A stretch of 64,000 nucleotides of DNA, taken from contig CAYXYP010000001.1 of the NCBI GenBank assembly GCA_964469405.1, positions 36,782 to 100,781 on the forward strand, in the 5' to 3' direction. Of this stretch, positions 1 through 64,000 are shown piece after piece. Within the stretch, counting starts at the first letter, position 1; every line of letters starts with the position of its first letter. The stretch comes from an uncultured Candidatus Saccharibacteria bacterium. Its GTDB lineage: Bacteria; Patescibacteriota; Minisyncoccia; Phycocordibacterales; Phycocordibacteraceae. Under the pieces are notes generated by a model. The model did no database searches. It worked only from the letters and a program-made list of their open reading frames with translations, and was not told the origin of the DNA. The position numbers were made by a program, and so were the translations under genes.

Positions 1-661
1 TGCTGATGAGCGCGTGCGGCAGACCGGTATCTTTTCACCTACAGGGCTTCGTGGTTTCGACCTCGCCGAGAAAACTATCGGTGTTGTTGGCACTGGACAT
101 ATTGGCGCACACATTATCCGCATGGCGCAAGGCTTCGGTATGACGGTCATCGCCTTTGACACAAAACCCAATCCGGATCTTTCCCACATACTCAACTTTA
201 AGTACGTATCTCTGAGCGAATTACTCGGAACGTCCGATATCATCACTCTCCATGTTCCCTACAACGAACAAACACATCACCTTATCAATCGAGATAATAT
301 CGGAAGTATCAAAAAAGGTGCTTACCTCATCAACACCGCCCGAGGAGCCGTCGTCGAAACTCAAGCCCTTATTGAAGCTCTCCGAAGCGAACAAATTGCA
401 GGCGCAGGACTCGACGTACTTGAAGAAGAAGGTCATCTCGCTGATGAGGCGGCATTTCTCACCGCATCTCACCCGCGCGAAGAGGAGCTCAAAACTGTCC
501 TTGAGGATCACTATCTCATCAACCATCCACGCGTCATCGTGACGCCGCACCTTGCCTTCAACACGACGGAAGCCATCGAGCGTATCCTCAATGCGACGAT
601 CGAAAACATACAGCACTTTAGCGAAGGGACATCTACAAATATTGTTACCCTGCCTTCCTAA
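1..661 (+). CDS. D-isomer-specific 2-hydroxyacid dehydrogenase (NAD-binding), 5'-truncated at window edge
   Basis: GxGxxG NAD-binding motif (GVVGTGHIG); conserved family residues across ORF 14..661; reading frame is open to the window start. Confidence 0.7.
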   Translation, partial: ADERVRQTGIFSPTGLRGFDLAEKTIGVVGTGHIGAHIIRMAQGFGMTVIAFDTKPNPDLSHILNFKYVSLSELLGTSDIITLHVPYNEQTHHLINRDNIGSIKKGAYLINTARGAVVETQALIEALRSEQIAGAGLDVLEEEGHLADEAAFLTASHPREEELKTVLEDHYLINHPRVIVTPHLAFNTTEAIERILNATIENIQHFSEGTSTNIVTLPS

Positions 662-711
662 TACTCTCGAGGGTTTCGTGAAATTGTTTCCACGTTATAC
701 TCTATCGGCAT

Positions 712-1581
712 ATGATCTCTCGCGAACGTATCATCCCCATTCTTGCTACTTTTTTCATCATAAATGCTTCCAGTGCATTTTTTATAGGATCTGGCTTTGG
801 ATTTACTGCTCAAGCAAAAAATATTTTCCACAAGGATCAAGCATCCTACGCCGAAGTATCTACCACATCGGAACAGACTCTCTCGAACATTGCTTCATCT
901 ACTGAAAAAATTGACCTCCCAATTCTGGTGTATCACATCGTTCGACCGAGTTATCCGGATGACAGCGAAGCAGTGCGAACTCTCGCACTTACGCCGGAAA
1001 TCTTTGATGCGGAGATGATGTATTTAGACAAAACCGGACACCACATAGTGTCGTTTAGCGACCTTGAAAATTATTTTCGTAGCGGTACATTACTCCCAGA
1101 TAAACCCGTGATTATTTCTTTTGACGACGGCTGGAGCGACCAGTTCAAATACTCGTTCCCGACTCTTAAGAAATATAATTTCAAGGCTACATTCTTTGTC
1201 TTTACAAATTCAATCGGTCGACATGATTTCCTAACCTGGGAAGAATTGCAGGAAATGCTTGACGCAGGGATGACCATCGGAAGCCATTCACGCTCACACC
1301 CGTACCTCGCAAATATCACCGACCCAGATACGCTCTGGGATGAAATTTATGGCAGCAAAGTACTACTGGAGAAGCATCTCGGAATTCATGTCAACGAATT
1401 TGCCTACCCTTTCGGACAGTACAACGCTGATACCGTAGCGATGGTGGTGAAAGCCGGCTATCGATCAGGTCGTGGCGACTTTTATAGCGGGAAACAAACG
1501 GCGGACCGGCTCTACGAACTCAGCGCCATGAATGCACCGACCACTATGGAGTTTTTCGTAATGAGGTTCCCTTCCCGTTGA
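712..1581 (+). CDS. polysaccharide deacetylase (NodB-homology domain), N-terminal signal/TM
   Basis: Motifs 'ISFDDGW', 'HSRSHP' typical of the NodB/CE4 family; hydrophobic N-terminus. Confidence 0.7.
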   Translation: MISRERIIPILATFFIINASSAFFIGSGFGFTAQAKNIFHKDQASYAEVSTTSEQTLSNIASSTEKIDLPILVYHIVRPSYPDDSEAVRTLALTPEIFDAEMMYLDKTGHHIVSFSDLENYFRSGTLLPDKPVIISFDDGWSDQFKYSFPTLKKYNFKATFFVFTNSIGRHDFLTWEELQEMLDAGMTIGSHSRSHPYLANITDPDTLWDEIYGSKVLLEKHLGIHVNEFAYPFGQYNADTVAMVVKAGYRSGRGDFYSGKQTADRLYELSAMNAPTTMEFFVMRFPSR

Positions 1582-1613
1582 TACATAGCTGACTGTTACA
1601 CTACTCTTTCTTA

Positions 1614-2246
1614 ATGATTTCTAACAAGTGGTTGGTACAGGTGGGGATTATAGGGATCATGGCCGTTACTTTCGTAGTAGTGTCGTACGTCGCGCGAGCA
1701 AACGAACCTGTACTTGCTGCCATCGTTCAAGACGGAAATGTCACGAGCATCATTGGCTTCATTCTACTCACTGCACTATTCGTCGTCTTCGTTATTCCGC
1801 TCGACATTGTGTTCCTTATTCCTCTCGGCGCATTAGTGTGGGGACCCGTGCCAACAGCGCTGATGAGCATTATGGGATGGGTTCTCGGGAGCATGGTGGC
1901 ACTCGGTATCGCCCGCGCATTCGGAGCTCCTGTTGTAGAAAAAATGATTGGGCTGAAACGGATACGGGGTATCGAGGCGCGCATACCAAATCAAAACACC
2001 TTTTGGACTGTCGTATTCCTGCGGTTAATAATCCCTGTCGATATTTTAAGCTACGCACTCGGACTTTTTAGCACAATGTCATGGCGCCCGTATATGCTTG
2101 CAACACTGATAGGCGTAACTCCTTTCGGTTTCTATTTCTCCTACGCCGGAACACTTCCGTTTTGGTATCAAATCGCTGCGGTAATCGGCGCACTCGTACT
2201 TGCCACTGCAATCGTATTTAAATACGACGCTCAAGAAAATCCTTAA
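1614..2246 (+). CDS. DedA/TVP38-family integral membrane protein
   Basis: Multi-TM 210-aa protein with DedA-like 'GALVWGPVPTALMSIMGWVLG' core. Confidence 0.5.
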   Translation: MISNKWLVQVGIIGIMAVTFVVVSYVARANEPVLAAIVQDGNVTSIIGFILLTALFVVFVIPLDIVFLIPLGALVWGPVPTALMSIMGWVLGSMVALGIARAFGAPVVEKMIGLKRIRGIEARIPNQNTFWTVVFLRLIIPVDILSYALGLFSTMSWRPYMLATLIGVTPFGFYFSYAGTLPFWYQIAAVIGALVLATAIVFKYDAQENP

Positions 2247-2249
2247 TAT

Positions 2250-2436
2250 TTCTTTAATTCCAACCCACCGTTAACGAAAACGGAAAGCCGCCTCTCGCCG
2301 TGTTCGGCTCGAAACCTACGCTTCCTCTTCGGAAGCTGCGGCACTAAAGTACTGCTGTTTATTAGCCAATCGCTTCGCTCTTGGATAAACAGGGAGCCCG
2401 CGGTTCGATTCCGGCGACACTCGCATAAGTAGCTAA
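2250..2436 (+). other. unassigned structured region containing a degenerate tRNA-like T-arm (GGTTCGATTCC)
   Basis: 'gcccgcggttcgattccggcgacactcgca' at ~2395-2425 resembles the 3' half of the intron-tRNA at 14254-14290, but the T-stem is not fully pairable; a strong terminator follows immediately. Confidence 0.25.
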
Positions 2437-2469
2437 AAATCGCATGGCTTGCACCATGCGATTTTTCGT
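2437..2469. terminator. rho-independent terminator hairpin (bidirectional)
   Basis: Perfect inverted repeat AAAAATCGCATGG-cttgcac-CCATGCGATTTTT, flanked by an A-run and a T-run. Confidence 0.75.
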
Positions 2470-2473
2470 ACTT

Positions 2474-2640
2474 GTTGCCCGAGGCGGTACTGTACCCGTA
2501 CCCATAGGGAGTTACAAGGTTTTTAGGGGACCTTCCTTCCCCCTTAGTCGACGGGGGCCGGTATGGGTCGCTTTCCAATGATTTGAAGGGTTTTCGCTCG
2601 CTTCAGATCGGCCAACTAGGGCGGCGGTACTGTACCCCTC
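2474..2640. repeat. left boundary repeats of the island: GGCGGTACTGTAC (x2) flanking GGGGGCCGGTA
   Basis: GGCGGTACTGTAC at 2483-2495 and 2623-2635; GGGGGCCGGTA at 2553-2563; the same motifs recur at 14196-14229 next to the tRNA 3' end. Confidence 0.5.
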
Positions 2641-2681
2641 AATAGACACGATAGACACTATAAAAAGGGGCGGGAAAGTGT

Positions 2682-3227
2682 CTACTCGATTACCCACTCC
2701 ACCAATCCGAAATTTTCCGGCTCTAGCCCAATATTTAGAGCAGCCGCGAGCCACTCGATTTGAGAATTCTGTATCGCGTCTTTCTTCTGGCGCTTCAATT
2801 CGAGAAATACGGTCTTGCTTCCCTTCCAGACGAGGACGTCCCAGCATCCTCCGAACCGGCCGGTTTGCCTCCTCAGGTCGGAAACGAGATCCGCTTGTTT
2901 AGATGGCAAGTCTACCGGCTCCACGACATCCGGCAGGCCAACTCTATATTTCCTTCGATATGAATCCACCCAGACACCATTCCAGCCATTCGATTGAAAT
3001 AATCGAAGTACCGCGAGTTCTGCAAATACCGGCTCGCCGTTCCAATCGATAACCGCCTTATTGTTGTAGGTGTTCGGGATCGAATCGCCCACCCATTGTT
3101 TGAAGCGTAAAAAATATTTCGGTATTGAAATTTGCTCGCCAGAAGGAAGCGAAAATATTTCGCTATTACTTTTGTAATGCTCTAAAAATCCAAGATCTCC
3201 CGCTTGGTCGGGTTGTATTGTCTGCAT
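2682..3227 (-). CDS. PD-(D/E)xK / VRR-NUC-like nuclease-domain protein
   Basis: C-terminal 'GGCWDVLVW...FLELKRQKKD...Q..WL' matches the VRR-NUC/PD-(D/E)xK pattern (D...E-x-K, Q). Confidence 0.4.
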   Translation of the reverse strand: MQTIQPDQAGDLGFLEHYKSNSEIFSLPSGEQISIPKYFLRFKQWVGDSIPNTYNNKAVIDWNGEPVFAELAVLRLFQSNGWNGVWVDSYRRKYRVGLPDVVEPVDLPSKQADLVSDLRRQTGRFGGCWDVLVWKGSKTVFLELKRQKKDAIQNSQIEWLAAALNIGLEPENFGLVEWVIE

Positions 3228-3708
3228 GACCTGGGAAGGTTTTGTTTGGCGGGAAATACAAAGCTCCCCGCCAGGCGATGGCTTGCGCCACCCACCCCCA
3301 GTTTCCCGGAGGGACCTTCCCAGGTGCTCCTGACGAGGAGCTTTCTACTGGGAAGGATTTGCGTCATGCCGAGTTACCGGTTTAGACATCTTGATAATAA
3401 CGCGAAAGAGCGACCGTTGGCTACCCTAGCTTAGTTTTCGGTGGTTGCGAAGGACCCTGGGGATAACTACTTTAAGCAGCTCCGATTGACAGTGTTGACA
3501 TTCATCGTCTGTTATAAACGCTGATTTAAATATTCAGACTGAGAAAATATCGTGCGCACTGAATTGTCACGAAATGACTCTCAAAATAACTCGCGCAACA
3601 AAACGTCGATGTATACTTACACTAACCAGCGGGCGAGCAACCTATTTAGATACTGCGAGAGATTCCCAGTGTGGAATATTTCGATAGACACCAAACTAGC
3701 AACCGAAA

Positions 3709-5058
3709 ATGTTTATTCGGTTAACGATAAATGTTATGGGGAATCTCAACATAGTGTATGTGCCTATAAGTGAATTGAGACCGTCAGATTATAATCCGCG
3801 AAAATGGAACGAGGCACAGATAGTGGCACTGAAGGAAAGCTTACAGCGTTTTGGTGTTCTAGATCCATTGATATGTAATTCTGCACTCGGGCGTGAAAAT
3901 ATAGTTATTGGTGGACACTTCCGTCTCAAGGTCGCAAAGGATATGGGTCTCAAGGAGATGCCTGTTGTGTACGTGAATATACCGGAGATAGAGCGCGAGA
4001 AAGAATTAAATATCCGATTGAACAAAAACCTCGGAGAATTCGATCTAGCGATTCTTAAGGACTTCGGTGAGAACTTCTTAAAGGATGTGGGATTCGACAC
4101 GATCGAGCTAGACGAGATCTTTGAGGTTGCGACTACACCCGAGCATTTTGACCTTAAGCGCGAGCTGGAAAAACTTAACATCAGCGAGGTGACAATCAAG
4201 AAGGGCGATATGTTCGACTTAGACGGTTCGCGTCTTCGTTGTGGAGACAGCACTATTGAAGCTGACATGCTTGCACTGATGAACGAAGAGAAGGCCGACA
4301 TGTGTTTTACGGACCCACCCTATATTCTTGATTACCTTCGGGGTAAGAAGAAAAACGGCAAGCCAACGGAAGGTTTCGGATTAAAACGCGATCGTAAGTA
4401 TCTCGGAACCGACTCTCTACCCGAGAACTTCTCCGACCTCTGGATGGCGAACGTCGCCAAGGTGCAAAAGCCGGACTTCTCTATCATCGTTTATGAAAAT
4501 CCTAAGAATTTGAGGACTATATGGAACGCCCTTGAAAAACATTGGAAATATCGGAACACTATCGTGTGGCATCTAAGCAACCGCGTACAAGGTTTTTCTG
4601 CCAAGTACAAATTCTTTAGCAAGCACGATATAGCGCTTGTAGGCACCTCAGGCGATGTGACGCTCAATGATGAGCCAGAAGATGACCCGCTGTTCCAGGA
4701 ACAGTACGAGACAGCTCTCTTCGCAACTTCCGGCCATCCTCATTGGGAGGGACCTGGCAAAGGCAAAAAGTATTGCCCTACTGACCACATAGAATTCGTC
4801 GCGGCAGACGAAAAGTCGTCCGGTCAAGGAATAATCTTCGGGACTAAGCCAATAGAAATCCTCCTTCCATATCTGAAGGTGCTTACTAAGCGTGGCGATC
4901 TTGTGCTTGAGCCTTTCGGAGGTAGTGGTTCCACGCTCATCGCCGCCAACAAACTTGGTCGCCGTTGCTATGTGATGGAGAAGAGCGAAGTGTATACCGC
5001 AGTTATCATTGCCCGCTGGGAGAAGACAACCGGAAAAAAGGCGAAGAAAATTTCCTAG
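3709..5058 (+). CDS. ParB-like nuclease domain fused to a DNA methyltransferase (N6A/N4C, beta class)
   Basis: N-terminal ParB/Srx fold ('ISELRPSDYNPRKW...GGHFRL'); 'DPPY' motif IV (FTDPPY) followed by a C-terminal FxGxG SAM motif (EPFGGSGST). Confidence 0.7.
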   Translation: MFIRLTINVMGNLNIVYVPISELRPSDYNPRKWNEAQIVALKESLQRFGVLDPLICNSALGRENIVIGGHFRLKVAKDMGLKEMPVVYVNIPEIEREKELNIRLNKNLGEFDLAILKDFGENFLKDVGFDTIELDEIFEVATTPEHFDLKRELEKLNISEVTIKKGDMFDLDGSRLRCGDSTIEADMLALMNEEKADMCFTDPPYILDYLRGKKKNGKPTEGFGLKRDRKYLGTDSLPENFSDLWMANVAKVQKPDFSIIVYENPKNLRTIWNALEKHWKYRNTIVWHLSNRVQGFSAKYKFFSKHDIALVGTSGDVTLNDEPEDDPLFQEQYETALFATSGHPHWEGPGKGKKYCPTDHIEFVAADEKSSGQGIIFGTKPIEILLPYLKVLTKRGDLVLEPFGGSGSTLIAANKLGRRCYVMEKSEVYTAVIIARWEKTTGKKAKKIS

Positions 5059-5061
5059 CAT

Positions 5062-5709
5062 ATGGCTGGGAAACTTTCCCCGAAGAAGAAACGTCTTGCG
5101 ACCCTTGCCAAGAAGACTGCCGAGCAGAAGGATGCTCTCCTCGAACACCTCGCCAAATGTTGCATCGTGCAGGCCGCGTGCGAACGAACCGGAGTCGGTC
5201 GTTCCACATACTACAAATGGTACGCGGAAGATGATGGGTTCCGCAATGCGGCTGATAAGGCATTCACTGCCGGTCGTGCGTATCTGAATGATGTTGCTAT
5301 ATCAGGACTTCTTAAACTGATACAAGAAGGCAGTGTTGGGGCGACTATCTTCTGGCTCAAGAATAATCATATGTGGTTCGCCGAGAAAATCCGACATGAG
5401 CACGAGCATCGTATCATCGGTGTCGGCGATGGTGTACTTACCCCAGAACAACGCGAGCAACTCATTAAAGCTCAACGTCTCTCGGGCATGACGGCTGCGG
5501 CTATCATCCATGAAGAATTGAAAGAGAAATTCTTGGCAAGTAAGAAGGGCCAGGAAACGGCAAACGATGTTGACAAAAGTCCAACGAACGAGGCACCAGA
5601 TGACGATCGTATCTCAGACTGGGGTACAGGCAAACCGGCGGAGAAATTCAATAAAGAGCTCGAACGCAATGGGATCAATATCCAGGAGTTCTTGAGGAAT
5701 CGTAAATAA
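5062..5709 (+). CDS. phage terminase small-subunit-like HTH protein
   Basis: HTH 'CERTGVGRSTYYKW' and an 'IFWLKNNH' motif typical of phage TerS; sits downstream of the ParB-MTase as in phage packaging modules. Confidence 0.35.
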   Translation: MAGKLSPKKKRLATLAKKTAEQKDALLEHLAKCCIVQAACERTGVGRSTYYKWYAEDDGFRNAADKAFTAGRAYLNDVAISGLLKLIQEGSVGATIFWLKNNHMWFAEKIRHEHEHRIIGVGDGVLTPEQREQLIKAQRLSGMTAAAIIHEELKEKFLASKKGQETANDVDKSPTNEAPDDDRISDWGTGKPAEKFNKELERNGINIQEFLRNRK

Positions 5710-5715
5710 AATGGT

Positions 5716-5996
5716 TTTAATTCCAAGAATGGCCGCCCCCGAAGGAGAGGCCACCGCGAGAGTTATTTATTCCTCTCACGCTCAGTAGTGTCTGGATGTC
5801 TCTTGGCGTACTCTTCAGTACAGAAACGACCAGTGTCACTACGTCGATAGTCGTAGTTTGCCATAGGCAGATTCGATTAGGCTGATAAACCACCATGGAC
5901 ATGCGAAAGGCCGCATGCCCAGTCGTCAAGCAATAGAGGCTTCTCAGCTCCATGATGATTATCAACTCCATCAAGGCGGCCATTCTTGGAATCAAA
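5716..5996. repeat. 19-bp inverted repeat (TTCCAAGAATGGCCGCC) flanking a ~240-bp structured spacer
   Basis: 'ttaattccaagaatggccgcc' at 5716-5737 and its reverse complement 'ggcggccattcttggaatcaa' at 5975-5996. Confidence 0.5.
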
Positions 5997-6070
5997 GAAC
6001 CTATTTATGGTAGCTCATTTTGAGCCATAGTCGTAGACCCTAGCTTAGATACCCAGATTTGCAAAGAAGG

Positions 6071-7708
6071 TCAAAATGCAACCTCCTGGACAACTGTATC
6101 TAATCCCTGGAAATATTCGGACGGAATGTTTGATATTGGGTAGAATTTGAAACTTTTAATATCGGTACTTCCTGCCAAAGTTGCCGAGCCTTGCACAATA
6201 TATCCATCAACAGCATCCGTCTGCTCCGATATAACCGGCCCTCCACTCATACCGCTCCACATAGGGTTATTAACTAGATAGGCATGTATCCCTCCGGTTA
6301 CTTCCTTTTGTACAATATTCTGATCAACTGCTGCCGGTTCGCTCCAGAAATTTCCGTTGGACCTGAATCCTCCGTATCCCAAAGATACGTAGTCTTCTGT
6401 TTGACTATAACTATGATGAGTCTTTTTAGTGTTGGATTTAAAGATCAGGTCCGAATTGTCAGAAGCAGTGTACAAGACTGCAAAGTCTTTCACGACATCT
6501 CGACAGAGAACAGAAGCGCCCCTGAATTCAACTGGCAATCTTTTGTCTCGAGTAGTGAATTCGACACTCCCATCTTCCCCAACAACATGAGCGCAGGTGA
6601 CGATGGTGTTCTTGCTTATAAAAAAGCCACTACCGATTCCCTGAGTTGATTTGATGATTAGAACCTTGTTTAGATATTCCTCCTTCTTAGATTCTGGCAA
6701 TCTTTCCCCAAATTTCCCTTCCAAGTCACAGAGACGATTGAACAGCTTTCTATACAAGAGGTCTGTCTTATCTCTTACGTTGCCGATATGATCAATTCTG
6801 CCCCTAAGAACCTGTCGGAAGCTTTTTTTGAGACCTGAATTGTAACTATCATTAAACTTCTTCTCCGCTCCTTCTTCACCATAAACTTCCCAGGCATTAA
6901 GCATAGAACGAACATCTCTTATGTATTTTCGAGAAAGATTGCACTTCTTATTGACCTTAATTCCTGTAACCCACTTGCTTTGGTTTGGTACCGCTAAACG
7001 GGTCTTTTTTTGATTAATTGTAAAACCATTTGATTCTATTGTATTAACAATAGCCCTCCCGACAGTAACTGCACCTCCAACATTCGAGGCAAGTTTATTG
7101 TCTAGGCTATTTGCCGAAAATGTTATGTCATCCGCATAACGCGAATATCGCCAACCATTTTTATGTGCCAACCTGATTAGATCCTTGTCTAACCTTAGAC
7201 AAACCATGTTCGCAATAACAGGTGATGTAGGAGAACCCTGAGGTAAACAATTATCGCGTGTTGTGATTCCAGTCAGTACAGAAGATAGTTTATTTCCAAA
7301 ACGAAACGGATACCGTTTAAAAAGACCCATTACTCTTCCGGAGTTCACCACTCCAAAAAAGTCATTCAAATCAATATTTAATACGTAGTTTCTCTGGAGA
7401 TGGTTTTGAGCATTTGTAACAATCCCTCTACCATTAACAAACCCGTGAGCGGATTTTGGCAAAAACTCCTCGTATACGCTACCCAGATAGTAATTGAGTT
7501 TCTTACAGATAGTCTTTAATGCCTTATCTGGGGCATAAATATCTCTGTGCCCTCCCGTTTTTTTAGGAATCGTATAGTGCTTGTATAAAGATTCGTTGTT
7601 ATATGCAAAATAGAGGAGCGTCTCTAAATCAAGATCCAACAAATCTGCGAGATCTCTTATGTTTCCACAATCTCTAATATCTCTATCGGATTTGATGGTT
7701 GAAATCAT
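6071..7708 (-). CDS. retron-type reverse transcriptase fused to a C-terminal trypsin-like (S1) serine protease
   Basis: RT motifs: IPKKTGGHRDI, NIDLNDFF, LPQGSPTSPVIAN, YSRYADDITFS, and the retron-specific VTG (SKWVTGIKV). Protease motifs: TCAHVV (His) and GMSGGPV (Ser, GDSGGP-like). Confidence 0.8.
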   Translation of the reverse strand: MISTIKSDRDIRDCGNIRDLADLLDLDLETLLYFAYNNESLYKHYTIPKKTGGHRDIYAPDKALKTICKKLNYYLGSVYEEFLPKSAHGFVNGRGIVTNAQNHLQRNYVLNIDLNDFFGVVNSGRVMGLFKRYPFRFGNKLSSVLTGITTRDNCLPQGSPTSPVIANMVCLRLDKDLIRLAHKNGWRYSRYADDITFSANSLDNKLASNVGGAVTVGRAIVNTIESNGFTINQKKTRLAVPNQSKWVTGIKVNKKCNLSRKYIRDVRSMLNAWEVYGEEGAEKKFNDSYNSGLKKSFRQVLRGRIDHIGNVRDKTDLLYRKLFNRLCDLEGKFGERLPESKKEEYLNKVLIIKSTQGIGSGFFISKNTIVTCAHVVGEDGSVEFTTRDKRLPVEFRGASVLCRDVVKDFAVLYTASDNSDLIFKSNTKKTHHSYSQTEDYVSLGYGGFRSNGNFWSEPAAVDQNIVQKEVTGGIHAYLVNNPMWSGMSGGPVISEQTDAVDGYIVQGSATLAGSTDIKSFKFYPISNIPSEYFQGLDTVVQEVAF

Positions 7709-7847
7709 TCACTAATACACAAGCCTTCTTATCCTCGACCGCTAAATGCGGAACAACTTAACAACTTATGACACAGGGAGTATCCCCCTAACAACGTCAC
7801 AGCTCGTTGCTGTAACACAACGAAAAAATCGCTTGTGCATTAGTGAA
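7708..7847 (-). ncRNA. candidate retron msr/msd-like ncRNA bounded by a1/a2 inverted repeats
   Basis: 16-nt inverted repeats at 7708-7723 and 7832-7847 (15/16 Watson-Crick, one G.U). a1 ends in G, a2 abuts the RT start codon, and the inner 108 nt contain short hairpins. Confidence 0.3.
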
Positions 7848-7940
7848 TGCCTTCAAACCGAGGTAATAATAGCGCAAAATTGTCTGCAACGCTCAGAAAG
7901 TATCCGAGACGATTCGCTCGGGACCATTCAGACTGTGCAT

Positions 7941-8690
7941 TTAGTTTAGTTTTTGAAAAATAAAGAGGTGCTCATGCATTATCAATAAAAAGTTTGATTC
8001 CTTCGATCTGGTGACCCAGAAACCAGTTGCTTTGCAATTAAATTGTCGTTTAATAATATCCTCTTTCAGGACGAAACCTACTTTCAAGAATCGTTCCATT
8101 ACCTTAAAAGCGAGAGGTTGATACATTTTTTGTCTTCGAGTATCTCCCATCAAAATGGCACAGTATTTCCCAGGCCTTAAAACTCTATGGAGTTCTTTTG
8201 CAACCTTCTCTATTTCATCAACAAAAGCATCTATATCGTGTATTCCCGACAGGTCTTCTTCTATTTTGCCCTCGCTGTATTTGATGATGTCTGCATAAGG
8301 AGGGTGCGTGAGTACAAAATCAATTTCATTGTCTTTAATGAAGCTCATATTTCTCGCATCACACTTCACCACTCGTTGTTTCGCTTTATTGTCGACCTCA
8401 AATTCAAGTGATTTTCTTGTTCTTTCTAACGCTTCTTCATTCACATCAATGCAAGTGATATGACGATTAAGTATCTTTGCCTCTATTGCTGTAGTACCTC
8501 CTCCAATCATGCAGTCCAGCAAATGATCTTTTTCATTTGAGTACCGTAAAATAAGATTGCGGACGACCTCTGGTGCCCAATTTCCGCGCCAATCTGATTT
8601 ATGCGTCGCCCAGTTTCCACGACGCGGGAATGCCCATACGGTTGTACACTCTAGTTCAAATTCGTCAGGGTGTAATTTCTTTTCCACCAT
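7941..8690 (-). CDS. DNA methyltransferase (motif I GGGT then HPPY), DpnA/M.MboIC-like second MTase of an R-M system
   Basis: 'LDCMIGGGTT' SAM motif and 'HPPY' catalytic motif; 249 aa; adjacent to an REase and a Dam-like MTase. Confidence 0.6.
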   Translation of the reverse strand: MVEKKLHPDEFELECTTVWAFPRRGNWATHKSDWRGNWAPEVVRNLILRYSNEKDHLLDCMIGGGTTAIEAKILNRHITCIDVNEEALERTRKSLEFEVDNKAKQRVVKCDARNMSFIKDNEIDFVLTHPPYADIIKYSEGKIEEDLSGIHDIDAFVDEIEKVAKELHRVLRPGKYCAILMGDTRRQKMYQPLAFKVMERFLKVGFVLKEDIIKRQFNCKATGFWVTRSKESNFLLIMHEHLFIFQKLN

Positions 8691-8694
8691 ATAA

Positions 8695-9552
8695 TTACCA
8701 TACGAGCTTACCTAAAACTCCTGCTTCGAGCATGTTGAGATTAAATACATACTCGTTGTGATTGTATGTTTCTTCAAGAGGTCTCTTTGTAGTGTACCAA
8801 CCCAACCCATCAGTTATCCAAATAAAATCAATATTTTGAGCTTTCAGCTCATCATAAAGACTTCTGAATTCACCACACACGGCCTTCAGTTTTGAGCCAC
8901 CACCGTTATAAAAATTAGTTTCAAACAGTTTGATACTTTTATTCGTTGGGTTGTACACTGCAAAATCAAAACTTCGCTCTGATTTATCTATTTTCACGTC
9001 AACGCCCCACTTACTTTTTATGGCTGTAGAACGTGCTTGTGGCAAATACTCATAACCATTCTTGTTACAAAAATCACTTATGAATTCCCCTACAATCTCT
9101 TCCATCAGTGTGCCACCACGATTCTTACGGCCATTACTATCAAGACCGACCTCAACACCCATAACGTAGTCCACAAGATTCTTAACTCCATCCTTTTGGA
9201 ATAGTCGTGCGAGGCCAGATTTGTTGAGGAATTCAAAATACTTTGCTGGGTCTTTTTCTGTACCTGAGAAATCAAAGAACTCAGAATTCTTCGCAGCTTT
9301 ATCGAACACCTCGAGTTTATTCTCTCGTACGGCCAAAAGTACTGGCAGTGCCTTCACAATATCTGGGTTAGAACTATAGAGTTTCTTGAATTCGTCTTCC
9401 AGATTCTCTTTTCCGAGAAGATAATTGAGTTTATTGAGAGTTATCTCTAGATCAGAGCTATTCGCAAAGACCTTCTTCCAATTCACAAAATAGTCCCACG
9501 TCTTGATTGAACTCTTAAAAGTTGTGATGAGATTATTGAAGTCTTTGTCCAT
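8695..9552 (-). CDS. type II restriction endonuclease, probably DpnII/MboI family (GATC), inferred mainly from context
   Basis: 285-aa ORF sandwiched between a Dam-like MTase and a DpnA-like MTase, matching the DpnII/MboI/LlaDCHI cassette architecture. Confidence 0.45.
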   Translation of the reverse strand: MDKDFNNLITTFKSSIKTWDYFVNWKKVFANSSDLEITLNKLNYLLGKENLEDEFKKLYSSNPDIVKALPVLLAVRENKLEVFDKAAKNSEFFDFSGTEKDPAKYFEFLNKSGLARLFQKDGVKNLVDYVMGVEVGLDSNGRKNRGGTLMEEIVGEFISDFCNKNGYEYLPQARSTAIKSKWGVDVKIDKSERSFDFAVYNPTNKSIKLFETNFYNGGGSKLKAVCGEFRSLYDELKAQNIDFIWITDGLGWYTTKRPLEETYNHNEYVFNLNMLEAGVLGKLVW

Positions 9553-9556
9553 AGTA

Positions 9557-10513
9557 TTAATAATTAGTCACCAGCACTTCCTTAATCTTCCCTCTTCCAG
9601 ACCCTTTTGAATTAATCGCCCGCCCAGCTTCTACTTTAGAGATTCGAACTCCCTTGAATCCGGAATAAATGCCATTGATGAATGGTGCGTCAGAATTTGA
9701 GAGCATCACGAAACATCCTCTGTTACTCAATTCAAGAAAAATATCACGCAGTTCCCACTGATCCTTTTCGGAAAAGCCATTGGACGTATATGAAGTAAAT
9801 GTCGCTGTTTTACTTACAGGATGATACGGTGGATCGAAGTACACAAAATCCCCCTTCTTTGCCTTCTTTAGAACTTGTTTGTAGTCCTGATGCTTTATCT
9901 CAACGTTTTTGAGTGCTCCTGAAATCTTCCGAAGATTCTCTTCGTCGCAGATTTTTGGATTCTTGCTGTAGCCAAAGGGCACATTAAATTCGCCTCGACT
10001 ATTCACACGGTACATGCCATTGAAGCCCGCGCGATTGAGATAGATGAAACGTGAAGCTACTTGAAGCGGAGAAAGTTTCTCTACTTTTTGTGCGCGTACC
10101 TTTAGAAAATACTCTTTACTATGAGCATGCTTCTTAAGCGCCTTAATGAGACTCTCTACATCGTTTTTTATTACGTTGTACGTTGTAACGAGCTCGAAAT
10201 TGAGATCAGAGAGAAATGCTTTTTTAGGAAACAGATCAAAGAATACAGCTCCTCCGCCGACGAATGGCTCAAAGTATTGGTCCTTGGTAGAGTCGAATTT
10301 CTCTGGTGGATAAAGGTTCATCAATCTGAACTGTCTGAGAAGCTGTCGCTTCCCTCCGACCCATTTTACAAACGGTTTCGGTTTTTCTTCTATTATTTTT
10401 GCGGCCTCATTTATGAAATCTTTAGAGGAGGTTAGACCGTAGACATTACGCGCATAAATGGCATTTATATCAAATTCCTGCTGTATCTTTCTGACTGCCT
10501 CAGCCGTGGTCAT
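9557..10513 (-). CDS. dam: Dam-family (D12 class) N6-adenine DNA methyltransferase
   Basis: 'VKWVGGKRQLL' and 'YFDPPY' motifs characteristic of Dam/DpnM. Confidence 0.75.
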   Translation of the reverse strand: MTTAEAVRKIQQEFDINAIYARNVYGLTSSKDFINEAAKIIEEKPKPFVKWVGGKRQLLRQFRLMNLYPPEKFDSTKDQYFEPFVGGGAVFFDLFPKKAFLSDLNFELVTTYNVIKNDVESLIKALKKHAHSKEYFLKVRAQKVEKLSPLQVASRFIYLNRAGFNGMYRVNSRGEFNVPFGYSKNPKICDEENLRKISGALKNVEIKHQDYKQVLKKAKKGDFVYFDPPYHPVSKTATFTSYTSNGFSEKDQWELRDIFLELSNRGCFVMLSNSDAPFINGIYSGFKGVRISKVEAGRAINSKGSGRGKIKEVLVTNY

Positions 10514-10650
10514 ACACTAATACTTTAGCATTCTTGATGGATTTTGAAGCATTAGTTACCAACTCATCGAGCCTATAGGGCGGTCTGGACTCCCTGCGCG
10601 GGTTGCGTCATCCATTGTGGTAGGGCGAATTAGCAAGTAACCACAATGCA

Positions 10651-11988
10651 ATGAATAAGGCGGTATTTGAGGGTACAGACAGGGTTCTGGGGCTTAAACC
10701 AGAGGCCAAGGAGGCGGTAAAGGTGCGGTATTGCCTCTATGCCAGAAAGAGCACTGAACAGGACGAGATGCAGGCGCTCTCAATCGATTCGCAGATAAAG
10801 GAGATGACTGCACTCGCGGCTCGCGAAGACCTCGAAATTGTAGTGATTAAAAAGGAAAGCCATTCGGCGAAAGAGGCCAGCCAGCGGCCAGTCTTTAACG
10901 AGATGATCGACGAGATGCGCGCCGGTAAGTTCAACGGCATCCTGACCTGGGCGGCAGATCGTATTAGCCGCAATGCAGGCGACCTCGGGAGAGTCGTCGA
11001 TATGATGGACGCTGGAGTGCTCGTGCAGATACAGACGTATAGTCAGAAATTCTCGAACAATCCCAATGAGAAATTCCTGCTGATGATCCTCTGCTCGCAG
11101 GCGAAGCTCGAGAACGACAACAAAAGCATCAACGTGAAGCGCGGCCTACGCACACGCGCAGAGATGGGCATGCTCCCCGGCTGGGCTCCGGTCGGATATC
11201 TTAATGACACGCGGTCAGACCACAAATGCGAATATCTGCTCGACCCGATACGCTCCCCTATCGTGAAGCTTATCTTCGAAAAGGTCGGCAAAGAACGGTG
11301 GAGCGGAGTGAAGATATATCACTGGTTGCGAGAGGAAGTGAAGTTCACGACAAGAAGCGGGAAGAATATGAGTATCGGTACTCTCTACGAACTATTGAAA
11401 AACCCATTTTATTGCGGCGTCTTCGAGTATCCACGCGGGAGTGGCAATTGGTATGTCGGTAAGCACGAAGCGCTCATTACACGAGAACTCTTCGAGTTGG
11501 TACGCGAAAAGATCGTGTCAGAATCGAATCCAAAAAAACGAACGGGCGAATTTGCCTTCACTCGCCTGATGACTTGCAGCGAGTGCGGCTCTGGCGTCAC
11601 TTGCATGGATAAAGAGAAATTCGTAAAGATGCTCGGGACGACAAAGATTTACAGATATTACTTATGCACTCGAGCCCAAGACCGGCGATGTAAGAATCCG
11701 TACATTCGTGAGGATAATCTCATAGAACAACTCTCCGAAATCATCGATGGGATCGAGATAGACCGCCTTGGCGCGCGACACCTTATAGATAAAGAGGTCG
11801 CCAGATTCAACAAACTACGCTCACAGGTGCTAGGCGTAAAAGAGAAAGAAAAGGCACTCGAGATGGACGTGAAGCGTTATGCAAGATACCTGCTCGAGGA
11901 AGGCACTATCGAAGAAAAGCGACAGTTGCTTGAGCAGTTGCGCGGCAAGATCGTACTGAAAGATAAAGAAATCACGCTTTCAAATTAA
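10651..11988 (+). CDS. large serine recombinase (resolvase catalytic domain + recombinase domain + zinc ribbon)
   Basis: 'YARKSTEQ' catalytic Ser motif; C-terminal Cys-rich ribbon (CSECGSG...CTRAQDRRC); 445 aa. Confidence 0.7.
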   Translation: MNKAVFEGTDRVLGLKPEAKEAVKVRYCLYARKSTEQDEMQALSIDSQIKEMTALAAREDLEIVVIKKESHSAKEASQRPVFNEMIDEMRAGKFNGILTWAADRISRNAGDLGRVVDMMDAGVLVQIQTYSQKFSNNPNEKFLLMILCSQAKLENDNKSINVKRGLRTRAEMGMLPGWAPVGYLNDTRSDHKCEYLLDPIRSPIVKLIFEKVGKERWSGVKIYHWLREEVKFTTRSGKNMSIGTLYELLKNPFYCGVFEYPRGSGNWYVGKHEALITRELFELVREKIVSESNPKKRTGEFAFTRLMTCSECGSGVTCMDKEKFVKMLGTTKIYRYYLCTRAQDRRCKNPYIREDNLIEQLSEIIDGIEIDRLGARHLIDKEVARFNKLRSQVLGVKEKEKALEMDVKRYARYLLEEGTIEEKRQLLEQLRGKIVLKDKEITLSN

Positions 11989-12483
11989 ACGAGCACTCAT
12001 AAGTTGAATAGATAACGCCTGATCACTCACTCGATACAGACGAGCAAGTGTTGGAATATCAGGAGAGGATTTATAGTCTTTCTTGAGAATTATTTTCGGC
12101 ATGAGGAGCTCGGCAGCAAAAACATTCGCTTCGGTTTCGTCATGCGATCCATCATCCTGTCTACCGGTGCAAGCATGACCCAAAAGTAAGTGGCCTATTT
12201 CATGAGCGATTGTGAAGCGACGACGACACCAGGGATGATTGCCATTAAACCCGATAGTTGCGTATTCACCGTCAACATCTTTGCAGGATACGAGCAACCC
12301 AGAGACTTTACTGCTGGCTTCAACACGGAGCACGGTTAGATTATGCTCGATTTGCAGGTATTCGATGACCTGTTGCAACGAGACGGGCGCATTTTTTATT
12401 TGTGCGTCCTTAACCAGTTTCTGCGCTAGTGTTATCGCCAGCTTTTTCCGCGCACCCAAATCTGGCAAATCATCGTACATTTG
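11980..12483 (-). CDS. ImmA/IrrE-family zinc metallopeptidase (anti-repressor protease)
   Basis: HEXXH 'AHEIGHLLLGH'; overlaps the end of an upstream XRE regulator as in ImmR/ImmA modules. Start estimated at the internal Met (MYDD...). Confidence 0.6.
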   Translation of the reverse strand, partial: QMYDDLPDLGARKKLAITLAQKLVKDAQIKNAPVSLQQVIEYLQIEHNLTVLRVEASSKVSGLLVSCKDVDGEYATIGFNGNHPWCRRRFTIAHEIGHLLLGHACTGRQDDGSHDETEANVFAAELLMPKIILKKDYKSSPDIPTLARLYRVSDQALSIQLMSARLI

Positions 12484-12814
12484 GCCTGCGCTTCGCAAGA
12501 TTAATGAAGCGAGAGAGTGCGTCTTTATCCTCCTTACTGAGATCTGGGTCGGCGCGAAGAGCCACTTGAATATCGACGGGAGCATCCTCTTTCTGGCCGA
12601 GAAAAAATTTCACATCTCGCTGAAGTACTTCGCTCACACGCTGCAAAAGTGCGGCTGGGATACCTCGTTCACCCTTTTCAATCAAAGAGATGGCTGTTGC
12701 TGACTGGAAGCCGAGCGCTTCAGCCAACTCGGTCTGTGATAAATTCCTCTCCTCCCGGACTGCCTTTATCCTAGAGCCCATCGTATTGGCGCTTTTTCCT
12801 TCCTTTTTTATCAT
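12470..12814 (-). CDS. XRE-family helix-turn-helix transcriptional regulator
   Basis: 'LSQTELAEALGFQSATAISLIEKGER' HTH_XRE signature. Confidence 0.75.
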   Translation of the reverse strand: MIKKEGKSANTMGSRIKAVREERNLSQTELAEALGFQSATAISLIEKGERGIPAALLQRVSEVLQRDVKFFLGQKEDAPVDIQVALRADPDLSKEDKDALSRFINLAKRRPNVR

Positions 12815-12845
12815 ATTCTAATTATAGACTTTTCAATTAGTATTG

Positions 12846-12875
12846 ACAACAGCTTACCGATTTTGCTAAAATGGA
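12846..12875 (+). promoter_or_regulatory. sigma70-like promoter (TTGACA-18-TAAAAT) for the + strand cargo genes, divergent from the XRE gene
   Basis: 'TTGACAacagcttaccgattttgcTAAAAT' ~45 nt upstream of the 12920 start. Confidence 0.35.
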
Positions 12876-12919
12876 TTTAGCGTTCTGAAAAACGCCCTTA
12901 CAAAATCACCCGTCAAGCC

Positions 12920-13192
12920 ATGTTTACATACCTAGTCTCATACGACCTCATCCGCCCCCACAAAGATTATCCGAACCTCATCGCTTACATGAAGACCTTC
13001 AGCTCTTGGTCAAAGCCACTTGAGTCAGTCTGGCTAATTAAGAGTAGTGCTGGTGTCGAGCAGGTTCGCAATTCGATCCAGGTACATATGGACAGCAACG
13101 ACAAAATTCTGGTCGTTGACGTCACCAGCAGAGCTGCCGCTTGGGACAAACTCCCCGCGGAGGTTAGCACCTGGATCCATAGTTCATTATAA
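12920..13192 (+). CDS. hypothetical 90-aa protein (island cargo)
   Basis: ORF with no recognisable motifs. Confidence 0.4.
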   Translation: MFTYLVSYDLIRPHKDYPNLIAYMKTFSSWSKPLESVWLIKSSAGVEQVRNSIQVHMDSNDKILVVDVTSRAAAWDKLPAEVSTWIHSSL

Positions 13193-13208
13193 CCGAACGC
13201 GTACTACT

Positions 13209-14138
13209 ATGATCATCAAACAGAAGAGGATTCATAAACTTGAACCGTACACCCGTCTGATACCGACCGGGGACGACCTTGTGGTCGGTGTAGCAAGTCC
13301 CGCAGGGGACCGTCTCCGCGCCATCGGATTTTCTAACGCCCTTGAGAACGGCGAGACTGTGCTGCCTACACCAGTGGGACACACCAGCCTGTTCAATGCG
13401 GAGGGGAAAAATAAAATTAACCGCGACTTACCGAAGGAAACCCTATATCGCACCGCCGAGTGGACATGGACTGAGCTCCACGGAAAGGACCGCGTTGAGC
13501 GGACTGCCTTCGTTGACATACCCTACCAACGCTATCCACGTATACCTATTCCACCTCCGTCTATGGAGCTCGTTCTCGCGACAGATGCGGACGGAGTTCG
13601 CGTCGTAAGAACATCTATCATCAAGAATTGGAAAACCAGTCCTGATTCAGTAATTCACGCAGTGAACCTGATGCTTGAGCTGTTTGGTGAGTGTTTGTTC
13701 TACGATGCAGAAATGAAGCGTCTCATTGCCGCGCCAGTAAAGCGCTTGACCTGGAATCTACTTCCACCCGGAAGACGTCCATTCGCTGCCCTTAAGGCGA
13801 AGCTTGCCGAAGTACTCGCTGACGTGAAGACCGGTAAGCTATCGTTTACCGAACATCGCTTGGAGACAGTAAATGCGTATAAGCCAGACTTTGCGGCCGT
13901 TGGTAATGGCGGGTTTCGTGGCTACGTAGTGCTTGGCTTCGTAGATCGCAATCTGTATGTATTAGAGAGCTTACTGTATGGGAATGCGACTTATGTCTTT
14001 GAAGAGAACTGGGAAAACCTCTCAAAGAAGACGAAGGCAGAGATCCTTGATAAGCGACTTCAGAAAGAGCGTCTCGTTCATCATAAGAACTGGGCAGTCG
14101 ATGTTGCTTCGCTCTTGAAAATCGAGACGTCAAAATAG
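13209..14138 (+). CDS. hypothetical ~310-aa protein (island cargo); start estimated at internal Met (MIIKQKR...)
   Basis: Long ORF 13047..14138; no recognisable domain; terminator hairpin follows. Confidence 0.4.
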   Translation: MIIKQKRIHKLEPYTRLIPTGDDLVVGVASPAGDRLRAIGFSNALENGETVLPTPVGHTSLFNAEGKNKINRDLPKETLYRTAEWTWTELHGKDRVERTAFVDIPYQRYPRIPIPPPSMELVLATDADGVRVVRTSIIKNWKTSPDSVIHAVNLMLELFGECLFYDAEMKRLIAAPVKRLTWNLLPPGRRPFAALKAKLAEVLADVKTGKLSFTEHRLETVNAYKPDFAAVGNGGFRGYVVLGFVDRNLYVLESLLYGNATYVFEENWENLSKKTKAEILDKRLQKERLVHHKNWAVDVASLLKIETSK

Positions 14139-14150
14139 TACTAGCAACAA

Positions 14151-14184
14151 ACGCAGAAGCCGCTCTTTCGAGCGGCTTCTGCGT
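14151..14184. terminator. perfect hairpin terminator (ACGCAGAAGCCGCTC-tttc-GAGCGGCTTCTGCGT)
   Basis: 15-bp perfect inverted repeat, T-rich on the minus strand after it; downstream of both the cargo gene (+) and the tRNA (-). Confidence 0.6.
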
Positions 14185-14189
14185 ACGTG

Positions 14190-14252
14190 ATGCCTGGCGG
14201 TACTGTACTGGTCCCAATGGGGGCCGGTACTGGTTCCTGGCGTCACAACCGT
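14190..14252. repeat. right-boundary repeats: GGCGGTACTGTAC and GGGGGCCGGTA, the latter a partial copy of the tRNA 3' end
   Basis: 14196-14208 and 14219-14229; GGGGGCCGG is identical to the + strand image of the tRNA T-stem/acceptor junction at 14258-14266. Confidence 0.5.
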
Positions 14253-14253
14253 G

Positions 14254-14542
14254 TTGCGGGGGCCGGAATCGAACCGGCGTCTGGAGGTTATGCTTACCAC
14301 TACAATTTTCATTGCCCTATAGTTTGTGGTCTGGACTATGCCTTCATCCGTCAACTTGCCGGATGTCTACCGTCTAGTCTCTACACCTTCCGAGTGACAA
14401 CCATCACAGGGCTTGGCTCGGTGTTGCCCTTCGTTATTCATGAGAGGGGTTCGCCGAATTTGGCAGATAATCTTGCGCGCAATTACTCACGCGTACGCCC
14501 GAATTTTTCAAGCCTCCCGAGGTACCTCTCCTCTACCCCGCA
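14254..14542 (-). tRNA. tRNA (anticodon most likely CAU: Met or Ile2) split by a ~218-nt group I intron in the anticodon loop; no encoded CCA
   Basis: Exon 1 (14542 to ~14511) folds as acceptor UGCGGGG, D-arm GAGG/CCUC, anticodon stem GGAGG + CU. Exon 2 (~14292 to 14254) gives CAUAA + CCUCC, var loop, T-arm GCCGG-UUCGAUU-CCGGC, acceptor CCCCGCA. Only the CU|...G|CAUAA split obeys the exon-U / intron-omegaG rule. Confidence 0.7.
14293..14510 (-). other. group I (IC3-like) self-splicing intron within the tRNA
   Basis: Core elements on the minus strand: P-like AAUUGCGCG, 'CAAAUUCGGCGAA', 'GCAACACCGAGCCAAGC', R 'GGUGUAGAGACUAGACGG' and S 'AUAGUCC' (P7 pairing GACUA/UAGUC). Close resemblance to bacterial tRNA group I introns (Azoarcus/cyanobacterial type). 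Confidence 0.6.
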
Positions 14543-14639
14543 CAGAAAGTATACACATAAAAATATGTGCGGCAACATATTTTTATGGAACCTGTGACTA
14601 TAGTAATAATATGCCTGATATACTGGTACCATATACACT

Positions 14640-15341
14640 ATGAAGACTGCCTCAAAATTACGAGCCGAATCATTACGACACCGAGGGAAAAGTGTTAAAG
14701 AAATCGCCCTGAAAGTCGGCGTCAGCCAGAGCACGGCAAGCCGGTGGTGTGCTGGCATTATTCTCTCCATAGATCAGCGCGGTGCATTGGAAAGAAAGCG
14801 ACAAAAAGCAGGTGCAAAAGCCCTTGCTCCTTGGATACGCCGAAATCGTGATTTGAAAAAGAAGGACATCGAGAAACAGAGCCAGCAAGGCCGTCGAGAT
14901 ATACGTAAGTTAACAAAACGTGACTTGCTTACGCTTGGATTGGGTCTCTATTGGGGTGAAGGGTATAAGCGCGGTAGCCAAGAATGGGGGTTCACAAATT
15001 CTGATTCTGGAATGATACGAACTGTTCTTGTGTGGCTTCATGAATGTTACAACATACCGATTGAACGCATCATCGCAAAACTCACGATAAATCTACGGTA
15101 TAAAACTCAAACTGAGCGTCTGACGGACATGTGGGCGGACGAAACTGGTATCCCACTTTCTCAATTCGGGAAGCCAACGTTCATAAGCGGTTATAATAGT
15201 TCAAAACTAAATGAGCGTTCTTATCGAGGAACTCTTCGTATCAAAGTACGCAGAGGAACATCGCTCCGTCGACGTATTCTCGCAAGTATTGTCGAAATTA
15301 ATACTCAAATGACTTTGAATTCGCGAAAGACGGCAGAATAG
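14640..15341 (+). CDS. HTH + LAGLIDADG-like (single-motif) homing-endonuclease-like protein
   Basis: N-terminal HTH 'KSVKEIALKVGVSQSTASRW'; 'LGLGLYWGEGYK' resembles the LAGLIDADG motif with an acidic residue. Confidence 0.3.
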   Translation: MKTASKLRAESLRHRGKSVKEIALKVGVSQSTASRWCAGIILSIDQRGALERKRQKAGAKALAPWIRRNRDLKKKDIEKQSQQGRRDIRKLTKRDLLTLGLGLYWGEGYKRGSQEWGFTNSDSGMIRTVLVWLHECYNIPIERIIAKLTINLRYKTQTERLTDMWADETGIPLSQFGKPTFISGYNSSKLNERSYRGTLRIKVRRGTSLRRRILASIVEINTQMTLNSRKTAE

Positions 15342-15883
15342 CGGGCGATGGTACGCCGTGCGAGCGACTCGGAGAGATCGAACGCGGAACCTTCATGCGC
15401 TATTAGATTTCGTACTTTATGCGCCTCCCATGCGTCCTGAAGCGTATTGAAATGCACCTTATCGGCAGACTTTAACTTCTCGCCTACGCCGATACCAACA
15501 TACCCATTTCGCGTCAACATATCGTCGAGCATGATATCAGCCTCGATGATCGCCTCGCGCCACTCGCTCGGACTTGTCCCGCCTGCAAGCAATTCAATAT
15601 GTTGCCAACGCGAGGAAGTGCTTTCTGTGGCGCCGGCCTCGACAAGGAGTGTGCTGTAAAATTTGCCTTCGCGCTTGCGCAGATCGAAGAGACGCATGGT
15701 GGTATAGACGATAACGAGAAACCCAAAAACAGAGAGTATGTAACCAATGACAACAACCCAAACCCATAGATGTGCCAGAAACGAGGCGAGCCATGCAAGC
15801 CATGCTGAGCTGTAGCACGCACCATGGAAACACTCATACAGGAGGCGGAACCAATATTCAACATTGATTTGGTTTACGGGCAT
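15305..15883 (-). CDS. membrane-anchored HEPN-domain protein (Rx4H motif), possible Abi/toxin-like
   Basis: N-terminal TM helices; C-terminal 'HKVRNLIAHE' Rx4-6H HEPN signature. Confidence 0.4.
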   Translation of the reverse strand: MPVNQINVEYWFRLLYECFHGACYSSAWLAWLASFLAHLWVWVVVIGYILSVFGFLVIVYTTMRLFDLRKREGKFYSTLLVEAGATESTSSRWQHIELLAGGTSPSEWREAIIEADIMLDDMLTRNGYVGIGVGEKLKSADKVHFNTLQDAWEAHKVRNLIAHEGSAFDLSESLARRTIARYSAVFREFKVI

Positions 15884-15958
15884 ATGTGCTTAGTATAACG
15901 CGCTAAAAGAGGTCTGAGACCAAACGAACTGAGCAGCGGGATAGGAAAGCAAATATTT

Positions 15959-17383
15959 CTATACATTCTCAACAGCACTACCGAGAGTAAAGAGTGCACT
16001 TTCTCCCTGGTGCGGTGCCGTGAGATGCATACCCACAGGGAGTTTTTTCCCATCACGTTCGACCAAGCCCATCGGAACTGAAATCGCCGGCATGCCGGTG
16101 AGGTTCGCCGTCACGGTAAAAATGTCCTCAAGATACATGGAGAGAGGGTCGCTCTTCTCGCCGAATAGAAATGCCGGCGAAGGTGTCGTAGGAAAAGCAA
16201 TAACGTCAGCCTTCATAAAGGCATCCGTATATTCGCGCCGCAATACCGCGCGTGCCGCGTCCGCCTTACGATAATAAGCGTCGATGTAACCTGAAGAAAG
16301 CACAAATGTGCCTAGCAGAATGCGACGGCGCGTCTCCTCCCCAAAGCCCTCCGTACGCGAATTAATATAATCATCGAGCAATGTCTCTCCATGAGCAGCA
16401 AGTCCATACCGAATACCATCAAGACGTGCGAGATTCGTCGAGACCTCGGCGGGCATGATGACGTAATAAGCTGCGAGCGCGTGAGCACTTGTCGGCAATT
16501 CGATATCGACGAGAGTATGTCCGGCTTCAGCAAGCTTGTTAAGCATCGTATTGAAAACGACAAGGACGTCCGCATTAACTCCCGCACCAAGAAGATGTCG
16601 TGGGACTCCGATGCGAAGTTGCTTTGGGAGCTCACGCGTCCCATAGAGGCCGTCCGGAATAGTCGTGGAATCGAGGGGATCTATACCGCGAATTGCTTCA
16701 TACAGAATTTGAGTATCGGCAACCGATTTTGTGAGGGGGCCGATCTGATCGAGCGAGGATCCCATCGCGATGAGTCCTGATCGCGATACGCCACCATATG
16801 TCGGCTTCAGTCCCACTAGACCGGTAAATGATGCTGGTTGACGAACGGACCCGCCCGTATCAGAGCCCAGAGCGGCAATGGCGAGATGCGCAGCAACAGC
16901 CGTTGCAGAACCGCCGGAGGAACCGCCGGGCACGCGCTTAATGTCATGCGGATTTTTTGTGGTACCGAACGCGGAGTGTTCGGTTGAAGACCCCATAGCG
17001 AATTCGTCCATATTGGTGCGACCGAGAAAGAGCGCTCCCGCGTCTTTCAATTTTTTTATAACTGTCGCGTCATAGGTCGCGCGATAGTTCGCGAGCATCT
17101 TTGACGCTGCACTTGCGATCTTCCCTTCTATTAAAATATTGTCCTTTATCGCGAGCGGGATGCCACACATAAGAGGTGCTTTCTCGCCCTCAGTGTCGAT
17201 ACGTTTTTGTGCGGCAACTATCGCTACATCGTCTGCCTCAAATATTTCCAAATACGCATGTAGTTCCGGATTCTTCTCCTCGATTGCTTTGCTGCAAGCA
17301 TCCCAGAGATCGCGTACGGAAAAATCCCGCGCGCGAAGCGCGCGGGCTGCTTCGACTATCGTCATTTCATTTGGCTTTTTCAT
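15959..17383 (-). CDS. gatA: Glu-tRNA(Gln) amidotransferase subunit A
   Basis: Amidase signature 'GGSSGGSA'; full-length similarity. Confidence 0.9.
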   Translation of the reverse strand: MKKPNEMTIVEAARALRARDFSVRDLWDACSKAIEEKNPELHAYLEIFEADDVAIVAAQKRIDTEGEKAPLMCGIPLAIKDNILIEGKIASAASKMLANYRATYDATVIKKLKDAGALFLGRTNMDEFAMGSSTEHSAFGTTKNPHDIKRVPGGSSGGSATAVAAHLAIAALGSDTGGSVRQPASFTGLVGLKPTYGGVSRSGLIAMGSSLDQIGPLTKSVADTQILYEAIRGIDPLDSTTIPDGLYGTRELPKQLRIGVPRHLLGAGVNADVLVVFNTMLNKLAEAGHTLVDIELPTSAHALAAYYVIMPAEVSTNLARLDGIRYGLAAHGETLLDDYINSRTEGFGEETRRRILLGTFVLSSGYIDAYYRKADAARAVLRREYTDAFMKADVIAFPTTPSPAFLFGEKSDPLSMYLEDIFTVTANLTGMPAISVPMGLVERDGKKLPVGMHLTAPHQGESALFTLGSAVENV

Positions 17384-17407
17384 ATGCAGAAGCTACCAAG
17401 AGAATAG

Positions 17408-17704
17408 CTACTCGTGAGAAATAATCTGCTTCACGACTAGCGCGTCACCTTTGCGCGCGGAAAACTGTGCCGCAATCTTCTCGGTATACATAGCGGGGGC
17501 GTGCGGTTCCCCGTCTACGCGCATGACATTCCGCAATGTTTGACCACGCCGCAAAGCCTCGCCTTGCGGAATCTCAACAGTGGAAATGGTCTCGACGTAC
17601 GCGAGTATCGCGTCAAATTCTTTCGTGAATTTCTCGAGCTCCGCATCCGCTACCTTGATGCGCGCGAGCGATGCTAGTTTTTTTACCTCCTCTACAGTCG
17701 CCAT
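17408..17704 (-). CDS. gatC: Glu-tRNA(Gln) amidotransferase subunit C (start at internal Met MATVEEV)
   Basis: ~98-aa GatC-like sequence immediately upstream of gatA; longer ORF would overlap ligA. Confidence 0.75.
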   Translation of the reverse strand: MATVEEVKKLASLARIKVADAELEKFTKEFDAILAYVETISTVEIPQGEALRRGQTLRNVMRVDGEPHAPAMYTEKIAAQFSARKGDALVVKQIISHE

Positions 17705-17717
17705 TGTTCGCACTCTA

Positions 17718-19733
<2,016 letters not shown>

Positions 19734-19744
19734 TCAGCAGAATC

Positions 19745-19819
19745 ACCTACTGGGTGGTTCAGCAGAATCACCTACTGGGTGGTTCAGCAGAATCACCTAC
19801 TGGGTGATTTTTTCGACGG
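19745..19819. repeat. 3 x 25-bp perfect tandem repeat (TTCAGCAGAATCACCTACTGGGTGG) followed by a T-run
   Basis: Copies at 19745-19769, 19770-19794, 19795-19819 (last base differs); each contains a TCACC-N5-GGTGA mini-palindrome; lies between the ligA start and a pilin-like gene stop. Confidence 0.85.
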
Positions 19820-19879
19820 TATTCCAGCGAGAAAAATCATGTCGAAAATGAGCACATTTTCGACCATACTCTCACACAC

Positions 19880-20410
19880 CTACTGATATTGGGCACTAAG
19901 TCCTCGCACCACGAAACGTGCGCCGCCTGGCGCTGCTACCGTCGCGCATGAGACGTCATAGCCCTGCGAGAAGATGTACGTTGTCCCCGTACCAGATCTT
20001 GGTTTGTATATCGTTACTTCTGCACAACGCGTGCCTGGCATACCTACTGCAGGCGAATCAAGCGATACATACTCTCTAATAACCCATTTAGTCGATGGGG
20101 TATACGAAACAATTCCATCAGATAACAAGAGTGGGTACGTCGCATCAACACCATCGCAATTTATTTTCGGCGCAAGAGCCGGTTTGACCGGAGGGAACGC
20201 AAAAATACCCTTTTGCTGATCTTGATAGAGCACGCATTCAAGTGCGGCATCAGCAGCATAAAATGCGTACTGCGATTGGATAGCCGCCGAAGCGAGTATC
20301 TGCTGCTTATACCCGAGCGAGCCGAGTATGAGCCCAAAGGTAAGCATCACCGACATGAAGATAACAGCGATGAGGAGTGCAAACCCGCGTTGTTGTATTT
20401 TTATTGCCAT
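19880..20410 (-). CDS. prepilin-type (class III signal) minor pilin/pseudopilin-like protein
   Basis: 'MAIKIQQRG|FALLIAVIFMSVML' prepilin N-terminus (no Glu5). Confidence 0.5.
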   Translation of the reverse strand: MAIKIQQRGFALLIAVIFMSVMLTFGLILGSLGYKQQILASAAIQSQYAFYAADAALECVLYQDQQKGIFAFPPVKPALAPKINCDGVDATYPLLLSDGIVSYTPSTKWVIREYVSLDSPAVGMPGTRCAEVTIYKPRSGTGTTYIFSQGYDVSCATVAAPGGARFVVRGLSAQYQ

Positions 20411-21063
20411 GGCGTGAGGTGATTGGTGGACTTTACAGAGTATGACGTACCGTGGAAACTCCAAGAAACGGTCGACGTGACGCTCATTTCGTTCGGCGAG
20501 ATAGTCTTCACTTGAATCGTACGCGTGTAGGGTGTAACCACACCGCCGAGGTCCGTACGCGGAGTATACATGTCAGATGTCGCATTGTTCGCTAAGTAGA
20601 GTGGGGCGCACGATCCAGAACAGATTTGGAGTGAATGCAGTGAATGCTCAGTATCTATCGCCCCCACGCCCATTATGCGTGTCGGATCAAGCATACACGT
20701 CGCCGGATCGTGACAAGGAGAAATTACTCCATTGAAGTTTGTCCATGCCACCGTGGAAACATTTGGGACGTTAGTAGCAAATGCAGCCAGATACTCATGG
20801 TCCCGCATCGCGCGTACATGTTCAATACCCTCCTGAGCCAGGTGCGAGGCAGTGAGCTGCAAACGAGCACCTTGTGCGGCCACGATTGCACGATTTGCTG
20901 TAAATAATGGTCCCGCTACCGAAAATGTAACAATGGTGACAGCGACCAGAGCTTCAATGAGGGTAAAGCCGCGGACGACTTTGCTCCCGACACTCGCCTC
21001 GGTCAAATGCATGTTCCCATGCGTTTGACGCTCGGCTCGCTTGGTAGTAAACCCTGAAGACAT
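20401..21063 (-). CDS. type IV minor pilin-like protein with an extended, internally duplicated leader
   Basis: '...KVVRG|FTLIEALVAVTIV' prepilin motif; candidate starts at MSSGFTT (21063) or MHLTEAS (21012). Confidence 0.55.
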   Translation of the reverse strand: MSSGFTTKRAERQTHGNMHLTEASVGSKVVRGFTLIEALVAVTIVTFSVAGPLFTANRAIVAAQGARLQLTASHLAQEGIEHVRAMRDHEYLAAFATNVPNVSTVAWTNFNGVISPCHDPATCMLDPTRIMGVGAIDTEHSLHSLQICSGSCAPLYLANNATSDMYTPRTDLGGVVTPYTRTIQVKTISPNEMSVTSTVSWSFHGTSYSVKSTNHLTPWQ

Positions 21064-21143
21064 GGTTTGCTCCCGACACTCGTTCGCAAAAGAAAAATAA
21101 GAATTTCTCATTTGTCTCACTCGCTTGGTAGTAAAGCCGCGGA
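21055..21143 (-). repeat. conserved ~90-bp pilin 5' leader repeat, copy 1 (carries SD GGGAG and the ATG)
   Basis: ~93% identical to 22467-22552; partial third tandem-degenerate copy at 20980-21050. Confidence 0.7.
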
Positions 21144-21164
21144 CTTTTTTTATATTCATCATAC

Positions 21165-21680
21165 TCATAGGTCAGAACCTCGCATGGTTGCTGCGGTCTC
21201 AACCGTGAACGGTTCAGAGGTCACCGGCCCAGAAGGGACTGTGCCTTTGATAATAATCAAGACGCGGGGCTGCTCAACATTGCCCTGTCCCGTTGGTTTT
21301 GTACCAAACGCATAGAACGTAAGCGCCGAAATATTGACTGAAGGATCGGTAAGATCGTTTGTTGCAGTACCTGTCGTTTCTTGTATCTTGCCGTTGGCAA
21401 GAGTATATGTAACTATTGGGCCTTCCGAAGATTTGAAAGAAAAACTATTTCCTCCAGCGCAATCCGTACCGAGAACGGGGCAACCGTAGCCTGTACCCGT
21501 GCGAATTTTATACGTCATCGTCTGAAGGGCGAAGGAGAGATTATTAATGCCGGTAGTGATGCTTTGTGTCTGTCGATTGACGTTGATCATCAAGAGATAT
21601 GCCCCTGAGGCGAGCGTCATGACCACCGCAAAAAGTCCGACCGCGACAATGAGCTCGATGAGCGTGAAGCCTCTTTGCAT
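21165..21680 (-). CDS. prepilin-type pseudopilin (start MQRG|FTLIELIVAV)
   Basis: Canonical G|FTLIE class III signal peptide with Glu5. Confidence 0.6.
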   Translation of the reverse strand: MQRGFTLIELIVAVGLFAVVMTLASGAYLLMINVNRQTQSITTGINNLSFALQTMTYKIRTGTGYGCPVLGTDCAGGNSFSFKSSEGPIVTYTLANGKIQETTGTATNDLTDPSVNISALTFYAFGTKPTGQGNVEQPRVLIIIKGTVPSGPVTSEPFTVETAATMRGSDL

Positions 21681-21772
21681 CAGATTTCTATGCCGTGAAA
21701 CCAGCGGCGTATGTGTCCAAAAAAGAGTTCGTGCTGTAGCGCTACACTGTGTGCGTATGAGTGAAAGATTTT

Positions 21773-22474
21773 TCATCCTGCTTGGCATCGAGTCGCACTT
21801 ACGGTGATTGCTCCGGATGGCAGAATAAAGATCGACCGCGTGATGCTACTTCCCGGCGCAGAAATTTCAAGACATGCTTTCGATCTCAATTGAATTTTAT
21901 TCTTTTTCCTATTCACTGCTATGAATGGACTTGGGTTTGGCCGTGTAAAGACGATGTCGACAAAACTTAACTTTGCATCACCCTCCCCTTCTTCATCAGT
22001 TCCCGTTACTCCTACTTCTTTGCATTTCCAATCACCAGAAGCCTTGGCGGTACAAAAACGGCTTATGTATATTCCATTCTCCACCTTATAGTCCTTGACC
22101 CATTCACCTTTGGTAGGATCGGGATTATACACACAGTCACCACGCTTTGCGTCTGGTCCATTCGGATCGGATAGTGGTAAAGGGGAATGACAAAAGGAAT
22201 TGCTTGGGGCAGGGTCAATATCTTTGAAGAGCGTGAAGGAGGTTGGGGAGGCAGTATCGAAGTGGAGACCATATCCCACGCCATTTACGCTAAGTCCGGA
22301 ACTGCTGACGCCGAAGGTTTCCACGGAGCGCACGGTCAGCGCGATATCATACGCAGTATTCGCGAGTACGAGCGTTTTATTAAAAGAAGTTTGGCTGCTC
22401 AATACAACACCGCTAATGACTGTGATAATTGCCAACACCACCACCATTTCAACCAGGGTAAACCCCGAAGACAT
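21773..22474 (-). CDS. type IV minor pilin-like protein (start MSSG|FTLVEMVV)
   Basis: Prepilin motif; SD GGGAG 7 nt upstream of the ATG inside the conserved leader repeat. Confidence 0.55.
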   Translation of the reverse strand: MSSGFTLVEMVVVLAIITVISGVVLSSQTSFNKTLVLANTAYDIALTVRSVETFGVSSSGLSVNGVGYGLHFDTASPTSFTLFKDIDPAPSNSFCHSPLPLSDPNGPDAKRGDCVYNPDPTKGEWVKDYKVENGIYISRFCTAKASGDWKCKEVGVTGTDEEGEGDAKLSFVDIVFTRPNPSPFIAVNRKKNKIQLRSKACLEISAPGSSITRSIFILPSGAITVSATRCQAG

Positions 22475-22552
22475 GGTTTGCTCCCGACGCTCGTTCGCAA
22501 AAGAAAAATCGGAATTTCTCATTTGCCTCACTCGCTTGGTAGTAAAGCCGCG
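22467..22552 (-). repeat. conserved ~90-bp pilin 5' leader repeat, copy 2
   Basis: See copy 1. Confidence 0.7.
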
Positions 22553-22572
22553 GCCAAATTTATTCTGATTGG

Positions 22573-23328
22573 TCAAAAGAGTGGTAGAGGGTTCCATTGG
22601 GTAAAATAAGCGAGGAGAAAACCGGCCGCGAGATAAGGCGCGAAGGGTACCTCAACTCCTGTCATGATAGACCCTCTCGGCCTCCGCGCCAATATAACTA
22701 TCCCCACAACTGCTCCAATCCAGAATGAAAAAATGAACCCAGGAAATGCGGCGGAGCCGACAAGAAGTGCGAGACCAAACGCAAGCGGAGCATCCGCAAA
22801 ACCCATGGCACGGCCACGAGATATGACGTGAACAAGAGCAAGACTTGCTGCAATAAGAAGAGCCGTAAGGAGTGTGCCAGAAAAAGCCGTAAACGAAGAA
22901 GCGGACAAGAAGCCCGTTACCGCTGCCAATACGACAAATGTAACAAGAAGTGGGAACGGCAGTATCTGATGCAAAAAATCATAGAGAACGAGTGCGAGAA
23001 GAACTGAGATTGAAAGAAGCATGAATGGCAGCGCGACCCCAAGACCGAGCGATTGATAGACGAGGACGAAGAGTCCCCCGAGTAGAAATTCCGTAAGCGG
23101 TGCATAGAGAGAAATACGTGCGCCGCAACAATGCGCCCGCCCGCCCGAAACGAAGTAGGAGAGAATCGGAACAAGTGCGTGCGGTGGAAGCTGTAGCGCG
23201 CATGCATCGCATCGCGACCGGCCGGTGAGTATACTCTCTCCGGTATTGAGACGCGCCACGACAACGCCAATAAAACTGGCAATAATAGCTCCGAGGAGGA
23301 AGAATCCGACGGAGAATAGCGAAACCAT
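22573..23328 (-). CDS. pilD: prepilin peptidase (A24 family)
   Basis: N-terminal CxxC...CxxC zinc-binding region; polytopic membrane protein with conserved Asp motifs. Confidence 0.8.
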   Translation of the reverse strand: MVSLFSVGFFLLGAIIASFIGVVVARLNTGESILTGRSRCDACALQLPPHALVPILSYFVSGGRAHCCGARISLYAPLTEFLLGGLFVLVYQSLGLGVALPFMLLSISVLLALVLYDFLHQILPFPLLVTFVVLAAVTGFLSASSFTAFSGTLLTALLIAASLALVHVISRGRAMGFADAPLAFGLALLVGSAAFPGFIFSFWIGAVVGIVILARRPRGSIMTGVEVPFAPYLAAGFLLAYFTQWNPLPLF

Positions 23329-23410
23329 ATGCGTATCATAACAGAAACCCGCGGCATGGCCGCGGGTTTCTGTTATGAACTACTCTTCCCTTTTCTTCGA
23401 AGAAATATGT

Positions 23411-23875
23411 TTACGGACAGACGGTATCAGTAGCGCCGAAGTTAACTCCATCGATCATCTTACCGACACTTGTACTATCAATGCACCAGGACTTACTAGA
23501 GTCAGCAACCATCTGCGCGGAAACGGCGTATTCAGTGCCATCGACGCTTACATTGCAAATAATTGTACCGCCACCATTTGCAGTATCAGCAGCAGCAACG
23601 GCTCGAGATATGTTCGAATCGCTGAACATATTATTGGAAGCTGCGCAATCTCCTGGTACTACCGCCTCTGTGCCATAACTATTTCCTCCGACATCCTCAT
23701 AGTAGAGTTGTGCTTGAGTCCGTACAGCCGAGAGATTCGACTGGATAGAAGCATCATTGCCCTTCGAGCGAGCCGTGTTGAGAGAAGCGAGCACGACCGC
23801 CGAGAGGATACCGATGATAGCTATGACAACGAGAAGTTCGATGAGTGTGAAGCCCCGTTTGAGATTATGCTGCAT
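23411..23875 (-). CDS. type IV major pilin (PilA-like), paralog 1
   Basis: 'MQHNLKRG|FTLIELLVVIAIIGILSAVVLASLNTARSKG'. Confidence 0.85.
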   Translation of the reverse strand: MQHNLKRGFTLIELLVVIAIIGILSAVVLASLNTARSKGNDASIQSNLSAVRTQAQLYYEDVGGNSYGTEAVVPGDCAASNNMFSDSNISRAVAAADTANGGGTIICNVSVDGTEYAVSAQMVADSSKSWCIDSTSVGKMIDGVNFGATDTVCP

Positions 23876-23902
23876 AAGGAATGAGAGCGAATCTGAATCT
23901 GA

Positions 23903-24391
23903 TTAGCTCGCTGGGCAGGCCGCACCAACAAATGTAGCGCTAGTCCTTGCTCCTGCGAAACCAGTCGAATCAACACACCAATAAGGTGCCGAGCCAATGT
24001 TGACTGAAAGTTGCGAAAGGACCGCGTAGGCAGCAGGAGAGGCCGTAGAAACACACGTAACATTGGCTGCTCCATTAGCAAGTTCCGCGGAAACAATTGC
24101 CCTGTTAATCGTGAGATCGCCGCCCGCGTGGAACATAGTGGTGCCGACCGCCGCAGGTAAAGGACAATTAGCGGCAGTGAATGCTGGCCCGTAAGTATTA
24201 GCGCCAGCGCCGCCATAATAAATCTCCGCCTGGGTCTGAATGGTCGAGAGATTGGACTGGATAGAAGCGTTATTCCCCTTCGAGCGAGCCGTGTTGAGAG
24301 AAGCGAGCACGACTGCCGAGAGAATGCCGATGATAGCTATGACGACGAGGAGTTCGATGAGAGTGAAACCTTGGGAACGATTTTTATACAT
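23903..24391 (-). CDS. type IV major pilin (PilA-like), paralog 2
   Basis: 'MYKNRSQG|FTLIELLVVIAIIGILSAVVLASLNTARSKG'; N-terminal ~50 aa identical to paralog 1, C-terminus divergent. Confidence 0.85.
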   Translation of the reverse strand: MYKNRSQGFTLIELLVVIAIIGILSAVVLASLNTARSKGNNASIQSNLSTIQTQAEIYYGGAGANTYGPAFTAANCPLPAAVGTTMFHAGGDLTINRAIVSAELANGAANVTCVSTASPAAYAVLSQLSVNIGSAPYWCVDSTGFAGARTSATFVGAACPAS

Positions 24392-24539
24392 AATTATTTA
24401 TATTTGGCTAATGGCTGAATTGTACGCCTAGAAAGGCTTTTGTGGAAACAGGGGTGTGGATAAGGATTAGGAAAAGCCTTGCTCCCAGCGTCCCTTCGGA
24501 CGTGATGAGACATCGCACCCCGTCGGGTATGACGAAGCG

Positions 24540-25745
24540 TCAAATCGCTCCTGCGAGGTTATAAATTGGGATGAGCACTGCCGCGAGAAGCGAACCGACG
24601 CCGATGCCGAGGAGTACGATCATGATCGGCTCAATGAGTCCGACGAGGGTATCCACAGCATTTGTGACTTCGCGATTATAGAACTTAGCGAGCGTGGTGA
24701 GCATTTTACTGAGCTCTCCAGTCTCCTCACCGACTTTTGTCATCGCGACCATAATGCTTGGAATCTCTGAGTGCTTGGCGAAAGAATCGGAGATGGAAAT
24801 TCCCCCTTTCACATCTGCAACAACCCCAGCAAGTATCCTCGTATAGATACTATTGTCGACAACCGAACTCGTAATCTCAAGAGCTTCGACAACTGAGATT
24901 CCCGAGAGAAGCATGGTGGAAAAATTGTCTGCGATGCGCGAGAGATATAGCTTCCTATATAGATCGCCAACATAAGGAATTTGGAGTTTCAGACCATCAA
25001 AAACAAATTTACCCTTTTCAGTTTTCTTCAGCTGCCATAGATAAAAACCTCCCGCAATAAGGACAATGATAAAGAAAATGCCGTAGTGGACAATGAGGTT
25101 CGATAGACCAATGACGATTTTGGTGTAAATCGGTATTTCCTGACCGGAATCGATCAAAACGGCGCTAATCTTCGGAATGACAAGCGCGAGCATGAGCCCC
25201 ATCACCCCGAAGAAGACCGTGATAACAAAGGCTGGATACACGAGTGCATTCTCGGCCTTACTGACGAGCTCGTAGGAACGATCGAGATAGTCGGCGAGAT
25301 ACACGAACGTCTCTGCTAATTTGCCTGACTCTTCTCCCGCATTGACCATGTTCACATAGAATGCCGAGAAAATTTTCGGGTGGCGTGCAAGAGCTTTACT
25401 GAGAGAACTCCCGCCCTGAATATCATCTCCGACGGTTGCAAGAACGGCCGCAAGCTTTTTATTTTCAGCTTCGGCAGAAAGAAGACGAAAGGCACGAAGC
25501 GCAGATACTTGTGCTTCAAACAAAGTAGCTACCTGGCGCGAGAAAATAACAATATCCTTGTTGGAGACCCGTCCGAAAAACGGGAGTTCCACCTTGAGCA
25601 GTGAACTCTTCTCTGTGGATTCAATCGACGATATGATAAGACCTCGCCGTTGTAACGCAGCGACAGCAACATCTTGTGAGGGGGCCTCGACAGTCCCCTC
25701 TCGTTCATGACTGTCTTGATCAATTGCGTGATATTTAAATAACAT
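24540..25745 (-). CDS. pilC: type IV pilus platform protein PilC (GspF family)
   Basis: Two GspF repeats, 3 TM segments. Confidence 0.85.
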   Translation of the reverse strand: MLFKYHAIDQDSHEREGTVEAPSQDVAVAALQRRGLIISSIESTEKSSLLKVELPFFGRVSNKDIVIFSRQVATLFEAQVSALRAFRLLSAEAENKKLAAVLATVGDDIQGGSSLSKALARHPKIFSAFYVNMVNAGEESGKLAETFVYLADYLDRSYELVSKAENALVYPAFVITVFFGVMGLMLALVIPKISAVLIDSGQEIPIYTKIVIGLSNLIVHYGIFFIIVLIAGGFYLWQLKKTEKGKFVFDGLKLQIPYVGDLYRKLYLSRIADNFSTMLLSGISVVEALEITSSVVDNSIYTRILAGVVADVKGGISISDSFAKHSEIPSIMVAMTKVGEETGELSKMLTTLAKFYNREVTNAVDTLVGLIEPIMIVLLGIGVGSLLAAVLIPIYNLAGAI

Positions 25746-25748
25746 GGA

Positions 25749-26810
25749 TTAAAGGTAACGCTCGAACGTTTTTGGATCCATTGCATGCTCGTAGGCATGC
25801 TCTACCGTCACTTCTCCGCGACGGACAAGTTCCGCAAGCGAACGATCCATATCAATCATCCCCTCCTGAGACGACGTTTGAATGACGGCGTTGATCTCAT
25901 GAGTTCGTGCATCACGTATGAGGGTGCTTACCGCGTTGTTGTTGATAAGAAGTTCGTAGGAAGGAATGAGTCCACCCGAAACTCGCGGTATAAGCCGCTG
26001 TGAGAAGATACCTATGAGCGAGCCCGCGAGCTGCACACGCACTTGACTTTGTTGCTCGGCGGGAAACATGTCAATAATGCGGTCGATAGTTTGCGCCGCG
26101 CTATTGGTGTGGAGTGTAGAGAGCACGAGATGTCCGGTCTCCGCAGCAGTTACCGCCGAAGAAATAGTCTCGTAGTCACGCATCTCGCCGACCATGATGA
26201 CGTCGACGTCTTCTCTGAATGTGCCTTGGAGTGCCGCATGGAAATCGTGTGTATCGACATGAACCTCGCGTTGATGGATGAGCGATTTTTTCGGCGTAAA
26301 GAGATACTCGACGGGGTCCTCAATAGTGAGAATATGCTCCGCACGAGAGTCGTTGATGCGATCGATCATTGTCGCGAGTGTGGTCGACTTACCATTACCG
26401 ACGGGCCCGACAACAAGGAAGAACCCCTGCTTGCGCTGAGTAAATACTTCGAGGACGGAAGGGAGATTGAGATCCGCGAAGGTTCGTATCGCATGCGGGA
26501 TGAGACGAAGTGCGATTGAGGTTGTCCCCTGTGCGCGATACCCATTGACGCGGAAACGCGCATCTGCCCTGTGCGCATACGATAGATCGATGCTCTGATT
26601 CTGTTCGAACAACTTCCAGCGATCTCCCGCCACGATGCTTTGGAGCATCGCTTCAGTTTCTTTCTCGGTAAGCACCGGGTATTTATTGAGAGGAAACAGC
26701 GCGCCAGAAACGCGAATAATGGGCACTCCTCCAGCGACAAGATGGAGATCTGAACCACCCTCTTTGACGACTATGTCGAGAAGCTCTGCAAGACGATTAT
26801 CGGTAGTCAT
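25749..26810 (-). CDS. pilT: type IV pilus retraction ATPase PilT
   Basis: Walker A 'GPVGNGKSTT', PilT/PilU family length and motifs. Confidence 0.85.
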   Translation of the reverse strand: MTTDNRLAELLDIVVKEGGSDLHLVAGGVPIIRVSGALFPLNKYPVLTEKETEAMLQSIVAGDRWKLFEQNQSIDLSYAHRADARFRVNGYRAQGTTSIALRLIPHAIRTFADLNLPSVLEVFTQRKQGFFLVVGPVGNGKSTTLATMIDRINDSRAEHILTIEDPVEYLFTPKKSLIHQREVHVDTHDFHAALQGTFREDVDVIMVGEMRDYETISSAVTAAETGHLVLSTLHTNSAAQTIDRIIDMFPAEQQSQVRVQLAGSLIGIFSQRLIPRVSGGLIPSYELLINNNAVSTLIRDARTHEINAVIQTSSQEGMIDMDRSLAELVRRGEVTVEHAYEHAMDPKTFERYL

Positions 26811-26815
26811 AATAG

Positions 26816-27226
26816 TTAGGTAGTTGTTGGGTTACTTGTAGACGGCTCGCCCTGTATAACACGCAGGGTCTCGGCAAACACTTCCGAAGGAATCGCGGAC
26901 GCTTTAATGATGTATCCATCGACAGCGAATTGTTTCGCCTTCTCAATATCGGAAGGCTGGCCCTGATTTGAGAGGATTATAATCTTCGAGCCTTTCGCGA
27001 GCTCCTCCTTCCGGATTGTTGCGAGCGCTTCGAGACCGCTAACTCCCGGCATAATTAAATCGAGTAAAATGACATCCGGCGCGACAGCGTTCGGCTTCCG
27101 CAGAGCAGTCAAGAGTTCCTCACCCCCACCAAACGCAGTCACGTCATGTCCAGTGTTCTTAAACTTAACCGCGTACAAATCAAGAAGGAATCTGTCATCA
27201 TCAACAATGTACACGCGGTAATTCAT
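26816..27226 (-). CDS. stand-alone response-regulator receiver domain (PilH/CheY-like)
   Basis: 'VYIVDDD...ILLDLIMPG' receiver motifs. Confidence 0.8.
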   Translation of the reverse strand: MNYRVYIVDDDRFLLDLYAVKFKNTGHDVTAFGGGEELLTALRKPNAVAPDVILLDLIMPGVSGLEALATIRKEELAKGSKIIILSNQGQPSDIEKAKQFAVDGYIIKASAIPSEVFAETLRVIQGEPSTSNPTTT

Positions 27227-27254
27227 GATGTGAATAATATACTATGATTCCCCG

Positions 27255-29051
27255 TCAAGCTATCTCCCCTTCGGGGAAAAGTTCACCCCCGAGTGTATTA
27301 ATTTCCTCAAAAGGTATCTTCCCCCCGAGCGCCTTAATGATAGCGTCCTCACGCATGGTCAACATGCCACCTTCGCGCGCAACCGCATATATTTTTTCCT
27401 CGACCGGATCTCTAAGCACTGCTTCTTCGAGTTTTTTATTCATCTTCAGTATTTCGAAAACCCCTATACGGCCGCGCGTGCCGTTCGGACATTCGGCCGT
27501 TCCACTCGCGCGATAAAATTCACTAAACGCTGGCAATGCGCGCCGATACTCCTCTGGAACATCCGAAAATTGCTGCTCTAGAGATACTTTGATACTTTCG
27601 GTAACCGGGAAAGGCTTCCCTGCGCCTTCACAGAGTTTCTGAACGAGACGCTGTCCGATGACCGCGACCAATGTTGGTGCAATAAGGAACGGGTCAACGC
27701 CCATATCAATAAGGCGCGGAATCGCACCGACAGCGGTGTTGGTGTGTATCGTGGAGAATACGAGATGTCCCGTCAGCGCCGCTTGCACCGCAAGTACGGC
27801 GGTCTCTTTATCACGAATTTCGCCAACCATGATGACGTCCGGGTCCTGACGCAAGATAGAGCGTAGCCCATTAGCAAACGTGTACCCAATCTCGGGTCGC
27901 ACCTGACTCTGCGATACATTCGGAATTTCGTACTCAACCGGGTCTTCAAGCGAAACGACGTTTGCCGTCTCACGATCAAGTTCGGAAAGCATCGCGAAGA
28001 GAGTCGTGGACTTCCCCGATCCTGTTGGACCTGCGATAAGGATGATGCCATATGGAACTTTCATCATTTCTCGAACTTCATCAAGCTGCGTGGCGGAAAA
28101 TCCGACAGACTCGAGAGTCGCCGTGGCATCTGATTGATCGAGAATACGCATAACCACTTTCTCGCCATTTTCCGTCGGAAATGTGGAGACACGGAAATCA
28201 ATCCTATGTCCGTCGACGGTTGCTGAGAACCGTCCGTCTTGCGGTTTCCGCTTCTCATCGAGACGCATCTTCGCAAGTATTTTGATACGCGCGACAACGG
28301 CTTCGTGTACTTTCGACGGAAGCTCGAGCGAGGTATGGAGGTCGCCATCCATGCGGAAGCGAACTCGCGTCTTCGTCTGCATCGGTTCGATATGAACGTC
28401 TGACGAATGCCCCTCAATGGCGTATCGCAATATAGTTGAAACAAGTTTCGTTACCGGAGCATCTTCCTTGAGAGTTTCGCGGGATCCACCCGTAGGGAGT
28501 GGCACATCAGTATCAGTAAGTGCGATCGGACCTTCGTTCGAAGCAAACGCGTTAGAAATCGAGTTCTCGGGGCCAGTAGGAGAATCGGCCGACGTATCAT
28601 ATTCAAAAAGGGCTTTCCCGGCCTCGCCCGAAAGATTCTGATACCCAGCAAGCACACGATCGAAATCTTCTTTTGTGATAAGAAAGATTTTATAGGGAAT
28701 GCCGATTTTGCCCGAAATGAACTGGAGGGCATCAAGCGCTTCGATGTTGTCTGGATCGGTAACGCCGACTTCGAGTGCACCGTCCGCGAGATCGAGAGCT
28801 ACGAACCCATAATGACGAGCGGAGTCAATCGGGATATAGCTATACACTTCATGCGAAGCAGGAGGTTCTCCAAGTATCCGTGTGGGAATTCCATACGCCT
28901 TCCCCACTTCTTCAAGCGCACTCGGGAGCGAGATACCCCGCTCAGTAAGAACATCTGCGAGCGGGCGTTTCTTCGCAAGTTCAACCTCGACTGCTGCGCG
29001 GTCGCTTACAGAAAGGATTCCTTTATCAACAAATATTCCAAGTAGATTCAT
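27255..29051 (-). CDS. pilB: type IV pilus assembly ATPase PilB (GspE family)
   Basis: Walker A 'GPTGSGKSTT', GspE N-terminal domain. Confidence 0.9.
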   Translation of the reverse strand: MNLLGIFVDKGILSVSDRAAVEVELAKKRPLADVLTERGISLPSALEEVGKAYGIPTRILGEPPASHEVYSYIPIDSARHYGFVALDLADGALEVGVTDPDNIEALDALQFISGKIGIPYKIFLITKEDFDRVLAGYQNLSGEAGKALFEYDTSADSPTGPENSISNAFASNEGPIALTDTDVPLPTGGSRETLKEDAPVTKLVSTILRYAIEGHSSDVHIEPMQTKTRVRFRMDGDLHTSLELPSKVHEAVVARIKILAKMRLDEKRKPQDGRFSATVDGHRIDFRVSTFPTENGEKVVMRILDQSDATATLESVGFSATQLDEVREMMKVPYGIILIAGPTGSGKSTTLFAMLSELDRETANVVSLEDPVEYEIPNVSQSQVRPEIGYTFANGLRSILRQDPDVIMVGEIRDKETAVLAVQAALTGHLVFSTIHTNTAVGAIPRLIDMGVDPFLIAPTLVAVIGQRLVQKLCEGAGKPFPVTESIKVSLEQQFSDVPEEYRRALPAFSEFYRASGTAECPNGTRGRIGVFEILKMNKKLEEAVLRDPVEEKIYAVAREGGMLTMREDAIIKALGGKIPFEEINTLGGELFPEGEIA

Positions 29052-29054
29052 TAC

Positions 29055-29348
29055 TCATCTCCCGCCTATATTGGAGACGGGCGCAAAGGGATCAAGGCGG
29101 CCACTTGGTTCTGGAGCTATTTTCGTCGAAAGATCAACAAGGGCATTGAAGCGCGGGTCCGTAAATATGCCGGTATCAAATGAAGTTGGCAGTTCATTGA
29201 TGAGTGCTTTAAATTCCGTTTCTTCAGTATTTATTGATGACGTTTCGGTCAAAGGCGGCTGCTCCGACGTTCCGGTAAAAAAGTACCACGCAGCAACTGC
29301 GCCAATAACAAGGACAATAACGATGATGAATGTTGAGTTGAGTTTCAT
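29055..29348 (-). CDS. small N-terminally anchored protein of the pilus operon (PilP-like?)
   Basis: Single N-terminal TM; position between pilO-like and pilB. Confidence 0.35.
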   Translation of the reverse strand: MKLNSTFIIVIVLVIGAVAAWYFFTGTSEQPPLTETSSINTEETEFKALINELPTSFDTGIFTDPRFNALVDLSTKIAPEPSGRLDPFAPVSNIGGR

Positions 29349-29373
29349 AGTGAAAATATATACTGCTCCTCCA

Positions 29374-29940
29374 TTAGCGAAGCCAGAAGATGCGGAGCTT
29401 CATCTTATAGTTGTAGACTCCCGTATCGGAACCCTTTACATCGATATCTTGGACATCGAGAAGTCGCGTACTTTTTTCTACTTCAGTAAGGAATGCCTGA
29501 AGTGCCCCATAGGTACCGACCGCGGAAAGCGAGAGATCAATTGACCCTGTTAAGTTCGTCCGAGCGGTCGGTAACGCGCCAGAGATGAGCGGATCATCAG
29601 AACTCGCTATTGAATTTTTCGTGACGTCAATATTTGAGAGCGAAAGACCCGAACGCGATGCCAGTGCCGTCAAATCTAAGATGAGACCGACATTATCGAC
29701 CGAATCGGGCAGGAAAACAGAAAGACGCTCAAGATCCGCAGGGTTCATGGCATCACGCGCGGAAGCGAGAAGATTCTGCCGCGCCATATATGTGCTCGCC
29801 GCAGTAAGAGCTTGCTCATCAGAAATGATGGCGGCCTTTGTTGCGGCTATCGTAACAGTCCATGTCGGATTGATATAACCAAAGAATATACCTATGGCGG
29901 CGGTGAAAGCGAGCAGTGGCAAAATTCGTTCAAATATCAT
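29374..29940 (-). CDS. pilO: PilO-like pilus assembly protein
   Basis: Bitopic protein with a coiled-coil; operon position. Confidence 0.5.
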   Translation of the reverse strand: MIFERILPLLAFTAAIGIFFGYINPTWTVTIAATKAAIISDEQALTAASTYMARQNLLASARDAMNPADLERLSVFLPDSVDNVGLILDLTALASRSGLSLSNIDVTKNSIASSDDPLISGALPTARTNLTGSIDLSLSAVGTYGALQAFLTEVEKSTRLLDVQDIDVKGSDTGVYNYKMKLRIFWLR

Positions 29941-30587
29941 GGTGTAGGAGTGGTCGGCGAGCTCCCTTGCGGAGCAGGTTCAGGAACTACCGGTGAAAAT
30001 ACGATGACTTTTGGATCGAGTGTGGCAGTAAGCGAAAAAGAAACCGAGCTGTCCTTTGAGTTCACGATGATGTTCGAGAAGACGGCATCTTTGATATGAC
30101 CGTCAGTGGCAAATGCCGAGGATGCAGCTGCGAGCGCGTTGAAACTCTTGGCAAAACCTGTACCCTCAATTTTCGCACCTTTTGCATCAGTCAACACAAG
30201 ATTCAGTGATATAAAACGGACCGTAGAAGGCATTACCGTCTCAAGTAGGGCAAAGAATCCTGAGAACGCAGAGTGGCCCGCGAGGAGCGATGCTCCAGTT
30301 TCAAGTCGGTTGCGAAGTCGGATGAAACTCTCAACCAGAGTTACATCTATCGCTGATTTTGCCTTCGCCAACTCAGCATCTTTGACTGACTTAGTACTAG
30401 AAAGAATCTGATTGTAGGAAAAAACTCCGACCGCAAGCGCAAAAATAACTCCAAGAACGATGTATGCGAAAATACCGAACGTGTTGCTTAAATCTTTATT
30501 GAATCGATGCGTGGTCGCACCAGCAGAGTGCGGGACAAATGAAGTTGGTATCGTGGAAGGAAGCATTTCGTTATTAGTATACGACAC
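29937..30587 (-). CDS. pilN: PilN-like pilus assembly protein
   Basis: Bitopic protein; operon position after pilM. Confidence 0.5.
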   Translation of the reverse strand: MSYTNNEMLPSTIPTSFVPHSAGATTHRFNKDLSNTFGIFAYIVLGVIFALAVGVFSYNQILSSTKSVKDAELAKAKSAIDVTLVESFIRLRNRLETGASLLAGHSAFSGFFALLETVMPSTVRFISLNLVLTDAKGAKIEGTGFAKSFNALAAASSAFATDGHIKDAVFSNIIVNSKDSSVSFSLTATLDPKVIVFSPVVPEPAPQGSSPTTPTP

Positions 30588-30727
30588 TTACGCAAGCTGC
30601 ACATAGCACATCTGTGCAAAACTTCTTACACCATACTTTGAGACGGCATTCTTGCACGCATTGTAAACGACACACTTCACTAAAATCAATCCGGGTTCTT
30701 TGTTCGTTTGCTGTGGGAATTCCGAAA

Positions 30728-31816
30728 TTAAACTTCGTCAAGTTTTCGCATTGCAAGACCCACCGCAACCGCAAATTCGGGACCAATACTTTCAAGAACT
30801 GGGCGCATAAAGGCTGGAGCCTCGGTCTTCGCAAAAGGATCCGCGACATGCACGTCAATTGAGAAGACACCTTTTGCATACTCACCAAGCTCTTTAGTAA
30901 CACCACCACCGCCTGTGAGCACGATAGAAGTAATTGATTTCTGATGCTCCGTCTCATACTGCATGAGCACGCGTCGTGCCTCCGCAAAAATACGTGAGAA
31001 GACGAGCTCGAGTGGTCCGCCATTTACAAAACCTTCTTTTTTCTTCAGAGCCTCCGCGGCAGCGATAGAGACGTTACCTGAAATCGAAATGGCACGTGTA
31101 ATATCCTGACTCCCGGTATTTATGGCGTGCGAAAGCGCCACGACTCCATGCTCGATGACATACGTCTTCGTCGAAGCAGCGCCGATATCGAGCACCATAA
31201 CCGGTTTTATTGAATTCTCAACCACCGCACGAATGGTGCTGAAAATCTCAATCTCATAAAAGCTCGCCGAGAGTCCTGCATCGCGCACCACGTTTTGCAG
31301 CAACGAAAGTTCATCATTATGGACCGCAACAAGGAGCACTTCAACCTTTTTACCCCGCTGATCAGCACTTGAAGGATTCTCTTTCGCAGGAGACTTGGGA
31401 TTCTCTTTGGGTACGATGAACCAATCAAGTTGTACTTCGCTCGCAGCCACCGGGATATACTTACGCGCCTCAAGCTGAATAACCGTCTCTTGTTCTTTCG
31501 GATCGGCACGGTACGGCAACTCGACGAGGGTAAGTAAAGAGCGAGAGAATGGTATCGATACGCCACAATTAGTGGCCGTCACTTTCGATTCGCGCAACAA
31601 ATCATTCAGAGATTCGGTAATCTGTTCCGCGGAAAGATTCGTAGCTTGACCAACCTCCCCTCCACTATACGGACCGAGCGCAAGCTCTCCATACGTTTCA
31701 AGCACCGCCCGTCCGTGCTCCTTGCGCAACTGGACAACCTTGAGCGACGAAGAGCCGATGTCAATGCCAAGAACACTCTTGTCCTCTTTCGCAAAAAAAC
31801 TACTAAGAAACGACAT
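30728..31816 (-). CDS. pilM: type IV pilus assembly protein PilM (actin-like ATPase fold)
   Basis: 'VLGIDIGSSSLKVVQL' N-terminal actin-fold motif. Confidence 0.8.
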   Translation of the reverse strand: MSFLSSFFAKEDKSVLGIDIGSSSLKVVQLRKEHGRAVLETYGELALGPYSGGEVGQATNLSAEQITESLNDLLRESKVTATNCGVSIPFSRSLLTLVELPYRADPKEQETVIQLEARKYIPVAASEVQLDWFIVPKENPKSPAKENPSSADQRGKKVEVLLVAVHNDELSLLQNVVRDAGLSASFYEIEIFSTIRAVVENSIKPVMVLDIGAASTKTYVIEHGVVALSHAINTGSQDITRAISISGNVSIAAAEALKKKEGFVNGGPLELVFSRIFAEARRVLMQYETEHQKSITSIVLTGGGGVTKELGEYAKGVFSIDVHVADPFAKTEAPAFMRPVLESIGPEFAVAVGLAMRKLDEV

Positions 31817-31830
31817 GGGATAATACTACC

Positions 31831-32448
31831 ATGTGGTCGATGCAATACTGGTTTGATTTCCTCTTCCCTCCCCGGAAGGACGAGGTCGCGTTACGGGATA
31901 TCCCCATCTCCACATTTCTCGCCCTTATGTCCCCGACGCTGATACCCGCCACGAAGCCTGAGACGATGACTCTACTTCCATTCCACAACACTTCAGTACG
32001 CTCGGTTATTCACGAGGCGAAGTACCACGGCAGTGAGCGCGCTTTTGAATTTCTCGCCGCCACGCTTACCAAATACTTGCGTGATGCCAATGAAGGATTC
32101 CGTAACCCCATTATCGTGCCGATGCCGCTTGGCAACAAGCGAAGCAAGAAACGTGGCTTTAATCAGGTTGTGGAAATTGTTAAACGCGCCGTAATAGATC
32201 TTGATATCAGTATAGATGAGACCATTCTCAAACGGACGCGCGAAACAGTCTCTCAAGTCTCACTCCCCCGTCATAAGCGCGAAGAAAATATGCGTGGAGC
32301 ATTTATAACAACACACCCCGCCGACCCTTCTCGCACATATATAGTCATAGACGACGTCATCACCACTGGGGCGACGCTCCAAGCCGCTATTGATGCGCTA
32401 CAGAAAGCAGGTGCCAAACGCATCCGGTCGCTCGCTCTCGCTCATTAA
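31831..32448 (+). CDS. comFC: ComF-family phosphoribosyltransferase-domain protein
   Basis: C-terminal PRTase motif 'YIVIDDVITTGATL'. Confidence 0.7.
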   Translation: MWSMQYWFDFLFPPRKDEVALRDIPISTFLALMSPTLIPATKPETMTLLPFHNTSVRSVIHEAKYHGSERAFEFLAATLTKYLRDANEGFRNPIIVPMPLGNKRSKKRGFNQVVEIVKRAVIDLDISIDETILKRTRETVSQVSLPRHKREENMRGAFITTHPADPSRTYIVIDDVITTGATLQAAIDALQKAGAKRIRSLALAH

Positions 32449-32470
32449 ATTTGGTACTGTGGCGCAATAC

Positions 32471-32559
32471 GGAGGGGTCGCATAGAGGCCTAGTGCGGCG
32501 GGTTGCTAACTCGCTATACGAGTAAAATCGTATCGAGGGTTCGAATCCCTCCCCCTCCG
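32471..32559 (+). tRNA. tRNA-Ser (anticodon GCU), class II with long variable arm, no encoded CCA
   Basis: Acceptor GGAGGGG/CCCCTCC, anticodon loop UUGCUAA, variable stem AUACGA/UCGUAU, T-arm GAGGG-UUCGAAU-CCCUC. Confidence 0.85.
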
Positions 32560-32579
32560 CAGCGAGCATAGTGAGCCAA

Positions 32580-32672
32580 GGAGGGGGAGGGATTCGAACC
32601 GCGGGCCGCAGGTCTCGAAGAGAGACCGTAGGTTTCGAGCACAGCAGTGCGAGAGGCGAATCCCTCCCCCCG
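32580..32672. repeat. inverted copy of the tRNA-Ser 3' end plus a degenerate direct copy; not a foldable tRNA
   Basis: 'GGAGGGGGAGGGATTCGAACC' (32580-32600) is the exact reverse complement of the tRNA-Ser 3' 21 nt; 'CGAGAGGCGAATCCCTCCCCCC' (32651-32672) is a degenerate direct copy. Confidence 0.6.
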
Positions 32673-32866
32673 ATCTTTGTTGATTCGTAATTATTTTTTA
32701 ATGTGTTATAATATAAAAAAGACGTCCCCAGATATGTTACGTTCATCTGCAGTGTGTAACATTTCCGCCCCCCGTACGGCGTACTTCTAGAGCTCATACC
32801 TTGGCTAAAATGGCCAGAATCATGTTAATGCCGCGACGAATTAATAAATAAATTATAAAAAACGTT

Positions 32867-33424
32867 ATGAACGTTAATGCTGTATTGGTTTCTGGGCTTA
32901 TAGGTGCACTTATGCTGATTTTATTGGCTCCTTCGGAAATCGTGTTTGCAAGAGGCGGCACTGGAGGAGGTGGCAGTATTGCGCCCACGATCCTGCAAGT
33001 AGCCGGGACATGGCGTGGCGTAGCTAACTACAACCCTGCGACTAGTGCCCTGCGTTCTGGTGCACCATTTTATCGAGAAGTTGAGCTCACTCTGACGCAG
33101 AGCGGAAAGAATCTAACGGGTCTATTGACACTCCAGTTCTTCCACCCGTTTGAAGGCTGGGATTATATATTTCACGGCACACCAATTCTCGGTACCGCAT
33201 CAAATAATTCGATGAAAATAGACGTTGATCGCTCCCTCTACAGCATGAAACACGATTACCAGATGAGCGAAACTGGCACAACTATCTGCCCTGACGGAAG
33301 CACGGGACGCGTTCTAAGCGGAACCTTCAGTGATTTTGACATTAACGGCACTGGTTCCGGAACCGTCTCACTCAATAATTGTCCTGCGACAACTCCCTTA
33401 CTCAATAAAATGACGGTTCTCTAA
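32867..33424 (+). CDS. secreted hypothetical protein (signal peptide, Gly-rich linker)
   Basis: Hydrophobic N-terminus, GGTGGGG linker. Confidence 0.5.
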   Translation: MNVNAVLVSGLIGALMLILLAPSEIVFARGGTGGGGSIAPTILQVAGTWRGVANYNPATSALRSGAPFYREVELTLTQSGKNLTGLLTLQFFHPFEGWDYIFHGTPILGTASNNSMKIDVDRSLYSMKHDYQMSETGTTICPDGSTGRVLSGTFSDFDINGTGSGTVSLNNCPATTPLLNKMTVL

Positions 33425-33443
33425 AACATTTTCCTTTAAAAGA

Positions 33444-33488
33444 AAAAGAAACGCCATTCATTCGAATGAATGGCGTTTCTTTTTCTAT
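33444..33488 (+). terminator. rho-independent terminator
   Basis: 'GAAACGCCATTCATTCGAATGAATGGCGTTTC' perfect palindrome followed by TTTTTC. Confidence 0.8.
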
Positions 33489-33494
33489 ACCGTT

Positions 33495-33523
33495 TTGACA
33501 CCGATGCATAATAATGCTATTGT
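33495..33523 (+). promoter_or_regulatory. sigma70-like promoter TTGACA-17-TATTGT
   Basis: Consensus -35 with 17-nt spacer; ~80 nt upstream of the 33602 ORF, which has a strong SD (GGAGAGGAGG). Confidence 0.45.
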
Positions 33524-33601
33524 CAAAATAGATAGTTCTGAGCCATTGTGGCCCAGGGAATGCAGCCCTTTTATATGTAACCTCGGGAGAGGAGGCGTCA
33601 T

Positions 33602-33922
33602 ATGAGTGATGTTATTTCTTTGCCTGGAAGAAGCGAGATGCTTCGCCAGCTATGCACAGTAAACAACAACGAGTGGCACCGGATGTTCCTCTATCCGACG
33701 ATTCTCAGAGCATCCGGGCAACAAAAGGGGCCTCATGGAATAGTTGGTCTCATTATCGACGCCATCGATGTATGCACGGTGGGTATGCCCTTCACAATGG
33801 TGAAATCCATTCGCAAACAGGTCCCCTCCTTCATCGACGCCATTGTCATCTCCCATAACGTCAGGGAGCGGGCAAAAATCCTCTTCGAGCGGGAGCACGG
33901 GGACAGATTTAATCTTCTATAG
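33602..33922 (+). CDS. hypothetical 106-aa protein
   Basis: Strong SD; no recognisable motif. Confidence 0.5.
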   Translation: MSDVISLPGRSEMLRQLCTVNNNEWHRMFLYPTILRASGQQKGPHGIVGLIIDAIDVCTVGMPFTMVKSIRKQVPSFIDAIVISHNVRERAKILFEREHGDRFNLL

Positions 33923-34015
33923 ACAAAAGTAGGAAGAGCGCACGTACCTCCCTGGTACGGCGCTCTTTTCTTTATTCTTCCAAAAAAAAGAAAGAGTGTG
34001 TGCTTAAATGCCTGT

Positions 34016-34513
34016 ATGAATGGGAAAAATATTGTGGTGAGTCTATTGATTTTAATTTCCGTCCTTGCTGGACTAACATGGTATGCAGTATCGATACAGA
34101 GCACGCCGACAGGGCCCTCACTAGAATATAAGAACAATCACTATGGCTTTCGCTTTGTATTGCCCATAACCTGGGAACGATACACGGTCACAACCGCTAC
34201 ATGGAAAGGATACGCGGTTGATTCTGAAGGTGAAGTTCCCGCCGAAGAGGGTCCGATAATTTCTATCCGGCATCCGCTTTGGGCCGTGGATGTGCCCCGG
34301 CAAGATATACCAATTATGGTTTTTACGAAGGCACAGTGGGACTCGTTGCAACAAGGTAAATTTCACATCGGTGCAGCGCCTATTGGGCCGCGTGAACTTG
34401 GGCGAAATAATCTCTATGTATTCGCCCTTCCCGCTCGATACAACTTTGCATTCCCGGTTGGGTATGAAGAGGTGGATATAATTCTAGAAAGCAATCCTTT
34501 ACGTACGTTCTGA
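34016..34513 (+). CDS. hypothetical secreted/lipoprotein-like protein
   Basis: N-terminal TM/signal 'IVVSLLILISVLAGLTW'. Confidence 0.5.
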   Translation: MNGKNIVVSLLILISVLAGLTWYAVSIQSTPTGPSLEYKNNHYGFRFVLPITWERYTVTTATWKGYAVDSEGEVPAEEGPIISIRHPLWAVDVPRQDIPIMVFTKAQWDSLQQGKFHIGAAPIGPRELGRNNLYVFALPARYNFAFPVGYEEVDIILESNPLRTF

Positions 34514-34624
34514 GAACTAACGATGCACAGCGTCATCAGTTCTTGTTTTGACAGCGAGAGCTCGCGCAGAAAAGAAAACTCGGCGCATATGCACCGAGTT
34601 TTCTTTTCTGCATGAATTCAGATT

Positions 34625-34700
34625 TACCAGATTCACTACCAAGCGAGTGAGAGAAAAGGGAGATTCTGATTTCTCTTTTCCGAACGAGCGAAGGGACCAA
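34625..34700 (+). repeat. third, degenerate and inverted copy of the pilin leader repeat, followed by a pilin-like 5' gene fragment
   Basis: 'cactaccaagcgagtgagagaaaagggag...ttttccgaacgagcgaagggacc' aligns with copies 1 and 2; no ATG retained. Confidence 0.5.
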
Positions 34701-34716
34701 GCTCGGCTTTGCGAGC

Positions 34717-34956
34717 TTACATTCCCGCCCCTGCATTCTCGCAGTGACGACAATCATACTTGTGTGTAATTACGAGATGCACTGCTGAGAGCCCAACGAG
34801 AACATAGACGAGACTTTCGACCGATGACCATGAACCGAGAAGCATATGTACGACATTCCAGTCAGCACCACCCATAAAGCCTGCGAGACCAACGAGACCC
34901 CAGTTCACGCCGCCGACAATCACGAGGACAAACTCTACCATGTGCATTGCTTTCAT
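34717..34956 (-). CDS. DUF378-family small membrane protein
   Basis: 'GGVNWGLVGLAGF' hallmark motif. Confidence 0.6.
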   Translation of the reverse strand: MKAMHMVEFVLVIVGGVNWGLVGLAGFMGGADWNVVHMLLGSWSSVESLVYVLVGLSAVHLVITHKYDCRHCENAGAGM

Positions 34957-35067
34957 ACGGATGAATAAAAATGATTAAAGCGGGACTAGTGGTGTCCGCT
35001 CCCTACAGTATGACTCTTTCTTGGATAGTTTGGGGTCGTCTAGTAACCACCTGTGTAGAACCCGGGA

Positions 35068-35739
35068 TTAGCGAGGACCGGAAACAATCTTTCCATCATC
35101 GAGTCTAACGATGCGCTCGGCAAACCGTGAAAATTCTTCTTCGTGCGTCACCATAATAATGGTCTGACCTCCCTTATGTAGTTCCTTGAAAATACCCATC
35201 ACAGTCGCGGAAGATTCTTTATCAAGATTCGCAGTCGGCTCATCGGCAAATAAAACGTCCGGTGTGTGTGCGATAGCGCGCGAAATCGAGACGCGCTGTT
35301 GCTCACCGCCCGAAAGCTGACTCGGGAGATTATCGAGACGCTTCCCGAGACCGACTCGCTCGAGTGCTACGGTCGCTTTTGCGTCTGCAGCAGCACGTGA
35401 TGCCCCCTGCATATAAAGTGGCAGTGCGACGTTCTCAAGTGCCGTGAGCTCCGGTAGGAGCGCATAATCCTGGAAAACGTAGCCGAATTCAGCAAGACGG
35501 AACAACATCTTATCGCGCTCGCTCATCACACGAGTATCCTTACCATTGATACGTATCTCACCGGATGTCGGCTCATCCAAGAGCGATATCTGATACAGAA
35601 GAGTGCTCTTCCCCGCTCCTGAACGACCCATGATCGCAATGAATTCTCCGGTATTCGCGGTAAAATCGATGCCCTTTAATACCCGAGTTTCAATCGGACC
35701 GTCTTTGAACGACTTGACCAAATTTTTAACTTCAATCAT
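35068..35739 (-). CDS. ABC transporter ATP-binding protein (MacB/LolD/FtsE-like)
   Basis: Walker A 'GRSGAGKST', signature 'LSGGEQQR', Walker B. Confidence 0.85.
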   Translation of the reverse strand: MIEVKNLVKSFKDGPIETRVLKGIDFTANTGEFIAIMGRSGAGKSTLLYQISLLDEPTSGEIRINGKDTRVMSERDKMLFRLAEFGYVFQDYALLPELTALENVALPLYMQGASRAAADAKATVALERVGLGKRLDNLPSQLSGGEQQRVSISRAIAHTPDVLFADEPTANLDKESSATVMGIFKELHKGGQTIIMVTHEEEFSRFAERIVRLDDGKIVSGPR

Positions 35740-35742
35740 ATA

Positions 35743-36999
35743 TTAATTGCGGCCGAGAATGGAATCGAGGGTATTCCTACGCACGATCATGCGCGATGGC
35801 AAATACCCCGCGATGACGGTCGTGAGAACGAGAAGCCCAATACGTATAGCCGTACCATCAACAGGCGCGACGAGAATGCCGTCGCTAAATGGAAAATCAA
35901 TGGGGTGCGCCGCGACCGCAGGTACGAGAATTCCGTACAAAACGAGAAGTCCTATTCCGGAACCAATGCTGGCATAAAAGAGTGACTGAAAGACGTACGA
36001 GATTTCTATAGCCTGACCTGAAATACCGATACCCTTTAAAATACCGATGAATTTCCGTCGCGTAATGGCATTAATGAAAATGACTATGAAGATAGTGATC
36101 GCTGCGACGACAAGCCCGATGGAACTGAAGCCATTCCCAAGCATCGCGAAAGTCGTCTTTATATCAGCGACGCCATTCGGAATCGAGTCGGTAAACGTCT
36201 GTACTTTTGCTTTCTCTCCAATGCCACTCCGCAGAAGAAGATTTTTGAAATCATCCGGATCGCTCCCTGGGATAAGACGTATGGCTATCTGCGCGACGTT
36301 TTGATCGGTGCGACCCATGAGCGTGCGCAGTTCCGTCGCTGGTATGAAAATACTCGTCGCAAGCAAAGCGATCTTACTTTTCACCACACCCTTCACGATA
36401 ACTTCGCGCGTGGAACCGTTTATCGTAAGACGAACTTTGGTACCTGGAGCAACATCCGTGAGCGGAGTGAGGCCAGGCTGCTCTCCAAACGCATACTTCG
36501 CGAGTAAATAGTTGCCGACAAGAATCTGATCATAGTCCCCTTTGGAGAGATACGCTCCATCGATAAGATGGCTGGAGAGTGCCGTAAAAGCATCCTCAGC
36601 AACCGGATCAATGCCGATGACTTGCGCGCCAGTAGCGTTTGGTTTCTCCGTATCCGAAGTGCGCGTAAGATAATTCGCCTCTATAGTGCCGCCCGATTGA
36701 TAACGTTCAGTCAACAGAGACACTTGTGGCAATGTCTTTATGAATGCGATGACGCTCGGTGTATCCTCGATGTAATTCTTCGTCGTAAGCGCCGATAGGA
36801 TGACATCCCCCGTGTACTGAGTACGATAGCTTTCGTTGATACCCTCGATAAGTCCCACGAGAATACCAGTCACCACGACAAGATTGAGAAAAGTGAGGAG
36901 CATCACAAAGACAATAAGCCCCGTGGTCCACAAGCTCGCACGGCGAAGTTGCCGTACGGCGAGATAGAAACCGACACGAATATTAAGAAGTGAGAACAT
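35743..36999 (-). CDS. ABC transporter permease, FtsX/MacB-like
   Basis: N-terminal TM, large periplasmic domain, C-terminal FtsX 3-TM module. Confidence 0.75.
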   Translation of the reverse strand: MFSLLNIRVGFYLAVRQLRRASLWTTGLIVFVMLLTFLNLVVVTGILVGLIEGINESYRTQYTGDVILSALTTKNYIEDTPSVIAFIKTLPQVSLLTERYQSGGTIEANYLTRTSDTEKPNATGAQVIGIDPVAEDAFTALSSHLIDGAYLSKGDYDQILVGNYLLAKYAFGEQPGLTPLTDVAPGTKVRLTINGSTREVIVKGVVKSKIALLATSIFIPATELRTLMGRTDQNVAQIAIRLIPGSDPDDFKNLLLRSGIGEKAKVQTFTDSIPNGVADIKTTFAMLGNGFSSIGLVVAAITIFIVIFINAITRRKFIGILKGIGISGQAIEISYVFQSLFYASIGSGIGLLVLYGILVPAVAAHPIDFPFSDGILVAPVDGTAIRIGLLVLTTVIAGYLPSRMIVRRNTLDSILGRN

Positions 37000-37004
37000 G
37001 CTGC

Positions 37005-38357
37005 TTAGAGCACGGGAGTCAACAGAATAACATCTCCCGCAGACAGACCTGAGAGAATTTGTGTCTGCCCAAGCGCAGGAGAGGGACCGATAGTGACCGC
37101 CCGCGAAACAACTGCATTATTTTTAACAACAGACACATAGGACGCACCTTTTTTCGTGCCGACCGAACCTGTAGGGATGACGATGGCACCCCGTAGAACA
37201 CCGCTCACAATGGTCACATTCGCCGTCATACCACTCCTGATTGATGGATCCTCTTTAAGAAATCTGAGTGTCGTTTTGTACGTAGGCACACCGTCTTTCA
37301 TAGTTTCTGCCGGATCTACGGCAACGACCGCTGCAGGAAATGCTATCGAAGACCCATATGCATCAAGCGTTGTTGTCGCCGAATTCCCCGGGGCAATACG
37401 CGAGATTGCTACTTCGGGAATGTACGTTTCAATCTCAAATATGCCATTACTTTGCATAGAGATTTCGGACATGGTCGGTGACACTATCTCGCCAACTTTT
37501 GCATCCATACGTGTCACTGTGCCGGAAAACGGCGCGACAACACGCGTTGCCGCAAGCTTCGCTTGCGCAGAGCGAATATCGGCCGCAGCAGCAGCTACTG
37601 CTGCTTCTTGAGCAGCAACCGCTTCGCCCGTCGAGCCGGCCTGCTTGAGTACGAGTGTGCTTTCTGCTGCGCTGCGAGCTGTCATGCTCGTCGTAAGCGC
37701 GGTAGCAGCAGTATTTACATTGGTACGGGCAATAGCGAGTGTCGTTGCATAAGACGAAATAGTTGCAGCAGTAGAGGTCTGATTCGGAACGCCCTGATTA
37801 AGTGCGGTATTTGCATCAGCGAGAAGTGTTGCGACTTGAACAAGATACACTTGCGCCTGTTTTGCCGAATCAACGGCATTTGCATTTGAAAGTTTTGAAA
37901 CAAGAAGCGCCCAACTTGCGAGTGCGGACTCGGTAGCTATACGATCATTTTCCACTAGTCTCTCCAGATTCAAGTTTGCAACAATGAATGTAAGTTTTGG
38001 ATTGGTACGAGGGTCTGTAAAAAAAGAATCGGCACGATTGTGAACAGCGTCATCGCAGACAGTATAGGCATTTTGTATGGCATTTACGAGTGCTGAATCG
38101 GCACTCGCTACTGAAATGGAGGCGACTGCAATTTCCTCAGGTCGCGTTCCCGCTTGAAGCGATGCGAGATTTGCCAGTGATTGTGCCTGCGCGGCCTGCT
38201 TCTGAGCCACTACTGCAATAAGGTCACCATTTTCCGTCTCCGCAAGAATCGTGCCCTCCTCGACTCGTTGGCCCACCTTCGCGTAGGTGCCAACTATACG
38301 CCCACTTGTGGCAAACCCTAAATCAACATTCTCTGCAGAGATAACCGTACCAGACAC
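37005..38357 (-). CDS. HlyD/MacA-family periplasmic adaptor (membrane fusion protein)
   Basis: Biotin-lipoyl-like hairpin motifs and long coiled-coil Ala/Gln-rich region. The in-frame upstream extension to ~38480 encodes the expected TM anchor but has no ATG/GTG/TTG. Confidence 0.65.
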   Translation of the reverse strand: MSGTVISAENVDLGFATSGRIVGTYAKVGQRVEEGTILAETENGDLIAVVAQKQAAQAQSLANLASLQAGTRPEEIAVASISVASADSALVNAIQNAYTVCDDAVHNRADSFFTDPRTNPKLTFIVANLNLERLVENDRIATESALASWALLVSKLSNANAVDSAKQAQVYLVQVATLLADANTALNQGVPNQTSTAATISSYATTLAIARTNVNTAATALTTSMTARSAAESTLVLKQAGSTGEAVAAQEAAVAAAAADIRSAQAKLAATRVVAPFSGTVTRMDAKVGEIVSPTMSEISMQSNGIFEIETYIPEVAISRIAPGNSATTTLDAYGSSIAFPAAVVAVDPAETMKDGVPTYKTTLRFLKEDPSIRSGMTANVTIVSGVLRGAIVIPTGSVGTKKGASYVSVVKNNAVVSRAVTIGPSPALGQTQILSGLSAGDVILLTPVL

Positions 38358-38550
38358 ACTTATCTGCTCGCTAAAATCACTTGGGGAAATAGTGAGCGTC
38401 GCTCCGAGACTTGTTCCACCTCCAAGGTAGAAATAGCCGCCAATGATAAGAATAACTACCGCCGCAAGTGCATAGCGCCATTGTGCAAATTCGAGACTTT
38501 TAATGAAAGCAGGTATGTTGACGAGTGTACCATTAGGCTATACTAAGCGC

Positions 38551-39258
38551 ACTATGTCGCTTATATCCATCGGTATTCTTATACTCGTCACCATCAGCGT
38601 TGTCTTCCTCGCTCGTCCACGACGATTTTATCTCATTCGCCATGGCGAGACGATTTTGAACTCCCAACATATCCGACAAGGTGAAGAAGGAGCACTTTCG
38701 AAAAAAGGTCAGCACCAAGCAGATATGGTTGGTCACTATCTCGAACGTTTCCACATAAAGAAAATAATCTCGAGTACCTACCCACGCGCGGAGGAAACCG
38801 CGGCGATTATCAATGCTCATATCAAGGTGCCTATCGCGTATTCTTCGCTCTTCGCTGAACGTCGCAACCCGAGCGAGATTATCGGAAAACGTACCGACGA
38901 CCCGGAGGTTATTCGTATCGTCGATAAGATAGATTACGCATACCATAAGGACGAATACCGTTTTTCTGACGAAGAGACTTTCATTGATTTGAAAAAACGC
39001 GCAAAAAAATGCCTCGGCCTACTCATGCGCCACAGAAAGCTCGAGACCGCTATTGTTACGCACCATCTTTTTCTTAAGATGCTCGTCGCCTATATGCTCT
39101 ATCGCGAGCAACTCCATGCTGCAGATTTTGTGAAGCTTGCATTCTTTAACGTCTCAGATAACGCCGGTATCACCGTCTGTGAATTTCATCCGTGGAAACT
39201 GTTCTCAAAAACACGTGGTTGGGAAATCGTGAGCTACAACGAACAACCGGAAGACTAA
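38551..39258 (+). CDS. histidine phosphatase (phosphoglycerate mutase family) protein
   Basis: 'RHGET' catalytic motif near the N-terminus. Confidence 0.7.
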   Translation, partial: TMSLISIGILILVTISVVFLARPRRFYLIRHGETILNSQHIRQGEEGALSKKGQHQADMVGHYLERFHIKKIISSTYPRAEETAAIINAHIKVPIAYSSLFAERRNPSEIIGKRTDDPEVIRIVDKIDYAYHKDEYRFSDEETFIDLKKRAKKCLGLLMRHRKLETAIVTHHLFLKMLVAYMLYREQLHAADFVKLAFFNVSDNAGITVCEFHPWKLFSKTRGWEIVSYNEQPED

Positions 39259-39320
39259 GGGAATGTAGCGACGCTTTGGAACCACAATACGCGAAACAGG
39301 ATACGCGGTTTTTGAGATAA

Positions 39321-40967
<1,647 letters not shown>

Positions 40968-40987
40968 TTAATGGAAAATGAAAGCGC

Positions 40988-41293
40988 TTAATTCAAGATG
41001 CCGAGAATGCCGGATTCCGAAAGAATGTAATATTCCTGCCCCTCGATCTTTACTTCGTCGTAGCCGTATTTACTGAAGAGCACCACATCCCCAACCTTCA
41101 CCTGCATAGGCACACGATTCCCCTCTTCATACTTTCCTGGACCAACGGCAACTACTTTGCCCTTTGCGGGACGCTCCTTATCAACTGTCTCAGGAATAAT
41201 GATGCCGGAAGCGAGTTTCTTCTCCCCTTCCTTGTCCGAAGGCCTCACAACTATACGATCGCCCAGCGGTGTGATTTCAAATTTCTTTGCCAT
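40988..41293 (-). CDS. groS: co-chaperonin GroES
   Basis: 101-aa GroES. Confidence 0.9.
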   Translation of the reverse strand: MAKKFEITPLGDRIVVRPSDKEGEKKLASGIIIPETVDKERPAKGKVVAVGPGKYEEGNRVPMQVKVGDVVLFSKYGYDEVKIEGQEYYILSESGILGILN

Positions 41294-41462
41294 AGCGTTC
41301 TATAATATAAAGGAATAATCTTGTCCGTATTGAACGTGTATACCGAGTATAAAGAAGACTTTGCTTTCCTGCAAAGGACTTGACAAAAAGTAACATTTTG
41401 CTATTCTGGAGCCCAGAGATATTTATTTTTGCGCCTAACCTATTAGTTAGTAGGAGGTATCT

Positions 41463-41633
41463 ATGTTGTCGGCATGGGTCGTTCCACTAGAGCTTGGTGT
41501 AGCGATAGTACTAATCTGTATAATCGCATTCGCGTTGACCAAGTGGGCAATCCGAAAAATGCGCGCAGAGAAACCGCGTCGGAAAAGACGGCACATAGCC
41601 GAGATATTCAGCAGCGAATGAGTCGTGAACAAA
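41463..41633 (+). CDS. small (56-aa) single-TM protein, not in the supplied ORF track
   Basis: SD GGAGG 7 nt upstream of the ATG; ORF MLSAWVVPLELGVAIVLICIIAFALTKWAIRKMRAEKPRRKRRHIAEIFSSE; hairpin terminator immediately downstream. Confidence 0.4.
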
Positions 41634-41635
41634 AC

Positions 41636-41672
41636 AGCGCCGCGAGAGGTAATCCTCCGCGGCGTTTTTGTC
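41636..41672 (+). terminator. rho-independent terminator
   Basis: 'CGCCGCGAGAGGTAATCCTCCGCGGCG' followed by TTTTTG. Confidence 0.65.
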
Positions 41673-41729
41673 TACTTTTGTACCTTGCTTGCATGGTATT
41701 AAGCGCCTATGGTATCCTAAAAGGCACAG

Positions 41730-41969
41730 ATGGAGGCACTCGTATCGGCACTACCGTACGCAGAAATTGTCCTCGGAGTACTTCTCATCGTCGGTATCGT
41801 GCTCCAGCAGCGCGGTGCGACCCTCGGCGGAGCCTTCGGAGGCGATAATTTCGCGTCAACGTTTTACAAGCGCAGAGGCGCCGAGAAATTTCTATTCAAT
41901 GCGACAGCCGTTATCGCGCTCATACTTGTGCTCGCAGCGATAGCAAACTTCCTTCTTGTGAGGTCATGA
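41730..41969 (+). CDS. secG: preprotein translocase subunit SecG
   Basis: Two TM segments with a Gly-rich 'GGAFGG' loop. Confidence 0.7.
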   Translation: MEALVSALPYAEIVLGVLLIVGIVLQQRGATLGGAFGGDNFASTFYKRRGAEKFLFNATAVIALILVLAAIANFLLVRS

Positions 41970-43738
41970 TCGCCACAGAGAACGATTTGAGCGAGCAGCC
42001 ATCTAACGGCGTCTCCATCAAGAAACGTTTCCAGCTCTGGCAGGAACACATTACGCGCCCACGTACGATTCAACTATTCGAGCGTATACATGAGCGCATA
42101 CGCTCCTTCTCACCTGGCGATCGTTTCCTATTTTATGTACTTATGATTTTCGTCAGTATCGCCTCTCTTTCCAACCTCTACACACTGGAGCAATCGCTCT
42201 TGGTGCAAGTGCCAGCGTATGGAGGAAGTCTAACCGAAGGCGCAATTGGGAGTCCGCAATTCATAAATCCGCTCCTTGCAATCAGCGACGCAGACCGAGA
42301 CCTTTCCAGTCTCGCCTATGCCGGGCTTATGGGTCTCTCTGGCACCGGATCTCTCGTGCCGGTACTTGCTGAAAGTTACACGATGAGTGATGACGGAAGG
42401 ACCTACGATTTCATCCTGCGCAAAAATGCAAAATTCTCTGATGGAACGTCTGTTACTGCAGACGATATTGTCTTCACCGTAGGGAAAGCGCAGAATCCTG
42501 AGCTCAAGAGCCCAAAATATGCCGACTGGTCCGGCGTAAGTGTAAAAATGATCGATCAACACACGGTACGATTTACACTCTCGAAACCCTACGCGCCTTT
42601 CCTTGGACTCACCACCTTGGGAATTCTCCCCTCTCGACTCTGGCAGAATATATTGAATGAGGAGTTCCCTTTCTCCAACCTTGAGACGAATCCTGTGGGC
42701 GCCGGACCTTTCAAAGTCACCAGCATTTCGCGTGATGTGTCTGGACTTATCAAGAGTGTATCGTTCGCTCAGAATCCATTCTATGTACTCGGTCGACCGT
42801 ATCTTGATAACGTTCGTTTCATCTTCTATTCAAGAAGTGAGGATCTCGCAAAATCTCTCTCAAATGGAACCGTAGAGAGCGCCCATGATGTCTCGATGAA
42901 GGGAGTATTGACCGCCCCCTATGCCCGTGTTTTTGGTGTATTCTTTAACCCGAGCGAGAAACAAGTGTACGCGCGAGCGGAAGTACGTAAGGCACTCTCG
43001 CTCGCGCTTGATCGACAAGATATTGTCGATACAGTCCTCGGCGGTTATGCAACGGAAATTATTGGTCCGGTACCCCCTGGTGAAAATGTGAATCAGACTG
43101 TAGTTCCGAGGTCGGAGAACCCCACAGCAACTGCCGCTGCGGTACTTCAGGCTTCGGGATGGCTCTATGATGGATCTGCGCGAATATGGAAGAATGCGAG
43201 CGCGAAACAGACGCTTGATCGCATCACAATACGTACTTCGAACGTGCCCGAACTTAAGAATGTCGCAAGCGCAGTGAAAGCGGATTGGGAGCGCTTAGGA
43301 ATCTCTACCGATATCGAACTCTACGAACCGGGAGATCTTTCTCAAAATGTGATCCGCCCGCGGAAATACGAAGCACTCCTCTACGGTATGGTCATAGGTC
43401 GTGATCAGGATCTTTATGCGTTCTGGCATTCGCAGGAACGCAACGATCCGGGTCTCAACATCGCACGATATGCAAATAAAACTGTTGATGCTCTCCTCGA
43501 GGAGGCACGCAGTTCAGTCGACCAAAAGACACGCGCAGACGATCTTCAGAAAATTGAAGACCTTATCGCTGCAGATTATCCAGCGGCGTTTATTTATGCA
43601 CCGAACTTCACGTACGTCGTACCGAACGATCTTAAAGGTGTCGCCCTCTCGCAGATTATTACCCCCGTCGATCGTTTTGCGACAATTGCGTCGTGGTACA
43701 GAACGACCGATTCGGTCTGGCCATTTTTTGCAAATTAG
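41966..43738 (+). CDS. ABC transporter substrate-binding protein, family 5 (oligopeptide/nickel type), N-terminally anchored
   Basis: SBP_bac_5 signature region 'AESYTMSDDGRTYDFILRKNAKFSDGTSVTADDIVFT'. Confidence 0.8.
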   Translation: MIATENDLSEQPSNGVSIKKRFQLWQEHITRPRTIQLFERIHERIRSFSPGDRFLFYVLMIFVSIASLSNLYTLEQSLLVQVPAYGGSLTEGAIGSPQFINPLLAISDADRDLSSLAYAGLMGLSGTGSLVPVLAESYTMSDDGRTYDFILRKNAKFSDGTSVTADDIVFTVGKAQNPELKSPKYADWSGVSVKMIDQHTVRFTLSKPYAPFLGLTTLGILPSRLWQNILNEEFPFSNLETNPVGAGPFKVTSISRDVSGLIKSVSFAQNPFYVLGRPYLDNVRFIFYSRSEDLAKSLSNGTVESAHDVSMKGVLTAPYARVFGVFFNPSEKQVYARAEVRKALSLALDRQDIVDTVLGGYATEIIGPVPPGENVNQTVVPRSENPTATAAAVLQASGWLYDGSARIWKNASAKQTLDRITIRTSNVPELKNVASAVKADWERLGISTDIELYEPGDLSQNVIRPRKYEALLYGMVIGRDQDLYAFWHSQERNDPGLNIARYANKTVDALLEEARSSVDQKTRADDLQKIEDLIAADYPAAFIYAPNFTYVVPNDLKGVALSQIITPVDRFATIASWYRTTDSVWPFFAN

Positions 43739-43807
43739 CAGTGTTCATTATTTTCGTACGGGTTTCACTTTAACAATTTTACAACCCCGAATAACTCACT
43801 AATCGTT

Positions 43808-45709
43808 ATGAATCCAGCACCCGCACCTGCAGCCGCACCAAAACCGGAACAGGAAGCACACCCGAATCATGTTCGCCCTTCAGGAAATTTCGAACGTGGG
43901 AATCGCTCGGAACACCGAGGAACTCCACGTCCTGGCGGAGTTTCGCGCCGTATCCAGCGGATACTTCGTCGACCGAACGCTACGTCAACGCGGGCCGTTC
44001 GCTCTGTCGACTACTTCCCCGAGGCGCCCGGACCGACAACTGTTCGTATCATCCCTCTTGGTGGCGTAGAAGAAGTAGGCCGCAACATGGTTGCGGTTGA
44101 AGTTGGCGCAACCGGCGACATCATCGTCTTCGATGCAGGTTTCCAGTTCGTCTCCGAGGACTCTTCTCCTGGCGTCGACTACATTCTTCCAAATACTAAA
44201 TATCTCGAAAAGAACGCGGCCCGCGTGAAAGGCGTCATCATTACGCACGGACATCTCGACCACATCGGCGGCATTCCCTTCACCTTGCCGCGCTTTGGCA
44301 CGCCGCCCATCTACACACAGAAACTCACATCGGTCATGATTGCCCGCCGTCAGGAGGAATATCCGGACGTGCCGAAATCTGAAATGATTGTTGTAGAAGC
44401 TGGACAGTCAGTCGTCATCGGCAGTACACGAGTAAAGTTCTTCCCCGTTACGCACTCGATCCCTGACTCGATGGGTGCGTCGGTGGAAACGCCGCAAGGT
44501 AACGTCGTGATATCAGGCGATTTGAAGCTCGACCATGATGATGGAATTCCCTCTGCTCGCGAAAATAAGACGTGGGGCGACATTGGGAAAGACAAGAATA
44601 TTTTCCTCGTTGCCGACTCAACGAACGCAGAAAAAGATGGCTTCTCTATTCCAGAAATACGCGTCATTCAGACGCTTGAAAACATCATAAAGACCGTTTC
44701 AGGACGCCTCATTATCGGCACATTCGCCTCGCAGTTCGAGCGCATGATCCACATCATGGAAACCGCAGAGAAACACAATAAAAAGATTGTCCTTGTCGGT
44801 CGTTCAATAAAGACCAATCTCGAAATTGCCGAGAAAACCGGCCTCTTGAAAGTACCCAAAGATACCTTCATCCCTGAACAGGAGCTTGGCGACTACCCGC
44901 CAGACAAGATTGTCATCCTATCGACCGGCGCACAGGGTGAAGAGTTCGGTGGACTCATGCGTCTCTCAACAAAGCAGAATAAATACATCACACTCAATGA
45001 GCGCGACACTATCGTGCTCTCCTCTTCGGTCATCCCGGGCAACGAAATAGCGGTTCAGAAATTGAAGGACAACCTCTACCGCCACAACGTAACACTCATT
45101 CACTATCGCTCATCAGATGTCCACTCGACCGGCCACGGCAATACAGGAGAACTCGTCTGGATCAATAAGCAAGTACACCCGACATTCTTTATGCCAGGCT
45201 ATGGCTATCGCTCCATGACCACGTGCCACGCAAAGGCGGTCGAGCAATCCGGCTTTCCGCGTGAGAACATCATCCTCGCGGACAACGGCACCGTTATCGA
45301 TATCGAGGACGGCGTACGGCTGAATGTGCACAAACAAAAAGTCCCTTCCACGCCGATGGTTGTCGACGGCTTTACTATTGGCGACATACAGGAGGTCGTC
45401 ATCCGCGACCGCCAATCACTCGCGAAGGACGGGATGTTCGTCATTATTGCGAGCGTTAACTTAAAAACCGGGAAGCTTCGCAAATCGCCCGACATCATCA
45501 GTCGTGGATTCATCTATTTGCGTGAATCACAAAATCTTCTGAACGAGGCGCGTATCCTTATAAAAAAGACGATTGAGGACTCCACACAGAATATGAACCC
45601 GGTCGATCTCGATTATGTGAAGAACAATCTCACTGATGTGCTAGCTGGATTCCTATTTTCCCGCACCAACAAAGCTCCGATGGTAATTCCTGTGCTTATC
45701 GGAATGTGA
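43808..45709 (+). CDS. rnj: ribonuclease J (MBL/beta-CASP) with a low-complexity N-terminal extension
   Basis: 'HGHLDHIGG' metallo-beta-lactamase motif, beta-CASP and C-terminal domains; ~90-aa Pro/Ala/Arg-rich N-terminal extension. Confidence 0.85.
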   Translation: MNPAPAPAAAPKPEQEAHPNHVRPSGNFERGNRSEHRGTPRPGGVSRRIQRILRRPNATSTRAVRSVDYFPEAPGPTTVRIIPLGGVEEVGRNMVAVEVGATGDIIVFDAGFQFVSEDSSPGVDYILPNTKYLEKNAARVKGVIITHGHLDHIGGIPFTLPRFGTPPIYTQKLTSVMIARRQEEYPDVPKSEMIVVEAGQSVVIGSTRVKFFPVTHSIPDSMGASVETPQGNVVISGDLKLDHDDGIPSARENKTWGDIGKDKNIFLVADSTNAEKDGFSIPEIRVIQTLENIIKTVSGRLIIGTFASQFERMIHIMETAEKHNKKIVLVGRSIKTNLEIAEKTGLLKVPKDTFIPEQELGDYPPDKIVILSTGAQGEEFGGLMRLSTKQNKYITLNERDTIVLSSSVIPGNEIAVQKLKDNLYRHNVTLIHYRSSDVHSTGHGNTGELVWINKQVHPTFFMPGYGYRSMTTCHAKAVEQSGFPRENIILADNGTVIDIEDGVRLNVHKQKVPSTPMVVDGFTIGDIQEVVIRDRQSLAKDGMFVIIASVNLKTGKLRKSPDIISRGFIYLRESQNLLNEARILIKKTIEDSTQNMNPVDLDYVKNNLTDVLAGFLFSRTNKAPMVIPVLIGM

Positions 45710-45738
45710 TTTTACTAAACGTAAAATCATGTCGATAA

Positions 45739-45771
45739 AAGAAAGCGCCGCATTTGCGGCGCTTTCTTTTA
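45739..45771. terminator. bidirectional rho-independent terminator
   Basis: 'AAAGAAAGCGCCGCAAATGCGGCGCTTTCTTTT'. Confidence 0.8.
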
Positions 45772-45817
45772 TCGACTAGCGGGGAGCCGCTCCCTCTCGT
45801 TGTAGTAATTTTAATCA

Positions 45818-46630
45818 CTAGAGCGGCAAGGCAAAAGCCTTGCCGCGCTTTTGTATGAGACCTTCAGTGCTGAGATCGTGAAGCGCTTGATGCACTTGAG
45901 GAACTCTCTCCCTATCGAAAAGATGTTTGAGACGCGCTTCAGTGCGTGAGCCCGTGGTAAGATCGCGAAGAATTGCGCCACGAACCTCTCGTAAAGAGCC
46001 AGCGAACTTCGACTGTTTCGTGTAGTTTCGAGTACGTGCATTATGCGAGACACCCGAACGCTTGAGGTGCGCTCCGTAGTCCATAAGTGCGCTATACCAT
46101 TCTCGCGACTTCCCTTTTGACAGCACTCCTGCGAGAATTTTTTCAATCTCCTTATCCGATATTTTTCTTTTATTCGGGAAGAAATGAGAAATAACTGCTG
46201 TGCGAATATTTGTCTCAATCATGATGACATCCTGATTGTATGCAAACGTCGCTACCGCACGCGCAGTATAAGGACCAACACCGGGAAACGCTTGGATCTC
46301 TTCAACGCTCTTTGGAAATTCCCCGCCGTAGTTCTTAATCAATTCTTTTGCAGCTTGATGCAGCATTTTCGCACGACGATTGTAGCCGAGTCCTTGCCAG
46401 CTTTGGAGCACCTCGGGGAGTGACGCCTTCGCGAGCGCACGAGCGGTCGGAAACTTCTTTAGAAAGTTTTTATAGAAAGGAATTACACGCTCCACTTGCG
46501 TCTGCTGTAGCATCACTTCCGAAACAAGAATTCTGTATGGGTCTTTCGTCTTCCGCCATGGCAGATCATGTCGCCCAGATTTTTTATAATGCGTCCAAAC
46601 AATTTTACGGAATATCGCGCTTCCTGACAT
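45818..46630 (-). CDS. mutY: A/G-specific adenine glycosylase (MutY family, HhH-GPD)
   Basis: 'ILVSEVMLQQTQV' HhH-GPD N-terminal motif. Confidence 0.65.
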   Translation of the reverse strand: MSGSAIFRKIVWTHYKKSGRHDLPWRKTKDPYRILVSEVMLQQTQVERVIPFYKNFLKKFPTARALAKASLPEVLQSWQGLGYNRRAKMLHQAAKELIKNYGGEFPKSVEEIQAFPGVGPYTARAVATFAYNQDVIMIETNIRTAVISHFFPNKRKISDKEIEKILAGVLSKGKSREWYSALMDYGAHLKRSGVSHNARTRNYTKQSKFAGSLREVRGAILRDLTTGSRTEARLKHLFDRERVPQVHQALHDLSTEGLIQKRGKAFALPL

Positions 46631-46636
46631 ACATAC

Positions 46637-47305
46637 TCACTTCGCCTTCGGCCAGCAAAGGGCGGCAGGCGGCCAGAGTTTCGTAAGAGGATGTCCGGCA
46701 CAATCGTGCGGGCGCGCGGGACATACGTACCTGCCGTAAAGAACGAGACCATTGTTCACGTATTTCCAATCTTTTTTTGGTATGAGAGCCTCGAGATCTT
46801 TCGAGATCTTTGTCAGGTCAGTATTGTCGGCGAGGTCGAATCGTTTAGCGAAACGCTTTACGTGAGTGTCAGTCGGAATACCTTCCCATATGTCATGAAG
46901 GTCACCAAGAATAACGTGCGCCGTCTTGTAGCCCACGCCTGGTAATTCGACAAGCTCTGCTTCGGTCTGCGGCACGATCCCGTTGTGTCGCGCATGGATC
47001 TCTTTCGCTGCCCCGATAATCGCCTTTGCTTTATTTCGAAAGAATGTGACGGAAGAAATTTCTTTTGTAAAAATCGCTGGCTTCGCGTTCGCAAAATCAT
47101 GTGGCGTTTTATATTTCTTAAAGAGAGTTGCGGTCAGTTTATTTACTGCTTTATCAGTACACTGCGCCGACAGTATGACTGCCACAACAAATTGAAACGG
47201 TGCCGTATGTACGAGCTCGCTCTTCGGAGTTGGGTATGTCCTTTTTAGGTACGAGACGATTTTCTTTGCACGGAGCGCCCGTTCTTTTTGTTTCGCCGGG
47301 GTCAT
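46637..47305 (-). CDS. nth: endonuclease III
   Basis: HhH-GPD plus C-terminal 4Fe-4S Cys cluster (C-x6-C-x2-C-x5-C). Confidence 0.8.
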   Translation of the reverse strand: MTPAKQKERALRAKKIVSYLKRTYPTPKSELVHTAPFQFVVAVILSAQCTDKAVNKLTATLFKKYKTPHDFANAKPAIFTKEISSVTFFRNKAKAIIGAAKEIHARHNGIVPQTEAELVELPGVGYKTAHVILGDLHDIWEGIPTDTHVKRFAKRFDLADNTDLTKISKDLEALIPKKDWKYVNNGLVLYGRYVCPARPHDCAGHPLTKLWPPAALCWPKAK

Positions 47306-47775
47306 CGAGCCAGTATTTTCAGATCAGCAATAACTTCCGTCGCATGTACTTCAGGCTTCACTTTTTCATACACCTTTGCGATCTCCCCTTCTGGATCGAC
47401 GAGGAACGACGTGCGTCGCGTGCCCATGTACGTTTTCCCCATAAATTTTTTCTCACCAAACACACCATACTGCCCTACCACTTCTTTATTCACATCAGCA
47501 AGAAGGGTAAACGGTAATTCGTAGGCACTCGCAAATTTCTTATGACTTGCGACACTGTCGGTTGAAACTCCGAGTACGATTGCATCGATGTTAGTAAAAT
47601 CTTTGAATTGATCCCGAATTGTGCAGGCCTCAATCGTGCACCCCGGAGTATCATCCTTCGGATAAAAATAGAGCAGGAACCACTTCCCCTTATAATCAGA
47701 GAGACTGTGCTCCTTCCCTTCTTGATCAGGAAGAGTGAAGGCGGGCGCTCGAGTACCAATTTCCGGTATTTCCAT
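47302..47775 (-). CDS. bcp: peroxiredoxin Bcp (thiol peroxidase)
   Basis: 'FYPKDDTPGCT' peroxidatic Cys motif. Confidence 0.85.
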   Translation of the reverse strand: MEIPEIGTRAPAFTLPDQEGKEHSLSDYKGKWFLLYFYPKDDTPGCTIEACTIRDQFKDFTNIDAIVLGVSTDSVASHKKFASAYELPFTLLADVNKEVVGQYGVFGEKKFMGKTYMGTRRTSFLVDPEGEIAKVYEKVKPEVHATEVIADLKILAR

Positions 47776-47783
47776 TGGCGCAA

Positions 47784-48995
47784 CTATAGCATCTCAGACG
47801 TATGTTCCTCGTGAGGGAAAGCAAAATTGAAGAAAATGAGGAGGAGCGCACCCGCAGAAAAGATAGTAAAGAGAAGGAGGATAGAGACGCCAACGACAGG
47901 TACGAGTGCGATGAGCGAGAACGCGAGCATGCCGAACACACCATCGCGCCACAACACCGTTTCTCGTTTTGAAAATTGACGTGCAAATATACCACCGATC
48001 AAAATACCTGCGTAGAGAAGCGCGAAAAGTACGAGTAACGCGTACAGGATAATGAGAAGGAGCGCGAGACCAATACCGACAAACGTAAGAGCGAGCAGAG
48101 TAACGAGGACCGGTGCTGCCACAAGTATCGCAAAACCAAGCAACATCGTAAGAAAAATACCCCTCACGCGTGCAGTATAGGCGCGATCAACGACTGCTTC
48201 CGCAAGCCTTGGGAAAAGACCGGCCAAAAGTCCCGCAAGAATAAGTGCACCAAAAATACGAACGAAAAGGAAGAATCCGATACTCACGAGCGCAAGTATG
48301 CGCGATGTGCCGATATCAGGCAGGTAAGAAGCGTTTGTATATTTAACACCCCCGATTATCGTCGCTGATGCAGGGATTATCGCCGTTTCAGGCGCTTCAT
48401 AGGAGAACTTCCCGCGAATAGTAGTCCCCTCTGCAAGAGTAACTCGACCACTCGCAACGATGTCGACATCGTCTACGAAGTCGCCCGCAAGTGAGATATT
48501 ATTGCCATACAAAGTGACGGGACCCAATGCGCCGTTGGTCAAAGTGGCGTTCGCGGCAATGATAAAGGTACTCCCCATTGAACGACCGGAATCGTGAACG
48601 GAAAGCCCGAGGGCGACAAGATCACCTCCGACCGGTTCTCCAATCGTAATACTTCCGCCCATTGCCCGAAGATCTCCGCCTATTTTTGCGCGTGAACTTA
48701 TCGAACCCGCAATAAGGAGCTCATCGCCATCCACTCTTGCCGCAGTTACAATCGACCCGCCAAAAGCTGAGAAGTCGCCGGCAACTGGCGCAGTAAGTAC
48801 GACTGAAGCACCTGCGGCATATGCATTCCCAGGCGAAGAACTTGTGGCAATCAGTGACTGCGCAGCAAAGAAAGACGCCGGACCATTAGCTGCAAGCACA
48901 CTCAGTGGCAGGAGGAACGAAATAGATAGAGCGACCAAGACACGCTTCATAACGAGTAGGATACGCTCTTGGATACCCCTACGCAACTGATACAC
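47784..48995 (-). CDS. membrane protein with bactofilin-like/beta-helical repeat domain and C-terminal multi-TM region
   Basis: Signal peptide; repetitive 'GGxL/GGSI' strands; long hydrophobic C-terminal third. Confidence 0.4.
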   Translation of the reverse strand: MYQLRRGIQERILLVMKRVLVALSISFLLPLSVLAANGPASFFAAQSLIATSSSPGNAYAAGASVVLTAPVAGDFSAFGGSIVTAARVDGDELLIAGSISSRAKIGGDLRAMGGSITIGEPVGGDLVALGLSVHDSGRSMGSTFIIAANATLTNGALGPVTLYGNNISLAGDFVDDVDIVASGRVTLAEGTTIRGKFSYEAPETAIIPASATIIGGVKYTNASYLPDIGTSRILALVSIGFFLFVRIFGALILAGLLAGLFPRLAEAVVDRAYTARVRGIFLTMLLGFAILVAAPVLVTLLALTFVGIGLALLLIILYALLVLFALLYAGILIGGIFARQFSKRETVLWRDGVFGMLAFSLIALVPVVGVSILLLFTIFSAGALLLIFFNFAFPHEEHTSEML

Positions 48996-49003
48996 TAAAA
49001 CAG

Positions 49004-49369
49004 ATGAAAGAGCTGACTAAAGAAGAGCACCACGTGATACGAGAAGGCGGCACAGAGGCCCGCTTCTCTGGCAAATACGTCAACAATCACGAAGCGGGTA
49101 TGTACACCTGTCGGGCCTGTGGCGCAACACTATTTAGCTCAGACGCGAAGTTTGATTCAGGTACTGGCTGGCCATCTTTCACTGATCCAGCAGTCGCTGA
49201 GAATGTGGGGACTCGTAGCGACGATACGCTTGGCATGCGCCGTACAGAAGTATTTTGTAAAAACTGCAATGGACATTTGGGGCATGTCTTTGAAGACGGT
49301 CCCGCCGAAAAGGGCGGGAAACGTTATTGTATTAATTCGGTTTGTCTCGATTTTGAAAAGAAAGATTAA
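49004..49369 (+). CDS. msrB: peptide-methionine (R)-S-oxide reductase MsrB
   Basis: CxxC...CxxC zinc site, 'HLGHVF', catalytic 'RYCINS'. Confidence 0.9.
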   Translation: MKELTKEEHHVIREGGTEARFSGKYVNNHEAGMYTCRACGATLFSSDAKFDSGTGWPSFTDPAVAENVGTRSDDTLGMRRTEVFCKNCNGHLGHVFEDGPAEKGGKRYCINSVCLDFEKKD

Positions 49370-49433
49370 GCTTGCTCCGAAAATGTGCTCATTTTCGGAG
49401 TGATTTTCGCTCCTTGGGTTACCAAGGAAAAAA

Positions 49434-49904
49434 TCAAATGTGGCAAACGACACGACCGGGATTCTTTTCGGCATAGCGCTGATGATATTCTTCTGCTTTC
49501 CAAAAAATACTCGCCGATTCGATCGAGGTTGCAATAGTTTTGGGTAAATACTGTGACGCAAGTTCTTTTTTCACTTTCTCAGCAATCTCTTTTTGTTCTT
49601 CAGAGTGACAGAAAATAACTGACCGATACTGTTCGCCCACATCCGGACCCTGTCGATTCATCTGCGTAGGATCATGGAGCGCAAAGAATTTCTTCACGAG
49701 CGTTTCGTACGATACTTTCTCGGGGTCGTATGAAATTTCGACCGCTTCGGCATGACCAGTGGTACCGTCACATACACGTTCGTAGGTGGGACTCTCAACA
49801 TGTCCTCCGGTATAACCCGATGTCGCATCTAGCACGCCCGGTACCGAAAGAAACGACGCTTCCACGCCCCAGAAACATCCTGCTGCAAACGTCGCTTTTC
49901 CCAT
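49434..49904 (-). CDS. msrA: peptide-methionine (S)-S-oxide reductase MsrA
   Basis: 'GCFWGVE' active-site motif. Confidence 0.9.
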   Translation of the reverse strand: MGKATFAAGCFWGVEASFLSVPGVLDATSGYTGGHVESPTYERVCDGTTGHAEAVEISYDPEKVSYETLVKKFFALHDPTQMNRQGPDVGEQYRSVIFCHSEEQKEIAEKVKKELASQYLPKTIATSIESASIFWKAEEYHQRYAEKNPGRVVCHI

Positions 49905-49919
49905 GTAATTATTATACGC

Positions 49920-50618
49920 CTACCGGAGAATCTTCCAGCGCTTATAGAGCGCAGCAGTAGCGAAAAGGTCACCGGCATTATAGTGCGCAATGTCGAGATA
50001 TTTTTTCTCTTTGTAGAGGGTGGCGACGTCGTCGCCGGTGGTGCCGGATGCTTTCGGACTTTGTATGCCGAGCGCGCGACAAAAAAGATGTAAACTCTTG
50101 CGGAAGCGCGCGGCGCCGTAAAACGTAAGTTGATCCATGAGATCGATATGTGTGACGCCTCTCTGCATCGAGAGGTAGCGATTACTCAGCAAGTCTCTCG
50201 TTGGCACGACGTTGTGTACCATCGAACGGATAGCGAGAAACGGCGCGTCGAAACCGCGACCATTGAATGAGACAAACTCCGTGCAGACGGCTGCGATTTT
50301 CCAGAATTGTTCGAGCATTGCCTTCTCATCCATTACTTCGTATTTGATGCCATTTCCCTCGCTTGCTTCTATAGTTGCGTCAGGAGCGGAGAAATATACG
50401 GCGCCTTTCTCTCGTTCAGTGTCATACACACCGATTGCAACAATAGAACCAGTCAAAGGAGAAAGTCCCATTCCCTCTTTTAATTCCTTCATCTCATACG
50501 CATACTCTTCGTCGTTCTTCGACGACTCACGCAAATACCATGAGAGGTTGTGCTGCGTCGTCTCGTCAAGAGCATCCCACTCCTCGCCGACTGTCTCTAT
50601 ATCAAATACAAGTGCCAT
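49920..50618 (-). CDS. predicted 3'-5' exonuclease (RNase H-like, DEDD type); start at internal Met (MALVFDIE)
   Basis: 'FDIET' Exo I motif near the N-terminus. Confidence 0.45.
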   Translation of the reverse strand: MALVFDIETVGEEWDALDETTQHNLSWYLRESSKNDEEYAYEMKELKEGMGLSPLTGSIVAIGVYDTEREKGAVYFSAPDATIEASEGNGIKYEVMDEKAMLEQFWKIAAVCTEFVSFNGRGFDAPFLAIRSMVHNVVPTRDLLSNRYLSMQRGVTHIDLMDQLTFYGAARFRKSLHLFCRALGIQSPKASGTTGDDVATLYKEKKYLDIAHYNAGDLFATAALYKRWKILR

Positions 50619-50641
50619 AAACACAGTATATACTGCACGGA

Positions 50642-51552
50642 TGAACGCAAAAATGATTCGAGCGATTGTTGCCCTCGTACTCACGCTCGCGGCAGGTGGT
50701 GCGGGATATGCGGCAGGCGGCAGTGAGATGGAGAGTACGGCCGTAAGCATTCCCGCACAAACCGTTTCGGCGCCAATCACGGGCACGACACGCGTCATTT
50801 ATAGTCTTGATTCGAAACAAAATGATCAAGAACTCATTGCTCTTATCAATGACGCAGAGGAGCACGTCTACTTTGCGATTTATACGTTCACCCTTCCCAA
50901 CATTGCTGATGCACTTGTCGAAGCGAAAAAACGCGGGGTTGATGTGAGAGGGATTGTGGACTCAAAACAAAGCAGTAATAGCTATGGCGCGCCCATTGTC
51001 GCTACAATGAGTGCTGCCGGCATTCCAATCGTGACCGAGAAGCATGCGACCGGAAATGGCATCATGCACATCAAACTCCTTGTGACAGAAAAAGCGTATG
51101 CGTTTGGCAGTTACAACTGGACCCGATCTGCGACAACTATCAACGATGAAATTCTTGAAATCGGTACTGACCCTCCGCTCCGACAGGCATATGAAAACAT
51201 ATTGAAACGACTGCTCGACGCCTACAAAGGCAACGCGGCCGCTAGCGCGGCCGCGCCTGTTTCTATCGGAACAATCGACTATACCGAAGCAGGCGCACAT
51301 ATCGGCGATCTTGCTTCAGTACGCGGTACTCTCATTGAGGCCTATACCTCCAAGAGTGGCACTGTCTTTCTTGATTTCTGTAAGAGCTACAAGAGCTGCC
51401 CGTTTTCTGGCGTTATCTTCGCCGATGACGCGAAGAAATTCGGGGACCTTTCTCGATATGTTGGCACCACTATCACCCTCACCGGAAAGATTTCATCGTA
51501 TCAGAGTAAAGCCGAGATAATCCTCTCCAACCCGAACCAGATTTCAAAATAA
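50642..51552 (+). CDS. secreted phospholipase-D-family nuclease (single HKD motif) with C-terminal OB-fold-like domain
   Basis: Signal peptide; 'MHIKLLV...GSYNWT' HxK(x)4D...GSxN motif of Nuc-like endonucleases. Start coordinate uncertain by ~1 nt. Confidence 0.6.
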
Positions 51553-51623
51553 TCCTCCAGAACAGAGCCCTTTAAGGAACTTGCTCTGTCTACCCTTTTC
51601 ATGCTATATTATCAGCACTTCCA

Positions 51624-52184
51624 GTGGCTACTGACCGACTTCGTATAAATAATGAGATCCGCGCGCAAGAATTGCGCGTTATTAGTAACGATGGAGGAAA
51701 TTTAGGTGTCCTCACGCTCGATGCGGCGCTCGCAGCGGCGAAGCTGGCAGGGCTTGATCTCATCGAAATTTCTCCCTCGGCCGTCCCGCCCATTGCGAAG
51801 ATCATGGATTATGGTAAATTCGAGTACGAGCGTAGCAAGAAGGAAAAGGTAGCAAAAGCCAAGGTCAAAGTGTCCGAAACCAAGGAAGTCCAGATCAAGG
51901 TAGGCACGGGCGACCATGATATGGGACTTAAGGCGAAAAAGGCGGCCGAATGGATGGCTGAAGGCCATCGAGTACGCGCCGAGCTCTTTCTCAAAGGCCG
52001 CTACAAGGGCATGGAGGAGGCATTCCTAAAGGAACGCCTCGAGAGGTTTCTCAAGCTCATTCCCTATGCCTATAAGATCGCTGAGCCGGTCGCAAGAAGC
52101 CCAAAGGGCTTCGCCGGAGTCATCGAGCGAGACCTTATAGCCCAGGCGAAACGCGAAAAGGAAGCAAAAACAGCCAGCAAGTGA
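51624..52184 (+). CDS. infC: translation initiation factor IF-3 (non-AUG, GTG/ATT-type start)
   Basis: 'INNEIRAQELRVI...IEISP...AKIMDYGKFEYE' matches IF3 N- and C-domains. Confidence 0.9.
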   Translation: MATDRLRINNEIRAQELRVISNDGGNLGVLTLDAALAAAKLAGLDLIEISPSAVPPIAKIMDYGKFEYERSKKEKVAKAKVKVSETKEVQIKVGTGDHDMGLKAKKAAEWMAEGHRVRAELFLKGRYKGMEEAFLKERLERFLKLIPYAYKIAEPVARSPKGFAGVIERDLIAQAKREKEAKTASK

Positions 52185-52202
52185 CCCTGCTGAATCAACC
52201 AC

Positions 52203-52394
52203 ATGAAAACCAACAAATCATATTCAAAAAGAATCCGTGTAACACGCAATGGTAAACTCATGGCGCGTGCGAAAGGACAAAACCATTTCAATGCAAAGGC
52301 AAGTGGTTCCGAGCGTAGCGGCAAGCGTCGCCCGGTCGAGATCAACCTGTCAGTGAAGGTCCGCCGACGCTTTCTTCCAGGCACTGGTGCGTAA
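52203..52394 (+). CDS. rpmI: ribosomal protein L35
   Basis: Small basic protein following infC. Confidence 0.8.
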   Translation: MKTNKSYSKRIRVTRNGKLMARAKGQNHFNAKASGSERSGKRRPVEINLSVKVRRRFLPGTGA

Positions 52395-52420
52395 TTAATT
52401 TAGCTTGTAACCATTTCAGT

Positions 52421-52768
52421 ATGACAAGAATCAAAGGAGGAGTAATGGCGCAGAAGCGCCGCAAGAATGTTCTCGAACGAGCCAAGGGCTATCGTGGCGT
52501 ACGCTCTAAGAAGGAGCGCTATGCTCATGAGGCGCTCATGCGCGCAGGACGCTATGCGTTTGCCCACCGTCGCGACAAGAAAACCGACTTCCGCCAGATC
52601 TGGATTGTCCGATTGAATGCCGCTGTCCGCGAGAACGGCCACAAATCATACAGCACGTTCATTGCGAAGCTTAAGAAGACTGGTTTTGCCCTCGACCGAA
52701 AAGTCCTCGCGCAATTCGCCTCTGAACACCCGGAAGTTTTCACCCGCATCGCCAAACAAGTCGTCTAA
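52421..52768 (+). CDS. rplT: ribosomal protein L20
   Basis: 'MTRIKGGV...AKGYRG...' L20 signature. Confidence 0.9.
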   Translation: MTRIKGGVMAQKRRKNVLERAKGYRGVRSKKERYAHEALMRAGRYAFAHRRDKKTDFRQIWIVRLNAAVRENGHKSYSTFIAKLKKTGFALDRKVLAQFASEHPEVFTRIAKQVV

Positions 52769-52770
52769 CA

Positions 52771-52806
52771 AAACTAAAACCGCCCTTTCGGGGCGGTTTT
52801 AGTTTC
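52771..52806. terminator. bidirectional rho-independent terminator
   Basis: 'AAAACTAAAACCGCCC-tttc-GGGGCGGTTTTAGTTT'. Confidence 0.85.
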
Positions 52807-52811
52807 AGAAT

Positions 52812-53036
52812 TTATTTTTCACTCAGATATTTAAATCGTGGAATTCGTTTCCCTTCAAATTCTACTTCTTCTAGAAACATCGTGAGAGGTCTCACCCAAA
52901 GTTTCGACATCTCGTTTTCATAAAGTGCTTCATACACGACCATATCTTCCAACGTCTCACTATGCTTCGCCATGCCGATTACTCGATACTTCTTACCACT
53001 TTTATAGTGCTCGTATATACCCGGTTTTAAATCCAT
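52812..53036 (-). CDS. DUF1653-like small protein
   Basis: 'GIYEHYKSGKKYRV...HSETLEDMVVYEALY...WVRPLTMF' pattern. Confidence 0.5.
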   Translation of the reverse strand: MDLKPGIYEHYKSGKKYRVIGMAKHSETLEDMVVYEALYENEMSKLWVRPLTMFLEEVEFEGKRIPRFKYLSEK

Positions 53037-53042
53037 AAAAAT

Positions 53043-53291
53043 TCAAGAGACAAAAACTTTATCAATTTCCTCCGCAAGCCCTCGATCTTTAACAGTTACC
53101 GTACTGCCACTATCGTGAGTGGTGGTTGAGATGCATACTTTTTTGTAATCTTTAAGACAGATGTTCGGATGGTGCTGCGTACGTTCAGCTATCTCCCCTA
53201 TCCTATTTACAAACACAAGTGCTTCCTTAAAATCTTTGAATTCGAAAATCTTTTGTAGGGTATTATCTACTTCACTCCATTCATTTTCCAT
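53043..53291 (-). CDS. pterin-4a-carbinolamine dehydratase (PCD/DCoH)
   Basis: 'EHHP' active-site motif ('TQHHPNI'). Confidence 0.7.
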   Translation of the reverse strand: MENEWSEVDNTLQKIFEFKDFKEALVFVNRIGEIAERTQHHPNICLKDYKKVCISTTTHDSGSTVTVKDRGLAEEIDKVFVS

Positions 53292-53318
53292 AACTGAAGT
53301 ATAGCAACCTGAATATAA

Positions 53319-54710
53319 CTAGACTTTTTTGACTGTGTCTTTCGTGATCTCCCATGTCTGCCCTAGCTCGGGGACGATAGCGCGAGCGCCAAGATAGTCG
53401 TGAATGCGCTGCGCGAGGAATCGCTCAGCCTTTGGTTCGCCGATGGCGGTGAAAATGACTTTGGGACGTTGTTCAGACAGTGCTGCTTCCGCGAATTTGA
53501 GCAGCTCGTCGCGATCGGCATGAGCTGACCATCCTTCGAGTTTTTCTATCTTTGCTTTTATTTTTATTTCGTCACCGCCAAGACGTACCGAAGACGCACC
53601 CTCTACTATGCGTCGACCCGGCGTGCCGGGCGCCTGATAGCCGACGATAAAGAGTGTCGTTGTCGGGTCAGGTAAATAGCGCTTCTCCCATCCGCCAATC
53701 CGGCCGCCATGGCTCATTCCCGCTCCGGCGATGATGATCTTTGGTCCAGGCACTTTTTCTATCGCCATCGACTCGTTACGTGAGGGAGTCTGTTTTAAAA
53801 ATGGAAATTCGAAAATACTTCCCTCTCGCTTCATCTCATCTTCAGTTTCGGGCTTAAAGTACGTAAGGCCCCATTTCTCGTAGACTGCAGTCACCTTGAT
53901 TGCAAGCGGTGAGTCCAGAAACACCGGAATTTTCGGAAGAGACCCGTCCGAGAAAAAATTCGAAAGTTCATAGAGCATGAGCTGCGTACGCTCAAGTGAG
54001 AACGCAGGGATAAGAATAGTGCCCCCTCGTCTAATCGCGAGTTGTAGTTTCCCTTTAAGCAACATATCTCGCGTCGCTCTCTGCGGATGGAGCCGATCGC
54101 CATAGACGCTTTCCATAACAAGTGCATCTGCATCCGGCACTGGCTCCCAATTAGGTAAGAGAGGCGAGGGCGAATTACCGATGTCGCCCGTGAGAGCGAT
54201 AGTGACACCCTCTTCATCTTTTATCCGTACACTCGCCGAACCGAGGATGTGACCGATATTCCGCAGATACGCCGAAAGCCCTGGCGCAATTTCTTTCTCT
54301 GTATGATAGTCCAATGTTTCAATGAACGAAAAGGTTCTATCGACATCCTGCTCTTCGTAGAGCGGTGCTTTATTATGCCGACGCGCCTCGTCATAAAGAA
54401 TACCGACCGAGTCACGCAAAATAAGCTCGGCGAGATCTTTTGTCGGCGGCGTCATATATATCTTCCCGCGGAAGCCATCGCGTACGAGCTTTGGAATGCG
54501 ACCGACATGGTCCAAATGCGCATGCGTGAGAACAAGAGCATCAATTTTCGTGACATCGTAGGGAAACGGTTCATAGATATGTCCTTCAACAAAATCAGCA
54601 CCTTGCTCAATGCCACAATCAACAAGGACTTTCCCACGAGCGCCTTCAATTAAAAAATTGGAGCCGGTCACCTTCCCTGCCCCACCATAGAAACTGAGTC
54701 GCAATGACAT
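53319..54710 (-). CDS. MBL-fold beta-CASP RNA-metabolising hydrolase (RNase J/CPSF-like)
   Basis: 'LTHAHLDHVG' motif; beta-CASP region; start at internal Met (MSLRLSFYGG). Confidence 0.7.
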   Translation of the reverse strand: MSLRLSFYGGAGKVTGSNFLIEGARGKVLVDCGIEQGADFVEGHIYEPFPYDVTKIDALVLTHAHLDHVGRIPKLVRDGFRGKIYMTPPTKDLAELILRDSVGILYDEARRHNKAPLYEEQDVDRTFSFIETLDYHTEKEIAPGLSAYLRNIGHILGSASVRIKDEEGVTIALTGDIGNSPSPLLPNWEPVPDADALVMESVYGDRLHPQRATRDMLLKGKLQLAIRRGGTILIPAFSLERTQLMLYELSNFFSDGSLPKIPVFLDSPLAIKVTAVYEKWGLTYFKPETEDEMKREGSIFEFPFLKQTPSRNESMAIEKVPGPKIIIAGAGMSHGGRIGGWEKRYLPDPTTTLFIVGYQAPGTPGRRIVEGASSVRLGGDEIKIKAKIEKLEGWSAHADRDELLKFAEAALSEQRPKVIFTAIGEPKAERFLAQRIHDYLGARAIVPELGQTWEITKDTVKKV

Positions 54711-54736
54711 GCATGAAATGTAGCATACGCAGGACG

Positions 54737-54770
54737 CGAAAAACCGCTCTTCACAGAGCGGTTTTTCGCG
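54737..54770. terminator. bidirectional terminator hairpin
   Basis: 'CGAAAAACCGCTCTTCACAGAGCGGTTTTTCG'. Confidence 0.8.
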
Positions 54771-54957
54771 GAGCCGTCCTCTTAAGCAACTTAATCTTGC
54801 CAGGTGGGTGCCCGAATGGCAGCTTTCGGATTTCCTCGCGGAATTCACCAAACTGCCTGAATGCTAAGCTCCCAAAAATAAGGCAAGTTGCGTTTTTAAG
54901 AACAGCTCCACTTGTAACTATACACCCGATTTTTTTGTTGGAGTACCAACGAGTAAA

Positions 54958-54990
54958 AATCGTGCCTGAAATGAGCACATTTCAGGCCGT
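54958..54990 (-). terminator. terminator downstream of ndk
   Basis: 'GCCTGAAATGAGCACATTTCAGGC' hairpin; T-run on the minus strand. Confidence 0.6.
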
Positions 54991-55020
54991 ATTTTATAAA
55001 ATGACCCTGTGGAGAACTAC

Positions 55021-55626
55021 CTAACTGAGTATGTCCCTCATGTCCGCGTTATAGAGAGTAGCCTCGTGCGGCACGCGATATTTCATTATTTCGGCAGGCT
55101 TAAACCAGTGCGGAATTTCTTTTTCTGCTTCGGGAACTGAGCCAGACGCATGTATGAGATTACGAATAGCGCGAGTATCAGTATCCGCCATTTGATATGA
55201 ATCGAGGACGAAATCTCCGCGAATTGTACCTACGTTCGCGCTTCGAGGCTCGGTGCTTCCCGTAATCTTTCGTACCAGCTCAACCGCATGACCGCCCTCC
55301 CAGATCATTGCGATGACAGGTCCGCTCGACATATATTTCTTCAAACTCACGACGACGCTGTCCGCTACTTCGATTGGATCAGACGAAGGTGGTTTTTCTC
55401 CCTTTTTCACATAGCTTGCGATGGCCTTCTCACCGACGGCCTTTTTCCAATTTGGATCGAGAAGATAATGCTCCTCAATCATCTCCTCCGTCGGGATAAT
55501 CATTTTGATCGCGACAAGCTTGAGTCCGGTACGCTCATAGCGCTTGATGATCTCCCCAATAAGCGCACGCTGGATGCCGTCAGGCTTGACTATAACGAGT
55601 GTTCTTTCTGTTTTAGGATGTGCCAT
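55021..55626 (-). CDS. ndk: nucleoside diphosphate kinase with internal insertions (201 aa)
   Basis: 'LVIVKPDGIQR', 'GTIRGDF', catalytic His region; ~50 extra residues versus canonical ~140-aa NDK. Confidence 0.75.
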   Translation of the reverse strand: MAHPKTERTLVIVKPDGIQRALIGEIIKRYERTGLKLVAIKMIIPTEEMIEEHYLLDPNWKKAVGEKAIASYVKKGEKPPSSDPIEVADSVVVSLKKYMSSGPVIAMIWEGGHAVELVRKITGSTEPRSANVGTIRGDFVLDSYQMADTDTRAIRNLIHASGSVPEAEKEIPHWFKPAEIMKYRVPHEATLYNADMRDILS

Positions 55627-55674
55627 GTTTTAAAAATTAATCAGCCGATTGATTGAAGGACGTGTCCACGGCAA

Positions 55675-56439
55675 TCATGCGGTAATGATACGCGCTCCTC
55701 CCTTTTCAATCAATATCGTGTGTTCGAAATGGGCGGAGCGGGAACCATCCTTAGTTCTATATGTATAACCATCCGGAGCAAGAACTACGGACGCTTTCCC
55801 TGCGGCCGAAATGGGCTCCAGAGCAAGCACCATACCCTCGAAGAGCAATTCTCCTTCTCTTGGTTTACCAAAATTTGGAATGAAGGGCTCCTCGTGAACA
55901 AGGTCACCGACCCCATGTCCTCCGAGCTCCTTCACCACCTTAAAGCCCGCGCTCTCAATCTCTTTTTGAATGGCCGAGGAAATGTCGCCGATATGGTTCC
56001 CCGGAATAGCCTGCGCAATACCTGCCGTAAGTGCAACCTCCGTTGCAGCAACAAGCTTCTTCGTATCCTCGCTTATCTGCCCTACTGGCACGGTGATGGC
56101 GGCATCAACAATAACGCCCTTATGAGTAAGCCCGAGATCGAGACCGACGATATCACCCTCTTTCAGGATTTTCACCGATTCATTCGGGATACCATGCACA
56201 ACCTCATCGTTTATTGAGACACAGAGCGTCGCAGGGTAGGGTCGCCCTGCACCCTCAGGCGTATAGCCAAGGAAACATGGTTCATCGCCACCATCGCGAA
56301 TCATGTGTTCCGCAAAGTCATCGAGCTCTTCGGCCGAGACACCCGGAGCAACTTTGGCACGCAGCGCCCCAAGCACAGCCGCGAGACGCTTCCCTGCTTC
56401 AATGAGATTACCCCGCTCAACGTCGTTTTTGATCGTCAT
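55675..56439 (-). CDS. map: methionine aminopeptidase type I
   Basis: Conserved metal ligands (D, D, H, E, E); 'HGIPN' motif. Confidence 0.9.
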   Translation of the reverse strand: MTIKNDVERGNLIEAGKRLAAVLGALRAKVAPGVSAEELDDFAEHMIRDGGDEPCFLGYTPEGAGRPYPATLCVSINDEVVHGIPNESVKILKEGDIVGLDLGLTHKGVIVDAAITVPVGQISEDTKKLVAATEVALTAGIAQAIPGNHIGDISSAIQKEIESAGFKVVKELGGHGVGDLVHEEPFIPNFGKPREGELLFEGMVLALEPISAAGKASVVLAPDGYTYRTKDGSRSAHFEHTILIEKGGARIITA

Positions 56440-57002
56440 TTTATATCGAGTGCTGCACGAATATCTTCAGCAATCCGTTCTGGCGGTTGTTCGCCATTTA
56501 TCTCGATAAGCGTACCGGCTTTACGAAACACTTCAATCGCCGGCTCGGTATACTCACGGTATTCTTTCAATCGCTCACCAACGACTGAATCATCGGCGCG
56601 TCCTTCTATTTTTTTGCGGCCAGCAAGACGACGATTGACTTCTTCGTCGGACACTTGAATATCAAAAATGAAAAAAGGACGATTAAGCCACCGAAGAGAG
56701 TCAATGACAAGTTCGGCTTCAGGCACCTTGCGGTTGAAACCATCGAAGATGGCTCCAGAATCCCCCGCAATCGAGAAGAGTGACTTCAGATAGAGATACA
56801 TCGCGAACCAATGTGGAGCGAGCATTCCGGCATCATTTTCTATCTTCACTTTCCGACCAACGGGCGTATCATTCTGCGAAATCTCACGGAAGAGCTTCCC
56901 TGAGGCGAATACAGGCCAACCGGTATGTTCTGCAAGCAGCTTTGCCTGAGTACCCTTCCCGCATCCTGGCTTCCCGATGAAGAAAATGGTGTGTGTTTCC
57001 AT
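56436..57002 (-). CDS. adk: adenylate kinase
   Basis: P-loop 'GKPGCGKGTQ'. Confidence 0.9.
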   Translation of the reverse strand: METHTIFFIGKPGCGKGTQAKLLAEHTGWPVFASGKLFREISQNDTPVGRKVKIENDAGMLAPHWFAMYLYLKSLFSIAGDSGAIFDGFNRKVPEAELVIDSLRWLNRPFFIFDIQVSDEEVNRRLAGRKKIEGRADDSVVGERLKEYREYTEPAIEVFRKAGTLIEINGEQPPERIAEDIRAALDIK

Positions 57003-57020
57003 TTACCTATTTTAGCACTT

Positions 57021-58292
57021 TTAGTATTCGCGAAGCGAAACTTGTGCGTCGATTTTGCGAGCGAGGTCGAGAGCGACCTGTACGGCAATAAGAAGCGCCG
57101 TGCCACCGAGCACGATCGTCGTAATGCCGGTGAGCCCTTGGATAATCGAAGGAGACACCGCAATAAGACCGAGGAAGAAGGCCCCCGGAAGAGTGATGCG
57201 ATTCACCACCTTGCCTATGTATTCTTCTGTCTCGCGACCTGGGCGCACACCTGGAACAAAGGCGCCCGTCTTCTGGAGGTTCTCTGCGACGCGGTGAGGC
57301 TCAAAAGTGACGGCGGTATAGAAATACGTGAACAACACCACGAGGAAGAAGTACACTGAACCATACCCCCATGGATTAGAGAGGAATGCCGTGTACCAGA
57401 GAGCCGCGCTTGACGCGAAAGGGACATGCAACGCTCCAATCATCGAAAGTGCCATTTGCGGAAGGAGCAGAAGTGAGAGTGCAAAGATAATAGGAATGAC
57501 GCCCGCTTGCAGAAGACGGATAGGGAGATAGGTCGCGGCGCCTTGTGAGAGCGCCGTACCACGCACTGCCCTAGCATAGGCAATCGGTATAGAGCGTTCG
57601 GCATCGGATACAACTACTACCGCATACATCATTGCGACAGCAAGAATGGTAAATGCGAGGAAGCTAGGAATATCTGCCGCCGTTGCAGCGAAAATGGCTT
57701 GCGAAATACTTGCAGGAATACTTGCAAGAATTCCTGCAAGGATGATGAGTGAAATTCCGTTTCCAATACCAAATTCCGTTACGAGCTCGCCGATCCACAT
57801 AAGGAGCAAGGAGCCCGCAGTCACTACCGCAATATTCGCAATAAGCGATACGGTGCCCAAATGCGCTATGATGCCCTGATTTTCGAGAAGCGACAAAAAA
57901 GCAAAAGCCTGTAAAACGCTAATGGGGATAGTGAGAAGACGGCTCCACTGCACAAATTTTGCACGGCCCGCTTCACCTTCTTCATGATACGCTCGTTTCA
58001 CTTGAGGAAAGATGATGGTACCGAGCTGCATAATGATGGAAGCCGTAATAAACGGACCTACACCGAGCATGACAATCGAAAGTTGTGAAAGTCCTCCGCC
58101 TGAAAATATATTGAGAAGACCGAGAAACTGATTGTTCGCAAAAAATGCTGCGAGCGCAGTCTTGTCGACACCAGGAATTGGTATTGACGCAAGAAGACGG
58201 AAAACTGCGAGCGCGCCAATAAGAAAGAGTATGCGGAAACGAATTTCAGGATCACCGAACGCGAGTTTTAATTTGTGAATGAAAGAATTAAG
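57021..58292 (-). CDS. secY: preprotein translocase subunit SecY
   Basis: 10-TM SecY; start at internal Met (MLNSFIHKL) adjacent to the rplO stop. Confidence 0.9.
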   Translation of the reverse strand, partial: LNSFIHKLKLAFGDPEIRFRILFLIGALAVFRLLASIPIPGVDKTALAAFFANNQFLGLLNIFSGGGLSQLSIVMLGVGPFITASIIMQLGTIIFPQVKRAYHEEGEAGRAKFVQWSRLLTIPISVLQAFAFLSLLENQGIIAHLGTVSLIANIAVVTAGSLLLMWIGELVTEFGIGNGISLIILAGILASIPASISQAIFAATAADIPSFLAFTILAVAMMYAVVVVSDAERSIPIAYARAVRGTALSQGAATYLPIRLLQAGVIPIIFALSLLLLPQMALSMIGALHVPFASSAALWYTAFLSNPWGYGSVYFFLVVLFTYFYTAVTFEPHRVAENLQKTGAFVPGVRPGRETEEYIGKVVNRITLPGAFFLGLIAVSPSIIQGLTGITTIVLGGTALLIAVQVALDLARKIDAQVSLREY

Positions 58293-58737
58293 CATGAATT
58301 GTGCCGCCAGCCGCAAGAAGCGCGGTGCGAGCGACAGTAGATAAGGTACATCCTTCGACAACGAGAGCTTTTGCAATAGATCCCGCGCCCAAAATCTTTA
58401 CCACCGGTACGCGCCCTTTCGCACGACGCACCAAATCCTTCGCAAGAAGTGTTGCTGGAGACACTGTTTCGCCAGATTTGTATACCGCTTCAATTGCGGA
58501 GAGATTCACAACCGAGACGGGGATACGATTCGTCCGAACGGTACGTGCACGATTCTTGCCATGGCCCCGAAGCTTGGGAAGCTTTTTAATGAGATCGCGA
58601 GACTCAGGACGAATCTTGTGTCCGGCACGAGCAGTCTGCCCTTTTCCGCCACGACCTGAGGTCTTGCCGCGCTTCCCACCGCGCCCAACAGGTGGATTTT
58701 TTCTATTCTTGGTACGAGGAGAGAATGAATGGAGTTG
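58288..58737 (-). CDS. rplO: ribosomal protein L15
   Basis: Gly/Arg-rich 'GRGGKRGKTSGRGGKGQ' N-terminus; directly follows rpsE with no L30 gene. Confidence 0.85.
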   Translation of the reverse strand, partial: QLHSFSPRTKNRKNPPVGRGGKRGKTSGRGGKGQTARAGHKIRPESRDLIKKLPKLRGHGKNRARTVRTNRIPVSVVNLSAIEAVYKSGETVSPATLLAKDLVRRAKGRVPVVKILGAGSIAKALVVEGCTLSTVARTALLAAGGTIHA

Positions 58738-58750
58738 CATACGTAAAAAA

Positions 58751-59425
58751 TTATTTTGTGCGCAATTTCCTAAGAGCCGCAACTGTTGCACGTGCGATGG
58801 TGAGCTTGTTCTTGGAACGTGTGTGAATTTTGGTCACGACATCAGTCACACCAGCAAGATCGAGCACCGTACGCACTGCCGAACCAGCGACGAGACCGCG
58901 CCCTTCCGAAGGAATGATCTCGATGGTGGATGAGGCGTATTTCATACTGACCTGGTGCGGAATCGATCCAGACGCCGTGCGTGGAACCGTGAAAAGATGC
59001 TTTTTCGCATCACGCGTTGCCTTATCTATAGAAAGCGCAGTGTCGACACCTTTCCCGAGACCGACGCCGACACGACCTTTCCGGTCGCCAATAACTACCA
59101 CGAGACTGAAATTGAAACGGCGGCCGCCGGCCATCACGCGTGCTACGCGCCTGGCATCTATCGTGACCTGTTCGAACTCTCCGCGTTCGCGTGGAGGACG
59201 TGCGCGACCACCTGCGCGTGGTGCACGACCACGCAAAGATCCTCGACCACCTGCGCGCGCGGAAGGAGCGCTTGCGGACACGGCTGCTCCTGCATCTGGT
59301 GCTCCGGTAGTAAGATCGGTTTGGGCAATTGCCTCAGATGTTGCCGACGCATCTTCTGTAACGATAGTCTCTACCGGTACACCTTCCACTTCCTGTATCG
59401 TTTCTTTTTCCATCGGTGTAGTCAT
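58751..59425 (-). CDS. rpsE: ribosomal protein S5 with ~80-aa low-complexity N-terminal extension
   Basis: S5 dsRBD + C-domain ('GRRFNFSLVVVIGDRKGRVGVGLGK'). Confidence 0.9.
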   Translation of the reverse strand: MTTPMEKETIQEVEGVPVETIVTEDASATSEAIAQTDLTTGAPDAGAAVSASAPSARAGGRGSLRGRAPRAGGRARPPRERGEFEQVTIDARRVARVMAGGRRFNFSLVVVIGDRKGRVGVGLGKGVDTALSIDKATRDAKKHLFTVPRTASGSIPHQVSMKYASSTIEIIPSEGRGLVAGSAVRTVLDLAGVTDVVTKIHTRSKNKLTIARATVAALRKLRTK

Positions 59426-59430
59426 GAGTA

Positions 59431-59781
59431 TTAAAAAGTAAGACCGCCCGCACGAGCAGCATCAGCAAGAGCTTTGACTTGACCGCCGTAGCGATATCCA
59501 CCGCGATCAAACACGATAGCAACAATCCCAGCCACCTTGGCCTTCTTAGCGATTGCCGCTCCAACAGACGTCGCCTGTACGGACTGTGGTCCCTTAAATT
59601 CGCGTCCGTGCGATGCGGCGACTGTATTCCCTGCCGTATCATCGATGAGCTGTGCCGAGACGAATCGATTGCTCCGGTAGACGGCGAGACGAGGGCGCTC
59701 TGCAGTACCTTTGATCTGCGCACGCACCCGCGCATGGCGGCGCTTGCGGAGTTCACTATTTGTTGCGGGTGTGTGTTTCAT
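59431..59781 (-). CDS. rplR: ribosomal protein L18
   Basis: L18 signature; operon order. Confidence 0.9.
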
Positions 59782-59799
59782 AATTTTGTATGCTCTATT

Positions 59800-60330
59800 T
59801 TATACAGCTTTCTTACCCTGCTTGCGACGTATGACTTCGTCGTCGTAGCGGATACCTTTACCGAGATATGGTTCCGGCGGCTTTATGCGTCGAATATCTG
59901 CCGCAAATTGCCCAACCGACTCTTTATTTGCACCCTCGATCTTGATTATATTCTTTTCTACTGTTGCCGTGACATCCTCTGGGATTTTAAGCGCGACCGT
60001 ATGAGAAAATCCGACCGTGAGAACAACATCACTCCCTTTAACCTCGACGCGGTAGCCCACTCCTTCGAGGATAAGCTTCCTCGTATAGCGATTTTCAACC
60101 CCTTGCACCATGTTCTTCACATGAGAAGCGAAGGTGCCGATAAGCATCCTGCCAAGACGAGAACGGTCCTTCGTGGTAATTAAAACACCTGTCGCATCAA
60201 CCGCAATATCAACTGAAGGATGCACGCGCTTGGTAAGCGTACCTTTCGATCCCTTCACCGTGAGCGTACCTCCCGCTACCGATACATCAGCTTTCCCTAC
60301 CGCTATTGATTTTTTTGCAAGTCGGCTCAT
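59800..60330 (-). CDS. rplF: ribosomal protein L6
   Basis: Start at internal Met (MSRLAKK). Confidence 0.9.
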   Translation of the reverse strand: MSRLAKKSIAVGKADVSVAGGTLTVKGSKGTLTKRVHPSVDIAVDATGVLITTKDRSRLGRMLIGTFASHVKNMVQGVENRYTRKLILEGVGYRVEVKGSDVVLTVGFSHTVALKIPEDVTATVEKNIIKIEGANKESVGQFAADIRRIKPPEPYLGKGIRYDDEVIRRKQGKKAV

Positions 60331-60334
60331 ATGA

Positions 60335-60739
60335 TTACCAAATTTCAAAAAGTTCCTCGCCCCCGTATCGGTTTTTACGTGCCTCTGTGTCTGAAATGAT
60401 ACCCGCCGAGGAGGAAAATATGCGTGCTCCCGTACCACCCTTCACTTTGTGTGCAGCTGTATACGGAGCATAGAGACGGCGACCAGGTTTCGAAATTCTC
60501 TTCACACCGCGCAGCCGTGCATGATCCTGCTCATCGTAGGCAAGCGTCGCAACAAACATCCTCTTTACCTCTTCGCCTTCCTTGATCTTCGTCTCGACAT
60601 GGGTCAGGAAGCCAAGCTCTTTGAGTTTCTTTGCAATGGCAACGAGGTGGGCTGAATATGGCACCGGAACTTCGCGCGCACCGATAAGGGCAGCGTTCTG
60701 GAGACGGATTATAAAATCACCGACGCGGTCAGTTACCAT
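60335..60739 (-). CDS. rpsH: ribosomal protein S8
   Basis: Start at internal Met (MVTDRVGDF). Confidence 0.9.
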
Positions 60740-61002
60740 GATGCTTTCTTTACACCCGGGATCTTCCCTTCGCGGGCGAGCTCGCGGAACTGAATGCGCG
60801 AGAGACCGAAGACCTGCATATAGCCACGGGAACGACCGGTAATCGCGCAACGGCTTTTGAGGCGTACGGGCGATGAATTTCTCGGAAGCTTTTGAAGGCC
60901 GAAAGTGTCGCCAGCCAACTTCAAAGCAGCACGCTTTACAGCGTACTTCTTCACAAGTTTGATCTTCTTGGCGTATCGCGCCAGCTGGGACTTTTTAGCC
61001 AT
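60733..61002 (-). CDS. rpsN: ribosomal protein S14
   Basis: '...[39 protein letters not shown]'. Confidence 0.85.
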
Positions 61003-61061
61003 AAGTAAAAAATAAAGCTCCGAAGAGCGTGTGAGTAATGTATCACTTAGGTATTCTTGCG

Positions 61062-61613
61062 TCAAACCTTTGGCTGATTGCCGAACGTTTGCTGTAGCAG
61101 CTTACGTTTTTCCTGTCTATTGAAAAGCATAATCCACACAATGATGGCGACGCTAGCGAGAATGAGGACAATACCAGAAATCGTCGGTAGTTGGACAATT
61201 CCAGTTAGAAGCATGACAGCGACGCCACTTTTGTACCATTTTTTCAGCAAGAGGAACAGGCTTGCCGCGGTACCTATGTATCCCAAACCAGCTGCGTAAC
61301 CAGCTATATCCCCAAATATTCCCTTTGTGAAGGAAAAAGCGGCCTGAAGCATGAAAAGAAGGATAAGTACATAGACTATCTTCACCGTCTGGGGAGAATC
61401 CTCATCACTTCCAAGCGTGCCACCTTTGAATTGTTGATACGTTCTCTTTAAAAGAGAACGCCAATAAATTACAGCCGCCCGTATGAAAAGTCCGGCGAGT
61501 AGCGCAATAGAGACGCCACCAACGACTTGTATTGCCACGATTGTATTGTGATCATACATTTTATCACCTAAATAATACATCGAAACGTCACGCCCGTTCG
61601 CACTTATCCACAC
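61062..61613 (-). CDS. 4-TM hypothetical membrane protein inserted within the spc ribosomal operon
   Basis: Hydrophobic 183-aa ORF between rpsN and rplE, same strand. Confidence 0.5.
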
Positions 61614-61619
61614 CTACTT

Positions 61620-62189
61620 TCACAAAAGGGTTGAACCTTTTTTGCTAGCGCCTGAGTCAACGATAAGCGGCATACCGAGATGACGGAAGAAAGCCTCGGC
61701 CTCGGCCTTCCCTTTTGCAGTAGTAACGATAGTAATAGCGAAACCGAAGACATCCTTAAGATCTTCATCGCTCGTTTCCGGAAAGATTGTGTTCTCTTTG
61801 ATACCAACGGTAAGATTACCCATTTCGTCAATCGCTGAAGCCTTCAGTCCGCGGAAGTCGCGAGTACGAGGGAGTGCGATGTGGATGAGCTTGTCGATGA
61901 AGTCATACATTCGTGCACCGCGGAGCGTGACTTGGAGGCCGACGGTATCGCCCTCACGCACCTTGAACGAAGCAATGGAGAGGCGTGCGGGACGAGGTGC
62001 AGGCTTCTGTCCGGTGATCTTCGTAAGACGATCTTGAATGAGCTCAAGCTGTTTCTTGTCTCGCTTCTTCCCAACGCCCGAAGACACGATGATTTTCTGA
62101 ATACGTGGGCTCTGCATCGAACTCGTATAACCGAACGTTTCCGCAAGTGCGAGATAGGCTGACTGCTGGCGCTGTTTGGTAATAGACAT
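61620..62189 (-). CDS. rplE: ribosomal protein L5
   Basis: L5 signature. Confidence 0.9.
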   Translation of the reverse strand: MSITKQRQQSAYLALAETFGYTSSMQSPRIQKIIVSSGVGKKRDKKQLELIQDRLTKITGQKPAPRPARLSIASFKVREGDTVGLQVTLRGARMYDFIDKLIHIALPRTRDFRGLKASAIDEMGNLTVGIKENTIFPETSDEDLKDVFGFAITIVTTAKGKAEAEAFFRHLGMPLIVDSGASKKGSTLL

Positions 62190-62191
62190 AA

Positions 62192-62410
62192 TTATTTTCC
62201 GCTACGTTTTACATTCGATGCGTTAATCGGGCGTGGGCGCTCGACGATACGACCAACCTGCCCTGTGCGACCCTTCATGTGACGCTTGAAGAGCGCAACA
62301 CCCTCGACAACAACTTTGTTCTCTTTCGGCAACGCGCGGACGACCGGACCGGACTTGCCCTTGTCCTTGCCTGCGATCACTTTCACGATATCTCCTTTTT
62401 TTACATGCAT
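62192..62410 (-). CDS. rplX: ribosomal protein L24 (short form)
   Basis: '[19 protein letters not shown]' KOW motif. Confidence 0.85.
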
Positions 62411-62420
62411 ACCAAAAAAA

Positions 62421-62798
62421 TTAAACGACTTCGGGTGCGAGGGAGATAATAGAGTGCCAGCCAAGCTCGGAAAGTTCGCGTGGCACCGGACCGAAGATGC
62501 GATTCCCTTTCGGAGCCATCTCCTTCCCTTGCTTCTCGATAAGTACGACTGCGTTTTCATCAAAACGAATGTATGAGCCATCCTTACGACCGAACGGCTT
62601 GACCTGTCGCACGACAACAGCGCGAAATACATCTTTCTTCTTCACTGCTTTGCGAGGTTCGGCAGTCTGTATAGAGACGACGACGACGTCCCCGATCTCC
62701 GCATAGCGGCGCTGACTTCCGCCGAGCACCTTGAAAATGCGGGCGACTTTACCGCCGGAATTGTCTGCGACCATAACGATGGATTGAGGTTGCAACAT
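62421..62798 (-). CDS. rplN: ribosomal protein L14
   Basis: '[17 protein letters not shown]'. Confidence 0.9.
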
Positions 62799-62799
62799 A

Positions 62800-63075
62800 T
62801 TAATTATTCTCGCTCTCCGTAGACACCGTCTTCGTAGGGTCGATGGCGAAATGCTTCAGTTTGGAAATAGGGCGTGTGGCGACAATCGTGACGGTATCGC
62901 CCACTTTTACCGTATTGCCTGGATCGTGTGCAAGGTATTTCTTCGAACGTACGAAATATTTCTTGTACTTCGCATTTTTTACGTAACGATCGACTTTGAC
63001 CGTGGCAGTATCCTTCATCGCCGTCTTTACGACGACGCCGATGAATGATTGGGGACGAATAATTTTTTGTTCCAT
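62800..63075 (-). CDS. rpsQ: ribosomal protein S17
   Basis: S17 OB-fold signature. Confidence 0.9.
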
Positions 63076-63080
63076 ATAAT

Positions 63081-63278
63081 TTATGCGGCGAGAACGCGAG
63101 CATGTTGCTCGGTAAGCATCCGCGCGATTTTTGTACGGAGCTTCCCCTTAGCATTCGGGTCCTTGGCACGTGCCCCAGCAGCAGAAAAGCGCTCTGTGCG
63201 GAGTTCAGCACGAGTTTCAGTGAGAAGCTTGAGAAGCTCCTGATCGGTTTTGGTCTTCATGTTATCTTTTTTTGTCAT
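63081..63278 (-). CDS. rpmC: ribosomal protein L29
   Basis: 65-aa helical protein; operon position. Confidence 0.85.
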   Translation of the reverse strand: MTKKDNMKTKTDQELLKLLTETRAELRTERFSAAGARAKDPNAKGKLRTKIARMLTEQHARVLAA

Positions 63279-63299
63279 ACAAATAGGAAAAAAGCAATC

Positions 63300-63722
63300 T
63301 TAACGGCGCGCGATTATTGAAGTAGTAACCGGCAATTTCATGCCAGCCTGTCGAAGATGCGCCCGAGCAATGTCTTCGGGAACACCATCAAGCTCGAAAA
63401 GTACGCGGCCCGGACGTACCTCAAAGACGTAGTGTTTTGGATCGCCTTTACCGCTACCCATGCCGACCTCTGCAGGCTTAGCGGTCACTGGTCGGTCGGG
63501 GAAAATACGGACCCACATCTTGCCTGATTTTGAAATTGCGCGCGCAAGCACCTTACGTGCCGATTCAATCTGATTACTCGTGACACGTGCACTCGAGAGC
63601 GCCTTAATAGCGAAAGAGCCGAACACAATCGTCGTGCCACGTGTATCAGGACGCGCGAGACGCTTGTCGCTCTTGCGCTGCGTCTGCCACTTACGGTGCT
63701 TTACTTTCTTAGGGAACATCAT
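63300..63722 (-). CDS. rplP: ribosomal protein L16
   Basis: 'MMFPKKVKHRK' signature. Confidence 0.9.
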   Translation of the reverse strand: MMFPKKVKHRKWQTQRKSDKRLARPDTRGTTIVFGSFAIKALSSARVTSNQIESARKVLARAISKSGKMWVRIFPDRPVTAKPAEVGMGSGKGDPKHYVFEVRPGRVLFELDGVPEDIARAHLRQAGMKLPVTTSIIARR

Positions 63723-63733
63723 GGTAGGAAATA

Positions 63734-64000
63734 TTAGCTATGGGCCGGCGTGGTTTCCGTCAAACGTACCGGGGTCTTCTTATCCTGGTACACATTACCG
63801 CGATAAATCCAAACCTTGATACCTACGACTCCATAGGGCAGATATGCTTGCTCATGAGCGAAGTCGATATCGGCACGAAATGTCTGGAGTGGAATACGAC
63901 CTTTCTTGGCCTCTTCCTTTCGGCTCATTTCTGCACCGCCAAGCCTTCCTGAGAGCGCGATGCGTACGCCTTCGACCTCGCGTACCGCAATAACCTTCTC
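63734..64000 (-). CDS. rpsC: ribosomal protein S3, C-terminal part (truncated at window edge)
   Basis: C-terminal S3 sequence ending at 63734; ORF open to the window end. Confidence 0.85.

Follow-up and report, generated by a model that had tools for sequence, protein, structure and literature searches.

A defence-gene island at the 3′ end of an intron-containing tRNA-Met gene in a Patescibacteria genome, and the large serine recombinase that it carries

Introduction

How did a block of phage-type and defence genes come to lie beside an intron-containing tRNA gene in an ultra-small groundwater bacterium (Patescibacteria), and which enzyme put it there? A preliminary description of the window (the whole 64,000-nucleotide stretch analysed here) proposed a mobile island integrated at the 3′ end of the tRNA, with partial tRNA duplications at its ends. 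Here we confirm that a mobile island of 11.8 kb, equipped with defence cargo, is present at that position, and we set its boundaries to almost base-exact precision. Positions 2479-14257 very probably represent one integrative element of about 11.78 kb, belonging to a large serine recombinase (LSR) family and inserted by its LSR at the 3′ end of tRNA-Met(CAU). Direct observation covers the empty site and both junctions, a sister island in the place of this one in a near-identical strain, the location of LSR genes beside tRNA 3′ ends throughout the family, the end blocks borne by the element and the split between core and cargo; that the LSR carried out the integration is inferred.

Results

Empty sites define the junctions and the target

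Two relatives (L043 and L044) hold an empty site, in which the terminator on the DedA side leads directly into the tRNA via TGTTGC, so that the check for an unoccupied tRNA proposed at the outset defined attB by comparison. Gene order in L043 is GatA-o192-tRNA-terminator-DedA-2-Hacid_dh, and that of L044 is similar; the empty junction of L043 reads ...gct-TGTTGC-gggggccgg, with the 13-mer GGCGGTACTGTAC and the P arm absent, in a genome of a different species from the window (o192 is 70% identical) rather than of the same population. TGTTGC is the only sequence common to all three junctions in a three-way alignment, and 4 of its 6 nt belong to the tRNA (Table 1). The two cores, separated by 11,779 bp, lie a few bases from the ends first proposed (2474 and 14262). 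GC content is 38-41% in the cargo versus 46-53% in the flanks. Three Logan contigs terminate at window position 2502. Searches for an excised circle or a contig with attP alone found none, all six metagenomic attP-type junctions lying inside tandem arrays.

The intron-containing tRNA is real: a group I intron is recognised at 48.3 bits, comparison with an orthologue that lacks the intron places the exons at 14511-14542 and 14254-14292, and ARAGORN calls the spliced product tRNA-Met(CAT). Members of the island family insert at orthologues of this tRNA gene whether or not these contain the intron, and in L045 and L046 a tyrosine-integrase element occupies the very same tRNA.

In a strain whose flanks are 99.6-99.8% identical (the alternative strain), the same genes enclose a different member of the island family. 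The LSR of that second island shares 95% identity with the one in the window as protein and only 84% as DNA, which points to strong purifying selection. Tandem stacks that include recombinase-less cassettes, bounded by the same short site, occur in the alternative strain, L026, L031, L033 and L128, with pseudo-tRNA 3′ fragments at module junctions in the alternative strain (20/26), L033 (23/26) and L031 (19/26). These stacks belong to relatives; the nested extra copy once suspected is not seen in the window.

The repeats belong to conserved end blocks

The repeat motifs lie exactly where they had been described. GGCGGTACTGTAC has exactly three sites in the 64 kb, at 2483, 2623 and 14196, and a search that tolerates two mismatches adds none (0.73 sites expected by chance), while GGGGGCCGGTA occurs at 2553 and 14219, with a one-mismatch copy within the tRNA at 14258. 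Their interpretation as attL/attR duplications of the tRNA did not survive comparison with the empty sites, which leave only 6 bp shared between the junctions. Sites that are empty or have another occupant lack the motifs, and because empty sites contain none, the repeats arrived with the element; they resemble the tRNA only marginally (P about 0.01-0.04 by gapped alignment), and the in-register match of the left end (16/26) equals background. All five repeats are conserved motifs internal to the element's end blocks rather than tRNA copies. A genome-wide REP-type repeat was rejected, the motifs being found only at the ends of this island family in all fetched loci.

The left block, about 160-200 nt in its conserved extent, follows TGTTGC in nine independent contexts and consists of 13-mer, GGGGGCCGGTAT and 13-mer at 70-nt spacing, motifs and spacing being invariant in nine independent elements, whose homology stops right behind the second 13-mer; no RNA covariation was found in this block. 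All Met-type modules have the right block (about 60-100 nt) at the end nearest the tRNA, and empty sites lack it; since a diverged version is kept beside tRNA-Arg in L032, it belongs to the element. Its stretch of greatest invariance, 32 nt long, is located between the 13-mer and the tRNA.

A recombinase family at tRNA 3′ ends

The closest named relatives of the LSR are CcrB and XisF, and also SPbeta SprA; its domains are intact, as are all ORFs of the island. Domain searches of the island found no tyrosine integrase, and no recombination directionality factor was identified there. Of 18 LSR relatives in reference genomes, 17 come from Patescibacteria MAGs, and the family is widespread in this group (Paceibacteria: Kaiser- and Adlerbacteria-like genomes). 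In 20 related loci, all from Patescibacteria except L042, the LSR gene adjoins a tRNA 3′ end (Met, Arg, Ile or Glu), lying upstream of the 3′ end of a minus-strand tRNA. The tRNA is Met in ten relatives, the window and the alternative strain; the gap between LSR and tRNA is 130 nt for Arg, 111 nt for Ile and 135 nt for Glu, further tRNAs being found among the others, and in L041 the LSR stop codon lies 59 nt from the 13-mer. LSR identity is uncoupled from that of the host GatA (in L033, 95% and 77%), as are the LSR and host phylogenies, and the target tRNA has switched within the family.

Conserved core and variable cargo

The conserved core comprises the left block, LOOT RNA, ParB-MTase, TerS-like HTH protein, LSR and right block. 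LOOT RNA was found in ten related recombinase loci, and the full-length ParB-MTase architecture in 268 phage records. The TerS-like protein, whose gene immediately precedes that of the recombinase in the minimal element L033, is modelled with pLDDT about 90 over its N-terminal 110 residues and has 2ao9, Sf6 TerS and viral TerS models as top fold matches. Most earlier gene assignments hold: phage-type genes and a serine recombinase are present by domain and PHROGs matches; ParB-MTase, LSR, DpnII endonuclease with two MTases, M78/ImmA and XRE all have domain matches; PHROGs and fold support the TerS-like call; and the RT-protease is a type XI retron.

Variable payload occupies three slots. In the window, the left slot holds a possible nuclease with a 70% identical homologue at the same position in L033; of the earlier PD-(D/E)xK-like call, there remains a sub-threshold VRR-NUC match and a D...ELK motif behind it. 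The slot between the TerS-like gene and the LSR contains the retron (motifs NAQNH99, YADD191, VTG247 and GMSG486) and a DpnII-type R-M cassette, which also lies beside the recombinase in L026 with 85-95% protein identity. The stretch 7690-7945(-), which includes the candidate msr-msd RNA, folds at -90.7 kcal/mol (z=-5.8), and the 92-aa ORF has a weak holin-like match (E=0.024). The slot after the LSR holds two ORFs and the XRE/ImmA pair, which is cargo rather than core, being missing from L033 and L041; the longer ORF had no match in Pfam, PHROGs, PADLOC, NCBIfam or PDB.

Table 1. Features of the island and its target, in window coordinates
Feature	Position	Strand	Basis or detail
attL core TGTTGC (crossover region)	2473-2478	+	three-way comparison of empty site L043, attL and attR
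Left-end block	2479-2635	+	13-mer GGCGGTACTGTAC 2483-2495; GGGGGCCGGTAT 2553-2564; 13-mer 2623-2635
181-aa ORF, possibly VRR-NUC / PD-(D/E)xK-like nuclease (weak)	2682-3227	-	Pfam VRR_NUC E=0.13, residues 122-162
LOOT RNA (RF03000)	3277-3388	-	67 bits vs gathering score 46.4
ParB-N domain fused to N6/N4 DNA methyltransferase	3709-5058	+	Pfam; phrog_498 at 5.5e-77
phBC6A51/Sf6-type terminase-small-subunit-like HTH protein	5062-5709	+	five terS PHROGs, best 1.6e-7
92-aa ORF	5716-5996	-	core/cargo seam; flanked by 17-22-nt inverted repeat
Retron type XI reverse transcriptase fused to trypsin-like protease	6071-7708	-	PADLOC RT-Protease_XI, 467 bits, full length
Candidate retron msr-msd non-coding RNA	7699-7856	-	closed by 35-nt a1/a2-like inverted repeats
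DpnII-type R-M cassette	7941-10513	-	Pfam
N6/N4 MTase of cassette	7941-8690	-	Pfam 80 bits
DpnII endonuclease	8695-9552	-	Pfam 316 bits
D12 Dam-like MTase	9557-10513	-	Pfam 216 bits
Large serine recombinase, 445 aa	10651-11988	+	Resolvase, Recombinase, Zn_ribbon_recom domains; YARKS34TEQ motif
ImmA-like M78 peptidase	11980-12480/12585	-	Pfam; gene calls on L010
XRE HTH regulator	12470-12814	-	Pfam; gene calls on L010
90-aa phrog_1090 protein	12920-13192	+	phrog_1090 at 5e-25
ORF of 309-363 aa	ends at 14138 (within 12920-14138)	+	
Right-end block with terminator	14151-14251 (terminator 14151-14184)	+	conserved block
Right-end block motifs	ACGTGATGCC 14185-14194; 13-mer 14196-14208; GGGGGCCGGTAC 14219-14230	+	
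P arm GGTACTGGTTCCTGGCGTCACAACCG	14226-14251	+	part of right-end block
attR core TGTTGC	14252-14257	+	overlaps last 4 nt of tRNA (GCAA, ending at A73)
tRNA-Met(CAU), target gene, with 218-nt group I intron (14293-14510) between U33 and C34	14254-14542	-	

Discussion

We propose that the LSR joined a circular form of the element to the chromosome. In this scheme attP would read ...GGTACTGGTTCCTGGCGTCACAACCG-TGTTGC-CCGAGGCGGTACTGTACC... and attB would read terminator-...TTCGT..CT-TGTTGC-GGGGGCCGGAATCGAACC..., the latter being the very 3′ end of tRNA-Met(CAU). Exchange would have taken place inside the 6-bp core, leaving the mature tRNA unchanged and altering its 3′ trailer only beyond 2 nt. The first 13-mer (+5 to +17 after the core), which, in the same register, matches bases of the T-arm stem of the tRNA (G.CGG-7 nt-CC.G), is probably the P′ half-site, and the other T-arm-like motifs (left +75, +145; right -56, -33) may be accessory protein-binding sites. 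The left half-sites of B and P look unrelated, the dyad symmetry expected for serine-integrase sites is absent from attP and attB (best 10/22, not significant, about ten centres), and conserved motifs reach about 160 nt on one side, far past a canonical 50-bp attP.

A classic tRNA island, in which exchange would occur within a long segment of identity and the 13-mer and GGGGGCCGG would be attL/attR duplications with a nested second event, is already largely refuted by the empty sites and strikes us as extremely improbable. The two ends do carry the motifs as direct repeats, GGGGGCCGG matches 9 nt of the tRNA perfectly, and the pseudo-tRNA fragments at relatives' module junctions are true ones; yet the repeat-free empty sites, the 6-bp junction identity, the background-level tRNA match and the missing tyrosine recombinase all speak against it, and the motifs are invariant across the elements of different hosts, unlike decaying duplicates. 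Inter-element homology breaks exactly at the 13-mers (2635; 14197/98), a hint that these may themselves be recombination points. The near-palindromic CGGTAC-T-GTAC of the 13-mer could then be the real exchange site, with the left and right blocks as a landing pad at the tRNA and payloads, the LSR gene included, swapped between the 13-mers at 2623 and 14196. The coincident end of homology in the nine elements and the divergence of window and alternative strain starting exactly at 14197/98 fit this, as do the modest dyad symmetry (14/26; P about 0.02 for the outer 21 nt) seen when an attB is reconstructed over the 13-mer and the resemblance of beta-type blocks by LSR-less modules to unsplit sites. 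We nevertheless regard it as very unlikely: an empty frame of left and right blocks joined by a single 13-mer appears in none of about 25 loci, empty chromosomal sites are wholly without a frame, elements at tRNA-Arg, Ile and Glu reach up to the tRNA itself, their LSR stop codons 111-135 nt from it, and the most invariant 32 nt are too distant to serve as a half-site in an att site centred on the 13-mer.

Two further readings concern what the element is now. As a phage satellite (PICI-like) or prophage remnant, it would redirect helper-phage packaging through the TerS-like protein, the LSR serving integration only. Phage-type genes favour this: the TerS-like gene is a conserved core gene beside the LSR, ParB-MTases are common in temperate phages near packaging modules, the cargo includes phrog_1090 and the XRE/ImmA switch, and a size of 6.5-12 kb is typical for satellites. 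The prophage remnant or satellite proposed in the preliminary description is nonetheless unproven, and we think it unlikely, given that the island contains no capsid, portal, TerL, primase or replication genes, that the LSR and ParB-MTase/TerS DNA has no relatives in IMG/VR or GenBank phages, that the phBC6A51 HTH fold occurs in plain DNA-binding proteins too, and that XRE/ImmA is not core. It is quite unlikely that the island is a fossil, integrated once and now immobile, with strain variation arising by homologous recombination of flanking DNA; no circular form was detected and the conserved blocks could act as homology arms in island replacement, but every ORF is intact, purifying selection on the LSR is strong, and the family has moved independently of host phylogeny and between tRNAs.

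SCCmec-type cassettes, mobilized by the large serine recombinases CcrA/B/C, form tandem arrays with defence genes at the rlmH 3′ end (PMC11470126). Our element resembles them in that an LSR with CcrB as its best NCBIfam match uses the outermost 3′ bases of a conserved housekeeping gene as its target and leaves the gene intact, and in that cassettes with anti-phage cargo, some recombinase-less, are stacked in tandem between the same short site. It differs in targeting a tRNA rather than a protein gene in a Patescibacteria host, in an LSR far under the Ccr family cut-offs (110 vs 900 bits), in long end blocks with repeated T-arm-like motifs, and in carrying LOOT RNA, ParB-MTase and a TerS-like gene. 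With the tRNA islands, prophages and ICEs of tyrosine integrases it shares insertion at an intact tRNA's 3′ end and a hotspot with alternative occupants. Those islands duplicate a tRNA segment of 15-50 bp; here there is no tyrosine integrase and the junctions share only 6 bp (4 nt of tRNA). The footprint is of serine recombinase type.

The LSR has the resolvase, recombinase, zinc ribbon and C-terminal helical regions of phiC31, Bxb1, TP901-1, SPbeta SprA and XisF, and the element shares with serine-integrase prophages a short core identity and, in minimal members, an integrase gene beside the att site. Known serine-integrase sites span about 40-50 bp with imperfect dyad symmetry and lie mostly in protein genes, whereas the island sites have no detectable symmetry, conserve about 100-160 nt per side and target tRNA 3′ ends of several specificities. 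Like phage-inducible chromosomal islands and satellites, it is small, with an integrase, a TerS-like gene, an XRE/ImmA-type switch and defence cargo; unlike them, it has no replication module or capsid-remodelling genes, its integrase is a serine recombinase, and we found no evidence of a helper phage. The retron shows no structural difference from type XI retrons (PADLOC RT-Protease_XI), matching at full length with NAxxH and VTG motifs, a fused trypsin-like domain and a predicted structured upstream RNA with long inverted repeats; what sets it apart is its Patescibacteria host and its carriage as cargo of a recombinase element.

A conserved core with variable payload in three slots therefore suggests that the island is a site-specific vehicle that exchanges anti-phage systems at a tRNA hotspot.

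Results

Comparison with unoccupied sites showed that the island proposed in the preliminary description is real and that its suggested extent was nearly exact. Empty sites were sought through homologues of o192, the conserved neighbour protein beyond the tRNA, and an unoccupied tRNA site was found in two loci, L043 and L044, both from other species; in L043 the order is GatA, o192, tRNA-Met, terminator, DedA and 2-Hacid_dh, and L044 is likewise unoccupied. Common to attL, attR and the empty attB are the six base pairs TGTTGC, with no long direct repeats; this core takes in the final four tRNA nucleotides, and 11,779 bp separate its two copies. Because the empty sites contain neither the 13-mer repeat nor the P arm (the right-end stretch just before the core), we place the island at 2479-14257, with exchange inside the 6-bp core and with all of the repeats first noticed internal to the element. 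The predicted attP junction, which reads ...TGGCGTCACAACCGTGTTGCCCGAGGCGGTACTGTACC..., joins P arm, TGTTGC and left block, and the predicted attB junction reads ...GCGATTTTTCGTACTTGTTGCGGGGGCCGGAATCGAACC....

Features of the island and its flanks, integration junctions in window orientation, and LOOT RNAs in related loci
Feature	Position	Strand	Detail
DedA/VTT gene, left flank	1614-2246	+	
attL	core 2473-2478		...tttttcgtact-TGTTGC-ccgaggcggtactgtacc
LOOT RNA	3277-3388	-	
ParB-N::N6/N4 MTase	3709-5058	+	
RT::trypsin protease	6071-7708	-	
N6/N4 MTase	7941-8690	-	PF01555, 80 bits
DpnII endonuclease	8695-9552	-	PF04556, 316 bits
D12 Dam-like MTase	9557-10513	-	PF02086, 216 bits
Large serine recombinase (LSR)	10651-11988	+	445 aa
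M78/ImmA peptidase and XRE regulator	11980-12814	-	
attR	core 14252-14257		...gtcacaaccg-TGTTGC-gggggccggaatcgaacc
gatA, gatC, ligA, right flank	beyond tRNA		
Empty site			...tttcgtttgct-TGTTGC-gggggccggaattgaacc
LOOT RNA, L019 (alternative strain)	16749-16887		
LOOT RNA, L026	4344-4462		
LOOT RNA, L031	3832-3972		
LOOT RNA, L033	7520-7632		
LOOT RNA, L034	4011-4133		
LOOT RNA, L035	1279-1401		
LOOT RNA, L036	9696-9815		
LOOT RNA, L038	2701-2824		
LOOT RNA, L041	2064-2181		
LOOT RNA, L121	3735-3869		
LOOT RNA, L045	13726-13856		in tyrosine-integrase element on same tRNA

The target is the intron-containing tRNA named in the preliminary description, now recognised as a group I intron and two exons that splice to tRNA-Met(CAT). 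ARAGORN missed this tRNA on the unspliced window; Rfam places a group I intron at 14300-14519 (-) with 48.3 bits, just below the gathering score of 50, and orthologous introns reach 51-66 bits. When aligned to an orthologue without intron (L041), the tRNA resolves into exons at 14511-14542 and 14254-14292 and a 218-nt intron at 14293-14510 (-) between U33 and C34, and ARAGORN identifies the spliced sequence as tRNA-Met(CAT), with discriminator A73 at window position 14254 and no encoded CCA. Among the related loci, tRNA-Met(CAU) carries the anticodon-loop intron in the window, L027, L028, L031, L034, L045 and L047 and lacks it in L025, L026, L033, L040, L041, L043 and L044, and the intron itself is therefore either mobile or frequently lost. 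The same intron-containing tRNA-Met in another Patescibacteria genome carries a tyrosine-integrase (PF00589) element without the 13-mer and P-arm blocks (L045 / L046 9039-13856), which makes this tRNA a hotspot for two recombinase classes.

The LSR has all three expected domains (N-terminal resolvase PF00239, recombinase PF07508 and zinc ribbon PF13408) above their cut-offs, together with the motif YARKS34TEQ; its best named relatives are CcrB and XisF, both far under the family cut-offs. The RT-protease is a full-length type XI retron protein (PADLOC, 467 bits; PF00078 and PF13365) with the motifs NAQNH99, YADD191 and VTG247 and, in its protease part, GMSG486. The 230 nt upstream of it hold a long stem closed by 35-nt inverted repeats (7699-7733 / 7822-7856; z=-5.8), a candidate ncRNA whose position would match the expected msr-msd layout. 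Beside the retron lies a DpnII-type cassette of a DpnII-family endonuclease, a Dam-like D12 MTase and a second N6/N4 MTase, with putative GATC specificity and the order M-R-M, unlike the dpnM-dpnA-dpnB order of S. pneumoniae. The TerS-like protein (215 aa) matches five terminase-small-subunit PHROGs (best 1.6e-7), and the confident N-terminal 110 residues of its structural model resemble phBC6A51 (PDB 2ao9), Sf6 TerS and viral TerS models with weak scores; the assignment holds at the level of the fold family. For the 181-aa ORF first described as PD-(D/E)xK-like, the support consists of a sub-threshold VRR-NUC match (E=0.13); a 90-aa ORF belongs to phrog_1090, a phage family without assigned function, and the 309-363-aa ORF matched nothing in any library searched or in the PDB. 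The GC content of the retron and R-M cargo is 38-41%, versus 46-53% around it. At the seam between core and retron cargo, an inverted repeat (5716-5737 / 5975-5996; perfect over 17 nt, or 22 nt at 95%) exactly brackets a 92-aa ORF; it is unique in the window, its orientation is identical in 9/9 contigs of this island type, and it may represent the scar of a cargo insertion, a MITE or an invertible segment.

Two observations concern the sequence around the left junction. Contigs end within about 25 nt of the attL core, three independent Logan contigs at window position 2502 and one ENA contig at 2457 (L005, L006, L007, L024); because the first SNP between the window and the alternative strain lies at 2528, their divergence does not explain these ends, and a third haplotype or junction may be present in the population. 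Downstream of DedA, an ncRNA-like stretch (about 2290-2470, +) contains a T-arm-like GGTTCGATTCC and a strong terminator at 2435-2467 and folds with z=-3.8, with no match in Rfam. About 100 nt of it are nearly identical in the empty-site locus L043, though the o192 proteins are only 70% identical, and 54 nt (2289-2342) resemble an inverted copy at 32605-32658 adjoining a tRNA-Ser. A tmRNA or tRNA at 2260-2430 was discarded: ARAGORN and Rfam were negative, the genome's tmRNA lies elsewhere (L019 1788-2195), and the stretch is conserved host sequence that is also at the empty site.

The window matches Hainich aquifer metagenome contigs from the 0.1 and 0.2 µm filter fractions at 100% identity. 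An alternative strain, Hain_H41_02um_R3_182 (L019 and L009), has flanks 99.6-99.8% identical to those of the window and, in the interval from the same DedA gene to this tRNA, a different island comprising a 306-aa ORF, a Type ISP R-M enzyme, LOOT RNA, separate ParB and MTase genes, a TerS-like gene, an LSR and a 645-aa ORF, followed by a YibE_F/FUR/Zip module. The two LSRs are 95% identical as proteins and only 84% as DNA, which argues for old, separately acquired lineages under purifying selection and against divergence in place. In a scan of one genome per species, the LSR family comprised 18 loci, all from Patescibacteria but one, a 37%-identical match in a gammaproteobacterial MAG (L042). 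In 10/18 loci, as well as in the window and the alternative strain, the same tRNA-Met(CAU), on the minus strand and either intron-bearing or intron-less, follows the recombinase gene; more distant members have other neighbours, namely tRNA-Arg-CCT (130 nt beyond the LSR stop codon), Ile-TAT (111 nt), Glu-TTC (135 nt) and Glu-CTC. Similarity between LSRs does not follow host divergence: in L033 the LSR is 95% identical but GatA 77%. That locus also shows a minimal core of a homologue of the 181-aa ORF, LOOT, ParB-MTase, a TerS-like gene and the LSR, and because only about 70 nt separate the last two there, the retron and DpnII block of the window is payload. The XRE/ImmA pair is likewise cargo rather than core, and L026 has the DpnII cassette in common with the window (85-95% protein identity), without the retron.

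Both ends of the element are conserved blocks. The 13-mer GGCGGTACTGTAC has exactly three copies in the 64-kb window, at 2483, 2623 and 14196, with no further copies at up to two mismatches (0.73 expected by chance), and the 12-nt motif GGGGGCCGGTA occurs at 2553 and 14219, with a one-mismatch copy in the tRNA at 14258. In every Met-type module, the right-end block spans about 100 nt and consists of a terminator, ACGTGATGCC, CGGTACTGTAC, about 10 nt, GGGG..CGGTACTGGTTCCTGGCGTCACAACCG and TGTTGC; next comes the tRNA, a pseudo-tRNA fragment or CCG.G.CGGTACTGTACCCG. A diverged form of this block is kept in the tRNA-Arg element, where it adjoins that element's own tRNA, which indicates that the block travels with the element. 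We aligned nine independent left ends, from the window, the alternative strain, L026 (two) and JGI metagenome contigs retrieved with the predicted attP junction (five). Their block, about 160 nt long, has the core and a first 13-mer, then about 57 nt and GGGGG.CGGTAT, then about 58 nt and a second 13-mer; in 9/9 the three motifs keep their sequence and their 70-nt spacing, the spacers diverge between two sub-families, and homology stops directly after the second 13-mer. No RNA covariation was found in the left block on either strand, which speaks against a structured RNA and makes a DNA-level protein-binding role for its motifs more likely. Relative to the core, the first 13-mer is in register with the tRNA T-arm of attB (G.CGG, 7 nt, CC.G at +5 to +21), and would be placed as the P' half-site. 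Considered as copies of the tRNA, the end motifs are marginal (P=0.011 and 0.044), and at the left ends of the window's element and of the Arg, Ile and Glu elements the likeness to a tRNA does not exceed background. A 32-nt insertion splits the P arm between GGTTCC and TGGCGT in two metagenomic relatives, L121 (~150-205) and L079 (~5760-5811); therefore only the last 20 nt or so before the core stand at a fixed distance from it.

Tandem arrays in relatives contain LSR-less modules that carry the family right-end block and start with a pseudo-tRNA 3' fragment (19-23/26 nt); among them are the YibE_F/FUR/Zip metal-homeostasis modules of the alternative strain and L031, while L026 has a remnant of 1.5 kb and L128 a module of 2.2 kb. 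Recombinase-less modules stand in a stack, with a recombinase element on one side and the tRNA on the other, at L009 6879-9558 (alternative strain), L031 16987-20049, L033 13030-15294 and L128 222-2420, and may be candidate cassettes mobilised in trans or decayed elements. Junctions of the attP type lie between stacked modules in L026 and at least six metagenome contigs. No circular form was found in JGI metagenomes: 6 matches were genuine among 80 of 120 17-mer matches, all of them tandem junctions without terminal overlap. The window itself holds a single element, and the nested extra copy suggested at first falls away.

The LOOT RNA of the window (RF03000) is full-length and scores 67 bits against a gathering score of 46.4. 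Among the LSR-family loci examined, 11 carry LOOT, always upstream of the LSR and on the opposite strand. LOOT, an orphan motif found in candidate phyla, takes its name from Latescibacteria, OD1, OP11 and TM7. A role as 5' leader of a conserved gene was rejected, since the downstream ORFs are unrelated across the 11 loci; LOOT thus does not lead one gene family and would rather be an independent RNA that the element brings along. With the copy in L045, LOOT recurs on tRNA-associated integrative elements of both serine- and tyrosine-recombinase types. We found no published statement on this context, on which the main text of the describing paper is silent.

Discussion

The textbook users of tRNA 3' ends are tyrosine integrases, and insertion at such an end with the tRNA kept intact is what this island has in common with a classical tyrosine-integrase island. 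It differs in that no ORF of 2479-14257 matches the PF00589 tyrosine recombinase and in that no direct repeat of the tRNA 3' end of about 15 nt or more exists at the distal junction, where only four tRNA nucleotides are shared and the left-end match (16/26) is at background. The preliminary description had seen in the end repeats partial duplications of a tRNA 3' end, an interpretation that fails because attL and attR share only the 6-bp core and the repeats lie inside the element. Crossover within the 13-mer, which has modest symmetry support, is contradicted by the empty sites and by the tRNA-Arg element. We infer that integration occurred by serine recombination at the terminal bases of tRNA-Met, with the LSR as the acting enzyme. 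The attP and attB sites of serine integrases are short, with imperfect dyad symmetry around a central dinucleotide, and the absence of such symmetry here is atypical: over 10 centres tested around TGTTGC, the best scores were 10/22 in attP and 9/22 in attB (background 5.5 +/- 2.1), neither of them significant.

An origin as a phage satellite, which the first reading had raised, draws on the ParB-MTase architecture, which is common in temperate phages and stands near packaging genes there, and on the TerS-like protein. Structural, TerL and replication genes are absent from the element; searches of Pfam, PHROGs and NCBIfam gave no replication module (primase/rep and ori) and no helper-interference genes, in which the island differs from PICI-like satellites, and the TerS-like protein is the only such component present. 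IMG/VR and GenBank phages likewise yielded no viral or phage relatives, whether queried with the P-arm pattern, with the recombinase protein or with ParB-MTase/TerS DNA, and we regard a satellite lifestyle as doubtful. The tandem arrays of the family resemble the accretion of SCCmec cassettes at rlmH. The island is best filed as an extension of known kinds, namely serine-recombinase integrative elements, SCC-like cassette arrays and defence-carrying tRNA hotspots, into a poorly explored phylum.

Current concepts are thus extended rather than overturned, and two features deserve note, the extended architecture of the end motifs and the LOOT RNA. A joint reading of both, to which we give little credence, is that a Patescibacteria-wide recombinase family uses complex arm-type att sites, in which the tRNA T-arm and acceptor end form one half-site and the T-arm-like motifs, on the left at fixed 70-nt spacing and two more on the right, would be required accessory sites, bound by the recombinase, by the TerS-like HTH protein or by the ParB domain, with LOOT as an element-encoded regulator of the life cycle. 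To our knowledge, an arm-type att architecture is not known for serine integrases. Were it true, such an architecture could permit both the switching of tRNA targets (Met, Arg, Ile, Glu) and the SCC-like stacking of recombinase-less cassettes, and LOOT, as an element regulator, would gain its first functional context. Its occurrence on both serine- and tyrosine-recombinase elements already narrows the hypotheses for its function.

A large part of bacterial diversity belongs to the Patescibacteria (CPR), whose mobile elements and genetics are poorly known. A serine-recombinase family described at base resolution, with a predicted attP and a universal attB at the tRNA-Met 3' end, is a candidate integration tool for the phylum. 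Serine recombinases have here colonised tRNA 3' ends, at no fewer than four tRNA types within the family, and these tiny genomes exchange defences by swapping a type XI retron, DpnII R-M and Type ISP R-M at one hotspot.

Follow-up and report, generated by a model that had tools for sequence, protein, structure and literature searches.

A probable type XI retron with a covarying upstream RNA on a mobile island of a CPR genome

What kind of system is formed by a reverse transcriptase (RT) that continues into a serine protease and is preceded, on the same strand, by a long inverted repeat? We met this arrangement in a 64,000-nt stretch of bacterial DNA (the window) and analyzed its protein, its upstream RNA, its relatives and its surroundings. 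The reading that we favor, with a probability of roughly 0.85, is that the locus is a type XI retron in the sense of Mestre 2020, together with its noncoding RNA (ncRNA). The type XI class, its domain architecture and its RT-DNA production are already known, and our addition is incremental: the window locus and 11 relatives provide a covariation-supported ncRNA consensus for one canonical (protease-bearing) type XI lineage, accompanied by a candidate for the priming G, a predicted msDNA and a defined set of catalytic residues. The features discussed below are collected in Table 1.

Table 1. Features of the retron locus and its immediate neighborhood, in window coordinates.
Feature	Position	Strand	Details
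RT-protease ORF	6071..7708	-	ATG start, 545 aa; uninterrupted
RT domain (fingers/palm)	6980..7570	-	residues 47-243; Pfam RVT_1, E=7e-23
Trypsin-like (S1/S1C-type) serine protease domain	6218..6634	-	residues 359-497; Pfam Trypsin_2, E=1.4e-12
Predicted catalytic triad	His374 6589-6587; Asp408 6487-6485; Ser488 6247-6245	-	
Candidate retron ncRNA (msr-msd)	7699..7856	-	158 nt, outermost a1 to outermost a2 base
a1 arm	7831..7856	-	core 7849-7831 (CAUUCACUAAUGCACAAGC), extension 7856-7850
a2 arm	7699..7724	-	core 7724-7706 (GCUUGUGUAUUAGUGAAUG), extension 7705-7699
Candidate branching (priming) G	7830	-	first base 3' of a1 that is unpaired; next come an invariant A and a U-run
msr stem-loop SL1	7804..7823	-	7 bp with a UUAC-type loop; only conserved msr hairpin
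Predicted msd	7725..7795	-	boundaries extrapolated from the RT-DNA maps of Khan 2024
Possible promoter	7863..7889	-	TTGCAG, 15 nt, TATTAC; read by eye
Terminator-like hairpin	7904..7921	-	from a terminator scan; after the upstream methyltransferase gene
R-M cassette beside the retron	D12 MTase 9557-10513; DpnII REase 8695-9552; N4/N6 MTase 7941-8690		DpnII REase E=3e-94

The RT-protease protein and its class

The original prediction, made from the DNA letters, had described the ORF as a retron-type RT fused to an S1 peptidase, and its account of the protein held up throughout. Every motif that it quoted is found in the translation. On the RT side these include TIPKKTGGHRDI (residues 46-57), LNIDLNDFF (110-118), LPQGSPTSPVIAN (155-167) and YSRYADD (188-194; YADD codons at 7138-7127), and the RT also carries NAxxH (99-103) and WVTG (246-249). 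The VTG (247-249) sits just past the end of the RVT_1 domain. On the protease side, the TCAHV and GMSGGPV motifs lie within VTCAHV (370-375) and SGMSGGPV (485-492), and the HMM search returned both the RT and the protease profile at the strengths given in Table 1. A search at E<=1e-10 recovered 1822 homologues, most of them with both PF00078 and PF13365, and the fusion of RT and protease is kept across more than 100 full-length homologues. Among 41 homologues, reaching down to ~31% identity, the predicted triad His374/Asp408/Ser488 is invariant, so that the protease passes the conservation check proposed for it. R190, Y191, A192, D193, D194, N99, H103, T248 and G249 are likewise invariant in these 41 homologues, and A100 of NAxxH is invariant or nearly so.

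The AlphaFold2 model of the protein (mean pLDDT 89, pTM 0.75) places a helical linker of ~100 residues (250-345) between the RT and the protease. The protease domain gave weak NCBIfam matches to MarP/HtrA-type models, and its Foldseek match is the S1C domain 7sjy_B. Judged by its sequence, the protein is a retron-clade RT fused to a trypsin-like protease that is predicted to be catalytically intact.

We placed the RT by best-hit HMM and structure comparisons. The PADLOC model RT-Protease_XI matched residues 11-527 of 545 with 467 bits (E=2e-140), ahead of RT-TIR_XII (363 bits), RT-Toprim_I-C (341 bits) and the rest, and all of the top 25 PADLOC models were retron models. The nearest NCBIfam models were Retron_TIR and retron_Ec67_fus. 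The closest solved structure is that of retron Eco2/Ec67, both by sequence (E=3.7e-45, 33% identity) and by fold (Foldseek E=1.7e-26), and the top structural matches of the RT were all retron RTs, in line with the retron affiliation first proposed. RVT_1 and Trypsin_2 occur in one ORF whose best profile is type XI, which shares RT clade 8 with types I-C and XII. The original prediction had stated that RT-protease fusions are catalogued among defense RTs with no characterized mechanism; the catalogued class is type XI of Mestre 2020 (PMC7736814), and in the literature searched we found neither a mechanistic study of a type XI RT-protease nor experiments on a type XI defense phenotype or protease substrate.

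The upstream RNA and its conservation

Upstream of the RT, two 16-nt inverted repeats had been proposed to bracket 108 nt, with the proximal repeat abutting the ATG and the distal one, a1, ending in a candidate branching G. The inverted repeat itself is real: the fold of 7700-7945(-) reaches -86.3 kcal/mol (z=-5.2), none of 200 shuffles was as stable, and the a1/a2 pair is the only local repeat in 7600-8000. Its dimensions needed correction. The core is 19 nt long and perfectly or G-U paired, the whole stem measures 24-26 bp, and the arms enclose 106 nt (a repeat search had placed the arms at 7699-7733 and 7822-7856). Instead of abutting the start codon (7708-7706), a2 contains it and extends into codons 2-4. 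The G at the end of the proposed repeat, G7832, is base-paired; the branching base is most likely G7830, to go by its position as the first unpaired base and by its invariance in 12/12 family members (alignment column G29, L081 included).

The same element lies upstream of the RT in 11/11 independently fetched relatives (53-70% amino acid identity), of which 10 loci were fetched via protein identity alone and one, L081, came from a metagenome scan. That scan gave this single close locus; a scan of genome contigs returned distant relatives only (<=46% identity), many without the protease and of little use for covariation. Across the alignment 96.9% of cells were paired, with compensatory double changes in 13/32 pairs (11 loci), a result reached by 0/500 shuffles, and slid controls dropped to 30-44% pairing. 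Helix 1 (a1/a2) comprises 24 pairs, 10 of them changed on both sides, with 96.6% of cells paired, and helix 2 (SL1) comprises 8 pairs, three with double changes, with 97.7% paired. The proposed a1/a2 stem is therefore backed by covariation. The window ncRNA scores 155.9 bits against the family covariance model with every pair kept, and the L081 ncRNA scores 138.6 bits (E=1e-30). Counted from the ATG, a2 begins at -16 in 11/11 loci. The shared layout has a long a1/a2 stem, an unpaired G, one msr hairpin and, beyond a variable middle, conserved sequence next to a2, and in all 12 family members this ncRNA co-occurs and covaries with the RT-protease. A second small hairpin suggested by RNAalifold (alignment columns 56-75) was weakly supported and was omitted from the model. 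Over the element, neither the regional Rfam search at E<=10 nor the search of all 64,000 nt at gathering score returned a retron msr or any other family.

In more distant relatives the covariance model gave weaker matches at L095, L016 and L020 (E<0.01) and at seven more loci (E=0.07-1.6), located just upstream of the RT and on its strand. In 10/29 distant RT-protease loci an upstream inverted repeat (12-19 bp, spacing ~87-131 nt) beat all 20 control windows, and in 4 further loci of the 29 it tied with the best control; L011, L028, L037, L051 and L062 are examples of loci with such repeats. The Parcubacteria locus L051 was missed by the covariance model despite its own 17-bp upstream inverted repeat.

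The possible promoter listed in Table 1 might tentatively put the transcript start near 7856, where a1 starts. No sigma-70-like site ahead of the ncRNA was called by the promoter scan, which passed over this candidate because its spacer is below 16.

Predicted msDNA, the fused protease and competing readings

The msd boundaries were drawn by analogy with the type XI ncRNAs that Khan 2024 (PMC10849725; "clade 8, type XI") predicted and showed to yield RT-DNA. The retrons tested there were terminals 1122, 1143, 1163, 1235 and 1278, with RT-DNAs of 55-82 nt; terminal 1163 produced 0.26x the RT-DNA of Eco1. In four of these five the RT-DNA template begins 3-6 nt to the 5' side of a2, in terminal 1235 it begins within a2, and its other end lies 7-11 nt past the single msr hairpin on the 3' side. 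By extrapolation the window retron would make an msDNA of ~65-72 nt starting 5'-CTTCTTATCC..., and production of an msDNA of roughly this kind is probable. The a2-proximal sequence GGAUAAGAAGG is nearly invariant across the family and the middle of the msd is variable; AGAAGG is conserved in the window family, and in terminals 1143 and 1163 it likewise stands ahead of the RT-DNA start.

The U-run plus SL1 of the window aligns with that of terminal 1163 at 21/23 positions (0/500 shuffles), and the comparison with terminal 1165 was equaled by 2/500 shuffles. The significant match to published type XI ncRNAs is confined to this local SL1 element and to two Firmicutes ncRNAs. We dropped overall homology to the published type XI ncRNAs because, in an nhmmer search of the family profile against these ncRNAs and 550 shuffles, the real sequences scored no better. 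Aligning the window family by MAFFT with seven published type XI ncRNAs gave nothing meaningful (40% column identity). A conserved msd hairpin was sought and none was found, the predicted msDNAs folding weakly and inconsistently (mean z=-1.6).

Taken together, the locus is probably a complete retron of canonical type XI design and would form a one-protein, one-RNA anti-phage module. The early steps can be drawn from retron biology and the type XI RT-DNA maps: the RT would bind the ncRNA, prime from the 2'-OH of G7830 and copy ~7725-7795 into the branched msDNA. For the later steps the model is Eco2, whose effector stays caged by the msDNA until the phage nuclease DenB degrades that msDNA (PMC12916289). 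By this analogy the msDNA/ncRNA scaffold would keep the fused protease inactive, the protease would be set free once a phage activity degraded or altered the msDNA, and the freed protease would cleave host or phage proteins and abort infection. We rate such Eco2-like gating at slightly under even odds; the analogy concerns a nuclease effector, and its transfer to a protease may not hold. The locus could serve as a construct design for testing msDNA gating of a protease, and culturable type XI hosts such as Pseudomonas or Sphingomonas offer easier models.

One competing reading denies the protease the role of abortive effector and lets it work in cis or upon its own complex, perhaps in self-cleavage or maturation, any defense output coming from the RT/msDNA or from a host partner with its gene elsewhere. 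The literature searched names no substrate, the long helical linker parts the two domains, and two papers (PMC12799240, PMC12642450) describe trypsin-like proteases elsewhere in defense as activating partner pro-enzymes, not toxins. We nevertheless consider this reading improbable: the homologues have no conserved flanking partner gene, PADLOC treats type XI as a single-gene system, the fused C-terminal domain of the sister types (Toprim, TIR) is the effector, and the fusion has been retained across the full-length homologues counted above.

A second reading takes the upstream repeat for a cis-regulatory RNA that occludes the start codon (as a translational attenuator or an mRNA-stability element), or for a template used only upon infection, and not for a constitutive msr/msd template. 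It draws on the burial of the ATG and codons 2-4 within a 24-26-bp helix, on the weak and non-conserved self-structure of the predicted msDNA and on the lack of significant profile similarity to the validated type XI ncRNAs; for the infection-only variant, a preprint (10.1101/2025.10.22.683967) describes type VI retrons without msDNA accumulation. A translational hairpin alone, however, has no need of 106 nt between its arms in which G-A is invariant, SL1 covaries and the sequence next to a2 hardly changes, and the layout is that of type XI ncRNAs with sequenced RT-DNA. We therefore hold an exclusively regulatory or infection-only role to be quite improbable. The two roles can also coexist: with the start codon lying inside a2, the folded ncRNA may hold down translation of the RT-protease, which we offer as speculation. 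In its fullest form, which we think unlikely, the 24-26-bp a1/a2 helix of this CPR-associated lineage would both define the msDNA template and cover the start codon and first codons, translation and msDNA synthesis would be coupled, and the msDNA, with conserved ends and an unstructured, variable middle, would gate the protease. If true, this would be a self-limiting switch and a new retron effector logic, cleaving proteins instead of nucleic acids or NAD+.

The genomic setting bears on a third reading, by which the locus has lost its function and is decaying, a remnant that travels with the neighboring R-M cassette. The adjacent GATC-type R-M cassette noted in the original prediction is confirmed, with D12 methyltransferase, DpnII endonuclease and N4/N6 methyltransferase genes (Table 1). 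The terminator-like hairpin behind the methyltransferase gene might separate the R-M operon from the retron unit, which is only suggestive because its T-tail is weak. Retron and cassette share a low-GC block with a serine recombinase and an ImmA/HTH gene nearby, relatives of the RT-protease occur on proviral contigs, and we conclude that the retron lies inside a mobile island of a CPR genome. R-M genes (type I, IIG or II) also adjoin L101, L102, L103 and L107 (at least 4/10 loci). Each homologous locus has its own set of flanking genes, and no neighbor gene is conserved; the window retron is a stand-alone, single-gene system without a conserved accessory ORF. GroEL homologues place the host as Kaiserbacteria-like (CPR/Patescibacteria). 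A remnant might be expected in such a setting, a low-GC block gained by horizontal transfer within a reduced CPR genome, but the 545-codon ORF is unbroken, the catalytic residues of both domains are intact, the ncRNA retains all pairs of the family model, and the identical protein occurs on six contigs (four Logan sequencing runs are listed) with the same synteny where displayed, which makes decay very improbable. Ultra-small CPR genomes can thus carry such retron modules on mobile islands beside R-M systems.

That the RT instead belongs to a group II intron maturase, DGR or UG/Abi/DRT class, its retron-like features being coincidental, is hardly credible: RVT_1 is common to all RT classes and weak group II intron and Drt matches exist, but retron models lead non-retron models by hundreds of bits and the retron-specific NAxxH and VTG are invariant among the 41 homologues. 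Below their cut-offs fell TIGR04416 (group_II_RT_mat; 61.9 bits against 300), Drt2 (37.5 against 390), Drt3a (24.6 against 200) and Drt4 (19.9 against 450); a DGR identity was rejected on the far better scores of the retron models, the local repeats in 7600-8000 comprising only the a1/a2 pair, and neither an Rfam search of 5500-8500 at E<=10 nor one of all 64,000 nt at gathering score recovered group II intron RNA.

Comparison with known retrons

The favored type XI reading agrees with Mestre 2020 (RT clade 8) in the full-length HMM match, the absence of a conserved accessory gene and the same-strand upstream ncRNA. The window lineage differs in belonging to CPR/Patescibacteria, and nothing breaks membership. 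Mestre 2020 (PMC7736814) could find no ncRNA for type XI. With the type XI retrons of Khan 2024 the window shares the order of a1, short spacer, one msr hairpin, template and a2, whereas the proteobacterial and Nitrospira ncRNAs have only this architecture in common with it. The a1/a2 stem of the window retron is of unusual length (24-26 bp) and takes in the RT start codon. Classic retrons typically have a strong conserved msDNA hairpin; the predicted msDNA of the window family is without one.

Eco2/Ec67 (type I-C1, RT-Toprim; PDB 9i2f, 9lm3), the closest characterized relative and a member of the same RT clade, resembles the window system in joining RT and C-terminal effector in one protein. 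Its effector, a Toprim RNase, cuts tRNA, whereas the candidate effector of the window is a protease; similarity to the window protein ends near residue 300-330, and trimerization and msDNA caging are features of Eco2 that a type XI retron might share. Protease-less lineages of the same broad RT clade have separate WYL or DnaB_C accessory genes, and for these lineages candidate upstream ncRNAs with a1/a2 and covariation have been identified by computation. Unlike them, the window element has retained the ancestral fusion to a protease.

The RT-protease protein, its class and its start codon

The window locus is, at a probability of roughly 90%, a type XI retron, in which a retron reverse transcriptase (RT) is fused to a trypsin-like protease. 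This supports the original prediction overall, and all the retron RT and protease motifs quoted there were found in the 545-aa translation. The top two matches among the PADLOC defence-protein models were both RT-Protease_XI (467 and 463 bits, residues ~10-527), followed by RT-TIR_XII (363 bits) and RT-Toprim_I-C (341 bits), for which only the RT half was matched. A large protein collection yielded 1822 homologues at E<=1e-10, and both Pfam domains are present in most of the best 120. Across a conservation alignment of 41 full-length homologues, with identity down to ~31%, the RT active site (R190, Y191, A192, D193, D194), the retron-specific NAxxH (N99, A100, H103) and VTG (T248, G249) motifs, and the protease triad (H374, D408 and S488, the last within GMSGGP) are invariant or nearly invariant. 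Foldseek comparison of a confident AlphaFold2 model (pLDDT 89, pTM 0.75) with the PDB returned cryo-EM structures of the RT-Toprim retron Eco2/Ec67, the nearest characterised relative, as the best match (E=1.7e-26, 33% identity), then only other retron RTs, with an S1C domain as the first protease-like match. A PDB sequence search agreed (Ec67, E=3.7e-45, vs 1e-9 for group II intron RTs). NCBIfam holds no model for the RT-protease fusion; its nearest models, Retron_TIR and retron_Ec67_fus, matched the RT half with scores below their cut-offs, and a group II intron or Drt identity was rejected, as the corresponding models score far lower still.

Public gene calls for the exact window protein (protein entry P0001, loci L098-L100) begin 22 codons further in, at a TTG, giving 523 aa. 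Because the Eco2 and PADLOC alignments both reach back to residue 11 and M1 is unchanged across all 41 homologues, the 545-aa ATG start is more likely than the TTG start. The shorter call conceals an overlap between the start codon and a2, the downstream arm of the upstream inverted repeat.

Features of the retron locus and its surroundings (window positions unless residues are stated)
Feature	Location	Strand	Detail
ParB_N-N6_N4 methyltransferase fusion	3709-5058	plus	
TerS/HTH-like protein	5062-5709	plus	weak
RT-protease ORF	6071-7708	minus	545 aa, ATG start
RVT_1	residues 47-243		Pfam E=7e-23
Trypsin_2	residues 359-497		Pfam E=1.4e-12
Disputed N-terminal region	7640-7708	minus	
RT start codon	7708-7706	minus	within a2, which continues through codons 2-4
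a2 core	7724-7706	minus	stem runs on to 7699
SL1 hairpin	7823-7804	minus	only conserved msr hairpin
G7830	7830	minus	first unpaired base after a1; then A and U-run
a1 core	7849-7831	minus	stem runs on to 7856
Terminator-like hairpin	7921-7904		between R-M cassette and retron
Second N4/N6 MTase	7941-8690	minus	
DpnII endonuclease	8695-9552	minus	E=3e-94
D12-class Dam-like MTase	9557-10513	minus	
Large serine recombinase	10651-11988		
ImmA/IrrE M78 peptidase	11980-12585		
HTH_3 partner of ImmA/IrrE peptidase	12470-12814		
GroEL	39321-40955	minus	

A covarying RNA upstream of the RT

An inverted-repeat search of the upstream region returned arms at 7699-7733 and 7822-7856, and the ncRNA region has a folding energy of -86.3 kcal/mol (z=-5.2). 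The observation behind the original prediction was confirmed, with coordinates slightly off: the repeat is real, and its arms, a1 and a2, were reassigned to the cores in the table. Ten homologue contigs (53-70% aa identity) were chosen by protein identity alone, and in each upstream region the strongest inverted repeat close to the start codon was then sought blindly. At all ten loci a2 runs from -16 and takes in the ATG, a1 terminates in AAGC followed by GA, and the arm-to-arm interval is 102-109 nt. The alignment comprises a conserved a1-proximal part (G-A, U-run, SL1 and ~25 further nucleotides), a variable middle of ~40 nt, and a nearly invariant a2-proximal 'UAGCGG..AAGGAUAAGAAGG'. Over 32 pairs from a1/a2 and SL1, standard pairs fill 96.9% of cells and 13 pairs change on both sides; four of five measures were reached by none of 500 column shuffles and the fifth by two, while a shift of 1-3 columns in the 3' partners lowered pairing to 30-44% and left 0-4 compensatory pairs.

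A covariance model built from 11 sequences matched the window at 155.9 bits, an independent JGI contig (L081) at 138.6 bits (E=1e-30), and three further homologue loci, L095 (E=5e-7), L016 (E=1e-5) and L020 (E=0.009); seven more loci gave weak matches (E=0.07-1.6), all just upstream of the RT and on its strand. Among 29 distant RT-protease loci, a blind search for inverted repeats showed many to have repeats of 12-19 bp, at a spacing of ~87-131 nt, just upstream of the RT, with the best repeat exceeding all 20 control windows in 10 of the 29 and equalling the best control in four more. The locus is a one-protein, one-RNA module with both catalytic centres intact, and its RNA, which has the layout that defines retrons, co-varies with the protein.

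In the outer helix, a1 pairs with codons 2-4, and compensatory changes occur there too. Codons 2-4 may be shaped by RNA pairing, which fits the first six protein residues being unconserved and of low model confidence. That a2 buries the start codon points to a possible extra role in translation.

Genomic context and host

The retron lies tail-to-head behind a three-gene DpnII/MboI-like cassette; the predicted neighboring GATC-type R-M system is indeed complete, with its genes in M-R-M order (7941-10513, minus strand). Cassette and retron form one low-GC block (~0.39-0.42 vs 0.47-0.54 in the flanks), and mobile-element genes flank this defence block. Type I, IIG or II R-M genes adjoin RT-protease homologues in at least four loci, and proviral contigs in IMG/VR carry full-length relatives too. 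No neighbor gene is common to the homologue loci on the ten fetched contigs, in agreement with the PADLOC 'single gene' label. The ParB-MTase is also seen near RT homologues at L109 and L111. Upstream of other homologues (L113 2161-3732; L114 397-2439; L104 1-2092) lie an ABC/AAA_21-type ATPase, a Schlafen-like helicase-S24 peptidase fusion and an RHS/YD-repeat toxin, which hints at defence or conflict islands.

At 91% identity, the window GroEL matches those encoded by a named Candidatus Kaiserbacteria MAG and by Minisyncoccota MAGs, which places the window in a CPR/Patescibacteria genome; by this marker we class the host as a Kaiserbacteria-like CPR bacterium. The 64 kb hold only one tRNA (Ser-GCU, 32471-32560). 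A 181-aa ORF (2682-3227, minus strand), for which no Pfam or PADLOC match was found, is closely preceded upstream by a full-length match to LOOT RNA (Rfam RF03000; 3277-3388, minus strand; 67 bits, gathering score 46.4).

Predicted msDNA and comparison with known retrons

We mapped the RT-DNAs of Khan et al. 2024 (PMC10849725) onto their own ncRNAs in five type XI retrons. In terminal 1235 the template starts inside a2, and in the other four retrons it starts 3-6 nt 5' of a2; its end lies 7-11 nt 3' of the single msr hairpin. Applied to the window, these boundaries predict a template at ~7725-7795. From retron biology and the type XI maps, the RT would prime from G7830 and synthesize a branched msDNA, the RT-DNA product, of ~65-72 nt starting 5'-CTTCTTATCC; the window retron probably makes msDNA of roughly this kind. 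The predicted msDNA carries no strong conserved hairpin. Eco2 keeps its fused Toprim caged in a scaffold of branched msDNA, and the domain is released when the phage nuclease DenB degrades the msDNA (PMC12916289). By analogy, the msDNA/ncRNA could hold the protease inactive until a phage-induced msDNA change frees it, whereupon it would cleave proteins of the host or the phage and so abort infection, a tentative reading to which we give slightly less than even odds.

Overall similarity between the window family and published type XI ncRNAs was not significant by nhmmer against shuffles. Pairwise local alignment with these ncRNAs singles out the U-run and SL1, which match the window at 21/23 positions in terminal 1163 (Ruminococcus, RT-DNA validated; 0/500 shuffles) and also match in terminal 1165 (Clostridium; 2/500 shuffles). 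The window family also conserves the 'AGAAGG' that, in terminals 1143 and 1163, adjoins the start of the RT-DNA. Upstream of the RT in alphaproteobacterial RT-protease loci (L075-L077, L034), an a1 such as 'ACGAGGTCTCCCC..CTCGCATACGCGCTG' is almost the same as in the validated type XI ncRNA from Sphingomonas (terminal 1122), and this likeness suggests that type XI ncRNAs include a second subfamily, conserved separately.

Our literature search, which may have missed subscription-only papers, found no paper on a type XI defence phenotype or protease substrate. Type XI as a class, its architecture and its RT-DNA production are known from earlier papers: Mestre et al. 2020 (PMC7736814) defined the type by a clade-8 RT joined to a trypsin-like protease, stated that its members 'lack recognizable ncRNA modules', and speculated on peptide cleavage; Khan et al. 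2024 later predicted ncRNAs from folding rules, and their supplement gives type XI ncRNAs along with RT-DNA sequences of 55-82 nt. Covariation-supported ncRNAs are given in a 2026 preprint by Toro only for protease-less type XI-like lineages. The main gain here is a covariation-backed ncRNA consensus for one canonical type XI lineage, together with testable predictions on G7830, the msDNA ends, Ser488 and the a2/start-codon overlap.

Follow-up and report, generated by a model that had tools for sequence, protein, structure and literature searches.

On balance, it was considered probable that the genes lying between positions 12920 and 14138 of the window (the whole 64,000-nt stretch of DNA that was analysed) are part of an immune module derepressed by stress or DNA damage, consisting of a switch, a Cas2-like accessory protein and a stand-alone EH-type DNA-binding effector. 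This reading was based on the gene identities, the architecture, the conservation of the promoter, the context statistics and the identity of a motif, all of which were observed. The actual cargo of the cassette is the 309-aa protein, whose gene is uncharacterised, mobile and associated with defence islands; it is probably an inducible anti-phage effector.

The first-pass annotation of this DNA had described a 90-aa ORF followed by one of ~310 aa, and both were confirmed on the plus strand at 12920-13192 and 13209-14138 (309 aa), respectively. Because the homologue searches returned 28 clusters for the small gene and 374+ homologues for the large one, both ORFs were accepted as real genes. The start of the 309-aa ORF was assigned to the ATG at 13209, since the N-termini of 46 homologues fixed this position; a longer ORF beginning with GTG-13047 was without support from these N-termini. 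The divergent XRE/ImmA pair reported earlier was also found, both genes being located on the minus strand and overlapping by 11 nt. They encode a short M78 Zn-metallopeptidase (ImmA/CapP-like, 166 aa, 11980-12480; Pfam PF06114, Peptidase_M78, E=7e-16) and an XRE-family HTH repressor (CapH/ImmR-like, 114 aa, 12470-12814; HTH_3, E=3e-12). The large serine recombinase of the island (445 aa, 10651-11988, plus strand) was recognised by the Pfam models Resolvase (5e-21), Recombinase (4e-14) and Zn_ribbon_recom (2e-7). The right border of the island is marked by an intron-containing tRNA gene (14255-14542, minus strand; group I intron, Rfam RF00028, 48.3 bits, E=3e-11), and the cassette adjoins it, in agreement with the island-end position proposed before. 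The source of the DNA is a groundwater Patescibacteria genome, in which the cassette lies in a defence island, at the end nearest the tRNA gene.

The divergent control region (12815-12919) contains two promoters and an inverted repeat (12815-12823 / 12835-12843). The plus-strand promoter TTGACA-18-TAAAAT, already noted at first pass, was located at 12843-12872; it matches the consensus at 11 of 12 positions, carries a TG extension and is conserved in five related loci, and the TTGAC and TTTGnTAAAnT boxes are invariant in 6. A mirror promoter, TTGTCA-17-TATAAT, is present on the minus strand at 12849-12821.

Judged by profile matches, the XRE and M78 genes are a CapH/CapP- or ImmR/ImmA-type pair, and the ImmR/ImmA-like identity suggested for the switch was thereby borne out. 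The PADLOC capH model matched the XRE protein with E=7e-10 over its full length, including the C-terminal oligomerisation/cleavage region (residues 9-109 of 114 aligned with positions 4-100 of the 103-position profile), and the capP model matched the M78 protein with E=4.9e-21 at profile positions 6-151 of 242 only. The CapH/CapP regulator genes are situated upstream of and divergent from the operon that they control (10.1101/2022.04.27.489752), and the XRE repressor and the M78 Zn-peptidase of the window are likewise encoded upstream of the operon on the opposite strand. Other relatives of the pair are ImmR/ImmA of ICEBs1 and of phage phi105, and DdrO/IrrE of Deinococcus. The translated peptidase contains the motifs HEIGH...C..DD...E with the downstream Glu in ETEANVFAAE, and its HExxH...E signature combined with a Cys and Asp-Asp loop appears to resemble the cysteine switch of CapP. 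The putative cysteine-switch stretch is HEIGHLLLGHACTGRQDDGSHDETE, where the spacing of the Cys and the acidic pair is slightly off that of C114/D117/D118 in E. coli CapP.

However, CapP is a 288-aa protein whose central HTH and C-terminal GAF domains form an ssDNA groove (PMC13228613), whereas the window peptidase, 166 aa in the gene call from public contigs and 201 aa at most, is devoid of both domains. Given its 166 aa and the match restricted to part of the capP profile, the peptidase is ImmA-like in size. That this M78 protein has no GAF/HTH ssDNA groove of the CapP kind counts against the module reading, and an inducing signal can be proposed for it only tentatively. A further difference is that a Cas2-like gene is the constant third member of the window module, and none was described in the CapH/CapP literature searched.

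The 90-aa protein encoded by that gene, the first one of the operon, is Cas2-like in fold and sequence. It was previously stated that neither ORF had recognisable motifs, which did not hold for either of them: phrog_1090 was a match for the small protein (E=5e-25), and the large one carries the EH-signature-like motif described below. The small protein scored 15.1 bits against Pfam PF09827, under the gathering threshold of 23.8, and a precomputed PF09827 match was present in 4 of its homologue clusters. A ferredoxin beta-alpha-beta-beta-alpha-beta fold, a conserved Asp ending beta-1 (YDL) and a length of ~90 aa are shared with Cas2 and with stand-alone Cas2-like proteins (BPSL1038, the GhoS antitoxin), the sequence matches being weak. 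Unlike Cas2, the protein is below the Pfam threshold and its gene is placed behind an XRE/M78 switch and before varied defence cargo; neither the window nor 8 small-gene loci had cas1, other cas genes or a CRISPR array among their listed genes.

In the close relatives, the 90-aa gene was always the first one after the same short M78 and XRE pair, and the cargo that followed was a SMODS-like cyclase with a 4TM CBASS effector (L092-94), ThsB_TIR+8xMP, an unknown pair of 375+270 aa, or the 309-aa gene (the window and one more locus). The same module as in the window precedes a CBASS operon in L092-94. As the 90-aa gene is constant after M78 and XRE while the cargo varies, it is a component of the regulator module and not cargo. 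The earlier description of a two-gene cargo was therefore given up: the small gene moves together with the switch and has four or more different cargos behind it, and the 309-aa gene mostly occurs without the small gene, the two being together in only 3 of the 83 loci holding the large gene. In the relatives the M78-XRE-small gene order and the promoter are kept; the pairing of the 309-aa and 90-aa genes is not fixed. The linkage was observed only among close relatives of the small protein (57-94% identity), being absent from the distant phage-borne ones. A correlation of the short M78 form with a small partner gene was also examined, but the pattern was not clean and it was dropped.

The order of recombinase, M78, HTH and small gene recurs in L092-L094 and in L107, and the arrangement of a recombinase, immA-like and immR-like genes and a divergent operon mirrors int-immA-immR / xis of ICEBs1 (10.1101/2022.04.27.489752). 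A serine recombinase was present less than 4 kb away in ~16 loci, and a tyrosine integrase was the immediate neighbour in 5. The operon could accordingly be thought to serve the mobile element, one or both proteins being an excision or recombination directionality factor for the serine recombinase, induced by the switch like xis in ICEBs1. It was considered very improbable, as loci of the 309-aa family contain a serine recombinase, a tyrosine recombinase or neither, its homologues are also located on 8-14 kb plasmids and by chromosomal LexA, the small gene has no nearby recombinase in three loci, and the cargos that follow downstream are genuine defence systems.

The 309-aa family comprises 2,011 clusters at 50% identity in bacteria and archaea. 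Searches with the 309-aa protein against Pfam, NCBIfam, PADLOC, PHROGs and the PDB (phmmer and profile search) gave no annotation, none of the 47 aligned family members gave a match when scanned with Pfam, and no known Abi or defence family was assigned within the PADLOC v2 content. The family is patchy, being present in 100 of 5,426 complete E. coli genomes (1.8%) and giving 224 matches among 185,579 species genomes, and it also occurs on plasmids, including small ones of 8-14 kb, and at island ends. Ubiquitous housekeeping homologues had been named as the finding that would speak against a defence role; the homologues were instead sporadic and mobile.

The neighbours across the 309-aa loci include DpnII R-M, RT-protease, CBASS, GmrSD, Mrr, Gabija, a LlaGI-like Type ISP enzyme and MmeI. 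In addition, the E. coli homologue WP_000908169.1 is a published 'predicted novel defence gene' of DefensePredictor, with mean log-odds of 4.56. The first-pass annotation had suggested defence or anti-defence; the former gained from the mobile, defence-island-associated context and from this prediction, and nothing pointed toward the latter. DUF2188 (PADLOC PDC-S16) adjoins or overlaps the 309-aa homologue in 9 loci, and a CapP/CapH-associated 'DUF2188 + hypothetical protein system' was listed by Lau et al. (10.1101/2022.04.27.489752, Fig. 6F). Loci such as L036, L088 and L103, with an M78-HTH / (DUF2188) 309-aa gene (DUF2188) order, have the layout drawn there for Extensimonas perlucida, whose hypothetical proteins (WP_144728457/9) may belong to the 309-aa family. 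In the window, however, the Cas2-like gene stands in the place of DUF2188.

Approximately 40% of the 309-aa loci adjoin a proteolysis-labile repressor, which is LexA, XRE with M78, or an XRE-Panacea antitoxin. Among the 83 loci, an XRE/M78 cluster was found in 23, LexA (LexA_DNA_bind + S24) in 14 and an HTH-Panacea antitoxin pair in 4; on 4 of 4 further long contigs a LexA/S24 or an HTH-M78 fusion was divergent from the 309-aa homologue. One locus has the recombinase and DpnII island type of the window with LexA replacing XRE/M78. More than half of the loci, those of E. coli included, are without an adjacent regulator. Many homologues resemble LexA-controlled SOS cassettes, in that a LexA gene lies divergently beside them and palindromes cover the -35 box; the window differs in using XRE/M78, and the LexA copies move with the 309-aa gene on mobile DNA.

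That genuine LexA genes directly adjoin the 309-aa gene in 14+ loci would also be expected if the 309-aa protein were a DNA-damage-response factor, such as a protection, repair or replication-restart helper of SOS-like regulons, merely carried by mobile elements. The basic character and the DNA-binding motif of the protein fit such a role, and so do the homologues on Deinococcus plasmids and in Truepera, the housekeeping flanks of locus L104 (rpoB/C, RNase Y, HU) and the DdrO/IrrE-type switches that govern repair genes in Deinococcus (PMC12828697). We regarded this explanation as unlikely, although it was the strongest of the competing ones. The spread of the family is sporadic, as given above, and its homologues lie at island ends beside integrase and tRNA genes, on plasmids of small size, and among genes of R-M, CBASS and Gabija systems. 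Behind the same switch, the 309-aa gene fills the slot of CBASS and TIR systems. Moreover, the adjacent LexA of gammaproteobacteria is an accessory copy travelling with the gene, the operator-promoter is identical in L038 and L104 across phyla, and a LexA box was looked for upstream of the E. coli copy and none was found.

The recurrence of three unrelated kinds of labile repressor, HTH-Panacea antitoxins among them, together with the place of the cassette at the island end, might alternatively indicate a growth-arresting toxin. The labile repressor would then act as the 'antitoxin' of an addiction or abortive-infection module that stabilises the island rather than specifically targeting invader DNA. 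XRE with COG2856 is said to have been counted as a classic TA-like pair by Makarova and colleagues in 2009. We consider a toxin improbable, and more so than a damage-response factor. Each antitoxin of the four Panacea loci overlaps a small RelE- or MqsR-like toxin ORF of its own, and the 309-aa protein was rejected as a PanT toxin. No toxin domain was detectable in the domain and profile searches. The gene has no adjacent repressor or antitoxin in many loci, including the 100 E. coli genomes and the small plasmids, which argues against intrinsic toxicity.

A DNA-binding immune effector was suggested by the C-terminal part of the 309-aa protein, where residues ~225-300 carry an EH-signature-like motif composed of E253, G258-N259-A260, Y262, R288, H291 and W295. 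In an hhalign comparison of the C-terminal region only, E253, GNA, Y262, R288, H291 and W295 were paired with E400, GNA, Y409, R, H443 and W458 of ZorC, the aligned residues being invariant in both families. The combined motif was found in 62 of 7,911 ORFs of the fetched loci, every one of which belonged to the 309-aa family. In ZorC, E400 and H443 are needed for dsDNA binding and defence (PMC11946911). An HHblits match of the E. coli homologue to ZorC (Prob 78.5 over 21% of the query) was published with DefensePredictor, and ZorC was the second-best structural match of the 309-aa protein. The hhalign probability against ZorC was <1% for the full length, and the C-terminal region reached 4% (E=0.01), with a shallow ZorC profile (Neff 1.9). 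Pfam EH_Signature (PF15611) matched 0 of 47 family members at E<=1, the PADLOC Zorya models did not match the 309-aa protein, and the remaining fold found no convincing match. A pairing of the C-terminal globular domain of ZorC with the N-terminal domain of the family (hhalign probability 0.15%) was not relied on.

The 309-aa protein thus resembles ZorC of type I Zorya in the invariant E...GNA.Y...R.xH...W motif, in being basic (pI 9.4; family median 9.0) and in its defence context. It differs in being encoded by a stand-alone gene, as neither the gene lists nor the neighbour scans, which covered the window and related loci, showed a ZorA/ZorB motor or a ZorD nuclease. As part of the whole module reading, and with about the same confidence, the protein would be a distant relative of the DNA-binding core of ZorC.

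From these features we infer the inducing signal, the DNA binding and the anti-phage outcome of the module as follows. The XRE repressor would bind the divergent promoter region and silence the plus-strand operon. When damage or a phage is sensed, the short cysteine-switch M78 peptidase may cleave the repressor, by analogy with CapH/CapP, ImmR/ImmA and DdrO/IrrE. The Cas2-like protein would be expressed first on derepression. Nucleic acid is its probable target, whether it works as a small nuclease, as an RNA/DNA binder or as the sensor or feedback subunit of the GAF-less peptidase. Once made, the 309-aa protein would bind DNA without sequence specificity through a predicted E253/H291/W295 network and then block or mark the DNA of the phage (or of the host), either by itself or together with a small nuclease partner, by which phage propagation would be limited.

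If this is true, a first functional handle is provided on a family of ~2,000 clusters called 'hypothetical protein' in every public source, namely an EH-type DNA-binding motif in which specific residues are identified for mutation. ZorC, the least understood Zorya component, would have free-living relatives serving as inducible effectors, and the CapH/CapP paradigm would be extended in two respects, the pairing of a minimal peptidase with a Cas2-like protein and the swapping of three unrelated repressor types before one effector. As native E. coli members exist, the family is directly testable. More tentatively, and as a speculation that we hold to be less probable than the module itself, stand-alone EH-signature proteins could be a large unrecognised class of single-gene DNA-binding immune effectors of bacteria and archaea, free of the Zorya motor and armed by swappable damage-labile repressors (LexA, XRE/M78, XRE-Panacea). 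The same proposal would make the Cas2-like protein a true third member of a CapP/CapH-type switch without GAF domain, one that might supply the nucleic-acid sensing or feedback missing from the truncated peptidase.

At the right border, the group I intron was placed within the tRNA gene at ~14300-14519, with a T-arm match at 14262-14279. ARAGORN missed the tRNA on the raw sequence of 14255-14542 and found its body after removal of the intron, the splice site being ambiguous. A hairpin with a perfect 15-bp stem and a 4-nt loop (14151-14184) is located 13 nt past the stop codon of the 309-aa gene, with dG of -35.6 kcal/mol (z=-5.4) on the plus and -37.6 kcal/mol on the minus strand. It had been taken for a perfect terminator of the cassette; the stem is indeed perfect, but the U-rich tail is present on the minus strand only, facing the intron-split tRNA gene, so the hairpin is at best a bidirectional terminator and more likely belongs to the tRNA gene as its own terminator.

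The cassette formed the tRNA-proximal end of a defence island, which carried upstream a DpnII R-M system accompanied by two other methyltransferases, a reverse transcriptase-trypsin fusion and a ParB-methyltransferase. The window matched metagenome contigs from Hainich groundwater, and both the housekeeping neighbours (gatA, gatC, ligA, type IV pilin genes) and the taxonomic spread of homologues point to a Patescibacteria/CPR genome. A 445-aa serine recombinase was encoded on the plus strand (10651-11988), followed on the minus strand by an M78 peptidase (11980-12480; 166 aa in public gene calls, the open frame reaching 12585) and an XRE HTH gene (12470-12814). A control region of 105 bp separated the latter from two plus-strand ORFs, of 90 aa (12920-13192) and 309 aa (13209-14138).

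The TTGACA-18-TAAAAT promoter proposed in the first-pass annotation was located at 12843-12872, where it matched at 11/12 positions and carried a TG extension, and a mirror promoter for the regulator genes was placed at 12849-12821. The two boxes of the TTGACA-18-TAAAAT promoter were invariant when the window was aligned with five related loci. The divergent repressor/metalloprotease pair was likewise confirmed: the HTH protein aligned along its whole length with PADLOC capH (E=7e-10), and the peptidase matched both Pfam M78 (E=7e-16) and PADLOC capP (E=4.9e-21). In the established CapH/CapP system, CapP is activated by ssDNA and then cleaves CapH, the repressor, so that a divergent immune operon is derepressed (10.1101/2022.04.27.489752; PMC13228613); ImmR/ImmA and DdrO/IrrE work on the same principle. 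The switch is of a known kind. The window peptidase carries the HEIGH motif, a Glu further along and a Cys with Asp-Asp after it, the last resembling the cysteine-switch loop of CapP, but it is short and has neither the HTH nor the GAF domain of which the ssDNA groove of CapP is made. For this reason, the repress-then-cleave logic is considered well supported by homology, whereas damage or infection is the inducing signal that we infer.

The 90-aa protein, previously described as free of recognisable motifs, matched phrog_1090 (E=5e-25) and, weakly, Cas2 (Pfam, 0.026; PADLOC Cas2b, 0.0034), and four clusters of its homologues carried PF09827. Its AF2 model (pLDDT 80) had a Cas2-like beta-alpha-beta-beta-alpha-beta topology with a C-terminal helix. 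The Y8-D9-L10 stretch at the end of strand 1 was invariant; the catalytic Asp of Cas2 occupies this position. In every contig found, close homologues were the first gene after a divergent short M78 and HTH pair, and the genes that followed varied: the 309-aa gene in the window and L015, a SMODS-like cyclase with a 4TM CBASS effector in loci L092-94, ThsB_TIR, 8xMP and a 212-aa protein in L091 and L095/96, and a pair of unknown 375-aa and 270-aa proteins in L089/90. Of the 83 loci with the 309-aa gene, only three also carried the Cas2-like gene. The 90-aa protein therefore belongs to the switch, and the cassette is not the two-gene cargo that had been assumed. Among distant phage-borne relatives (31-52% identity) no M78/HTH genes adjoined, thus the M78-HTH-Cas2-like triad is a trait of one subfamily.

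Two of the alternative cargoes were recorded separately. The 375-aa and 270-aa pair (L089 5654-7629, L090 1738-3713), with no Pfam or PADLOC match, is a candidate for a further defence system. The ThsB_TIR (128 aa), 8xMP (163 aa) and 212-223-aa proteins (L091 5294-6821, L095 5293-6821) constitute a candidate compact TIR-based system.

The 309-aa protein had no match in Pfam, NCBIfam, PADLOC, PHROGs or PDB sequences and was labelled a hypothetical protein in every public source. Its family comprised 2,011 representatives at 50% identity (E<=1e-3; 420 at E<=1e-30), nearly all of them about 300 aa long and sharing one architecture, and was basic in character (median pI 9.0). DeWeirdt et al. (Science 2026, PMC13092281, Table S10) list the E. 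coli homologue WP_000908169.1 as a "predicted novel defence gene" (mean log-odds 4.56) and give an HHblits match with the EH-signature domain of ZorC, at Prob 78.5 and 21% coverage. The family has been noticed computationally already, yet is uncharacterised.

In ZorC, the EH signature consists of E400 and H443 within an electrostatic network including W458, and with either E400A or H443A both dsDNA binding and defence are lost (Hu et al., Nature 2024, PMC11946911). The Pfam EH-signature model did not match the 309-aa family, and full-length hhalign was not significant against a shallow ZorC profile (Neff 1.9) built from E. coli E24377A zorC. The alignment limited to the C-terminal regions gave E=0.01 and paired E253 with E400, G258-N259-A260 with G405-N406-A407, Y262 with Y409, R288 with the Arg of the ZorC LRLPH, H291 with H443 and W295 with W458; all of these residues were invariant within each family. 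A joint-motif regular expression matched 169/255 family sequences and 93/110 ZorC sequences, as well as 62 of the 7,911 ORFs of the fetched loci, every one a family member. The C-terminal core is likely homologous to the EH domain, and the earlier view of this ORF as motif-free was abandoned, since E253, H291 and W295 align with ZorC.

Matches were found in 224 species genomes, ranging from Patescibacteria, Proteobacteria, Firmicutes, Bacteroidota, Cyanobacteria, Actinomycetota and Deinococcota to the archaeal Methanobacteriota and Bathyarchaeota. The family also occurred on 11 IMG/VR contigs and 22 plasmids, some of 8-14 kb. In E. coli, the homologue (100 of 5,426 complete genomes) lay at island ends between a recombinase and tRNA-Leu or tRNA-Gly, mirroring the window. 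The distribution is patchy and mobile. On the 14-kb dairy plasmid 5 of Lactococcus cremoris SK11 (L097, 301-5912), the gene for a 1,560-aa LlaGI-like Type ISP restriction enzyme was followed after 18 bp by the homologue LACR_E5, and the two may be co-transcribed. On a Deinococcus plasmid, the homologue adjoined a Gabija-like pair.

Further, the neighbours of the 309-aa gene were clustered across 83 non-redundant loci. XRE/M78 regulators, split or fused, were recorded in 23 loci, true LexA (LexA_DNA_bind and Peptidase_S24) in 14, DUF2188 in nine, often overlapping the 309-aa gene, serine recombinases in eight, and HTH-Panacea antitoxins, accompanied by RelE/MqsR-like toxins of their own, in four. 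A LexA/S24 protein or an HTH-M78 fusion was divergent from the gene in 4/4 further long contigs. The sister island L105 (JGI 3300044904, 777-8918) carried the same 445-aa serine recombinase and DpnII and an effector 60% identical, with a LexA-like S24 repressor where the window has XRE/M78 and the Cas2-like gene, which it lacked; the two islands are a natural regulator-swap comparison. Therefore, one effector has been wired repeatedly to three unrelated kinds of proteolysis-labile repressor. In two loci, L104 (7937-7975), flanked by the housekeeping genes rpoB/C, RNase Y and HU, and the Pseudomonadales genome L038 (7924-7960), lexA and the 309-aa gene were separated by a near-identical operator-promoter, AGAACAnnTTGACTTGTTCTAGTnTTTGTTCTA, which implies that the LexA-effector unit moves horizontally. 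The PanA-type HTH-Panacea antitoxins (L009, L014, L021, L055), each overlapped by a RelE- or MqsR-like toxin, occupied the exact place of LexA or XRE/M78 in other loci, which suggests that toxin-antitoxin modules are used as transcriptional switches for the neighbouring gene.

The small neighbours varied by lineage (L017/L019/L027, L020/L022/L026, L005/L006, L034/L041, L099 4774-4986): GIY-YIG-like (about 100 aa), DUF3892-like (106 aa), YjzC-like (85-87 aa), KTSC (71 aa) and DUF2188 (PADLOC PDC-S16) proteins. These could be nuclease or sensor partners. Cas2-like proteins were a further kind of small neighbour. In architecture, L036, L088 and L103 resembled the CapP/CapH-associated "DUF2188 + hypothetical protein system" of Lau et al. 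(10.1101/2022.04.27.489752). In many loci, including those of E. coli, neither a small neighbour of this sort nor an adjoining regulator was found. The literature searched seems to contain no earlier account of a stand-alone EH-signature protein governed by damage-labile repressors, of a GAF-less CapP-type peptidase with a Cas2-like protein as its constant partner, or of repressor-type swapping before one effector.

It was proposed that the XRE protein, by homology, would repress the operon until the M78 peptidase, likewise by homology, cleaves this repressor on damage or infection; transcription from the conserved promoter would then yield the Cas2-like and EH-domain proteins. Judging by remote homology, the latter may bind DNA via its E/H/W network and would interfere with invader or host DNA, possibly with a small nuclease partner. 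The 309-aa protein could instead be a factor for SOS repair or DNA protection, a toxin of the addiction or abortive-infection kind, or an excision factor; the main discriminators between the proposed mechanism and these rivals were the sporadic mobile distribution, the slot common with CBASS/TIR cargo and the regulator-less copies.

The island border was a minus-strand tRNA gene (14255-14542) split by a group I intron (about 14300-14519; Rfam RF00028, 48.3 bits against a gathering score of 50, E=3e-11); ARAGORN recovered the tRNA body after intron removal and missed it on the raw sequence. The "perfect terminator" attributed to the cassette was indeed a perfect 15-bp hairpin (14151-14184) and very stable (-35.6 kcal/mol, z=-5.4), but its U-rich tail lay on the minus strand, which orients it as a terminator for the tRNA gene, at most a bidirectional one. 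Just past the tRNA, two proteins had no family match, one of 233 aa (14640-15341, plus strand) with an HTH at its N-terminus only, the other of 192 aa (15305-15883, minus strand) with predicted hydrophobic segments. Elsewhere in the island, the DpnII R-M genes and the ParB_N-methyltransferase (about 3736-5058) flanked a 545-aa fusion of a reverse transcriptase (RVT_1) with a Trypsin_2 protease (about 6071-7708, minus strand; 2863-4500 in L001), which may be a defence-associated reverse transcriptase.
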